From the NCBI GenBank assembly GCA_043228905.1, contig JBHGNT010000154.1, positions 1-64,000 of the forward strand: 64,000 nucleotides of DNA, read 5' to 3'. The notes below the pieces were generated by a model that was not told where the DNA came from, made no database searches, and worked only from the letters and a program-made list of their open reading frames with translations. Position numbers and translations under genes: made by a program. Positions within the stretch are counted from its first letter, which is position 1, and every line of letters begins with the position of its first letter. This document shows, one piece after another, positions 1 through 64,000 of this stretch. Source of the DNA: Azolla caroliniana. Lineage: Eukaryota > Plantae > Polypodiophyta.

Positions 1-951
1 ATGGAATAAAAAAATCAAGATTTTGAAAGTCAGGTCGAGAGACATGACGAAATTAGCAAACTTGAGGAAGGAGTTGAGAGGAGCCCTTGAGTAAATTAAA
101 CTGTTCATACCTGGCTCGTGTGATATCGGATTTTTGTGTTCAAACATGCGTATCGAAGCTAACAACGCTAGCTATGATATGGAATTAGCAAACTTGAGGA
201 AGGAGTTGAGAGCAGTCCTGGAGTAAATTCAAATGTTCATACCTGGCTCGTGTGATATCGGATTTTTGTGTTCAAACATGCGAATCGAAGCTAACAACTC
301 TAGCTATGATATGGAATTAAAAAATCAAGATTTTGAAACTCAGGTCGAGAGACATGATGAAATTACCAAATTTGAGGAGTGAGGTTAGAAGAGCTAGGAG
401 GTAAATTTAAATGTTCATACCTGGTTCGTGTCATATCGGATTTGTGTGTTCAAACATGCGAATCGAAGCTAACAACGCTAGCTATGATAAGGAATTAAAA
501 AATCGAGATTTTGAAACTCAGGTCGAGAGACGTGACAAAATTAGCAAACTTGAGGAGGTAGTTGAGAGGAGCCCTTGAGTAAATTAAAATGTTCATACCT
601 CGCTCGTGTGATATCGGATTTCTGTGTTCAAACATGCGAATCGAAGCTAACAATGCTAGCTATGATATGGAATTAAAAAATCAAGCTTTTGAAACTCAGG
701 TCGAGAGACATGACGAAAATAGCAAACTTGAGGAGGGAGTTGAGAGGAGCCCTTGAGTAAATTAAACTGTTCATACCTGGTTCGTGTCATATCGGATTTA
801 TATGTTCAAACATGCGAATCGAAGCTAACAACGCTAGCTATGATAAGGAATTAAAAAATCGAGATTTTGAAACTCAGGTCGAGAGACGTGACAAAATTAG
901 CAAACTTGAGGAGGGAGTTGAGACGAGCCCTTGAGTAAATTAAAATGTTCA
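1..951 (-). repeat. 178-bp satellite monomers in reverse orientation (~5.5 copies), running off the window start
   Basis: Sequence is the reverse complement of the main monomer (e.g. GGATTTTTGTGTTCAAACATGCG, GAGTAAATTAAAATGTTCATACC). ATGG recurs at 1 and 179, giving a period of 178. Confidence 0.98.
179..310 (-). repeat. Truncated 132-bp monomer (46-bp deletion at AATTA microhomology, ~183-187)
   Basis: ATGGAATTA is followed directly by GCAAACTTG. In the intact monomer AATTA occurs twice, 46 bp apart. The next ATGG is at 311 (132 = 178-46). Confidence 0.95.
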
Positions 952-956
952 CACAA
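946..956. other. Satellite strand-inversion junction
   Basis: ...GAGTAAATTAAAATGTTC-A-CACAAAAATCCGATATC...: the reverse-oriented monomer ends at 951 and the forward monomer starts at 951, sharing one A. Confidence 0.97.
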
Positions 957-2089
957 AAATCCGATATCACACGAGCCAGGTATGAACATTTGAATTTACT
1001 CAAGGACTGCTCTCAACTCCTTCCTCAAGTTTGCTAATTTCGTCATGTCTCTCGACCTGAGTTTCAAAACCTTGATTTTTTAATTCCATATCATAGCTAG
1101 CGTTGTTAGCTTCGATTCGCATGTTTGAACACAAAAATCCGATATCACACGAGCCAGGTATAAACATTTTAATTTACCTACTAGCTCTTCTCAACTCCCT
1201 CCTCAAATTTGGTAATTTCGTCAGGTCTCTCGACCTGAGTTTCAAAATCCTGATTTTTTAAATCCATATCATAGCTAGCGTTGTTAGCTTCGATTCGCAT
1301 GTTTGAACACAAAAATCCGATATCACACGAGCCAGGTATGAACAGTTTAATTTACTCAAGGGCTCCTCTCAACTCCCTCCTCAAGTTTGCTATTTTCGTC
1401 ATGTCTCTCGACCTGAGTTTCAAAATCTTGATTTTTAAATTCCATATCATAGCTAGCGTTGTTACCTTCGACTCGCATGTTTGAACACAAAAATCCGATA
1501 TCACACGAGCCAGGTATGAACATTTTAATTTACTCAAGGACTCCTCTCAACTCCTTCCTCAAGTTTGCTAATTTCGTCATGTCTCTCGACCTGAGTTTCA
1601 AAACCTTGATTTTTTAATTCCATATCATAGCTAGCATTGTTAGCTTCGATTCGCATGTTTGAACACAAAAATCCGATATAACACGAGCCAGGTATGAACA
1701 TTTTAATTTACTCAAGGACTCCTCTCAACCCCTTCCTCAAGTTTTGTAATTTCGTCATGTCTCTCGACCTGACTTTCAAAATCTTGATTTTTTAATTCCA
1801 TATCATAGCTAGCGTTGTTAGCTTCGATACGCATGTTTGAACACAAAAATCCGATATCACACGAGCCAGGTATGAACAGTTTAATTTACTCAAGGGCTCC
1901 TCTCAACTCCTTCCTCAAGTTTGCTAATTTCGTCATGTCTCTCGACCTGACTTTCAAAATCTTGATTTTTTAATTCCATATCATAGCTAGCGTTGTTAGC
2001 TTCGATTCGCATGTTTGAACACAAAAATACGATATCACACGAGCCAGGTATGAACAGTTTAATTTACTCAAGGGCTCCTCTCGACTCCT

Positions 2090-5000
2090 TCCTCAAGTTT
2101 GCTAATTTCGTCATGTCTCTCGACCTGACTTTCAAAATCTTGATTTTTTAATTCCATATCATAGCTAGCGTTGTTAGCTTCGATTCGCATGTTTGAACAC
2201 AAAAATCCGATATCACACGAGCCAGGTATGAACATTTGAATTTACTCAAGGACTGCTCTCAACTCCTTCCTCAAGTTTGCTAATTTCGTCATGTCTCTCG
2301 ACCTGAGTTTCAAAACCTTGATTTTTTAATTCCATATCATAGCTAGCGTTGTTAGCTTCGATTCGCATGTTTGAACACAAAAATCCGATATAACACGAGC
2401 CAGGTATGAACATTTTAATTTACTCAAGGACTCCTCTCAACTCCTTCCTCAAGTTTGCTAATTTCGTCATGTCTCTCGACCTGAGTTTCAAAACCTTGAT
2501 TTTTTAATTCCATATCATAGCTAGCATTGTTAGCTTCGATTCGCATGTTTGAACACAAAAATCCGATATAACACGAGCCAGGTATGAACATTTTAATTTA
2601 CTCAAGGACTCCTCTCAACTCCTTCCTCAAGTTTGCTAATTTCGTCATGTCTCTCGACCTGAGTTTCAAAATCTGGATTTTTAAATTCCATATCATAGCT
2701 AGCGTTGTTAGCTTCGATTCGCATGTTTGAACACAAAAATCCGATATCACACGAGCAAGGTATGAACATTTTAATTTACTCAAGGACTCCTCTCAACTCC
2801 TTCCTCAAGTTTGCTAATTTCGTCATGTCTCTCGACCTGAGTTTCAAAACCTTGATTTTTTAATTCCATATCATAGCTAGCATTGTTAGCTTCGATTCGC
2901 ATGTTTGAACACAAAAATCCGATATAACACGAGCCAGGTATGAACATTTTAATTTACTCAAGGACTCCTCTCAACCCCTTCCTCAAGTTTGCTAATTTCG
3001 TCATGTCTCTCGACCTGAGTTTCAAAATCCTGATTTTTTAATTCCATATCATAGCTAGCGTTGTTAGCTTCGATTCGCATGTTTGAACACACAAATCCGA
3101 TATGACACGAACCAGGTATGAACATTTAAATTTACCTCCTAGCTCTTCTAACCTCACTCCTCAAATTTGGTAATTTCATCATGTCTCTCGACCTGAGTTT
3201 CAAAATCTTGATTTTTTAATTCCATATCATAGCTAGAGTTGTTAGCTTCGATTCGCATGTTTGAACACAAAAATCCAATATCACACGAACCAGGTATGAA
3301 CATTTTAATTTACTCAAGGGCTCCTCTCAACTCCTTCCTCAAGTTAGCTAATTTCGTCATGTCTCTCGACCTGAGTTTCAAAATCTTGATTTTTTAATTC
3401 CATGTCATAGCTAGCGTTGTTAGCTTCGATTCGCATGTTTGAACACAAAAATCCGATATCACACGAGCCAGGTATGAACATTTTAATTTACTCAAGGGCT
3501 CGTCTCAACTCCCTCCTCAAGTTTGCTAATTTCGTCATTTCTCTCAACCTGAGTTTCAAAATCTTGATTTTTTAATTCCATATCATAGCTAGCATTGTTA
3601 GCTTCGATTCGCATGTTTGAACACAGAAATCCGATATCACACGAGCCAGGTATGAACCTTTTAATTTACTCAAGGGCTCGTCTGAACTCCCTCCTCAAGT
3701 TTGCTAATTTTGTCACGTCTCTCGACCTGAGTTTCAAAATCTCGATTTTTTAATTCCTTATCATAGCTAGCGTTGTTAGCTTCGATTCGCATGTTTGAAC
3801 ATATAAATCCGATATGACACGAACCAGGTATGAACAGTTTAATTTACTCAAGGGCTCCTCTCAACTCCCTCCTCAAGTTTGCTATTTTCGTCATGTCTCT
3901 CAACCTGAGTTTCAAAATCTTGATTTTTTAATTCCATATCATAGCTAGCATTGTTAGCTTCGATTCGCATGTTTGAACACAAAAATCCGATATAACACGA
4001 GCCAGGTATGAACATTTTAATTTACTCAAGGACTCCTCTCAACTCCTTCCTCAAGTTTGCTAATTTCGTCATGTCTCTCGACCTGAGTTTCAAAATCTGG
4101 ATTTTTTAATTCCATATCATAGCTAGCGTTGTTAGCTTCGATTCGCATGTTTGAACACAAAAATCCGATATCACACGAGCCAGGTATAAACATTTTAATT
4201 TACCTACTAGCTCTTCTCAACTCCCTCCTCAAATTTGGTAATTTCGTCAGGTCTCTCGACCTGAGTTTCAAAATCCTGATTTTTTAATTCCATATCATAG
4301 CTAGCGTTGTTAGCTTCGATTCGCATGTTTGAACACAAAAATCCGATATCACACGAGCCAGGTATGAACAGTTTAATTTACTCAAGGGCTCCTCTCAACT
4401 CCCTCCTCAAGTTTGCTATTTTCGTCATGTCTCTCGACCTGAGTTTCAAAATCTTGATTTTTAAATTCCATATCATAGCTAGCGTTGTTACCTTCGACTC
4501 GCATGTTTGAACACAAAAATCCGATATCACACGAGCCAGGTATGAACATTTTAATTTACTCAAGGACTCCTCTCAACTCCTTCCTCAAGTTTGCTAATTT
4601 CGTCATGTCTCTCGACCTGAGTTTCAAAACCTTGATTTTTTAATTCCATATCATAGCTAGCATTGTTAGCTTCGATTCGCATGTTTGAACACAAAAATCC
4701 GATATAACACGAGCCAGGTATGAACATTTTAATTTACTCAAGGACTCCTCTCAACCCCTTCCTCAAGTTTGGTAATTTCGTCATGTCTCTCGACCTGAGT
4801 TTCAAAATCCTGATTTTTTAATTCCATATCATAGCTAGCGTTGTTAGCTTCGATACGCATGTTTGAACACAAAAATCCGATATCACACGAGCCAGGTATG
4901 AACAGTTTAATTTACTCAAGGGCTCCTCTCAACTCCTTCCTCAAGTTTGCTAATTTCGTCATGTCTCTCGACCTGACTTTCAAAATCTTGATTTTTTTAT

Positions 5001-8000
5001 TCCATATCATAGCTAGCGTTGTTAGCTTCGATTCGCATGTTTGAACACAAAAATCCGATATCACACGAGCCAGGTATGAACATTTGAATTTACTCCAGGA
5101 CTGCTCTCAACTCCTTCCTCAAGTTTGCTAATTTCGTCATGTCTCTCGACCTGAGTTTCAAAACCTTGATTTTTTAATTCCATATCATAGCTAGCGTTGT
5201 TAGCTTCGATTCGCATGTTTGAACACAAAAATCCGATATAACACGAGCCAGGTATGAACATTTTAATTTACTCAAGGACTCCTCTCAACTCCTTCCTCAA
5301 GTTTGCTAATTTCGTCATGTCTCTCGACCTGAGTTTCAAAATCTGGATTTTTTAATTCCATATCATAGCTAGCGTTGTTAGCTTCGATTCGCATGTTTGA
5401 ACACAAAAATCCGATATCACACGAGCCAGGTATAAACATTTTAATTTACCTACTAGCTCTTCTCAACTCCCTCCTCAAATTTGGTAATTTCGTCAGGTCT
5501 CTCGACCTGAGTTTCAAAATCCTGATTTTTTAATTCCATATCATAGCTAGCGTTGTTAGCTTCGATTCGCATGTTTGAACACAAAAATCCGATATCACAC
5601 GAGCCAGGTATGAACAGTTTAATTTACTCAAGGGCTCCTCTCAACTCCCTCCTCAAGTTTGCTATTTTCGTCATGTCTCTCGACCTGAGTTTCAAAATCT
5701 TGATTTTTAAATTCCATATCATAGCTAGCGTTGTTACCTTCGACTCGCATGTTTGAACACAAAAATCCGATATCACACGAGCCAGGTATGAACATTTTAA
5801 TTTACTCAAGGACTCCTCTCAACTCCTTCCTCAAGTTTGCTAATTTCGTCATGTCTCTCGACCTGAGTTTCAAAACCTTGATTTTTTAATTCCATATCAT
5901 AGCTAGCATTGTTAGCTTCGATTCGCATGTTTGAACACAAAAATCCGATATAACACGAGCCAGGTATGAACATTTTAATTTACTCAAGGACTCCTCTCAA
6001 CCCCTTCCTCAAGTTTGGTAATTTCGTCATGTCTCTCGACCTGAGTTTCAAAATCCTGATTTTTTAATTCCATATCATAGCTAGCGTTGTTAGCTTCGAT
6101 ACGCATGTTTGAACACAAAAATCCGATATCACACGAGCCAGGTATGAACAGTTTAATTTACTCAAGGGCTCCTCTCAACTCCTTCCTCAAGTTTGCTAAT
6201 TTCGTCATGTCTCTCGACCTGACTTTCAAAATCTTGATTTTTTTATTCCATATCATAGCTAGCGTTGTTAGCTTCGATTCGCATGTTTGAACACAAAAAT
6301 CCGATATCACACGAGCCAGGTATGAACATTTGAATTTACTCCAGGACTGCTCTCAACTCCTTCCTCAAGTTTGCTAATTTCGTCATGTCTCTCGACCTGA
6401 GTTTCAAAACCTTGATTTTTTAATTCCATATCATAGCTAGCGTTGTTAGCTTCGATTCGCATGTTTGAACACAAAAATCCGATATAACACGAGCCAGGTA
6501 TGAACATTTTAATTTACTCAAGGACTCCTCTCAACTCCTTCCTCAAGTTTGCTAATTTCGTCATGTCTCTCGACCTGACTTTCAAAATCTTGATTTTTTA
6601 ATTCCATATCATAGCTAGCGTTGTTAGCTTCGATTCGCATGTTTGAACACAAAAATCCGATATCACACGAGCCAGGTATGAACATTTTAATTTACTCAAG
6701 GACTGCTCTCAACTCCTTCCTCAAGTTTGCTAATTTCGTCATGTCTCTCGACCTGAGTTTCAAAACCTTGATTTTTTAATTCCATATCATAGCTAGCGTT
6801 GTTAGCTTCGATTCGCATGTTTGAACACAAAAATCCGATATAACACGAGCCAGGTATGAACATTTTAATTTACTCAAGGACTCCTCTCAACTCCTTCCTC
6901 AAGTTTGCTAATTTCGTCATGTCTCTCGACCTGAGTTTCAAAACCTTGATTTTTTAATTCCATATCATAGCTAGCATTGTTAGCTTCGATTCGCATGTTT
7001 GAACACAAAAATCCGATATAACACGAGCCAGGTATGAACATTTTAATTTACTCAAGGACTCCTCTCAACTCCTTCCTCAAGTTTGCTAATTTCGTCATGT
7101 CTCTCGACCTGAGTTTCAAAATCTGGATTTTTAAATTCCATATCATAGCTAGCGTTGTTAGCTTCGATTCGCATGTTTGAACACAAAAATCCGATATCAC
7201 ACGAGCCAGGTATGAACATTTTAATTTACTCAAGGACTCCTCTCAACTCCTTCCTCAAGTTTGCTAATTTCGTCATGTCTCTCGACCTGAGTTTCAAAAC
7301 CTTGATTTTTTAATTCCATATCATAGCTAGCATTGTTAGCTTCGATTCGCATGTTTGAACACAAAAATCCGATATAACACGAGCCAGGTATGAACATTTT
7401 AATTTACTCAAGGACTCCTCTCAACCCCTTCCTCAAGTTTGCTAATTTCGTCATGTCTCTCGACCTGAGTTTCAAAATCCTGATTTTTTAATTCCATATC
7501 ATAGCTAGCGTTGTTAGCTTCGATTCGCATGTTTGAACACACAAATCCGATATGACACGAACCAGGTATGAACATTTAAATTTACCTCCTAGCTCTTCTA
7601 ACCTCACTCCTCAAATTTGGTAATTTCATCATGTCTCTCGACCTGAGTTTCAAAATCTTGATTTTTTAATTCCATATCATAGCTAGAGTTGTTAGCTTCG
7701 ATTCGCATGTTTGAACACAAAAATCCAATATCACACGAACCAGGTATGAACATTTTAATTTACTCAAGGGCTCCTCTCAACTCCTTCCTCAAGTTAGCTA
7801 ATTTCGTCATGTCTCTCGACCTGAGTTTCAAAATCTTGATTTTTTAATTCCATGTCATAGCTAGCGTTGTTAGCTTCGATTCGCATGTTTGAACACAAAA
7901 ATCCGATATCACACGAGCCAGGTATGAACATTTTAATTTACTCAAGGGCTCGTCTCAACTCCCTCCTCAAGTTTGCTAATTTCGTCATTTCTCTCAACCT

Positions 8001-11000
8001 GAGTTTCAAAATCTTGATTTTTTAATTCCATATCATAGCTAGCATTGTTAGCTTCGATTCGCATGTTTGAACACAGAAATCCGATATCACACGAGCCAGG
8101 TATGAACCTTTTAATTTACTCAAGGGCTCGTCTCAACTCCCTCCTCAAGTTTGCTAATTTTGTCACGTCTCTCGACCTGAGTTTCAAAATCTCGATTTTT
8201 TAATTCCTTATCATAGCTAGCGTTGTTAGCTTCGATTCGCATGTTTGAACATATAAATCCGATATGACACGAACCAGGTATGAACAGTTTAATTTACTCA
8301 AGGGCTCCTCTCAACTCCCTCCTCAAGTTTGCTATTTTCGTCATGTCTCTCGACCTGAGTTTCAAAATCTTGATTTTTTAATTCCATATCATAGCTAGCA
8401 TTGTTAGCTTCGATTCGCATGTTTGAACACAAAAATCCGATATAACACGAGCCAGGTATGAACATTTTAATTTACTCAAGGACTCCTCTCAACTCCTTCC
8501 TCAAGTTTGCTAATTTCGTCATGTCTCTCGACCTGAGTTTCAAAATCTGGATTTTTTAATTCCATATCATAGCTAGCGTTGTTAGCTTCGATTCGCATGT
8601 TTGAACACAAAAATCCGATATCACACGAGCCAGGTATAAACATTTTAATTTACCTACTAGCTCTTCTCAACTCCCTCCTCAAATTTGGTAATTTCGTCAG
8701 GTCTCTCGACCTGAGTTTCAAAATCCTGATTTTTTAATTCCATATCATAGCTAGCGTTGTTAGCTTCGATTCGCATGTTTGAACACAAAAATCCGATATC
8801 ACACGAGCCAGGTATGAACAGTTTAATTTACTCAAGGGCTCCTCTCAACTCCCTCCTCAAGTTTGCTATTTTCGTCATGTCTCTCGACCTGAGTTTCAAA
8901 ATCTTGATTTTTAAATTCCATATCATAGCTAGCGTTGTTACCTTCGACTCGCATGTTTGAACACAAAAATCCGATATCACACGAGCCAGGTATGAACATT
9001 TTAATTTACTCAAGGACTCCTCTCAACTCCTTCCTCAAGTTTGCTAATTTCGTCATGTCTCTCGACCTGAGTTTCAAAACCTTGATTTTTTAATTCCATA
9101 TCATAGCTAGCATTGTTAGCTTCGATTCGCATGTTTGAACACAAAAATCCGATATAACACGAGCCAGGTATGAACATTTTAATTTACTCAAGGACTCCTC
9201 TCAACCCCTTCCTCAAGTTTGGTAATTTCGTCATGTCTCTCGACCTGAGTTTCAAAATCCTGATTTTTTAATTCCATATCATAGCTAGCGTTGTTAGCTT
9301 CGATACGCATGTTTGAACACAAAAATCCGATATCACACGAGCCAGGTATGAACAGTTTAATTTACTCAAGGGCTCCTCTCAACTCCTTCCTCAAGTTTGC
9401 TAATTTCGTCATGTCTCTCGACCTGACTTTCAAAATCTTGATTTTTTTATTCCATATCATAGCTAGCGTTGTTAGCTTCGATTCGCATGTTTGAACACAA
9501 AAATCCGATATCACACGAGCCAGGTATGAACATTTGAATTTACTCCAGGACTGCTCTCAACTCCTTCCTCAAGTTTGCTAATTTCGTCATGTCTCTCGAC
9601 CTGAGTTTCAAAACCTTGATTTTTTAATTCCATATCATAGCTAGCGTTGTTAGCTTCGATTCGCATGTTTGAACACAAAAATCCGATATAACACGAGCCA
9701 GGTATGAACATTTTAATTTACTCAAGGACTCCTCTCAACTCCTTCCTCAAGTTTGCTAATTTCGTCATGTCTCTCGACCTGAGTTTCAAAATCTGGATTT
9801 TTTAATTCCATATCATAGCTAGCGTTGTTAGCTTCGATTCGCATGTTTGAACACAAAAATCCGATATCACACGAGCCAGGTATAAACATTTTAATTTACC
9901 TACTAGCTCTTCTCAACTCCCTCCTCAAATTTGGTAATTTCGTCAGGTCTCTCGACCTGAGTTTCAAAATCCTGATTTTTTAATTCCATATCATAGCTAG
10001 CGTTGTTAGCTTCGATTCGCATGTTTGAACACAAAAATCCGATATCACACGAGCCAGGTATGAACAGTTTAATTTACTCAAGGGCTCCTCTCAACTCCCT
10101 CCTCAAGTTTGCTATTTTCGTCATGTCTCTCGACCTGAGTTTCAAAATCTTGATTTTTAAATTCCATATCATAGCTAGCGTTGTTACCTTCGACTCGCAT
10201 GTTTGAACACAAAAATCCGATATCACACGAGCCAGGTATGAACATTTTAATTTACTCAAGGACTCCTCTCAACTCCTTCCTCAAGTTTGCTAATTTCGTC
10301 ATGTCTCTCGACCTGAGTTTCAAAACCTTGATTTTTTAATTCCATATCATAGCTAGCATTGTTAGCTTCGATTCGCATGTTTGAACACAAAAATCCGATA
10401 TAACACGAGCCAGGTATGAACATTTTAATTTACTCAAGGACTCCTCTCAACCCCTTCCTCAAGTTTGGTAATTTCGTCATGTCTCTCGACCTGAGTTTCA
10501 AAATCCTGATTTTTTAATTCCATATCATAGCTAGCGTTGTTAGCTTCGATACGCATGTTTGAACACAAAAATCCGATATCACACGAGCCAGGTATGAACA
10601 GTTTAATTTACTCAAGGGCTCCTCTCAACTCCTTCCTCAAGTTTGCTAATTTCGTCATGTCTCTCGACCTGACTTTCAAAATCTTGATTTTTTTATTCCA
10701 TATCATAGCTAGCGTTGTTAGCTTCGATTCGCATGTTTGAACACAAAAATCCGATATCACACGAGCCAGGTATGAACATTTGAATTTACTCCAGGACTGC
10801 TCTCAACTCCTTCCTCAAGTTTGCTAATTTCGTCATGTCTCTCGACCTGAGTTTCAAAACCTTGATTTTTTAATTCCATATCATAGCTAGCGTTGTTAGC
10901 TTCGATTCGCATGTTTGAACACAAAAATCCGATATAACACGAGCCAGGTATGAACATTTTAATTTACTCAAGGACTCCTCTCAACTCCTTCCTCAAGTTT

Positions 11001-11050
11001 GCTAATTTCGTCATGTCTCTCGACCTGACTTTCAAAATCTTGATTTTTTT
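2090..11050 (+). repeat. 25-monomer (4,450-bp) tandem duplication, ~2.1-6.6 kb copied at ~6.55-11.05 kb
   Basis: ORF pairs 2598/7048, 4307/8757, 4841/9291, 5553/10003, 6087/10537 and 6307/10757 are all offset by 4450. The diverged block 3061-3900 recurs at 7511-8350. A few differences exist (2238/6688, 2758/7208, 3684/8134, 3902/8352). Ends are approximate. Confidence 0.9.
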
Positions 11051-13250
11051 ATTCCATATCATAGCTAGCGTTGTTAGCTTCGATTCGCATGTTTGAACAC
11101 AAAAATCCGATATCACACGAGCCAGGTATGAACATTTGAATTTACTCCAGGACTGCTCTCAACTCCTTCCTCAAGTTTGCTAATTTCGTCATGTCTCTCG
11201 ACCTGAGTTTCAAAACCTTGATTTTTTAATTCCATATCATAGCTAGCGTTGTTAGCTTCGATTCGCATGTTTGAACACAAAAATCCGATATAACACGAGC
11301 CAGGTATGAACATTTTAATTTACTCAAGGACTCCTCTCAACTCCTTCCTCAAGTTTGCTAATTTCGTCATGTCTCTCGACCTGAGTTTCAAAATCTGGAT
11401 TTTTTAATTCCATATCATAGCTAGCGTTGTTAGCTTCGATTCGCATGTTTGAACACAAAAATCCGATATCACACGAGCCAGGTATAAACATTTTAATTTA
11501 CCTACTAGCTCTTCTCAACTCCCTCCTCAAATTTGGTAATTTCGTCAGGTCTCTCGACCTGAGTTTCAAAATCCTGATTTTTTAATTCCATATCATAGCT
11601 AGCGTTGTTAGCTTCGATTCGCATGTTTGAACACAAAAATCCGATATCACACGAGCCAGGTATGAACAGTTTAATTTACTCAAGGGCTCCTCTCAACTCC
11701 CTCCTCAAGTTTGCTATTTTCGTCATGTCTCTCGACCTGAGTTTCAAAATCTTGATTTTTAAATTCCATATCATAGCTAGCGTTGTTACCTTCGACTCGC
11801 ATGTTTGAACACAAAAATCCGATATCACACGAGCCAGGTATGAACATTTTAATTTACTCAAGGACTCCTCTCAACTCCTTCCTCAAGTTTGCTAATTTCG
11901 TCATGTCTCTCGACCTGAGTTTCAAAACCTTGATTTTTTAATTCCATATCATAGCTAGCATTGTTAGCTTCGATTCGCATGTTTGAACACAAAAATCCGA
12001 TATAACACGAGCCAGGTATGAACATTTTAATTTACTCAAGGACTCCTCTCAACCCCTTCCTCAAGTTTGGTAATTTCGTCATGTCTCTCGACCTGAGTTT
12101 CAAAATCCTGATTTTTTAATTCCATATCATAGCTAGCGTTGTTAGCTTCGATACGCATGTTTGAACACAAAAATCCGATATCACACGAGCCAGGTATGAA
12201 CAGTTTAATTTACTCAAGGGCTCCTCTCAACTCCTTCCTCAAGTTTGCTAATTTCGTCATGTCTCTCGACCTGACTTTCAAAATCTTGATTTTTTTATTC
12301 CATATCATAGCTAGCGTTGTTAGCTTCGATTCGCATGTTTGAACACAAAAATCCGATATCACACGAGCCAGGTATGAACATTTGAATTTACTCCAGGACT
12401 GCTCTCAACTCCTTCCTCAAGTTTGCTAATTTCGTCATGTCTCTCGACCTGAGTTTCAAAACCTTGATTTTTTAATTCCATATCATAGCTAGCGTTGTTA
12501 GCTTCGATTCGCATGTTTGAACACAAAAATCCGATATAACACGAGCCAGGTATGAACATTTTAATTTACTCAAGGACTCCTCTCAACTCCTTCCTCAAGT
12601 TTGCTAATTTCGTCATGTCTCTCGACCTGAGTTTCAAAATCTGGATTTTTTAATTCCATATCATAGCTAGCGTTGTTAGCTTCGATTCGCATGTTTGAAC
12701 ACAAAAATCCGATATCACACGAGCCAGGTATAAACATTTTAATTTACCTACTAGCTCTTCTCAACTCCCTCCTCAAATTTGGTAATTTCGTCAGGTCTCT
12801 CGACCTGAGTTTCAAAATCCTGATTTTTTAATTCCATATCATAGCTAGCGTTGTTAGCTTCGATTCGCATGTTTGAACACAAAAATCCGATATCACACGA
12901 GCCAGGTATGAACAGTTTAATTTACTCAAGGGCTCCTCTCAACTCCCTCCTCAAGTTTGCTATTTTCGTCATGTCTCTCGACCTGAGTTTCAAAATCTTG
13001 ATTTTTAAATTCCATATCATAGCTAGCGTTGTTACCTTCGACTCGCATGTTTGAACACAAAAATCCGATATCACACGAGCCAGGTATGAACATTTTAATT
13101 TACTCAAGGACTCCTCTCAACTCCTTCCTCAAGTTTGCTAATTTCGTCATGTCTCTCGACCTGAGTTTCAAAACCTTGATTTTTTAATTCCATATCATAG
13201 CTAGCATTGTTAGCTTCGATTCGCATGTTTGAACACAAAAATCCGATATA
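3950..13250 (+). repeat. 7-monomer (1,246-bp) higher-order repeat, several full and partial copies, one extended to 9 monomers
   Basis: Identical ORFs are offset by 1246 (4307/5553, 4841/6087, 5061/6307, 8757/10003, 11605/12851). 10003/11605 = 1602 because of an extra 356-bp dimer (10757/11113). The order of variant monomers is conserved. Confidence 0.9.
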
Positions 13251-16200
13251 ACACAAGCCAGGTATGAACATTTTAATTTACTCAAGGACTCCTCTCAACC
13301 CCTTCCTCAAGTTTTGTAATTTCGTCATGTCTCTCGACCTGACTTTCAAAATCTTGATTTTTTAATTCCATATCATAGCTAGCGTTGTTAGCTTCGATAC
13401 GCATGTTTGAACACAAAAATCCGATATCACACGAGCCAGGTATGAACAGTTTAATTTACTCAAGGGCTCCTCTCAACTCCTTCCTCAAGTTTGCTAATTT
13501 CGTCATGTCTCTCGACCTGACTTTGAAAATCTTGATTTTTTAATTCCATATCATAGCTAGCGTTGTTAGCTTCGATTCGCATGTTTGAACACAAAAATCC
13601 GATATCACACGAGCCAGGTATGAACATTTGAATTTACTCAAGGACTCCTCTCAACCCCTTCCTCAAGTTTGGTAATTTCGTCATGTCTCTCGACCTGAGT
13701 TTCAAAATCCTGATTTTTTAATTCCATATCATAGCTAGCGTTGTTAGCTTCGATACGCATGTTTGAACACAAAAATCCGATATCACACGAGCCAGGTATG
13801 AACAGTTTAATTTACTCAAGGGCTCCTCTCAACTCCTTCCTCAAGTTTGCTAATTTCGTCATGTCTCTCGACCTGACTTTGAAAATCTTGATTTTTTAAT
13901 TCCATATCATAGCTAGCGTTGTTAGCTTCGATTCGCATGTTTGAACACAAAAATCCGATATCACACGAGCCAGGTATGAACAGTTTAATTTACTCAAGGG
14001 CTCCTCTCAACTCCTTCCTCAAGTTTGCTAATTTCGTCATGTCTCTCGACCTGACTTTCAAAATCTTGATTTTTTAATTCCATATCATAGCTAGCGTTGT
14101 TAGCTTCGATACGCATGTTTGAACACAAAAATCCGATATCACACGAGCCAGGTATGAACAGTTTAATTTACTCAAGGGCTCCTCTCAACTCCTTCCTCAA
14201 GTTTGCTAATTTCGTCATGTCTCTCGACCTGAGTTTCAAAACCTTGATTTTTTAATTCCATATCATAGCTAGCGTTGTTAGCTTCGATACGCATGTTTGA
14301 ACACAAAAATCCGATATCACACGAGCCAGGTATGAACAGTTTAATTTACTCAAGGGCTCCTCTCAACTCCTTCCTCAAGTTTGCTAATTTCGTCATGTCT
14401 CTCGACCTGACTTTCAAAATCTTGATTTTTTAATTCCATATCATAGCTAGCGTTGTTAGCTTCGATACGCATGTTTGAACACAAAAATCCGATATCACAC
14501 GAGCCAGGTATGAACAGTTTAATTTACTCAAGGGCTCCTCTCAACTCCTTCCTCAAGTTTGCTAATTTCGTCATGTCTCTCGACCTGACTTTGAAAATCT
14601 TGATTTTTTAATTCCATATCATAGCTAGCGTTGTTAGCTTCGATTCGCATGTTTGAACACAAAAATCCGATATCACACGAGCCAGGTATGAACATTTGAA
14701 TTTACTCAAGGACTCCTCTCAACCCCTTCCTCAAGTTTGGTAATTTCGTCATGTCTCTCGACCTGAGTTTCAAAATCCTGATTTTTTAATTCCATATCAT
14801 AGCTAGCGTTGTTAGCTTCGATACGCATGTTTGAACACAAAAATCCGATATCACACGAGCCAGGTATGAACAGTTTAATTTACTCAAGGGCTCCTCTCAA
14901 CTCCTTCCTCAAGTTTGCTAATTTCGTCATGTCTCTCGACCTGACTTTGAAAATCTTGATTTTTTAATTCCATATCATAGCTAGCGTTGTTAGCTTCGAT
15001 TCGCATGTTTGAACACAAAAATCCGATATCACACGAGCCAGGTATGAACAGTTTAATTTACTCAAGGGCTCCTCTCAACTCCTTCCTCAAGTTTGCTAAT
15101 TTCGTCATGTCTCTCGACCTGACTTTCAAAATCTTGATTTTTTAATTCCATATCATAGCTAGCGTTGTTAGCTTCGATACGCATGTTTGAACACAAAAAT
15201 CCGATATCACACGAGCCAGGTATGAACAGTTTAATTTACTCAAGGGCTCCTCTCAACTCCTTCCTCAAGTTTGCTAATTTCGTCATGTCTCTCGACCTGA
15301 CTTTGAAAATCTTGATTTTTTAATTCCATATCATAGCTAGCGTTGTTAGCTTCGATTCGCATGTTTGAACACAAAAATCCGATATCACACGAGCCAGGTA
15401 TGAACAGTTTAATTTACTCAAGGGCTCCTCTCAACTCCTTCCTCAAGTTTGCTAATTTCGTCATGTCTCTCGACCTGACTTTCAAAATCTTGATTTTTTA
15501 ATTCCATATCATAGCTAGCGTTGTTAGCTTCGATTCGCATGTTTGAACACAAAAATCCGATATCACACGAGCCAGGTATGAACATTTGAATTTACTCAAG
15601 GACTGCTCTCAACTCCTTCCTCAAGTTTGCTAATTTCGTCATGTCTCTCGACCTGAGTTTCAAAACCTTGATTTTTTAATTCCATATCATAGCTAGCGTT
15701 GTTAGCTTCGATTCGCATGTTTGAACACAAAAATCCGATATCACACGAGCCAGGTATGAACATTTTAATTTACTCAAGGACTCCTCTCAACTCCTTCCTC
15801 AAGTTTGCTAATTTCGTCATGTCTCTCGACCTGAGTTTCAAAACCTTGATTTTTTAATTCCATATCATAGCTAGCATTGTTAGCTTCGATTCGCATGTTT
15901 GAACACAAAAATCCGATATAACACGAGCCAGGTATGAACATTTTAATTTACTCAAGGACTCCTCTCAACTCCTTCCTCAAGTTTGCTAATTTCGTCATGT
16001 CTCTCGACCTGAGTTTCAAAATCTGGATTTTTAAATTCCATATCATAGCTAGCGTTGTTAGCTTCGATTCGCATGTTTGAACACAAAAATCCGATATCAC
16101 ACGAGCCAGGTATGAACATTTTAATTTACTCAAGGACTCCTCTCAACTCCTTCCTCAAGTTTGCTAATTTCGTCATGTCTCTCGACCTGAGTTTCAAAAC

Positions 16201-19200
16201 CTTGATTTTTTAATTCCATATCATAGCTAGCATTGTTAGCTTCGATTCGCATGTTTGAACACAAAAATCCGATATAACACGAGCCAGGTATGAACATTTT
16301 AATTTACTCAAGGACTCCTCTCAACCCCTTCCTCAAGTTTGCTAATTTCGTCATGTCTCTCGACCTGAGTTTCAAAATCTTGATTTTTTAATTCCATATC
16401 ATAGCTAGCGTTGTTAGCTTCGATACGCATGTTTGAACACAAAAATCCGATATCACACGAGCCAGGTATGAACAGTTTAATTTACTCAAGGGCTCCTCTC
16501 AACTCCTTCCTCAAGTTTGCTAATTTCGTCATGTCTCTCGACCTGACTTTCAAAATCTTGATTTTTTAATTCCATATCATAGCTAGCGTTGTTAGCTTCG
16601 ATTCGCATGTTTGAACACAAAAATCCGATATCACACGAGCCAGGTATGAACATTTTAATTTACTCAAGGACTCCTCTCAACTCCTTCCTCAAGTTTGCTA
16701 ATTTCGTCATGTCTCTCGACCTGAGTTTCAAAACCTTGATTTTTTAATTCCATATCATAGCTAGCATTGTTAGCTTCGATTCGCATGTTTGAACACAAAA
16801 ATCCGATATCACACGAGCCAGGTATGAACATTTTAATTTACTCAAGGACTCCTCTCAACTCCTTCCTCAAGTTTGCTAATTTCGTCATGTCTCTCGACCT
16901 GAGTTTCAAAACCTTGATTTTTTAATTCCATATCATAGCTAGCATTGTTAGCTTCGATTCGCATGTTTGAACACAAAAATCCGATATAACACGAGCCAGG
17001 TATGAACATTTTAATTTACTCAAGGACTCCTCTCAACTCCTTCCTCAAGTTTGCTAATTTCGTCATGTCTCTCGACCTGAGTTTCAAAATCTGGATTTTT
17101 AAATTCCATATCATAGCTAGCGTTGTTAGCTTCGATTCGCATGTTTGAACACAAAAATCCGATATCACACGAGCCAGGTATAAACATTTTAATTTACCTA
17201 CTAGCTCTTCTCAACTCCCTCCTCAAATTTGGTAATTTCGTCAGGTCTCTCGCCCTGAGTTTCAAAATCCTGATTTTTTAATTCCATATCATAGCTAGCG
17301 TTGTTAGCTTCGATTCGCATGTTTGAACACAAAAATCCGATATCACACGAGCCAGGTATGAACAGTTTAATTTACTCAAGGGCTCCTCTCAACTGCCTCC
17401 TCAAGTTTGCTATTTTCGTCATGTCTCTCGTCCTGAGTTTCAAAATCTTGATTTTTAAATTCCATATCATAGCTAGCGTTGTTACCTTCGACTCGCATGT
17501 TTGAACACAAAAATCCGATATTACACGAGCCAGGTATGAACATTTTAATTTACTCAAGGACTCCTCTCAACTCCTTCCTCAAGTTTGCTAATTTCGTCAT
17601 GTCTCTCGACCTAAGTTTCAAAACCTTGATTTTTTAATTCCATATCATAGCTAGCATTGTTAGCTTCGATTCGCATGTTTGAACACAAAAATCCGATATA
17701 ACACGAGCCAGGTATGAACATTTTAATTTACTCAAGGACTCCTCTCAACCCCTTCCTCAAGTTTGCTAATTTCGTCATGTCTCTCGACCTGAGTTTCAAA
17801 ATCTGGATTTTTAAATTCCATATCATAGCTAGCGTTGTTAGCTTCGATTCGCATGTTTGAACACAAAAATCCGATATCACACGAGCCAGGTATAAACATT
17901 TTAATTTACCTACTAGCTCTTCTCAACTCCCTCCTCAAATTTGGTAATTTCGTCAGGTCTCTCGCCCTGAGTTTCAAAATCCTGATTTTTTAATTCCATA
18001 TCATAGCTAGCGTTGTTAGCTTCGATTCGCATGTTTGAACACAAAAATCCGATATCACACGAGCCAGGTATGAACAGTTTAATTTACTCAAGGGCTCCTC
18101 TCAACTCCCTCCTCAAGTTTGCTATTTTCGTCATGTCTCTCGACCTGAGTTTCAAAATCTTGATTTTTAAATTCCATATCATAGCTAGCGTTGTTACCTT
18201 CGACTCGCATGTTTGAACACAAAAATCCGATATCACACGAGCCAGGTATGAACATTTAAATTTACCTCCTAGCTCTTCTAACCTCACTCCTCAAATTTGG
18301 TAATTTCATCATGTCTCTCGACCTGAGTTTCAAAATCTTGATTTTTTAATTCCATATCATAACCCTAAACCCTAAAAATCCGATATAACACAAGCCAGGT
18401 ATGAACATTTTAATTTACTCAAGGACTCCTCTCAACCCCTTCCTCAAGTTTTGTAATTTCGTCATGTCTCTCGACCTGACTTTCAAAATCTTCATTTTTT
18501 AATTCCATATCATAGCTAGCGTTGTTAGCTTCGATACGCATGTTTGAACACAAAAATCTGATATCACACGAGCCAGGTATGAACAGTTTAATTTACTCAA
18601 GGGCTCCTCTCAACTCCTTCCTCAAGTTTGCTAATTTCGTCATGTCTCTCGACCTGACTTTGAAAATCTTGATTTTTTAATTCCATATCATAGCTAGCGT
18701 TGTTAGCTTCGATACGCATGTTTGAACACAAAAATCTGATATCACACGAGCCAGGTATGAACAGTTTAATTTACTCAAGGGCTCCTCTCAACTCCTTCCT
18801 CAAGTTTGCTAATTTCGTCATGTCTCTCGACCTGACTTTGAAAATCTTGATTTTTTAATTCCATATCATAGCTAGCGTTGTTAGCTTCGATTCGCATGTT
18901 TGAACACAAAAATCCGATATCACACGAGCCAGGTATGAACAGTTTAATTTACTCAAGGGCTCCTCTCAACTCCTTCCTCAAGTTTGCTAATTTCGTCATG
19001 TCTCTCGACCTGACTTTCAAAATCTTGATTTTTTAATTCCATATCATAGCTAGCGTTGTTAGCTTCGATTCGCATGTTTGAACACAAAAATCCGATATCA
19101 CACGAGCCAGGTATGAACATTTGAATTTACTCAAGGACTGCTCTCAACTCCTTCCTCAAGTTTTCTAATTTCGTCATGTCTCTCGACCTGAGTTTCAAAA

Positions 19201-21834
19201 CCTTGATTTTTTAATTCCATATCATAGCTAGCGTTGTTAGCTTCGATTCGCATGTTTGAACACAAAAATCCGATATCACACGAGCCAGGTATGAACATTT
19301 TAATTTACTCAAGGACTCCTCTCAACTCCTTCCTCAAGTTTGCTAATTTCGTCATGTCTCTCGACCTGAGTTTCAAAACCTTGATTTTTTAATTCCATAT
19401 CATAGCTAGCATTGTTAGCTTCGATTCGCATGTTTGAACACAAAAATCCGATATAACAGGAGCCAGGTATGAACATTTTAATTTACTCAAGGACTCCTCT
19501 CAACTCCTTCCTCAAGTTTGCTAATTTCGTCATGTCCCTCGACCTGAGTTTCAAAATCTAGATTTTTAAATTCCATATCATAGCTAGCGTTGTTAGCTTC
19601 GATTCGCATGTTTGAACACAAAAATCCGATATCACACGAGCCAGGTATGAACATTTTAATTTACTCAAGGACTCCTCTCAACTCCTTCCTCAAGTTTGCT
19701 AATTTCGTCATGTCTCTCGACCTGAGTTTCAAAACCTTGATTTTTTAATTCCATATCATAGCTAGCATTGTTAGCTTCGATTCGCATGTTTGAACACAAA
19801 AATCCGATATAACACGAGCCAGGTATGAACATTTTAATTTACTCAAGGACTCCTCTCAACCCCTTCCTCAAGTTTGCTAATTTCGTCATGTCTCTCGACC
19901 TGAGTTTCAAAATCTTGATTTTTTAATTCCATATCATAGCTAGCGTTGTTAGCTTCGATACGCATGTTTGAACACAAAAATCCGATATCACACGAGCCAG
20001 GTATGAACAGTTTAATTTACTCAAGGGCTCCTCTCAACTCCTTCCTCAAGTTTGCTAATTTCGTCATGTCTCTCGACCTGACTTTCAAAATCTTGATTTT
20101 TTAATTCCATATCATAGCTAGCGTTGTTAGCTTCGATTCGCATGTTTGAACACAAAAATCCGATATCACACGAGCCAGGTATGAACATTTTAATTTACTC
20201 AAGGACTCCTCTCAACTCCTTCCTCAAGTTTGCTAATTTCGTCATGTCTCTCGACCTGAGTTTCAAAACCTTGATTTTTTAATTCCATATCATAGCTAGC
20301 ATTGTTAGCTTCGATTCGCATGTTTGAACACAAAAATCCGATATCACACGAGCCAGGTATGAACATTTTAATTTACTCAAGGACTCCTCTCAACTCCTTC
20401 CTCAAGTTTGCTAATTTCGTCATGTCTCTCGACCTGAGTTTCAAAACCTTGATTTTTTAATTCCATATCATAGCTAGCATTGTTAGCTTCGATTCGCATG
20501 TTTGAACACAAAAATCCGATATAACACGAGCCAGGTATGAACATTTTAATTTACTCAAGGACTCCTCTCAACTCCTTCCTCAAGTTTGCTAATTTCGTCA
20601 TGTCTCTCGACCTGAGTTTCAAAATCTGGATTTTTAAATTCCATATCATAGCTAGCGTTGTTAGCTTCGATTCGCATGTTTGAACACAAAAATCCGATAT
20701 CACACGAGCCAGGTATAAACATTTTAATTTACCTACTAGCTCTTCTCAACTCCCTCCTCAAATTTGGTAATTTCGTCAGGTCTCTCGCCCTGAGTTTCAA
20801 AATCCTGATTTTTTAATTCCATATCATAGCTAGCGTTGTTAGCTTCGATTCGCATGTTTGAACACAAAAATCCGATATCACACGAGCCAGGTATGAACAG
20901 TTTAATTTACTCAAGGGCTCCTCTCAACTGCCTCCTCAAGTTTGCTATTTTCGTCATGTCTCTCGTCCTGAGTTTCAAAATCTTGATTTTTAAATTCCAT
21001 ATCATAGCTAGCGTTGTTACCTTCGACTCGCATGTTTGAACACAAAAATCCGATATTACACGAGCCAGGTATGAACATTTTAATTTACTCAAGGACTCCT
21101 CTCAACTCCTTCCTCAAGTTTGCTAATTTCGTCATGTCTCTCGACCTAAGTTTCAAAACCTTGATTTTTTAATTCCATATAATAGCTAGCATTGTTAGCT
21201 TCGATTCGCATGTTTGAACACAAAAATCCGATATAACACGAGCCAGGTATGAACATTTTAATTTACTCAAGGACTCCTCTCAACCCCTTCCTCAAGTTTG
21301 CTAATTTCGTCATGTCTCTCGACCTGAGTTTCAAAACCTTGATTTTTTAATTCCATATCATAGCTAGCGTTGTTAGCTTCGATTCGCATGTTTGAACACA
21401 AAAATCCGATATCACACGAGCCAGGTATAAACATTTTAATTTACCTACTAGCTCTTCTCAACTCCCTCCTCAAATTTGGTAATTTCGTCAGGTCTCTCGC
21501 CCTGAGTTTCAAAATCCTGATTTTTTAATTCCATATCATAGCTAGCGTTGTTAGCTTCGATTCGCATGTTTGAACACAAAAATCCGATATCACACGAGCC
21601 AGGTATGAACAGTTTAATTTACTCAAGGGCTCCTCTCAACTCCCTCCTCAAGTTTGCTATTTTCGTCATGTCTCTCGACCTGAGTTTCAAAATCTTGATT
21701 TTTAAATTCCATATCATAGCTAGCGTTGTTACCTTCGACTCGCATGTTTGAACACAAAAATCCGATATCACACGAGCCAGGTATGAACATTTAAATTTAC
21801 CTCCTAGCTCTTCTAACCTCACTCCTCAAATTTG
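13237..21834 (+). repeat. Tandem duplication: 13237-18361 (29 monomers) and 18374-~21834 (~20 monomers), joined by a telomeric insert
   Basis: Both copies begin with the rare combination ATAACACAAGCC...CCCCTTCC...GTTTTGTAAT (offset 5137 = 29x178-25). Their distal parts are offset by 3535 = 20x178-25 (ORFs 17301/20836, 18013/21548, 18084/21619). Confidence 0.85.
18361..18376 (-). repeat. Interstitial plant-type telomere repeats (TTTAGGG)2; + strand AACCCTAAACCCTAAA
   Basis: ACCCTAAACCCT (18362-18373) replaces 37 bp of monomer (net -25 bp, confirmed by the register shift). It is an exact in-phase match to (CCCTAAA)n over 16 nt including flanking A's. Confidence 0.9.
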
Positions 21835-24800
21835 CTAATTTCGTCATGTCTCTCGACCTAAGTTTCAAAACCTTGATTTTTTAATTCCATATCATAGCTA
21901 GCATTGTTAGCTTCGATTCGCATGTTTGAACACAAAAATCCGATATAACACGAGCCAGGTATGAACATTTTAATTTACTCAAGGACTCCTCTCAACCCCT
22001 TCCTCAAGTTTGCTAATTTCGTCATGTCTCTCGACCTGAGTTTCAAAATCTGGATTTTTAAATTCCATATCATAGCTAGCGTTGTTAGCTTCGATTCGCA
22101 TGTTTGAACACAAAAATCCGATATCACACGAGCCAGGTATAAACATTTTAATTTACCTACTAGCTCTTCTCAACTCCCTCCTCAAATTTGGTAATTTCGT
22201 CAGGTCTCTCGCCCTGAGTTTCAAAATCCTGATTTTTTAATTCCATATCATAGCTAGCGTTGTTAGCTTCGATTCGCATGTTTGAACACAAAAATCCGAC
22301 ATCACACGAGCCAGGTATGAACAGTTTAATTTACTCAAGGGCTCCTCTCAACTCCCTCCTCAAGTTTGCTATTTTCGTCATGTCTCTCGACCTGAGTTTC
22401 AAAATCTTGATTTTTAAATTCCATATCATAGCTAGCGTTGTTACCTTCGACTCGCATGTTTGAACACAAAAATCCGATATCACACGAGCCAGGTATGAAC
22501 ATTTTAATTTACTCAAGGACTCCTCTCAACTCCTTCCTCAAGTTTGCTAATTTCGTCTTGTCTCTCGACCTAAGTTTCAAAACCTTGATTTTTTAATTCC
22601 ATATCATAGCTAGCATTGTTAGCTTCGATTCGCATGTTTGAACACAAAAATCCGATATAACACGAGCCAGGTATGAACATTTTAATTTACTCAAGGACTC
22701 CTCTCAACCCCTTCCTCAAGTTTGCTAATTTCGTCATGTCTCTCGACCTGAGTTTCAAAATCTGGATTTATAAATTCCATATCATAGCTAGCGTTGTTAG
22801 CTTCGATTCGCATGTTTGAACACAAAAATCCGATATCACACGAGCCAGGTATAAACATTTTAATTTACTCAAGGGCTCCTCTCAACTCCTTCCTCAAGTT
22901 TGCTAATTTCGTCATGTCTCTCGACCTGAGTTTCAAAACCTTGATTTTTTAATTCCATATCATAGCTAGCATTGTTAGCTTCGATTCGCATGTTTGAACA
23001 CAAAAATCCGATATCACACGAGCCAGGTATGAACATTTTAATTTACTTAAGGGCTCCTCTCAACTCCTTCCTCAAATTTGCTAATTTCGTCATGTCTCTC
23101 GACCTGAGTTTCAAAATCTGGATTTTTAAATTCCATATCATAGCTAGCGTTGTTAGCTTCGATTCGCATGTTTGAACACAAAAATCCGATATCACACGAG
23201 CCAGGTATAAACATTTTAATTTACCTACTAGCTCTTCTCAACTCCCTCCTCAAATTTGGTAATTTCGTCAGGTCTCTCGACGTGAGTTTCAAAATCCTGA
23301 TTTTTTAATTCCATATCATAGCTAGCGTTGTTAGCTTCGATTCGCATGTTTGAACACAAAAATCTGATATCACACGAGCCAGGTATGAACAGTTTAATTT
23401 ACTCAAGGGCTCCTCTCAACTCCCTCCTCAAGTTTGCTATTTTCGTCATGTCTCTCGACCTAAGTTTCAAAATCTTGATTTTTTAATTCCATATCATAGC
23501 TAGCGTTGTTACCTTCGATTCGCATGTTTGAACACAAAAATCCGATATCACACGAGCCAGGTATGAACATTTTAATTTACTCAAGGGCTCCTCTCAACTC
23601 CCTCCTCAAATTTGCTAATTTCGTCATGTCTCTCGACCTTAGTTTCAAAAACTTGATTTTTTAATTCCATATCATAGCTAGGGTTGTTAGCTCTGATTCG
23701 CATGTTTGAACACAAAAATCCGATATCACACGAGCCAGGTATAAACATTTTAATTTACCTATTAGCTCTTCTCAACTCCCTCCTCAAATTTGGTAATTTC
23801 GTCAGGTCTCTCGACCTGAGTTTCAAAATCCTGATTTTTTAATTCCATATCATAGCTAGCGTTGTTAGCTTCGATTCGCATGTTTGAACACAAAAATCCG
23901 ATATCACACGAGCCAGGTATGAACAGTTTAATTTACTCAAGGGCTCCTCTCAACTCCTTCCTCAAGTTTGCTAATTTCGTCATGTCTCTCGACCTGACTT
24001 TCAAAATCTTGATTTTTTAATTCCATATTATAGCTAGCGTTGTTAGCTTCGATTCGCATGTTTGAACACAAAAATCCGATATCACACGAGCCAGGTATGA
24101 ACATTTTAATTTACTCAAGGACTGCTCTCAACTCCTTCCTCAAGTTTGCTAATTTCGTCATGTCTCTCGACCTGAGTTTCAAAACCTTGATTTTTTAATT
24201 CCATATCATAACTAGCGTTGTTAGCTTCGATTCGCATGTTTGAACACAAAAATCCGATATAACACGAGCCAGGTATGAACATTTTAATTTACTCAAGGAC
24301 TCCTCTCAACTCCTTCCTCAAGTTTGCTAATTTCGTCATGTCTCTCGACCTGAGTTTCAAAATCTGGATTTTTAAATTCCATATCATAGCTAGCGTTGTT
24401 AGCTTCGATTCGCATGTTTGAACACAAAAATCCGATATCACACGAGCCAGGTATAAACATTTTAATTTACCTACTAGCTCTTCTCAACTCCCTCCTCAAA
24501 TTTGGTAATTTCGTCAGGTCTCTCGACCTGAGTTTCAAAATCCTGATTTTTTAATTCCATATCATAGCTAGCGTTGTTAGCTTCGATTCGCATGTTTGAA
24601 CACAAAAATCCGATATCACACGAGCCAGGTATGAACAGTTTAATTTACTCAAGGGCTCCTCTCAACTCCTTCCTCAAGTTTGCTAATTTCGTCATGTCTC
24701 TCGACCTGACTTTCAAAATCTTGATTTTTTAATTCCATATTATAGCTAGCGTTGTTAGCTTCGATTCGCATGTTTGAACACAAAAATCCGATATCACACG

Positions 24801-26989
24801 AGCCAGGTATGAACAGTTTAATTTACTCAAGGGCTCCTCTCAACTCCCTCCTCAAGTTTGCTATTTTCGTCATGTCTCTCGACCTGAGTTTCAAAATCTT
24901 GATTTTTAAATTCCATATCATAGCTAGCGTTGTTACCTTCGACTCGCATGTTTGAACACAAAAATCCGATATCACTCGAGCCAGGTATGAACATTTTAAT
25001 TTACTCAAGGACTCCTCTCAACTCCTTCCTCAAGTTTGCTAATTTCGTCATGTCTCTCGACCTGAGTTTCAAAACCTTGATTTTTTAATTCCATATCATA
25101 GCTAGCGTTGTTAGCTTCGATTCGCATGTTTGAACACAAAAATCCGATATCACACGAGCCAGGTATGAACAGTTTAATTTACTCAAGGGCTCCTCTCAAC
25201 TCCCTCCTCAAGTTTGCTATTTTCGTCATGTCTCTCGACCTGAGCTTCAAAATCTTGATTTTTTAATTCCATATCATAGCTAGCGTTGTTACCTTCGACT
25301 CGCATGTTTGAACACAAAAATCCGATATCACACGAGCCAGGTATGAACATTTTAATTTACTCAAGGACTCCTCTCAACTCCTTCCTCAAGTTTGCTAATT
25401 TCGTCATGTCTCTCGACCTGAGTTTCAAAACCTTGATTTTTTAATTCCATATCATAGCTAGCATTGTTAGCTTCGATTCGCATGTTTGAACACAAAAATC
25501 CGATATAACACGAGCCAGGTATGAACATTTTAATTTACTCAAGGACTCCTCTCAACCCCTTCCTCAAGTTTGCTAATTTCGTCATGTCTCTCGACCTGAC
25601 TTTCAAAATCTTGATTTTTTAATTCCATATCATAGCTAGCGTTGTTAGCTTCGATACGCATGTTTGAACACAAAAATCCGATATCACACGAGCCAGGTAT
25701 GAACAGTTTAATTTACTCAAGGGCTCCTCTCAACTCCTTCCTCAAGTTTGCTAATTTCGTCATGTCTCTCGACCTGAGTTTCAAAACCTTGATTTTTTAA
25801 TTCCATATCATAGCTAGCGTTGTTAGCTTCGATTCGCATGTTTGAACACAAAAATCCGATATCACACGAGCCAGGTATAAACAGTTTAATTTACTCAAGG
25901 GCTCCTCTCAACTCCTTCCTCAAGTTTGCTAATTTCGTCATGTCTCTCGACCTGACTTTCAAAATCTTGATTTTTTTATTCCATATCATAGCTAGCGTTG
26001 TTAGCTTCGATTCGCATGTTTGAACACAAAAATCCGATATCACACGAGCCAGGTATGAACATTTGAATTTACTCCAGGACTGCTCTCAACTCCTTCCTCA
26101 AGTTTGCTAATTTCGTCATGTCTCTCGACCTGAGTTTCAAAACCTTGATTTTTTAATTCCATATCATAGCTAGCGTTGTTAGCTTCGATTCGCATGTTTG
26201 AACACAAAAATCCGATATAACACGAGCCAGGTATGAACATTTTAATTTACTCAAGGACTCCTCTCAACTCCTTCCTCAAGTTTGCTAATTTCGTCATGTC
26301 TCTCGACCTGAGTTTCAAAATCTGGATTTTTTAATTCCATATCATAGCTAGCGTTGTTAGCTTCGATTCGCATGTTTGAACACAAAAATCCGATATCACA
26401 CGAGCCAGGTATAAACATTTTAATTTACCTACTAGCTCTTCTCAACTCCCTCCTCAAATTTGGTAATTTCGTCAGGTCTCTCGACCTGAGTTTCAAAATC
26501 CTGATTTTTTAATTCCATATCATAGCTAGCATTGTTAGCTTCGATTCGCATGTTTGAACACAAAAATCCGATATAACACGAGCCAGGTATGAACATTTTA
26601 ATTTACTCAAGGACTCCTCTCAACCCCTTCCTCAAGTTTGGTAATTTCGTCATGTCTCTCGACCTGAGTTTCAAAATCCTGATTTTTTAATTCCATATCA
26701 TAGCTAGCGTTGTTAGCTTCGATACGCATGTTTGAACACAAAAATCCGATATCACACGAGCCAGGTATGAACAGTTTAATTTAGTCAAGGGCTCCTCTCA
26801 ACTCCTTCCTCAAGTTTGCTAATTTCGTCATGTCTCTCGACCTGACTTTCAAAATCTTGATTTTTTTATTCCATATCATAGCTAGCGTTGTTAGCTTCGA
26901 TTCGCATGTTTGAACACAAAAATCCGATATCACACGAGCCAGGTATGAACATTTGAATTTACTCAAGGACTGCTCTCAACTCCTTCCTC

Positions 26990-29900
26990 AAGTTTCCTAA
27001 TTTCGTCATGTCTCTCGACCTGAGTTTCAAAACCTTGATTTTTTAATTCCATATCATAGCTAGCATTGTTAGCTTCGATTCGCATGTTTGAACACAAAAA
27101 TCCGATATAACACGAGCCAGGTATGAACATTTTAATTTACTCAAGGACTCCTCTCAACCCCTTCCTCAAGTTTGCTAATTTCGTCATGTCTCTCGACCTG
27201 ACTTTCAAAATCTTGATTTTTTAATTCCATATCATAGCTAGCGTTGTTAGCTTCGATACGCATGTTTGAACACAAAAATCCGATATCACACGAGCCAGGT
27301 ATGAACAGTTTAATTTACTCAAGGGCTCCTCTCAACTCCTTCCTCAAGTTTGCTAATTTCGTCATGTCTCTCGACCTGAGTTTCAAAACCTTGATTTTTT
27401 AATTCCATATCATAGCTAGCGTTGTTAGCTTCGATTCGCATGTTTGAACACAAAAATCCGATATCACACGAGCCAGGTATAAACAGTTTAATTTACTCAA
27501 GGGCTCCTCTCAACTCCTTCCTCAAGTTTGCTAATTTCGTCATGTCTCTCGACCTGACTTTCAAAATCTTGATTTTTTTATTCCATATCATAGCTAGCGT
27601 TGTTAGCTTCGATTCGCATGTTTGAACACAAAAATCCGATATCACACGAGCCAGGTATGAACATTTGAATTTACTCCAGGACTGCTCTCAACTCCTTCCT
27701 CAAGTTTGCTAATTTCGTCATGTCTCTCGACCTGAGTTTCAAAACCTTGATTTTTTAATTCCATATCATAGCTAGCGTTGTTAGCTTCGATTCGCATGTT
27801 TGAACACAAAAATCCGATATAACACGAGCCAGGTATGAACATTTTAATTTACTCAAGGACTCCTCTCAACTCCTTCCTCAAGTTTGCTAATTTCGTCATG
27901 TCTCTCGACCTGAGTTTCAAAATCTGGATTTTTTAATTCCATATCATAGCTAGCGTTGTTAGCTTCGATTCGCATGTTTGAACATAAAAATCCGATATCA
28001 CACGAGCCAGGTATAAACATTTTAATTTACCTACTAGCTCTTCTCAACTCCCTCCTCAAATTTGGTAATTTCGTCAGGTCTCTCGACCTGAGTTTCAAAA
28101 TCCTGATTTTTTAATTCCATATCATAGCTAGCATTGTTAGCTTCGATTCGCATGTTTGAACACAAAAATCCGATATAACACGAGCCAGGTATGAACATTT
28201 TAATTTACTCAAGGACTCCTCTCAACCCCTTCCTCAAGTTTGGTAATTTCGTCATGTCTCTCGACCTGAGTTTCAAAATCCTGATTTTTTAATTCCATAT
28301 CATAGCTAGCGTTGTTAGCTTCGATACGCATGTTTGAACACAAAAATCCGATATCACACGAGCCAGGTATGAACAGTTTAATTTAGTCAAGGGCTCCTCT
28401 CAACTCCTTCCTCAAGTTTGCTAATTTCGTCATGTCTCTCGACCTGACTTTCAAAATCTTGATTTTTTTATTCCATATCATAGCTAGCGTTGTTAGCTTC
28501 GATTCGCATGTTTGAACACAAAAATCCGATATCACACGAGCCAGGTATGAACATTTGAATTTACTCCAGGACTGCTCTCAACTCCTTCCTCAAGTTTCCT
28601 AATTTCGTCATGTCTCTCGACCTGAGTTTCAAAACCTTGATTTTTTAATTCCATATCATAGCTAGCGTTGTTAGCTTCGATTCGCATGTTTGAACACAAA
28701 AATCCGATATAACACGAGCCAGGTATGAACATTTTAATTTACTCAAGGACTCCTCTCAACTCCTTCCTCAAGTTTGCTAATTTCGTCATGTCTCTCGACC
28801 TGAGTTTCAAAATCTGGATTTTTTAATTCCATATCATAGCTAGCGTTGTTAGCTTCGATTCGCATGTTTGAACACAAAAATCCGATATCACACGAGCCAG
28901 GTATAAACATTTTAATTTACCTACTAGCTCTTCTCAACTCCCTCCTCAAATTTGGTAATTTCGTCAGGTCTCTCGACCTGAGTTTCAAAATCCTGATTTT
29001 TTAATTCCATATCATAGCTAGCGTTGTTAGCTTCGATTCGCATGTTTGAACACAAAAATCCGATATCACACGAGCCAGGTATGAACAGTTTAATTTACTC
29101 AAGGGCTCCTCTCAACTCCCTCCTCAAGTTTGCTAATTTCGTCATGTCTCTCGACCTGAGTTTCAAAATCTGGATTTTTAAATTCCATATCATAGCTAGC
29201 GTTGTTAGCTTCGATTCGCATGTTTTAACACAAAAATCCGATATCACACGAGCCAGGTATGAACATTTTAATTTACTCAAGGACTCCTCTCAACTCCCTC
29301 CTCAAGTTTGCTAATTTCGTCATGTCTCTCGACCTGAGTTTCAAAATCTTGATTTTTAAATTCCATATCATAGCTAGCGTTGTTACCTTCGACTCGCATG
29401 TTTGAACACAAAAATCCGATATCACTCGAGCCAGGTATGAACATTTTAATTTACTCAAGGACTCCTCTCAACTCCTTCCTCAAGTTTGCTAATTTCGTCA
29501 TGTCTCTCGACCTGAGTTTCAAAACCTTGATTTTTTAATTCCATATCATAGCTAGCGTTGTTAGCTTCGATTCGCATGTTTGAACACAAAAATCCGATAT
29601 CACACGAGCCAGGTATGAACAGTTTAATTTACTCAAGGGCTCCTCTCAACTCCCTCCTCAAGTTTGCTATTTTCGTCATGTCTCTCGACCTGAGCTTCAA
29701 AATCTTGATTTTTTAATTCCATATCATAGCTAGCGTTGTTACCTTCGACTCGCATGTTTGAACACAAAAATCCGATATCACACGAGCCAGGTATGAACAT
29801 TTTAATTTACTCAAGGACTCCTCTCAACTCCTTCCTCAAGTTTGCTAATTTCGTCATGTCTCTCGACCTGAGTTTCAAAACCTTGATTTTTTAATTCCAT

Positions 29901-32777
29901 ATCATAGCTAGCATTGTTAGCTTCGATTCGCATGTTTGAACACCTCGACCTGAGTTTCAAAACCTTGATTTTTTAATTCCATATCATAGCTAGCATTGTT
30001 AGCTTCGATTCGCATGTTTGAACACAAAAATCCGATATCACACGAGCCAGATATGAACAGTTTAATTTACTCAAGGGCTCCTCTCAACTCCTTCCTCAAG
30101 TTTGCTAATTTCGTCATGTCTCTCGACCTGAGTTTCAAAACCTTGATTTTTTAATTCCATATCATAGCTAGCATTGTTAGCTTCGATTCGCATGTTTGAA
30201 CACAAAAATCCGATATCACACGAGCCAGGTATAAACAGTTTAATTTACTCAAGGGCTCCTCTCAACTCCTTCCTCAAGTTTGCTAATTTCGTCATGTCTC
30301 TCGACCTGACTTTCAAAATCTTGATTTTTTTATTCCATATCATAGCTAGCGTTGTTAGCTTCGATTCGCATGTTTGAACACAAAAATCCGATATCACACG
30401 AGCCAGGTATGAACATTTGAATTTACTCCAGGACTGCTCTCAACTCCTTCCTCAAGTTTGCTAATTTCGTCATGTCTCTCGACCTGAGTTTCAAAACCTT
30501 GATTTTTTAATTCCATATCATAGCTAGCGTTGTTAGCTTCGATTCGCATGTTTGAACACAAAAATCCGATATCACACGAGCCAGGTATGAACAGTTTAAT
30601 TTTCTCAAGGGCTCCTCTCAACTCCTTCCTCAAGTTTCCTAATTTCGTCATGTCTCTCGACCTGAGTTTCAAAACCTTGATTTTTTAATTCCATATCATA
30701 GCTAGCATTGTTAGCTTCGATTCGCATGTTTGAACACAAAAATCCGATATAACACGAGCCAGGTATGAACATTTTAATTTACTCAAGGACTCCTCTCAAC
30801 CCCTTCCTCAAGTTTGCTAATTTCGTCATGTCTCTCGACCTGACTTTCAAAATCTTGATTTTTTAATTCCATATCATAGCTAGCGTTGTTAGCTTCGATA
30901 CGCATGTTTGAACACAAAAATCCGATATCACACGAGCCAGGTATGAACAGTTTAATTTACTCAAGGGCTCCTCTCAACTCCTTCCTCAAGTTTGCTAATT
31001 TCGTCATGTCTCTCGACCTGAGTTTCAAAACCTTGATTTTTTAATTCCATATCATAGCTAGCGTTGTTAGCTTCGATTCGCATGTTTGAACACAAAAATC
31101 CGATATCACACGAGCCAGGTATAAACAGTTTAATTTACTCAAGGGCTCCTCTCAACTCCTTCCTCAAGTTTGCTAATTTCGTCATGTCTCTCGACCTGAC
31201 TTTCAAAATCTTGATTTTTTTATTCCATATCATAGCTAGCGTTGTTAGCTTCGATTCGCATGTTTGAACACAAAAATCCGATATCACACGAGCCAGGTAT
31301 GAACATTTGAATTTACTCCAGGACTGCTCTCAACTCCTTCCTCAAGTTTGCTAATTTCGTCATGTCTCTCGACCTGAGTTTCAAAACCTTGATTTTTTAA
31401 TTCCATATCATAGCTAGCGTTGTTAGCTTCGATTCGCATGTTTGAACACAAAAATCCGATATAACACGAGCCAGGTATGAACATTTTAATTTACTCAAGG
31501 ACTCCTCTCAACTCCTTCCTCAAGTTTGCTAATTTCGTCATGTCTCTCGACCTGAGTTTCAAAATCTGGATTTTTTAATTCCATATCATAGCTAGCGTTG
31601 TTAGCTTCGATTCGCATGTTTGAACATAAAAATCCGATATCACACGAGCCAGGTATAAACATTTTAATTTACCTACTAGCTCTTCTCAACTCCCTCCTCA
31701 AATTTGGTAATTTCGTCAGGTCTCTCGACCTGAGTTTCAAAATCCTGATTTTTTAATTCCATATCATAGCTAGCATTGTTAGCTTCGATTCGCATGTTTG
31801 AACACAAAAATCCGATATAACACGAGCCAGGTATGAACATTTTAATTTACTCAAGGACTCCTCTCAACCCCTTCCTCAAGTTTGGTAATTTCGTCATGTC
31901 TCTCGACCTGAGTTTCAAAATCCTGATTTTTTAATTCCATATCATAGCTAGCGTTGTTAGCTTCGATACGCATGTTTGAACACAAAAATCCGATATCACA
32001 CGAGCCAGGTATGAACAGTTTAATTTAGTCAAGGGCTCCTCTCAACTCCTTCCTCAAGTTTGCTAATTTCGTCATGTCTCTCGACCTGACTTTCAAAATC
32101 TTGATTTTTTTATTCCATATCATAGCTAGCGTTGTTAGCTTCGATTCGCATGTTTGAACACAAAAATCCGATATCACACGAGCCAGGTATGAACATTTGA
32201 ATTTACTCCAGGACTGCTCTCAACTCCTTCCTCAAGTTTCCTAATTTCGTCATGTCTCTCGACCTGAGTTTCAAAACCTTGATTTTTTAATTCCATATCA
32301 TAGCTAGCGTTGTTAGCTTCGATTCGCATGTTTGAACACAAAAATCCGATATAACACGAGCCAGGTATGAACATTTTAATTTACTCAAGGACTCCTCTCA
32401 ACTCCTTCCTCAAGTTTGCTAATTTCGTCATGTCTCTCGACCTGAGTTTCAAAATCTGGATTTTTTAATTCCATATCATAGCTAGCGTTGTTAGCTTCGA
32501 TTCGCATGTTTGAACACAAAAATCCGATATCACACGAGCCAGGTATAAACATTTTAATTTACCTACTAGCTCTTCTCAACTCCCTCCTCAAATTTGGTAA
32601 TTTCGTCAGGTCTCTCGACCTGAGTTTCAAAATCCTGATTTTTTAATTCCATATCATAGCTAGCGTTGTTAGCTTCGATTCGCATGTTTGAACACAAAAA
32701 TCCGATATCACACGAGCCAGGTATGAACAGTTTAATTTACTCAAGGGCTCCTCTCAACTCCCTCCTCAAGTTTGCTA
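26990..32777 (+). repeat. ~2.1-kb block duplicated at offset 3,642 (26990-29135 vs 30632-32777)
   Basis: ORF pairs 27422/31064, 27642/31284, 28532/32174 and 29024/32666. Rare variants GTTTCCTAA 26996/30638, GAACATAAAA 27985/31627 and TTTAGTCAA 28386/32028. 3642 = 20x178+82. Confidence 0.85.
29862..30025 (+). repeat. 82-bp partial monomer (direct duplication of 29862-29943, or equivalently a 96-bp deletion)
   Basis: ...GTTTGAACAC|CTCGACCTGAG... at 29943/29944. The two 82-bp segments carry the same variants (AAACCTTG, GCATTG). Confidence 0.95.
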
Positions 32778-35700
32778 TTTTCGTCATGTCTCTCGACCTG
32801 AGTTTCAAAATCTTGATTTTTAAATTCCATATCATAGCTAGCATTGTTACCTTCGACTCGCATGTTTGAACACAAAAATCCGATATCACACGAGCCAGGT
32901 ATGAACATTTTAATTTACTCAAGGACTCCTCTCAACTCCTTCCTCAAGTTTGCTAATTTCGTCATGTCTCTCGACCTGAGTTTCAAAACCTTGATTTTTT
33001 AATTCCATATCATAGCTAGCATTGTTAGCTTCGATTCGCATGTTTGAACACAAAAATCCGATATAACACGAGCCAGGTATGAACATTTTAATTTACTCAA
33101 GGACTCCTCTCAACCCCTTCCTCAAGTTTGCTAATTTCGTCATGTCTCTCGACCTGAGTTTCAAAATCTTGATTTTTTAATTCCATATCATAGCTAGCGT
33201 TGTTAGCTTCGATACGCATGTTTGAACACAAAAATCCGATATCACACGAGCCAGGTATGAACAGTTTAATTTACTCAAGGGCTCCTCTCAACTCCTTCCT
33301 CAAGTTTGCTAATTTCGTCATGTCTCTCGACCTGACTTTCAAAATCTTGATTTTTTAATTCCATATCATAGCTAGCGTTGTTAGCTTCGATTCGCATGTT
33401 TGAACACAAAAATCCGATATCACACGAGCCAGGTATGAACATTTTAATTTACTCAAGGACTCCTCTCAACTCCTTCCTCAAGTTTGCTAATTTCGTCATG
33501 TCTCTCGACCTGAGTTTCAAAACCTTGATTTTTTAATTCCATATCATAGCTAGCATTGTTAGCTTCGATTCGCATGTTTGAACACAAAAATCCGATATCA
33601 CACGAGCCAGGTATGAACATTTTAATTTACTCAAGGACTCCTCTCAACTCCTTCCTCAAGTTTGCTAATTTCGTCATGTCTCTCGACCTGAGTTTCAAAA
33701 CCTTGATTTTTTAATTCCATATCATAGCTAGCATTGTTAGCTTCGATTCGCATGTTTGAACACAAAAATCCGATATAACACGAGCCAGGTATGAACATTT
33801 TAATTTACTCAAGGACTCCTCTCAACTCCTTCCTCAAGTTTGCTAATTTCGTCATGTCTCTCGACCTGAGTTTCAAAATCTGGATTTTTAAATTCCATAT
33901 CATAGCTAGCGTTGTTAGCTTCGATTCGCATGTTTGAACACAAAAATCCGATATCACACGAGCCAGGTATAAACATTTTAATTTACCTACTAGCTCTTCT
34001 CAACTCCCTCCTCAAATTTGGTAATTTCGTCAGGTCTCTCGCCCTGAGTTTCAAAATCCTGATTTTTTAATTCCATATCATAGCTAGCGTTGTTAGCTTC
34101 GATTCGCATGTTTGAACACAAAAATCCGATATCACACGAGCCAGGTATGAACAGTTTAATTTTCTCAAGGGCTCCTCTTAACTGCCTCCTCAAGTTTGCT
34201 ATTTTCGTCATGTCTCTCGTCCTGAGTTTCAAAATCTTGATTTTTAAATTCCATATCATAGCTAGCGTTGTTACCTTCGACTCGCATGTTTGAACACAAA
34301 AATCCGATATCACACGAGCCAGGTATGAACATTTTAATTTACTCAAGGACTCCTCTCAACTCCTTCCTCAAGTTTGCTAATTTCGTCATGTCTCTCGACC
34401 TAAGTTTCAAAACCTTGATTTTTTAATTCCATATCATAGCTAGCATTGTTAGCTTCGATTCGCATGTTTGAACACAAAAATCCGATATCACACGAGCCAG
34501 ATATGAACAGTTTAATTTACTCAAGGGCTCCTCTCAACTCCTTCCTCAAGTTTGCTAATTTCGTCATGTCTCTCGACCTGAGTTTCAAAACCTTGATTTT
34601 TTAATTCCATATCATAGCTAGCGTTGTTAGCTTCGATTCGCATGTTTGAACACAAAAATCCGATATCACACGAGCCAGGTATAAACATTTTAATTTACCT
34701 ACTAGCTCTTCTCAACTCCCTCCTCAAATTTGGTAATTTCGTCAGGTCTCTCGCCCTGAGTTTCAAAATCCTGATTTTTTAATTCCATATCATAGCTAGC
34801 GTTGTTAGCTTCGATTCGCATGTTTGAACACAAAAATCCGACATCACACGAGCCAGGTATGAACAGTTTAATTTACTCAAGGGCTCCTCTCAACTCCCTC
34901 CTCAAGTTTGCTATTTTCGTCATGTCTCTCGACCTGAGTTTCAAAATCTTGATTTTTAAATTCCATATCATAGCTAGCGTTGTTACCTTCGACTCGCATG
35001 TTTGAACACAAAAATCCGATATCACACGAGCCAGGTATGAACATTTTAATTTACTCAAGGACTCCTCTCAACTCCTTCCTCAAGTTTGCTAATTTCGTCT
35101 TGTCTCTCGACCTAAGTTTCAAAACCTTGATTTTTTAATTCCATATCATAGCTAGCATTGTTAGCTTCGATTCGCATGTTTGAACACAAAAATCCGATAT
35201 AACACGAGCCAGGTATGAACATTTTAATTTACTCAAGGACTCCTCTCAACCCCTTCCTCAAGTTTGCTAATTTCGTCATGTCTCTCGACCTGAGTTTCAA
35301 AATCTGGATTTATAAATTCCATATCATAGCTAGCGTTGTTAGCTTCGATTCGCATGTTTGAACACAAAAATCCGATATCACACGAGCCAGGTATAAACAT
35401 TTTAATTTACTCAAGGGCTCCTCTCAACTCCTTCCTCAAGTTTGCTAATTTCGTCATGTCTCTCGACCTGAGTTTCAAAACCTTGATTTTTTAATTCCAT
35501 ATCATAGCTAGCATTGTTAGCTTCGATACGCATGTTTGAACACAAAAATCCGATATAACACGAGCCAGGTATGAACATTTTAATTTACTCAAGGACTCCT
35601 CTCAACCCCTTCCTCAAGTTTGCTAATTTCGTCATGTCTCTCGACCTGAGTTTCAAAATCTGGATTTATAAATTCCATATCATAGCTAGCGTTGTTAGCT

Positions 35701-38700
35701 TCGATTCGCATGTTTGAACACAAAAATCCGATATCACCCGAGCCAGGTATAAACATTTTAATTTACTCAAGGGCTCCTCTCAACTCCTTCCTCAAGTTTG
35801 CTAATTTCGTCATGTCTCTCGACCTGAGTTTCAAAACCTTGATTTTTTAATTCCATATCATAGCTAGCATTGTTAGCTTCGATTCGCATGTTTGAACACA
35901 AAAATCCGATATCACACGAGCCAGGTATGAACATTTTAATTTACTTAACGGCTCCTCTCAACTCCTTCCTCAAGTTTGCTAATTTCGTCATGTCTCTCGA
36001 CCTGAGTTTCAAAATCTGGATTTTTAAATTCCATATCATAGCTAGCGTTGTTAGCTTCGATTCGCATGTTTGAACACAAAAATCCGATATCACACGAGCC
36101 AGGTATAAACATTTTAATTTACCTACTAGCTCTTCTCAACTCCCTCCTCAAATTTGGTAATTTCGTCAGGTCTCTCGACGTGAGTTTCAAAATCCTGATT
36201 TTTTAATTCCATATCATAGCTAGCGTTGTTAGCTTCGATTCGCATGTTTGAACACAAAAATCTGATATCACACGAGCCAGGTATGAACAGTTTAATTTAC
36301 TCAAGGGCTCCTCTCAACTCCCTCCTCAAGTTTGCTATTTTCGTCATGTCTCTCGACCTAAGTTTCAAAATCTTGATTTTTTAATTCCATATCATAGCTA
36401 GCGTTGTTACCTTCGATTCGCATGTTTGAACACAAAAATCCGATATCACACGAGCCAGGTATGAACATTTTAATTTACTCAAGGGCTCCTCTCAACTCCC
36501 TCCTCAAATTTGCTAATTTCGTCATGTCTCTCGACCTTAGTTTCAAAATCTTGATTTTTTAATTCCATATCATAGCTAGGGTTGTTAGCTCTGATTCGCA
36601 TGTTTGAACACAAAAATCCGATATCACACGAGCCAGGTATAAACATTTTAATTTACCTATTAGCTCTTCTCAACTCCCTCCTCAAATTTGGTAATTTCGT
36701 CAGGTCTCTCGACCTGAGTTTCAAAATCCTGATTTTTTAATTCCATATCATAGCTAGCGTTGTTAGCTTCGATTCGCATGTTTGAACACAAAAATCCGAT
36801 ATCACACGAGCCAGGTATGAACAGTTTAATTTACTCAAGGGCTCCTCTCAACTCCTTCCTCAAGTTTGCTAATTTCGTCATGTCTCTCGACCTGACTTTC
36901 AAAATCTTGATTTTTTAATTCCATATTATAGCTAGCGTTGTTAGCTTCGATTCGCATGTTTGAACACAAAAATCCGATATCACACGAGCCAGGTATGAAC
37001 ATTTTAATTTACTCAAGGACTCCTCTCAACTCCTTCCTCAAGTTTGCTAATTTCGTCATGTCTCTCGACCTGAGTTTCAAAACCTTGATTTTTTAATTCC
37101 ATATCATAACTAGCGTTGTTAGCTTCGATTCGCATGTTTGAACACAAAAATCCGATATAACACGAGCCAGGTATGAACATTTTAATTTACTCAAGGACTC
37201 CTCTCAACTCCTTCCTCAAGTTTGCTAATTTCGTCATGTCTCTCGACCTGAGTTTCAAAATCTTGATTTTTTTATTCCATATCATAGCTAGCGTTGTTAG
37301 CTTCGATTCGCATGTTTGAACACAAAAATCCGATATCACACGAGCCAGGTATAAACATTTTAATTTACCTACTAGCTCTTCTCAACTCCCTCCTCAAATT
37401 TGGTAATTTCGTCAGGTCTCTCGACCTGAGTTTCAAAATCCTGATTTTTTAATTCCATATCATAGCTAGCGTTGTTAGCTTCGATTCGCATGTTTGAACA
37501 CAAAAATCCGATATCACACGAGCCAGGTATGAACAGTTTAATTTACTCAAGGGCTCCTCTCAACTCCCTCCTCAAGTTTGCTATTTTCGTCATGTCTCTC
37601 GACCTGAGTTTCAAAATCTTGATTTTTAAATTCCATATCATAGCTAGCGTTGTTACCTTCGACTCGCATGTTTGAACACAAAAATCCGATATCACACGAG
37701 CCAGGTATGAACATTTTAATTTACTCAAGGACTCCTCTCAACTCCTTCCTCAAGTTTGCTAATTTCGTCATGTCTCTCGACCTGAGTTTCAAAACCTTGA
37801 TTTTTTAATTCCATATCATAGCTAGCGTTGTTAGCTTCGATTCGCATGTTTGAACACAAAAATCCGATATCACACGAGCCAGGTATGAACAGTTTAATTT
37901 ACTCAAGGGCTCCTCTCAACTCCCTCCTCAAGTTTGCTATTTTCGTCATGTCTCTCGACCTGAGTTTCAAAATCTTGATTTTTTAATTCCATATCATAGC
38001 TAGCGTTGTTACCTTCGACTCGCATGTTTGAACACAAAAATCCGATATCACACGAGCCAGGTATGAACATTTTAATTTACTCAAGGACTCCTCTCAACTC
38101 CTTCCTCAAGTTTGCTAATTTCGTCATGTCTCTCGACCTGAGTTTCAAAACCTTGATTTTTTAATTCCATATCATAGCTAGCATTGTTAGCTTCGATTCG
38201 CATGTTTGAACACAAAAATCCGATATAACACGAGCCAGGTATGAACATTTTAATTTACTCAAGGACTCCTCTCAACCCCTTCCTCAAGTTTGCTAATTTC
38301 GTCATGTCTCTCGACCTGACTTTCAAAATCTTGATTTTTTAATTCCATATCATAGCTAGCGTTGTTAGCTTCGATACGCATGTTTGAACACAAAAATCCG
38401 ATATCACACGAGCCAGGTATGAACAGTTTAATTTACTCAAGGGCTCCTCTCAACTCCTTCCTCAAGTTTGCTAATTTCGTCATGTCTCTCGACCTGAGTT
38501 TCAAAACCTTGATTTTTTAATTCCATATCATAGCTAGCGTTGTTAGCTTCGATTCGCATGTTTGAACACAAAAATCCGATATCACACGAGCCAGGTATAA
38601 ACATTTTAATTTACTAAAGGGCTCCTCTCAACTCCTTCCTCAAGTTTGCTAATTTCGTCATGTCTCTCGACCTGAGTTTCAAAACCTTGATTTTTTAATT

Positions 38701-38869
38701 CCATATCATAGCTAGCATTGTTAGCTTCGATTCGCATGTTTGAACACAAAAATCCGATATCACACGAGCCAGATATGAACAGTTTAATTTACTCAAGGGC
38801 TCCTCTCAACTCCTTCCTCAAGTTTGCTAATTTCGTCATGTCTCTCGACCTGAGTTTCAAAACCTTGAT

Positions 38870-41800
38870 TTTTTAATTCCATATCATAGCTAGCGTTGTT
38901 AGCTTCGATTCGCATGTTTGAACACAAAAATCCGATATCACACGAGCCAGGTATGAACATTTTAATTTACTCAAGGACTCCTCTCAACTCCTTCCTCAAG
39001 TTTGCTAATTTCGTCATGTCTCTCGACCTGAGTTTCAAAACCTTGATTTTTTAATTCCATATCATAGCTAGCATTGTTAGCTTCGATTCGCATGTTTGAA
39101 CACAAAAATCCGATATAACACGAGCCAGGTATGAACATTTTAATTTACTCAAGGACTCCTCTCAACTCCTTCCTCAAGTTTGCTAATTTCGTCATGTCTC
39201 TCGACCTGAGTTTCAAAATCTTGATTTTTAAATTCCATATCATAGCTAGCGTTGTTAGCTTCGATTCGCATGTTTGAACACAAAAATCCGATATCACACG
39301 AGCCAGGTATAAACATTTTAATTTACTCAAGGGCTCCTCTCAACTCCTTCCTCAAGTTTGCTAATTTCGTCATGTCTCTCGACCTAAGTTTCATAGCCCT
39401 CCTCAAGCGTTGTTACCTAGCGTTGTTACCTTCGACTCGCATGTTTGAACACAAAAATCCGATATCACACGAGCCAGGTATGAACAGTTTAATTTACTCA
39501 AGGGCTCCTCTCAACTCCTTCCTCAAGTTTGCTAATTTCGTCATGTCTCTCGACCTGACTTTCAAAATCTTGATTTTTTAATTCCATATCATAGCTAGCG
39601 TTGTTAGCTTCGATTCGCATGTTTGAACACAAAAATCCGATATCACACGAGCCAGGTATGAACATTTTAATTTACTCAAGGACTCCTCTCAACTCCTTCC
39701 TCAAGTTTGCTAATTTCGTCATGTCTCTCGACCTGAGTTTCAAAACCTTGATTTTTTAATTCCATATCATAGCTAGCATTGTTAGCTTCGATTCGCATGT
39801 TTGAACACAAAAATCCGATATAACACGAGCCAGGTATGAACATTTTAATTTACTCAAGGACTCCTCTCAACTCCTTCCTCAAGTTTGCTAATTTCGTCAT
39901 GTCTCTCGACCTGAGTTTCAAAATCTGGATTTTTAAATTCCATATCATAGCTAGCGTTGTTAGCTTCGATTCGCATGTTTGAACACAAAAATCCGATATC
40001 ACACGAGCCAGGTATAAACATTTTAATTTACTCAAGGGCTCCTCTCAACTCCTTCCTCAAGTTTGCTAATTTCGTCATGTCTCTCGACCTGAGTTTCAAA
40101 ACCTTGATTTTTTAATTCCATATCATAGCTAGCATTGTTAGCTTCGATTCGCATGTTTGAACACAAAAATCCGATATAACACGAGCCAGGTATGAACATT
40201 TTAATTTACTCAAGGACTCCTCTCAACTCCTTCCTCAAGTTTGCTAATTTCGTCATGTCTCTCGACCTGAGTTTCAAAATCTGGATTTTTAAATTCCATA
40301 TCATAGCTAGCGTTGCTAGCTTCGATTCGCATGTTTGAACACAAAAATCCGATATCACACGAGCCAGGTATAAACATTTTAATTTACTCAAGGGCTCCTC
40401 TCAACTCCTTCCTCAAGTTTGCTAATTTCGTCATGTCTCTCGACCTGAGTTTCAAAACCTTGATTTTTTAATTCCATATCATAGCTAGCATTGTTAGCTT
40501 CGATTCGCATGTTTGAACACAAAAATCCGATATAACACGAGCCAGGTATGAACATTTTAATTTACTCAAGGACTCCTCTCAACTCCTTCCTCAAGTTTGC
40601 TAATTTCGTCATGTCTCTCGACCTGAGTTTCAAAATCTGGATTTTTAAATTCCATATCATAGCTAGCGTTGTTAGCTTCGATTCGCATGTTTGAACACAA
40701 AAATCCGATATCACACGAGCCAGGTATAAACAGTTTAATTTACTCAAGGGCTCCTCTCAACTCCCTCCTCAAGTTTGCTATTTTCGTCATGTCTCTCGAC
40801 CTGAGTTTCAAAATCTTGATTTTTAAATTCCATATCATAGCTAGCGTTGTTACCTTCGACTCGCATGTTTGAACACAAAAATCCGATATCACACGAGCCA
40901 GGTATGAACAGTTTAATTTACTCAAGGGCTCCTCTCAACTCCTTCCTCAAGTTTGCTAATTTCGTCATGTCTCTCGACCTGACTTTCAAAATCTTGATTT
41001 TTTAATTCCATATCATAGCTAGCGTTGTTAGCTTCGATTCGCATGTTTGAACACAAAAATCCGATATCACACGAGCCAGGTATGAACATTTTAATTTACT
41101 CAAGGACTCCTCTCAACTCCTTCCTCAAGTTTGCTAATTTCGTCATGTCTCTCGACCTCAGTTTCAAACTCTGGATTTTTAAATTCCATATCATAGCTAG
41201 CGTTGTTAGCTTCGATTCGCATTTTTGAACACAAAAATCCGATATCACACGAGCCAGGTATAAACATTTTAATTTACTCAAGGGCTCCTCTCAACTCCTT
41301 CCTCAAGTTTGCTAATTTCGTCATGTCTCTCGACCTAAGTTTCATAGCCCTCCTCAAGCGTTGTTACCTAGCGTTGTTACCTTCGACTCGCATGTTTGAA
41401 CACAAAAATCCGATATCACACGAGCCAGGTATGAACAGTTTAATTTACTCAAGGGCTCCTCTCAACTCCTTCCTCAAGTTTGCTAATTTCGTCATGTCTC
41501 TCGACCTGACTTTCAAAATCTTGATTTTTTAATTCCATATCATAGCTAGCGTTGTTAGCTTCGATTCGCATGTTTGAACACAAAAATCCGATATCACACG
41601 AGCCAGGTATGAACATTTTAATTTACTCAAGGACTCCTCTCAACTCCTTCCTCAAGTTTGCTAATTTCGTCATGTCTCTCGACCTGAGTTTCAAAACCTT
41701 GATTTTTTAATTCCATATCATAGCTAGCATTGTTAGCTTCGATTCGCATGTTTGAACACAAAAATCCGATATAACACGAGCCAGGTATGAACATTTTAAT

Positions 41801-44800
41801 TTACTCAAGGACTCCTCTCAACTCCTTCCTCAAGTTTGCTAATTTCGTCATGTCTCTCGACCTGAGTTTCAAAATCTGGATTTTTAAATTCCATATCATA
41901 GCTAGCGTTCTTAGCTTCGATTCGCATGTTTGAACACAAAAATCCGATATCACACGAGCCAGGTATAAACATTTTAATTTACTCAAGGGCTCCTCTCAAC
42001 TCCTTCCTCAAGTTTGCTAATTTCGTCATGTCTCTCGACCTGAGTTTCAAAACCTTGATTTTTTAATTCCATATCATAGCTAGCATTGTTAGCTTCGATT
42101 CGCATGTTTGAACACAAAAATCCGATATAACACGAGCCAGGTATGAACAGTTTAATTTACTCAAGGGCTCCTCTCAACTCCTTCCTCAAGTTTGCTAATT
42201 TCGTCATGTCTCTCGACCTGAGTTTCAAAATCTTGATTTTTTAATTCCATATCATAGCTAGCGTTGTTAGCTTCGATTCGCATGTTTGAACACAAAAATC
42301 CGATATAACACGAGCCAGGTATAAACAGTTTAATTTACTCAAGGGCTCCTCTCAACTCCCTCCTCAAGTTTGCTAATTTCGTCATGTCTCTCGACCTGAG
42401 TTTCAAAATCTGGATTTTTAAATTCCATATCATAGCTAGCGTTGTTAGCTTCGATTCGCATGTTTGAACACAAAAATCCGATATCACACGAGCCAGGTAT
42501 GAACATTTTAATTTACTCAAGGACTCCTCTCAACTCCTTCCTCAAGTTTGCTAATTTCGTCATGTCTCTCGACCTGAGTTTCAAAACCTTGATTTTTTAA
42601 TTCCATATCATAGCTAGCGTTGTTAGCTTCGATTCGCATGTTTGAACACAAAAATCCGATATCACACGAGCCAGGTATGAACATTTTAATTTACTCAAGG
42701 ACTCCTCTCAACTCCTTCCTCAAGTTTGCTAATTTCGTCATGTCTCTCGACCTGAGTTTCAAAACCTTGATTTTTTAATTCCATATCATAGCTAGCATTG
42801 TTAGCTTCGATTCGCATGTTTGAACACAAAAATCCGATATAACACGAGCCAGGTATGAACATTTTAATTTACTCAAGGACTCCTCTCAACTCCTTCCTCA
42901 AGTTTGCTAATTTCGTCATGTCTCTCGACCTGAGTTTCAAAATCTGGATTTTTAAATTCCATATCATAGCTAGCGTTGTTAGCTTCGATTCGCATGTTTG
43001 AACACAAAAATCCGATATCACACGAGCCAGGTATAAACATTTTAATTTACTCAAGGGCTCCTCTCAACTCCTTCCTCAAGTTTGCTAATTTCGTCATGTC
43101 TCTCGACCTAAGTTTCATAGCCCTCCTCAAGCGTTGTTACCTAGCGTTGTTACCTTCGACTCGCATGTTTGAACACAAAAATCCGATATCACACGAGCCA
43201 GGTATGAACAGTTTAATTTACTCAAGGGCTCCTCTCAACTCCTTCCTCAAGTTTGCTAATTTCGTCATGTCTCTCGACCTGACTTTCAAAATCTTGATTT
43301 TTTAATTCCATATCATAGCTAGCGTTGTTAGCTTCGATTCGCATGTTTGAACACAAAAATCCGATATCACACGAGCCAGGTATGAACATTTTAATTTACT
43401 CAAGGACTCCTCTCAACTCCTTCCTCAAGTTTGCTAATTTCGTCATGTCTCTCGACCTGAGTTTCAAAACCTTGATTTTTTAATTCCATATCATAGCTAG
43501 CATTGTTAGCTTCGATTCGCATGTTTGAACACAAAAATCCGATATAACACGAGCCAGGTATGAACATTTTAATTTACTCAAGGACTCCTCTCAACTCCTT
43601 CCTCAAGTTTGCTAATTTCGTCATGTCTCTCGACCTGAGTTTCAAAATCTTGATTTTTTAATTCCATATCATAGCTAGCGTTGTTAGCTTCGATTCGCAT
43701 GTTTGAACACAAAAATCCGATATCACACGAGCCAGGTATAAACATTTTAATTTACTCAAGGGCTCCTCTCAACTCCTTCCTCAAGTTTGCTAATTTCGTC
43801 ATGTCTCTCGACCTGAGTTTCAAAACCTTGATTTTTTAATTCCATATCATAGCTAGCATTGTTAGCTTCGATTCGCATGTTTGAACACAAAAATCCGATA
43901 TAACACGAGCCAGGTATGAACATTTTAATTTACTCAAGGACTCCTCTCAACTCCTTCCTCAAGTTTGCTAATTTCGTCATGTCTCTCGACCTGAGTTTCA
44001 AAATCTGGATTTTTAAATTCCATATCATAGCTAGCGTTGCTAGCTTCGATTCGCATGTTTGAACACAAAAATCCGATATCACACGAGCCAGGTATAAACA
44101 TTTTAATTTACTCAAGGGCTCCTCTCAACTCCTTCCTCAAGTTTGCTAATTTCGTCATGTCTCTCGACCTGAGTTTCAAAACCTTGATTTTTTAATTCCA
44201 TATCATAGCTAGCATTGTTAGCTTCGATTCGCATGTTTGAACACAAAAATCCGATATAACACGAGCCAGGTATGAACATTTTAATTTACTCAAGGACTCC
44301 TCTCAACTCCTTCCTCAAGTTTGCTAATTTCGTCATGTCTCTCGACCTGAGTTTCAAAATCTGGATTTTTAAATTCCATATCATAGCTAGCGTTGTTAGC
44401 TTCGATTCGCATGTTTGAACACAAAAATCCGATATCACACGAGCCAGGTATAAACAGTTTAATTTACTCAAGGGCTCCTCTCAACTCCCTCCTCAAGTTT
44501 GCTATTTTCGTCATGTCTCTCGACCTGAGTTTCAAAATCTTGATTTTTAAATTCCATATCATAGCTAGCGTTGTTACCTTCGACTCGCATGTTTGAACAC
44601 AAAAATCCGATATCACACGAGCCAGGTATGAACAGTTTAATTTACTCAAGGGCTCCTCTCAACTCCTTCCTCAAGTTTGCTAATTTCGTCATGTCTCTCG
44701 ACCTGACTTTCAAAATCTTGATTTTTTAATTCCATATCATAGCTAGCGTTGTTAGCTTCGATTCGCATGTTTGAACACAAAAATCCGATATCACACGAGC

Positions 44801-46170
44801 CAGGTATGAACATTTTAATTTACTCAAGGACTCCTCTCAACTCCTTCCTCAAGTTTGCTAATTTCGTCATGTCTCTCGACCTGAGTTTCAAACTCTGGAT
44901 TTTTAAATTCCATATCATAGCTAGCGTTGTTAGCTTCGATTCGCATTTTTGAACACAAAAATCCGATATCACACGAGCCAGGTATAAACATTTTAATTTA
45001 CTCAAGGGCTCCTCTCAACTCCTTCCTCAAGTTTGCTAATTTCGTCATGTCTCTCGACCTAAGTTTCATAGCCCTCCTCAAGCGTTGTTACCTAGCGTTG
45101 TTACCTTCGACTCGCATGTTTGAACACAAAAATCCGATATCACACGAGCCAGGTATGAACAGTTTAATTTACTCAAGGGCTCCTCTCAACTCCTTCCTCA
45201 AGTTTGCTAATTTCGTCATGTCTCTCGACCTGACTTTCAAAATCTTGATTTTTTAATTCCATATCATAGCTAGCGTTGTTAGCTTCGATTCGCATGTTTG
45301 AACACAAAAATCCGATATCACACGAGCCAGGTATGAACATTTTAATTTACTCAAGGACTCCTCTCAACTCCTTCCTCAAGTTTGCTAATTTCGTCATGTC
45401 TCTCGACCTGAGTTTCAAAACCTTGATTTTTTAATTCCATATCATAGCTAGCATTGTTAGCTTCGATTCGCATGTTTGAACACAAAAATCCGATATAACA
45501 CGAGCCAGGTATGAACATTTTAATTTACTCAAGGACTCCTCTCAACTCCTTCCTCAAGTTTGCTAATTTCGTCATGTCTCTCGACCTGAGTTTCAAAATC
45601 TGGATTTTTAAATTCCATATCATAGCTAGCGTTCTTAGCTTCGATTCGCATGTTTGAACACAAAAATCCGATATCACACGAGCCAGGTATAAACATTTTA
45701 ATTTACTCAAGGGCTCCTCTCAACTCCTTCCTCAAGTTTGCTAATTTCGTCATGTCTCTCGACCTGAGTTTCAAAACCTTGATTTTTTAATTCCATATCA
45801 TAGCTAGCATTGTTAGCTTCGATTCGCATGTTTGAACACAAAAATCCGATATAACACGAGCCAGGTATGAACAGTTTAATTTACTCAAGGGCTCCTCTCA
45901 ACTCCTTCCTCAAGTTTGCTAATTTCGTCATGTCTCTCGACCTGACTTTCAAAATCTTGATTTTTTAATTCCATATCATAGCTAGCGTTGTTAGCTTCGA
46001 TTCGCATGTTTGAACACAAAAATCCGATATAACACGAGCCAGGTATAAACAGTTTAATTTACTCAAGGGCTCCTCTCAACTCCCTCCTCAAGTTTGCTAA
46101 TTTCGTCATGTCTCTCGACCTGAGTTTCAAAATCTGGATTTTTAAATTCCATATCATAGCTAGCGTTGCT
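38870..46170 (+). repeat. 21-monomer (3,724-bp) imperfect tandem duplication
   Basis: ORF pairs 39145/42869, 39252/42976, 40206/43930, 40562/44286, 41025/44749, 41801/45525 and 42335/46059. 3724 = 21x178-14 (two 171-bp monomers per unit). Ends are approximate. Confidence 0.85.
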
Positions 46171-49100
46171 AGCTTCGATTCGCATGTTTGAACACAAAAA
46201 TCCGATATCACACGAGCCAGGTATAAACATTTTAATTTACTCAAGGGCTCCTCTCAACTCCTTCCTCAAGTTTGCTAATTTCGTCATGTCTCTCGACCTG
46301 AGTTTCAAAACCTTGATTTTTTAATTCCATATCATAGCTAGCATTGTTAGCTTCGATTCGCATGTTTGAACACAAAAATCCGATATAACACGAGCCAGGT
46401 ATGAACATTTTAATTTACTCAAGGACTCCTCTCAACTCCTTCCTCAAGTTTGCTAATTTCGTCATGTCTCTCGACCTGAGTTTCAAAATCTGGATTTTTA
46501 AATTCCATATCATAGCTAGCGTTGTTAGCTTCGATTCGCATGTTTGAACACAAAAATCCGATATCACACGAGCCAGGTATAAACAGTTTAATTTACTCAA
46601 GGGCTCCTCTCAACTCCCTCCTCAAGTTTGCTATTTTCGTCATGTCTCTCGACCTGAGTTTCAAAATCTTGATTTTTAAATTCCATATCATAGCTAGCGT
46701 TGTTACCTTCGACTCGCATGTTTGAACACAAAAATCCGATATCACACGAGCCAGGTATGAACAGTTTAATTTACTCAAGGGCTCCTCTCAACTCCTTCCT
46801 CAAGTTTGCTAATTTCGTCATGTCTCTCGACCTGACTTTCAAAATCTTGATTTTTTAATTCCATATCATAGCTAGCGTTGTTAGCTTCGATTCGCATGTT
46901 TGAACACAAAAATCCGATATCACACGAGCCAGGTATGAACATTTTAATTTACTCAAGGACTCCTCTCAACTCCTTCCTCAAGTTTGCTAATTTCGTCATG
47001 TCTCTCGACCTGAGTTTCAAACTCTGGATTTTTAAATTCCATATCATAGCTAGCGTTGTTAGCTTCGATTCGCATGTTTGAACACAAAAATCCGATATCA
47101 CACGAGCCAGGTATAAACATTTTAATTTACTCAAGGGCTCCTCTCAACTCCTTCCTCAAGTTTGCTAATTTCGTCATGTCTCTCGACCTAAGTTTCATAG
47201 CCCTCCTCAAGCGTTGTTACCTAGCGTTGTTACCTTCGACTCGCATGTTTGAACACAAAAATCCGATATCACACGAGCCAGGTATGAACAGTTTAATTTA
47301 CTCAAGGGCTCCTCTCAACTCCTTCCTCAAGTTTGCTAATTTCTTCATGTCTCTCGACCTGACTTTCAAAATCTTGATTTTTTAATTCCATATCATAGCT
47401 AGCGTTGTTAGCTTCGATTCGCATGTTTGAACACAAAAATCCGATATCACACGAGCCAGGTATGAACATTTTAATTTACTCAAGGACTCCTCTCAACTCC
47501 TTCCTCAAGTTTGCTAATTTCGTCATGTCTCTCGACCTGAGTTTCAAAACCTTGATTTTTTAATTCCATATCATAGCTAGCATTGTTAGCTTCGATTCGC
47601 ATGTTTGAACACAAAAATCCGATATAACACGAGCCAGGTATGAACATTTTAATTTACTCAAGGACTCCTCTCAACTCCTTCCTCAAGTTTGCTAATTTCG
47701 TCATGTCTCTCGACCTGAGTTTCAAAATCTGGATTTTTAAATTCCATATCATAGCTAGCGTTCTTAGCTTCGATTCGCATGTTTGAACACAAAAATCCGA
47801 TATCACACGAGCCAGGTATAAACATTTTAATTTACTCAAGGGCTCCTCTCAACTCCTTCCTCAAGTTTGCTAATTTCGTCATGTCTCTCGACCTGAGTTT
47901 CAAAACCTTGATTTTTTAATTCCATATCATAGCTAGCATTGTTAGCTTCGATTCGCATGTTTGAACACAAAAATCCGATATAACACGAGCCAGGTATAAA
48001 CAGTTTAATTTACTCAAGGGCTCCTCTCAACTCCCTCCTCAAGTTTGCTATTTTCGTCATGTCTCTCGACCTGAGTTTCAAAATCTTGATTTTTAAATTC
48101 CATATCATAGCTAGCGTTGTTACCTTCGACTCGCATGTTTGAACACAAAAATCCGATATCACACGAGCCAGGTATGAACAGTTTAATTTACTCAAGGGCT
48201 CCTCTCAACTCCTTCCTCAAGTTTGCTAATTTCGTCATGTCTCTCGACCTGACTTTCAAAATCTTGATTTTTTAATTCCATATCATAGCTAGCGTTGTTA
48301 GCTTCGATTCGCATGTTTGAACACAAAAATCCGATATCACACGAGCCAGGTATGAACATTTTAATTTACTCAAGGACTCCTCTCAACTCCTTCCTCAAGT
48401 TTGCTAATTTCGTCATGTCTCTCGACCTGAGTTTCAAACTCTGGATTTTTAAATTCCATATCATAGCTAGCGTTGTTAGCTTCGATTCGCATGTTTGAAC
48501 ACAAAAATCCGATATCACACGAGCCAGGTATAAACATTTTAATTTACTCAAGGGCTCCTCTCAACTCCTTCCTCAAGTTTGCTAATTTCGTCATGTCTCT
48601 CGACCTAAGTTTCATAGCCCTCCTCAAGCGTTGTTACCTAGCGTTGTTACCTTCGACTCGCATGTTTGAACACAAAAATCCGATATCACACGAGCCAGGT
48701 ATGAACAGTTTAATTTACTCAAGGGCTCCTCTCAACTCCTTCCTCAAGTTTGCTAATTTCGTCATGTCTCTCGACCTGACTTTCAAAATCTTGATTTTTT
48801 AATTCCATATCATAGCTAGCGTTGTTAGCTTCGATTCGCATGTTTGAACACAAAAATCCGGTATCACACGAGCCAGGTATGAACATTTTAATTTACTCAA
48901 GGACTCCTCTCAACTCCTTCCTCAAGTTTGCTAATTTCGTCATGTCTCTCGACCTGAGTTTCAAAACCTTGATTTTTTAATTCCATATCATAGCTAGCAT
49001 TGTTAGCTTCGATTCGCATGTTTGAACACAAAAATCCGATATAACACGAGCCAGGTATGAACATTTTAATTTACTCAAGGACTCCTCTCAACTCCTTCCT

Positions 49101-52100
49101 CAAGTTTGCTAATTTCGTCATGTCTCTCGACCTGAGTTTCAAAATCTGGATTTTTAAATTCCATATCATAGCTAGCGTTGTTAGCTTCGATTCGCATGTT
49201 TGAACACAAAAATCCGATATCACACGAGCCAGGTATAAACATTTTAATTTACTCAAGGGCTCCTCTCAACTCCTTCCTCAAGTTTGCTAATTTCGTCATG
49301 TCTCTCGACCTGAGTTTCAAAACCTTGATTTTTTAATTCCATATCATAGCTAGCATTGTTAGCTTCGATTCGCATGTTTGAACACAAAAATCCGATATAA
49401 CACGAGCCAGGTATGAACATTTTAATTTACTCAAGGACTCCTCTCAACTCCTTCCTCAAGTTTGCTAATTTCGTCATGTCTCTCGACCTGAGTTTCAAAA
49501 TCTGGATTTTTAAATTCCATATCATAGCTAGCGTTGCTAGCTTCGATTCGCATGTTTGAACACAAAAATCCGATATCACACGAGCCAGGTATGAACATTT
49601 TAATTTACTCAAGGACTCCTCTCAACTCCTTCCTCAAGTTTGCTAATTTCGTCATGTCTCTCGACCTGAGTTTCAAACTCTGGATTTTTAAATTCCATAT
49701 CATAGCTAGCGTTGTTAGCTTCGATTCGCATGTTTGAACACAAAAATCCGATATCACACGAGCCAGGTATAAACATTTTAATTTACTCAAGGGCTCCTCT
49801 CAACTCCTTCCTCAAGTTTGCTAATTTCGTCATGTCTCTCGACCTAAGTTTCATAGCCCTCCTCAAGCGTTGTTACCTAGCGTTGTTACCTTCGACTCGC
49901 ATGTTTGAACACAAAAATCCGATATCACACGAGCCAGGTATGAACAGTTTAATTTACTCAAGGGCTCCTCTCAACTCCTTCCTCAAGTTTGCTAATTTCG
50001 TCATGTCTCTCGACCTGACTTTCAAAATCTTGATTTTTTAATTCCATATCATAGCTAGCGTTGTTAGCTTCGATTCGCATGTTTGAACACAAAAATCCGA
50101 TATCACACGAGCCAGGTATGAACATTTTAATTTACTCAAGGACTCCTCTCAACTCCTTCCTCAAGTTTGCTAATTTCGTCATGTCTCTCGACCTGAGTTT
50201 CAAAACCTTGATTTTTTAATTCCATATCATAGCTAGCATTGTTAGCTTCGATTCGCATGTTTGAACACAAAAATCCGATATAACACGAGCCAGGTATGAA
50301 CATTTTAATTTACTCAACGACTCCTCTCAACTCCTTCCTCAAGTTTGCTAATTTCGTCATGTCTCTCGACCTGAGTTTCAAAATCTGGATTTTTAAATTC
50401 CATATCATAGCTAGCGTTGTTAGCTTCGATTCGCATGTTTGAACACAAAAATCCGATATCACACGAGCCAGGTATAAACATTTTAATTTACTCAAGGGCT
50501 CCTCTCAACTCCTTCCTCAAGTTTGCTAATTTCGTCATGTCTCTCGACCTGAGTTTCAAAACCTTGATTTTTTAATTCCATATCATAGCTAGCATTGTTA
50601 GCTTCGATTCGCATGTTTGAACACAAAAATCCGATATAACACGAGCCAGGTATGAACATTTTAATTTACTCAAGGACTCCTCTCAACTCCATCCTCAAGT
50701 TTGCTAATTTCGTCATGTCTCTCGACCTGAGTTTCAAAATCTGGATTTTTAAATTCCATATCATAGCTAGCGTTGCTAGCTTCGATTCGCATGTTTGAAC
50801 ACAAAAATCCGATATCACACGAGCCAGGTATAAACAGTTTAATTTACTCAAGGGCTCCTCTCAACTCCCTCCTCAAGTTTGCTATTTTCGTCATGTCTCT
50901 CGACCTGAGTTTCAAAATCTTGATTTTTAAATTCCATATCATAGCTAGCGTTGTTACCTTCGACTCGCATGTTTGAACACAAAAATCCGATATCACACGA
51001 GCCAGGTATGAACATTTTAATTTACTCAAGGACTCCTCTCAACTCCTTCCTCAAGTTTGCTAATTTCGTCATGTCTCTCGACCTGAGTTTCAAAACCTTG
51101 ATTTTTTAATTCCATATCATAGCTAGCATTGTTAGCTTCGATACGCATGTTTGAACACAAAAATCCGATATCACACGAGCCAGGTATGAACATTTTAATT
51201 TACTCAAGGACTCCTCTCAACTCCTTCCTCAAGTTTGCTAATTTCGTCATGTCTCTCGACCTAAGTTTCAAAACCTTGATTTTTTAATTCCATATCATAG
51301 CTAGCATTGTTAGCTTCGATTCGCATGTTTGAACACAAAAATCCGATATCACACGAGCCAGGTATGAACATTTTAATTTACTCAAGGACTCCTCTCAACC
51401 CCTTCCTCAAGTTTGCTAATTTCGTCATGTCTCTCGACCTGAGTTTCAAAATCTGGATTTTTAAATTCCATATCATAGCTAGCGTTGTTAGCTTCGATTC
51501 GCATGTTTGAACACAAAAATTCGATATCACACGAGCGAGGTATAAACATTTTAATTTACCTACTAGCTCTTCTCAACTCCCTCCTCAAATTTGGTAATTT
51601 CGTCAGGTCTCTCGACCTGAGTTTCAAAATCCTGATTTTTTAATTCCATATCATAGCTAGCGTTGTTAGCTTCGATTCGCATGTTTGAACACAAAAATCC
51701 GATATCACACGAGCCAGGTATGAACAGTTTAATTTACTCAAGGGCTCCTCTCAACTCCCTCCTCAAGTTTGCTATTTTCGTCATGTCTCTCGACCTGAGT
51801 TTCAAAATCTTGATTTTTTAATTCCATATCATAGCTAGCGTTGTTAGCTTCGATTCGCATGTTTGAACACAAAAATCCGATATCACACGAGCCAGGTATG
51901 AACATTTTAATTTACTTAAGGGCTCCTCTCAACTCCCTTCTCAAGTTTGCTATTTTCGTCATGTCTCTCGACCTGAGTTTCAAAATCTGGATTTTTAAAT
52001 TCCATATCATAGCTAGCGTTGTTAGCTTCGATTCGCATGTTTGAACACAAAAATCCGATATCACACGAGCCAGGTATGAACATTTTAATTTACTCAAGGG

Positions 52101-55100
52101 CTCCTCTCAACTCCTTCCTCAAGTTTGCTAATTTCGTCATGTCTCTCGACTTGAGTTTCAAAACCTTGATTTTTTAATTCCATATCATAGCTAGCATTGT
52201 TAGCTTCGATTCGCATGTTTGAACACAAAAATCCGATATAACACGAGCCAGGTATGAACATTTTAATTTACTCAAGGACTCCTCTCAACTCCTTCCTCAA
52301 GTTTGCTAATTTCGTCATGTCTCTCGACCTGAGTTTCAAAATCTTGATTTTTTAATTCCATATCATAGCTAGCGTTGTTAGCTTCGATTCGCATGTTTGA
52401 ACACAAAAATCCGATATCACACAAGCCAGGTATGAACATTTTAATTTACCTACTAGCTCTTCTCAACTCCCTCCTCAAATTTGGTAATTTCATCAGATCT
52501 CTCGACCTGAGTTTCAATATCCTGATTTTTTAATTCCATATCATAGCTAGCGTTGTTAGCTTCGATTCGCATGTTTAAACACAAAAATCCGATATCACAC
52601 GAGCCAGGTATGAACATTTTAATTTACTCAAGGGCTCGTCTCAACTCCCTCCTCAAGTTTGCTAATTTCGTCATGTCTCTCGACCTGAGTTTCAAAACCC
52701 GTATTTTTTAATTCCATATCATAGCTAGCATTGTTAGCTTCGATCCGCATGTTTGAACACAAAAATCCGATATCACACGAGCCAGGTATGAACATTTTAA
52801 TTTACTCAAGGACTCCTCTCAACTCCTTCCTCAAGTTTGCTAATTTCGTCATGTCTCTCGACCTGAGTTTCAAAATCTTGATTTTTTAATTCCATATCAT
52901 AGCTAGCGTTGTTAGCTTCGATTCGCATGTTTGAACACAAAAATCCGATATCACACAAGCCAGGTATGAACATTTTAATTTACCTACTAGCTCTTCTCAA
53001 CTCCCTCCTCAAATTTGGTAATTTCGTCAGGTCTCTCGACCTGAGTTTCAATATCCTGATTTTTTAATTCCATATCATAGCTAGCGTTGTTAGCTTCGAT
53101 TCGCATGTTTAAACACAAAAATCCGATATCACACGAGCCAGGTATGAACAGTTTAATTTACTCAAGGGCTCCTCTCAACTCCTTCCTCAAGTTTGCTAAT
53201 TTCGTCATGTCTCTCGACCTGACTTTCAAAATCTTGATTTTTTAATTCCATATCATAGCTAGCGTTGTTAGCTTCGATTCGCATGTTTGAACACAAAAAT
53301 CCGATATCACACGAGCCAGGTATGAACATTTTAATTTACTCAAGGACTCCTCTCAACTCCTTCCTCAAGTTTGCTAATTTCGTCATGTCTCTCGACCTGA
53401 GTTTCAAAACCTTGATTTTTTAATTCCATATCATAGCTAGCATTGTTAGCTTCGATTCGCATGTTTGAACACAAAAATCCGATATAACACGAGCCAGGTA
53501 TGAACATTTTAATTTACTCAAGGACTCCTCTCAACTCCTTCCTCAAGTTTGCTAATTTCGTCATGTCTCTCGACCTGAGTTTCAAAATCTTGATTTTTTA
53601 ATTCCATATCATAGCTAGCGTTGTTAGCTTCGATTCGCATGTTTGAACACAAAAATCCGATATCACACGAGCCAGGTATAAACATTTTAATTTACTCAAG
53701 GGCTCCTCTCAACTCCTTCCTCAAGTTTGCTAATTTCGTCATGTCTCTCGACCTGAGTTTCAAAACCTTGATTTTTTAATTCCATATCATAGCTAGCATT
53801 GTTAGCTTCGATTCGCATGTTTGAACACAAAAATCCGATATAACACGAGCCAGGTATGAACATTTTAATTTACTCAAGGACTCCTCTCAACTCCTTCCTC
53901 AAGTTTGCTAATTTCGTCATGTCTCTCGACCTGAGTTTCAAAATCTGGATTTTTAAATTCCATATCATAGCTAGCGTTGCTAGCTTCGATTCGCATGTTT
54001 GAACACAAAAATCCGATATCACACGAGCCAGGTATAAACATTTTAATTTACTCAAGGGCTCCTCTCAACTCCTTCCTCAAGTTTGCTAATTTCGTCATGT
54101 CTCTCGACCTGAGTTTCAAAACCTTGATTTTTTAATTCCATATCATAGCTAGCATTGTTAGCTTCGATTCGCATGTTTGAACACAAAAATCCGATATAAC
54201 ACGAGCCAGGTATGAACATTTTAATTTACTCAAGGACTCCTCTCAACTCCTTCCTCAAGTTTGCTAATTTCGTCATGTCTCTCGACCTGAGTTTCAAAAT
54301 CTGGATTTTTAAATTCCATATCATAGCTAGCGTTGTTAGCTTCGATTCGCATGTTTGAACACAAAAATCCGATATCACACGAGCCAGGTATAAACAGTTT
54401 AATTTACTCAAGGGCTCCTCTCAACTCCCTCCTCAAGTTTGCTATTTTCGTCATGTCTCTCGACCTGAGTTTCAAAATCTTGATTTTTAAATTCCATATC
54501 ATAGCTAGCGTTGTTACCTTCGACTCGCATGTTTGAACACAAAAATCCGATATCACACGAGCCAGGTATGAACAGTTTAATTTACTCAAGGGCTCCTCTC
54601 AACTCCTTCCTCAAGTTTGCTAATTTCGTCATGTCTCTCGACCTGACTTTCAAAATCTTGATTTTTTAATTCCATATCATAGCTAGCGTTGTTAGCTTCG
54701 ATTCGCATGTTTGAACACAAAAATCCGATATCACACGAGCCAGGTATGAACATTTTAATTTACTCAAGGACTCCTCTCAACTCCTTCCTCAAGTTTGCTA
54801 ATTTCGTCATGTCTCTCGACCTGAGTTTCAAACTCTGGATTTTTAAATTCCATATCATAGCTAGCGTTGTTAGCTTCGATTCGCATTTTTGAACACAAAA
54901 ATCCGATATCACACGAGCCAGGTATAAACATTTTAATTTACTCAAGGGCTCCTCTCAACTCCTTCCTCAAGTTTGCTAATTTCGTCATGTCTCTCGACCT
55001 AAGTTTCATAGCCCTCCTCAAGCGTTGTTACCTAGCGTTGTTACCTTCGACTCGCATGTTTGAACACAAAAATCCGATATCACACGAGCCAGGTATGAAC

Positions 55101-58100
55101 AGTTTAATTTACTCAAGGGCTCCTCTCAACTCCTTCCTCAAGTTTGCTAATTTCGTCATGTCTCTCGACCTGACTTTCAAAATCTTGATTTTTTAATTCC
55201 ATATCATAGCTAGCGTTGTTAGCTTCGATTCGCATGTTTGAACACAAAAATCCGATATCACACGAGCCAGGTATGAACATTTTAATTTACTCAAGGACTC
55301 CTCTCAACTCCTTCCTCAAGTTTGCTAATTTCGTCATGTCTCTCGACCTGAGTTTCAAAACCTTGATTTTTTAATTCCATATCATAGCTAGCATTGTTAG
55401 CTTCGATTCGCATGTTTGAACACAAAAATCCGATATAACACGAGCCAGGTATGAACATTTTAATTTACTCAAGGACTCCTCTCAACTCCTTCCTCAAGTT
55501 TGCTAATTTCGTCATGTCTCTCGACCTGAGTTTCAAAATCTGGATTTTTAAATTCCATATCATAGCTAGCGTTCTTAGCTTCGATTCGCATGTTTGAACA
55601 CAAAAATCCGATATCACACGAGCCAGGTATAAACATTTTAATTTACTCAAGGGCTCCTCTCAACTCCTTCCTCAAGTTTGCTAATTTCGTCATGTCTCTC
55701 GACCTGAGTTTCAAAACCTTGATTTTTTAATTCCATATCATAGCTAGCATTGTTAGCTTCGATTCGCATGTTTGAACACAAAAATCCGATATAACACGAG
55801 CCAGGTATGAACAGTTTAATTTACTCAAGGGCTCCTCTCAACTCCTTCCTCAAGTTTGCTAATTTCGTCATGTCTCTCGACCTGACTTTCAAAATCTTGA
55901 TTTTTTAATTCCATATCATAGCTAGCGTTGTTAGCTTCGATTCGCATGTTTGAACACAAAAATCCGATATAACACGAGCCAGGTATAAACAGTTTAATTT
56001 ACTCAAGGGCTCCTCTCAACTCCCTCCTCAAGTTTGCTAATTTCGTCATGTCTCTCGACCTGAGTTTCAAAATCTGGATTTTTAAATTCCATATCATAGC
56101 TAGCGTTGCTAGCTTCGATTCGCATGTTTGAACACAAAAATCCGATATCACACGAGCCAGGTATAAACATTTTAATTTACTCAAGGGCTCCTCTCAACTC
56201 CTTCCTCAAGTTTGCTAATTTCGTCATGTCTCTCGACCTGAGTTTCAAAACCTTGATTTTTTAATTCCATATCATAGCTAGCATTGTTAGCTTCGATTCG
56301 CATGTTTGAACACAAAAATCCGATATAACACGAGCCAGGTATGAACATTTTAATTTACTCAAGGACTCCTCTCAACTCCTTCCTCAAGTTTGCTAATTTC
56401 GTCATGTCTCTCGACCTGAGTTTCAAAATCTGGATTTTTAAATTCCATATCATAGCTAGCGTTGTTAGCTTCGATTCGCATGTTTGAACACAAAAATCCG
56501 ATATCACACGAGCCAGGTATAAACAGTTTAATTTACTCAAGGGCTCCTCTCAACTCCCTCCTCAAGTTTGCTATTTTCGTCATGTCTCTCGACCTGAGTT
56601 TCAAAATCTTGATTTTTAAATTCCATATCATAGCTAGCGTTGTTACCTTCGACTCGCATGTTTGAACACAAAAATCCGATATCACACGAGCCAGGTATGA
56701 ACAGTTTAATTTACTCAAGGGCTCCTCTCAACTCCTTCCTCAAGTTTGCTAATTTCGTCATGTCTCTCGACCTGACTTTCAAAATCTTGATTTTTTAATT
56801 CCATATCATAGCTAGCGTTGTTAGCTTCGATTCGCATGTTTGAACACAAAAATCCGATATCACACGAGCCAGGTATGAACATTTTAATTTACTCAAGGAC
56901 TCCTCTCAACTCCTTCCTCAAGTTTGCTAATTTCGTCATGTCTCTCGACCTGAGTTTCAAACTCTGGATTTTTAAATTCCATATCATAGCTAGCGTTGTT
57001 AGCTTCGATTCGCATGTTTGAACACAAAAATCCGATATCACACGAGCCAGGTATAAACATTTTAATTTACTCAAGGGCTCCTCTCAACTCCTTCCTCAAG
57101 TTTGCTAATTTCGTCATGTCTCTCGACCTAAGTTTCATAGCCCTCCTCAAGCGTTGTTACCTAGCGTTGTTACCTTCGACTCGCATGTTTGAACACAAAA
57201 ATCCGATATCACACGAGCCAGGTATGAACAGTTTAATTTACTCAAGGGCTCCTCTCAACTCCTTCCTCAAGTTTGCTAATTTCTTCATGTCTCTCGACCT
57301 GACTTTCAAAATCTTGATTTTTTAATTCCATATCATAGCTAGCGTTGTTAGCTTCGATTCGCATGTTTGAACACAAAAATCCGATATCACACGAGCCAGG
57401 TATGAACATTTTAATTTACTCAAGGACTCCTCTCAACTCCTTCCTCAAGTTTGCTAATTTCGTCATGTCTCTCGACCTGAGTTTCAAAACCTTGATTTTT
57501 TAATTCCATATCATAGCTAGCATTGTTAGCTTCGATTCGCATGTTTGAACACAAAAATCCGATATAACACGAGCCAGGTATGAACATTTTAATTTACTCA
57601 AGGACTCCTCTCAACTCCTTCCTCAAGTTTGCTAATTTCGTCATGTCTCTCGACCTGAGTTTCAAAATCTGGATTTTTAAATTCCATATCATAGCTAGCG
57701 TTCTTAGCTTCGATTCGCATGTTTGAACACAAAAATCCGATATCACACGAGCCAGGTATAAACATTTTAATTTACTCAAGGGCTCCTCTCAACTCCTTCC
57801 TCAAGTTTGCTAATTTCGTCATGTCTCTCGACCTGAGTTTCAAAACCTTGATTTTTTAATTCCATATCATAGCTAGCATTGTTAGCTTCGATTCGCATGT
57901 TTGAACACAAAAATCCGATATAACACGAGCCAGGTATAAACAGTTTAATTTACTCAAGGGCTCCTCTCAACTCCCTCCTCAAGTTTGCTATTTTCGTCAT
58001 GTCTCTCGACCTGAGTTTCAAAATCTTGATTTTTAAATTCCATATCATAGCTAGCGTTGTTACCTTCGACTCGCATGTTTGAACACAAAAATCCGATATC

Positions 58101-59817
58101 ACACGAGCCAGGTATGAACAGTTTAATTTACTCAAGGGCTCCTCTCAACTCCTTCCTCAAGTTTGCTAATTTCGTCATGTCTCTCGACCTGACTTTCAAA
58201 ATCTTGATTTTTTAATTCCATATCATAGCTAGCGTTGTTAGCTTCGATTCGCATGTTTGAACACAAAAATCCGATATCACACGAGCCAGGTATGAACATT
58301 TTAATTTACTCAAGGACTCCTCTCAACTCCTTCCTCAAGTTTGCTAATTTCGTCATGTCTCTCGACCTGAGTTTCAAACTCTGGATTTTTAAATTCCATA
58401 TCATAGCTAGCGTTGTTAGCTTCGATTCGCATGTTTGAACACAAAAATCCGATATCACACGAGCCAGGTATAAACATTTTAATTTACTCAAGGGCTCCTC
58501 TCAACTCCTTCCTCAAGTTTGCTAATTTCGTCATGTCTCTCGACCTAAGTTTCATAGCCCTCCTCAAGCGTTGTTACCTAGCGTTGTTACCTTCGACTCG
58601 CATGTTTGAACACAAAAATCCGATATCACACGAGCCAGGTATGAACAGTTTAATTTACTCAAGGGCTCCTCTCAACTCCTTCCTCAAGTTTGCTAATTTC
58701 GTCATGTCTCTCGACCTGACTTTCAAAATCTTGATTTTTTAATTCCATATCATAGCTAGCGTTGTTAGCTTCGATTCGCATGTTTGAACACAAAAATCCG
58801 GTATCACACGAGCCAGGTATGAACATTTTAATTTACTCAAGGACTCCTCTCAACTCCTTCCTCAAGTTTGCTAATTTCGTCATGTCTCTCGACCTGAGTT
58901 TCAAAACCTTGATTTTTTAATTCCATATCATAGCTAGCATTGTTAGCTTCGATTCGCATGTTTGAACACAAAAATCCGATATAACACGAGCCAGGTATGA
59001 ACATTTTAATTTACTCAAGGACTCCTCTCAACTCCTTCCTCAAGTTTGCTAATTTCGTCATGTCTCTCGACCTGAGTTTCAAAATCTGGATTTTTAAATT
59101 CCATATCATAGCTAGCGTTGTTAGCTTCGATTCGCATGTTTGAACACAAAAATCCGATATCACACGAGCCAGGTATAAACATTTTAATTTACTCAAGGGC
59201 TCCTCTCAACTCCTTCCTCAAGTTTGCTAATTTCGTCATGTCTCTCGACCTGAGTTTCAAAACCTTGATTTTTTAATTCCATATCATAGCTAGCATTGTT
59301 AGCTTCGATTCGCATGTTTGAACACAAAAATCCGATATAACACGAGCCAGGTATGAACATTTTAATTTACTCAAGGACTCCTCTCAACTCCTTCCTCAAG
59401 TTTGCTAATTTCGTCATGTCTCTCGACCTGAGTTTCAAAATCTGGATTTTTAAATTCCATATCATAGCTAGCGTTGCTAGCTTCGATTCGCATGTTTGAA
59501 CACAAAAATCCGATATCACACGAGCCAGGTATGAACATTTTAATTTACTCAAGGACTCCTCTCAACTCCTTCCTCAAGTTTGCTAATTTCGTCATGTCTC
59601 TCGACCTGAGTTTCAAACTCTGGATTTTTAAATTCCATATCATAGCTAGCGTTGTTAGCTTCGATTCGCATGTTTGAACACAAAAATCCGATATCACACG
59701 AGCCAGGTATAAACATTTTAATTTACTCAAGGGCTCCTCTCAACTCCTTCCTCAAGTTTGCTAATTTCGTCATGTCTCTCGACCTAAGTTTCATAGCCCT
59801 CCTCAAGCGTTGTTACC
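39394..59817 (+). repeat. 171-bp variant monomer carrying GTTTCA-TAGC-CCTCCTCAAGCGTTGTTACC-TAGCG, 11 copies
   Basis: The 20-bp insert starts at 39398, 41349, 43122, 45073, 47202, 48619, 49858, 55013, 57142, 58559 and 59798, matching the eleven 109-aa ORFs. Each copy shifts the register by -7. Confidence 0.95.
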
Positions 59818-62800
59818 TAGCGTTGTTACCTTCGACTCGCATGTTTGAACACAAAAATCCGATATCACACGAGCCAGGTATGAACAGTTTAATTTACTCA
59901 AGGGCTCCTCTCAACTCCTTCCTCAAGTTTGCTAATTTCGTCATGTCTCTCGACCTGACTTTCAAAATCTTGATTTTTTAATTCCATATCATAGCTAGCG
60001 TTGTTAGCTTCGATTCGCATGTTTGAACACAAAAATCCGATATCACACGAGCCAGGTATGAACATTTTAATTTACTCAAGGACTCCTCTCAACTCCTTCC
60101 TCAAGTTTGCTAATTTCGTCATGTCTCTCGACCTGAGTTTCAAAACCTTGATTTTTTAATTCCATATCATAGCTAGCATTGTTAGCTTCGATTCGCATGT
60201 TTGAACACAAAAATCCGATATAACACGAGCCAGGTATGAACATTTTAATTTACTCAACGACTCCTCTCAACTCCTTCCTCAAGTTTGCTAATTTCGTCAT
60301 GTCTCTCGACCTGAGTTTCAAAATCTGGATTTTTAAATTCCATATCATAGCTAGCGTTGTTAGCTTCGATTCGCATGTTTGAACACAAAAATCCGATATC
60401 ACACGAGCCAGGTATAAACATTTTAATTTACTCAAGGGCTCCTCTCAACTCCTTCCTCAAGTTTGCTAATTTCGTCATGTCTCTCGACCTGAGTTTCAAA
60501 ACCTTGATTTTTTAATTCCATATCATAGCTAGCATTGTTAGCTTCGATTCGCATGTTTGAACACAAAAATCCGATATAACACGAGCCAGGTATGAACATT
60601 TTAATTTACTCAAGGACTCCTCTCAACTCCATCCTCAAGTTTGCTAATTTCGTCATGTCTCTCGACCTGAGTTTCAAAATCTGGATTTTTAAATTCCATA
60701 TCATAGCTAGCGTTGCTAGCTTCGATTCGCATGTTTGAACACAAAAATCCGATATCACACGAGCCAGGTATAAACAGTTTAATTTACTCAAGGGCTCCTC
60801 TCAACTCCCTCCTCAAGTTTGCTATTTTCGTCATGTCTCTCGACCTGAGTTTCAAAATCTTGATTTTTAAATTCCATATCATAGCTAGCGTTGTTACCTT
60901 CGACTCGCATGTTTGAACACAAAAATCCGATATCACACGAGCCAGGTATGAACATTTTAATTTACTCAAGGACTCCTCTCAACTCCTTCCTCAAGTTTGC
61001 TAATTTCGTCATGTCTCTCGACCTGAGTTTCAAAACCTTGATTTTTTAATTCCATATCATAGCTAGCATTGTTAGCTTCGATACGCATGTTTGAACACAA
61101 AAATCCGATATCACACGAGCCAGGTATGAACATTTTAATTTACTCAAGGACTCCTCTCAACTCCTTCCTCAAGTTTGCTAATTTCGTCATGTCTCTCGAC
61201 CTAAGTTTCAAAACCTTGATTTTTTAATTCCATATCATAGCTAGCATTGTTAGCTTCGATTCGCATGTTTGAACACAAAAATCCGATATCACACGAGCCA
61301 GGTATGAACATTTTAATTTACTCAAGGACTCCTCTCAACCCCTTCCTCAAGTTTGCTAATTTCGTCATGTCTCTCGACCTGAGTTTCAAAATCTGGATTT
61401 TTAAATTCCATATCATAGCTAGCGTTGTTAGCTTCGATTCGCATGTTTGAACACAAAAATTCGATATCACACGAGCGAGGTATAAACATTTTAATTTACC
61501 TACTAGCTCTTCTCAACTCCCTCCTCAAATTTGGTAATTTCGTCAGGTCTCTCGACCTGAGTTTCAAAATCCTGATTTTTTAATTCCATATCATAGCTAG
61601 CGTTGTTAGCTTCGATTCGCATGTTTGAACACAAAAATCCGATATCACACGAGCCAGGTATGAACAGTTTAATTTACTCAAGGGCTCCTCTCAACTCCCT
61701 CCTCAAGTTTGCTATTTTCGTCATGTCTCTCGACCTGAGTTTCAAAATCTTGATTTTTTAATTCCATATCATAGCTAGCGTTGTTAGCTTCGATTCGCAT
61801 GTTTGAACACAAAAATCCGATATCACACGAGCCAGGTATGAACATTTTAATTTACTTAAGGGCTCCTCTCAACTCCCTTCTCAAGTTTGCTATTTTCGTC
61901 ATGTCTCTCGACCTGAGTTTCAAAATCTGGATTTTTAAATTCCATATCATAGCTAGCGTTGTTAGCTTCGATTCGCATGTTTGAACACAAAAATCCGATA
62001 TCACACGAGCCAGGTATGAACATTTTAATTTACTCAAGGGCTCCTCTCAACTCCTTCCTCAAGTTTGCTAATTTCGTCATGTCTCTCGACTTGAGTTTCA
62101 AAACCTTGATTTTTTAATTCCATATCATAGCTAGCATTGTTAGCTTCGATTCGCATGTTTGAACACAAAAATCCGATATAACACGAGCCAGGTATGAACA
62201 TTTTAATTTACTCAAGGACTCCTCTCAACTCCTTCCTCAAGTTTGCTAATTTCGTCATGTCTCTCGACCTGAGTTTCAAAATCTTGATTTTTTAATTCCA
62301 TATCATAGCTAGCGTTGTTAGCTTCGATTCGCATGTTTGAACACAAAAATCCGATATCACACAAGCCAGGTATGAACATTTTAATTTACCTACTAGCTCT
62401 TCTCAACTCCCTCCTCAAATTTGGTAATTTCATCAGATCTCTCGACCTGAGTTTCAATATCCTGATTTTTTAATTCCATATCATAGCTAGCGTTGTTAGC
62501 TTCGATTCGCATGTTTAAACACAAAAATCCGATATCACACGAGCCAGGTATGAACATTTTAATTTACTCAAGGGCTCGTCTCAACTCCCTCCTCAAGTTT
62601 GCTAATTTCGTCATGTCTCTCGACCTGAGTTTCAAAACCCGTATTTTTTAATTCCATATCATAGCTAGCATTGTTAGCTTCGATCCGCATGTTTGAACAC
62701 AAAAATCCGATATCACACGAGCCAGGTATGAACATTTTAATTTACTCAAGGACTCCTCTCAACTCCTTCCTCAAGTTTGCTAATTTCGTCATGTCTCTCG

Positions 62801-63122
62801 ACCTGAGTTTCAAAATCTTGATTTTTTAATTCCATATCATAGCTAGCGTTGTTAGCTTCGATTCGCATGTTTGAACACAAAAATCCGATATCACACAAGC
62901 CAGGTATGAACATTTTAATTTACCTACTAGCTCTTCTCAACTCCCTCCTCAAATTTGGTAATTTCGTCAGGTCTCTCGACCTGAGTTTCAATATCCTGAT
63001 TTTTTAATTCCATATCATAGCTAGCGTTGTTAGCTTCGATTCGCATGTTTAAACACAAAAATCCGATATCACACGAGCCAGGTATGAACAGTTTAATTTA
63101 CTCAAGGGCTCCTCTCAACTCC
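43172..63122 (+). repeat. 56-monomer (9,940-bp) tandem duplication, junction between 53112 and 53182
   Basis: Every ORF from 43930 to 51912 recurs at +9940. Private variants recur at 47344/57284, 48861/58801, 50318/60258, 50691/60631, 51521/61461 and ~52700/62640. The match breaks at 43171/53111 and 53183/63123. 9940 = 56x178-28. Confidence 0.93.
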
Positions 63123-64000
63123 CTCCTCAAGTTTGCTATTTTCGTCATGTCTCTCGACCTGAGTTTCAAAATCTTGATTTTTTAATTCCATATGATAGCT
63201 AGCGTTGTTACCTTCGATTTGCATGTTTGAACACAAAAATCCGATATCACACGAGCCAGGTATGAACATTTTAATTTACTCAAGGGCTCCTCTCAACTCC
63301 CTCCTCAAATTTGCTAATTTCGTCATGTCTCTCGACCTGAGTTTCAAAATCCTGATTTTTTAATTCCATATCATAGCTAGGGTTGTTACCTTCGATTCGC
63401 ATGTTTGAATACAAAAATCCGATATCACACGAGCCAGGTATGAACATTTTAATTTACTCAAGGGCTCCTCTCAACTCCCTCCTCAAATTTGCGAATTTCG
63501 TCATCTCTCTCGACCTGAGTTTCAAAATCTTGATTTTTTAATTCCATATCATAGGTAGGGTTGTTAGCTTCGATTGGCATGTTTGAACACATAAATCCGA
63601 TATGACACGAACCAGGTATGAATATTTTAATTTTACCTACTAGCTCTTCTCAACTCCCTCCTCAAGTTTGCTAATTTCGTCATGTGTCTCGACCTGAGTT
63701 TCAAAATCTTAATTTTTCTCATTCCATATCATAGCTAGCATTGTTAGCTTCGATTCGCATGTTTGAACACAAAAATCCGATATCAGACGAGCCAGGTATG
63801 AACATTTTAATTTACTCAAGGGCTCCTCTCAACTCCCTCCTCAAGTTTGCTAATTTCCTCATTTCTCTCAACGTGAGTTTCAAAATCTTGATTTTTTAAT
63901 TCCATATCATAACTAGCGTTGTTAGCTTCGATTCGCATGTTTTAGCACAAAAATCTGATATCACACGAGCCAGATATGAACATTTTAATTTACTCAAGGG
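63123..64000 (+). repeat. More diverged satellite monomers including a 180-bp monomer
   Basis: Many private substitutions (63194, 63220, 63410, 63493, 63555 and others) and two 1-bp insertions (~63634, ~63718). GGTATG spacing from 63615 to 63795 is 180. Confidence 0.85.

What the first reader, a model, noticed from the sequence alone, without database searches (positions are those of the whole stretch)
18340..18400. Telomere repeats inserted exactly at the junction of a multi-kb satellite duplication: candidate telomerase-assisted break repair linked to array expansion
Seen: ...CCATATCATA|ACCCTAAACCCT|AAAAATCCG...; 37 bp of monomer is missing and 12 non-satellite bases are present. On the minus strand the right fragment ends ...CGGATTTTT-3' and continues AGGG TTTAGGG T(T), so the satellite's own TTT is in phase with TTTAGGG. 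The sequence to the right is not the expected next monomer; it restarts a copy of the monomer at 13237 (rare ACACAAGCC + GTTTTGTAAT), so the insert is the seam of a tandem duplication. Established: TTTAGGG is the Arabidopsis-type telomere repeat. Telomerase primes on 3' ends with a few nt of template complementarity, and short interstitial telomeric inserts at repaired breaks have been described. Inference: a break in the satellite was briefly extended by telomerase and then end-joined to an out-of-register sister or homologous end, growing the array by kilobases. It is the only clearly foreign sequence in the window. Weaker alternative: two templated copies of AACCCTA, the reverse complement of the TAGGGTT variant seen at 23679.
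Basis: partly seen in the sequence, partly recalled or inferred. Interest (0 to 1): 0.85.

Follow-up and report, generated by a model that had tools for sequence, protein, structure and literature searches.

The report
Telomere-repeat scar inside satellite DNA
A 12-base piece of plant-type telomere repeat sits where two misaligned copies of a 178-base satellite are joined, likely a scar left when telomerase briefly extended a broken DNA end before repair; such scars are a known kind, and whether this break also made the neighbouring 3.5-5 kb duplication is untested.

Summary
At 18362-18373, 12 non-satellite bases replace 37 bases of a 178-bp monomer. With flank bases they form a perfect 16-nt plant-type telomere match, the only one over 7 nt in the window. 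The right flank restarts the monomer at 13237 (119 nt exact; next best 18), and 18374-~21835 copies 13237-18361. Chance and satellite-templated filler are unlikely (about 1e-6; 19 of 2,000,000 simulations). The best reading is a short interstitial telomeric sequence, likely added by telomerase at a break and then end-joined, a kind known from mammals and proposed for Arabidopsis centromeres. The claim that this event grew the array is not shown: a deletion across the seam of an older duplication leaves the same sequence, and the array has a copy seam every 500-600 bp. The species' telomere motif and read support could not be obtained. The host is likely a fern (earlier unchecked notes). The scan noted similar scars before in diatom satellite and arthropod DNA. 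One event, known kind, new setting.

The parts
18362..18373 (-). 12-nt non-satellite insert; G-rich strand on minus, 1.7 telomere units; perfect match extends to 18361-18376
18374..18378 (-). Satellite's five-T run on the minus strand; the last three T are in phase with the repeat (inferred priming end)
   Evidence: 5 of 178 minus-strand ends would fit this phase (share 0.028)
18361..18361 (.). One base shared by the left flank and the repeat (possible 1-nt microhomology at the join)
18223..18375 (+). 153-bp out-of-register monomer: consensus 1-139, insert, consensus 177-178; positions 140-176 missing
13237..18361 (+). Left copy of the duplicated block, 29 monomers, with 9 more monomers than the right copy
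18374..21835 (+). Right copy of the block, about 19.5 monomers; carries 7 point differences; ends in an in-register switch to another block
951..64000 (+). 178-bp satellite array with higher-order blocks; 340 of 355 parsed units are exactly 178 bp, 118 distinct types

Best explanation
This is a 12-base telomere-type insert at an out-of-register join in a satellite array, likely added by telomerase to a broken end that was then likely end-joined instead of becoming a new telomere. Shown: the insert, its phase, the 37-bp loss and the block match on both sides. Inferred steps: (1) a double-strand break exposed a 3' end finishing in TTT on the fragment that now continues to the right; (2) telomerase paired with up to 3 T and added about two units; (3) that end was joined to the left fragment with at most 1 nt of overlap. 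How the flanking duplication relates is open. Either one end first copied 3.5-5 kb from the sister by break-induced synthesis and the two ends were then joined, making the duplication and the scar in one event (about 45% given a telomeric scar), or the break removed 37 + n x 178 bp across the seam of an older duplication (about 55%).
For: Perfect 16-nt match, the only one above 7 nt in 64 kb. A random 12-mer of this composition is telomeric with probability 9.7e-7. The flank is in phase for 3 nt, which 2.8% of minus-strand ends would give; in-register bases plus a flanking deletion are the pattern of horse short ITSs (31 of 40 loci in register; PMC7215372, passages). The other filler junction in this array is built from satellite pieces of 11 and 13 nt found in 45 and 32 of 340 full monomers, whereas the longest piece of this insert found elsewhere is 7 nt and more than 5 kb away. 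Contigs of 4 of 4 runs continue as normal satellite at 18361 and 18374, which fixes both break points. Telomeres are added at Cas9 breaks in Arabidopsis centromeric satellite within 2-3 generations (10.64898/2026.07.24.740321, passages). Monomer lengths show almost no homopolymer noise (340 of 355 exactly 178 bp).
Against: One event, under two full repeat units. The species' telomere motif was not verified; a plant host rests on unchecked earlier notes. No telomerase-RNA flanking sequence is present, so nothing names the enzyme. Human neotelomere junctions with 0-3 nt microhomology were read by their authors as closer to capture by end joining than to perfect telomerase priming (PMC11293586, passages). 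The in-phase T bases are ambiguous, as any microhomology is: they could be added rather than inherited. For the one-event version: in Arabidopsis 56 of 56 and 274 of 275 large centromeric indels kept the repeat register, and the single exception was a deletion (10.1101/2025.06.02.657473, passages); copy seams occur every 490-610 bp here.
Confidence: 0.55

Rival explanations
1. The insert is telomeric but telomerase did not make it: a repair polymerase (polymerase theta type) primed on the TTT end, copied a few bases from telomeric or interstitial telomeric DNA or RNA in trans, or a telomeric fragment was captured, and the end was then joined.
For: It predicts the same in-phase priming. This array shows multi-template filler of the theta type at the 171-bp junction. 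Capture and retrotranscribed telomeric RNA are named alternatives in PMC11293586 and PMC7215372 (passages).
Against: Theta-type fillers are described as templated by flanking sequence (PMC13031629, passages), and no telomeric template lies in the window. The insert is purely canonical repeat with no variant or non-telomeric bases.
Confidence: 0.22
2. An endonuclease-lacking Penelope-type retroelement used the broken end as primer and stopped after copying only the telomere-like stretch of its RNA.
For: An earlier unchecked note reports such an element in this genome (e1-10619883). These elements carry reverse-complement telomeric stretches and attach to exposed G-rich ends (PMC8557442, passages).
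Against: No element-derived base lies in the insert. These elements are described as attaching to telomeric overhangs, not to satellite ends.
Confidence: 0.08
3. Assembly or read artefact.
For: The junction occurs once in the window.
Against: A misjoin would not add 12 canonical telomere bases in phase; the array is otherwise clean in length; the two block copies differ at 7 point sites and in monomer number, so they are not one sequence placed twice.
Confidence: 0.07
4. Filler copied from the satellite itself, or untemplated bases, that mimics a telomere by chance.
For: Four monomers carry a 7-mer that is a rotation of the telomere unit. A scan of many windows sees many junctions.
Against: 0 of 2,000,000 simulated repeated-piece fillers from the 800 bp around the join and 19 of 2,000,000 from the whole window were telomeric; random 12-mer probability 9.7e-7.
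Confidence: 0.05

Closest known systems
Short interstitial telomeric sequences inserted at double-strand breaks (horse, human; PMC7215372, passages; PMC11293586, passages)
   Same: Short perfect repeat at an internal site, bases in register at the 3' end, flanking deletion. Human germline cases pair 6-7 repeats with a 14-kb deletion or a 14-19 bp duplication.
   Different: Under two units long, inside a tandem satellite, at the border of a kilobase block duplication, in what is likely a fern. No empty orthologous allele in hand.
CenTel mosaic satellites of Arabidopsis interstitial telomeric domains (10.64898/2026.05.10.723265, whole main text; supplements not seen)
   Same: Telomeric repeat abutting a truncated 178-bp satellite unit. 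The authors find point mutation cannot give multi-repeat islands and propose telomerase healing of breaks as the missing step.
   Different: Here one unamplified 12-nt insert, not ~180-bp islands in 500-600 bp amplified units; a different satellite.
De novo telomeres at Cas9 breaks in Arabidopsis CEN178 (10.64898/2026.07.24.740321, passages)
   Same: Telomerase-type repeat added sharply to broken centromeric satellite; break repair came with a new tandem higher-order repeat.
   Different: There the end became a ~2-kb terminal telomere; here extension stopped and the end was rejoined.
Polymerase-theta-dependent tandem duplications (worm and Arabidopsis TONSL/TONSOKU mutants; PMC13031629, passages)
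   Same: Model of one end extended by break-induced synthesis and rejoined to the other end, with short inserts at the seam.
   Different: Their inserts are templated from the flanks; the word 'telomer' has 0 hits in that paper's main text.
Periodicity-preserving satellite indels (10.1101/2025.06.02.657473, passages)
   Same: Kilobase tandem and complex duplications of whole monomers explain most of this window.
   Different: This junction breaks the register by 25 bp and adds foreign bases.

Membership tests
Short ITS inserted at a DNA break | Perfect telomere-type repeat at an internal site | tested here: met
   16-nt perfect match inside the array
Short ITS inserted at a DNA break | Repeat equals the organism's own telomere motif | not testable with these tools
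   No genome held; paper passages give the motif for plants in general, none for this species or for ferns
Short ITS inserted at a DNA break | Bases in register with the repeat at the 3' break end | tested here: met
   TTT in phase; 2.8% of ends by chance; exact break position inside the T run is ambiguous
Short ITS inserted at a DNA break | End-joining type change at the site (deletion, addition) | tested here: met
   At least 37 bp missing, 1-nt overlap
Short ITS inserted at a DNA break | Empty allele at the orthologous site | tested here: inconclusive
   Intact monomers stand in for the empty site, but the allele of this exact locus cannot be picked out of short contigs
TERC-ITS | Flanking bases copied from telomerase RNA outside the template | tested here: not met
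   All 12 inserted bases are repeat
CenTel mosaic satellite | Telomeric island next to a truncated satellite unit | tested here: met
   153-bp unit, though the island is 12 nt, not ~180
CenTel mosaic satellite | Mosaic unit amplified into arrays | tested here: not met
   1 copy in 64 kb
Polymerase-theta tandem duplication | Seam insert templated from flanking sequence, or microhomology | tested here: not met
   No piece above 5 nt within 400 bp; 1-nt overlap only
Polymerase-theta tandem duplication | Junction is the seam made by the duplication itself | tested here: inconclusive
   Blocks match on both sides, but a deletion across an older seam gives the same sequence
Periodicity-preserving homology-directed indel | Whole monomers added or lost | tested here: not met
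   Offsets are n x 178 - 25

The most novel reading that the evidence does not exclude
Telomerase (or a telomere-targeting retroelement enzyme) acted on one end of a break while the other end was copying kilobases of satellite from the sister, so that one repair event both grew the array and planted a telomeric seed. This would be a single-copy snapshot of the seeding step that the Arabidopsis CenTel model proposes but did not show, in a seed-free plant. The array can amplify such scars: its other filler junction already stands in 11 copies.
Probability: 0.25. Interest if true: 0.6.

Novelty: new member of a known kind. Interest (0 to 1): 0.3.

Why it matters
Satellite arrays mostly change by whole monomers, so out-of-register scars are rare records of which enzymes reach a break there. 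A telomeric scar says that a telomere-making activity touched a break inside the array and was overruled by end joining. If such inserts recur with in-phase priming, they would make testable how telomere-satellite mosaics and interstitial telomeric blocks of plants get started. As a single 12-base event with the enzyme unnamed, it is a good example rather than a discovery.

Tried and rejected
Whole genome: none held, so no telomere motif check and no array-wide scan. Laying contigs: on 331 bp, no listed piece crossed the insert in 4 runs (X1, X3, X4, X2; tables cut); on the 60-bp junction, 0 contigs were laid in 4 of 4 runs (X1, X2, X5, X6). These are short-contig sets, probably of other individuals, and the tool warns that a blank proves nothing, so it is not counted against the junction. 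Metagenome contig scans: junction-type pattern 0; satellite control pattern also 0, so uninformative. Naming the satellite: motif search gave 18 unrelated papers; 'fern genome + satellite + 178 bp + centromer' gave 0. A fern telomere motif or telomerase template was not found in the passages seen. Mutation asymmetry as a sign of error-prone repair synthesis: 7 of 7 point differences lie on the right copy (20 hand-paired monomers; the 9 extra left monomers unpaired; p = 0.016, post hoc), but changes are not strand-coordinated, a control pair (offset 4450) is also one-sided 4:0, and gene conversion is a known source; not used as support. Earlier findings by sequence, near, 'satellite' in this genome and a seven-word query gave nothing. 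No paper describing a telomeric insert at a satellite duplication seam turned up in searches; this library lacks most subscription papers, and bioRxiv supplements are closed.

Full report
Setting. The window is one satellite with a 178-bp unit. Parsing from 957 gives 355 units: 340 of 178 bp, 11 of 171, one each of 153, 260 and 180, and a cut last unit; 118 distinct types. The first 950 bp are the same satellite in the opposite orientation. No genome is held. Earlier unchecked notes on other pieces of this genome call it a seed-free plant, likely a fern. Whether the array is centromeric or subtelomeric is not known.

The observation. The 153-bp unit at 18223 keeps consensus positions 1-139, then carries ACCCTAAACCCT (18362-18373), then positions 177-178; 37 bp are missing. 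With one flank base on the left and three on the right, the match to the plant-type repeat is perfect over 16 nt. The only other telomere-perfect runs of 7 nt or more are four 7-mers in point-variant monomers, the nearest 5.3 kb away and on the other strand. On the minus strand the right fragment ends in five T and runs on in phase. Contigs of 4 of 4 laid runs continue as ordinary satellite at 18361 and at 18374, which confirms both break points.

Chance. An 11-nt motif with one mismatch is not rare in 64 kb (30 of 100 shuffles). The exact insert is: a random 12-mer is telomeric with probability 9.7e-7; fillers simulated by repeating a 4-9 nt piece were telomeric in 0 of 2,000,000 draws from the 800 bp around the join and 19 of 2,000,000 from the whole window; 5 of 178 minus-strand ends offer the needed TTT. 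The window holds five distinct out-of-register junctions, leaving aside the small indels of the 180-bp unit: a 46-bp deletion near 180, the inversion near 951, this one, an 82-bp duplication at 29943, and the 171-bp unit. The 171-bp unit is a useful control: 30 bp lost, 23 nt of filler, with pieces of 11 and 13 nt found in 45 and 32 of the 340 full monomers. Ordinary filler in this array is therefore copied from the satellite; this insert is not.

The duplication. The right flank matches 13237 exactly for 119 nt (next best 18). Over 3450 bp the right flank's best match is 14839 (21 mismatches, next 96) and the left flank's is 21896 (20, next 85). So 18374-~21835 is a copy of 13237-18361 at offsets 5137 and 3535; the left copy has 9 more monomers, and the right copy ends in an in-register switch near 21835. 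The copies differ at 7 point sites, while the youngest duplication in the window (43172-53182, offset 9940) is identical over 10,011 bp, so this one is older. A 1305-bp part exists a third time at 32858. If a longer unit had already been duplicated in register, a break that removed 37 + n x 178 bp across its seam would leave exactly this sequence. A greedy copy parse gives 103 phrases, one seam per 490-610 bp. The 171-bp junction also joins two different monomer types (no full monomer fits both its sides), so joining of non-adjacent monomers is not special to the telomeric case. In Arabidopsis 56 of 56 and 274 of 275 large centromeric indels kept register, the exception being a 116-bp deletion (10.1101/2025.06.02.657473, passages). 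In favour of one event: the join sits at the border of one of few multi-kilobase tandem blocks, and break-induced extension followed by end joining is an established route to tandem duplications in worms and Arabidopsis (PMC13031629, passages). I put the two at about even. The 7:0 excess of changes on the right copy (p = 0.016, post hoc) would fit a repair-synthesised copy, but a control pair is also one-sided (4:0), so I do not count it.

Mechanism. Most likely a break exposed a 3' end finishing in TTT on the right-hand fragment; telomerase added about two units; the end was joined to the left fragment with at most one shared base. This matches short interstitial telomeric sequences of mammals, where 31 of 40 informative horse loci have bases in register and deletion is the commonest change (PMC7215372, passages). 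Non-processive addition by telomerase was proposed for short motifs in plant genomes (PMC3022908, passages), telomeres form quickly at cut Arabidopsis centromeric satellite (10.64898/2026.07.24.740321, passages), and the CenTel preprint invokes telomerase healing of breaks for the step that point mutation cannot supply (10.64898/2026.05.10.723265, whole main text; supplements not seen and may list such junctions). Sequence alone cannot name the enzyme: copying or capture of telomeric nucleic acid (PMC11293586, passages) and a telomere-targeting Penelope-type element, noted in this genome by an unchecked earlier report (PMC8557442, passages), predict the same letters.

What is missing. The species' telomere motif, read support for the junction and any second example. 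The run and metagenome searches were uninformative.

Verdict. A real and clean telomere-type scar at an end-joined break in satellite DNA; a new member of a known kind. The scan has noted the same class before in diatom satellite and in arthropod and rotifer DNA (unchecked). The more exciting claim, that the same event expanded the array, stays possible at about one in four overall. Interest 0.3.

Noticed in passing
window 39284-39454 and 10 more copies to 59854: 171-bp monomer with 30 bp lost and a 23-nt filler assembled from satellite pieces; it joins two different monomer types and has been amplified to 11 copies, showing that an end-joining scar can enter the higher-order repeat.
   Followed up: yes
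window ~951: Orientation flip of the array; the join shows no filler and little overlap.
   Followed up: partly
window 29862-30025: 82-bp out-of-register tandem duplication inside one monomer, no filler.
   Followed up: partly
window 51-319: 132-bp unit in the inverted part: 46-bp deletion between two short similar words.
   Followed up: partly
window 43172-63122: Perfect tandem duplication, 10,011 bp identical at offset 9940 (56 monomers, no difference); very young, or placed twice by the assembler.
   Followed up: partly
window 18374-21835: All 7 point differences between the two block copies lie on the right copy; not strand-coordinated; a control pair is one-sided too.
   Followed up: yes
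window 23679, 36577, 63378, 63556: A single substitution turns the monomer into a 7-nt rotation of the telomere unit, like the point-mutation telomeric motifs described for Arabidopsis CEN178.
   Followed up: no
window 63059-64000: Monomers become more divergent, with 10 of the window's 25 private variants in 4 units and a 180-bp unit; probably the start of another block.
   Followed up: no
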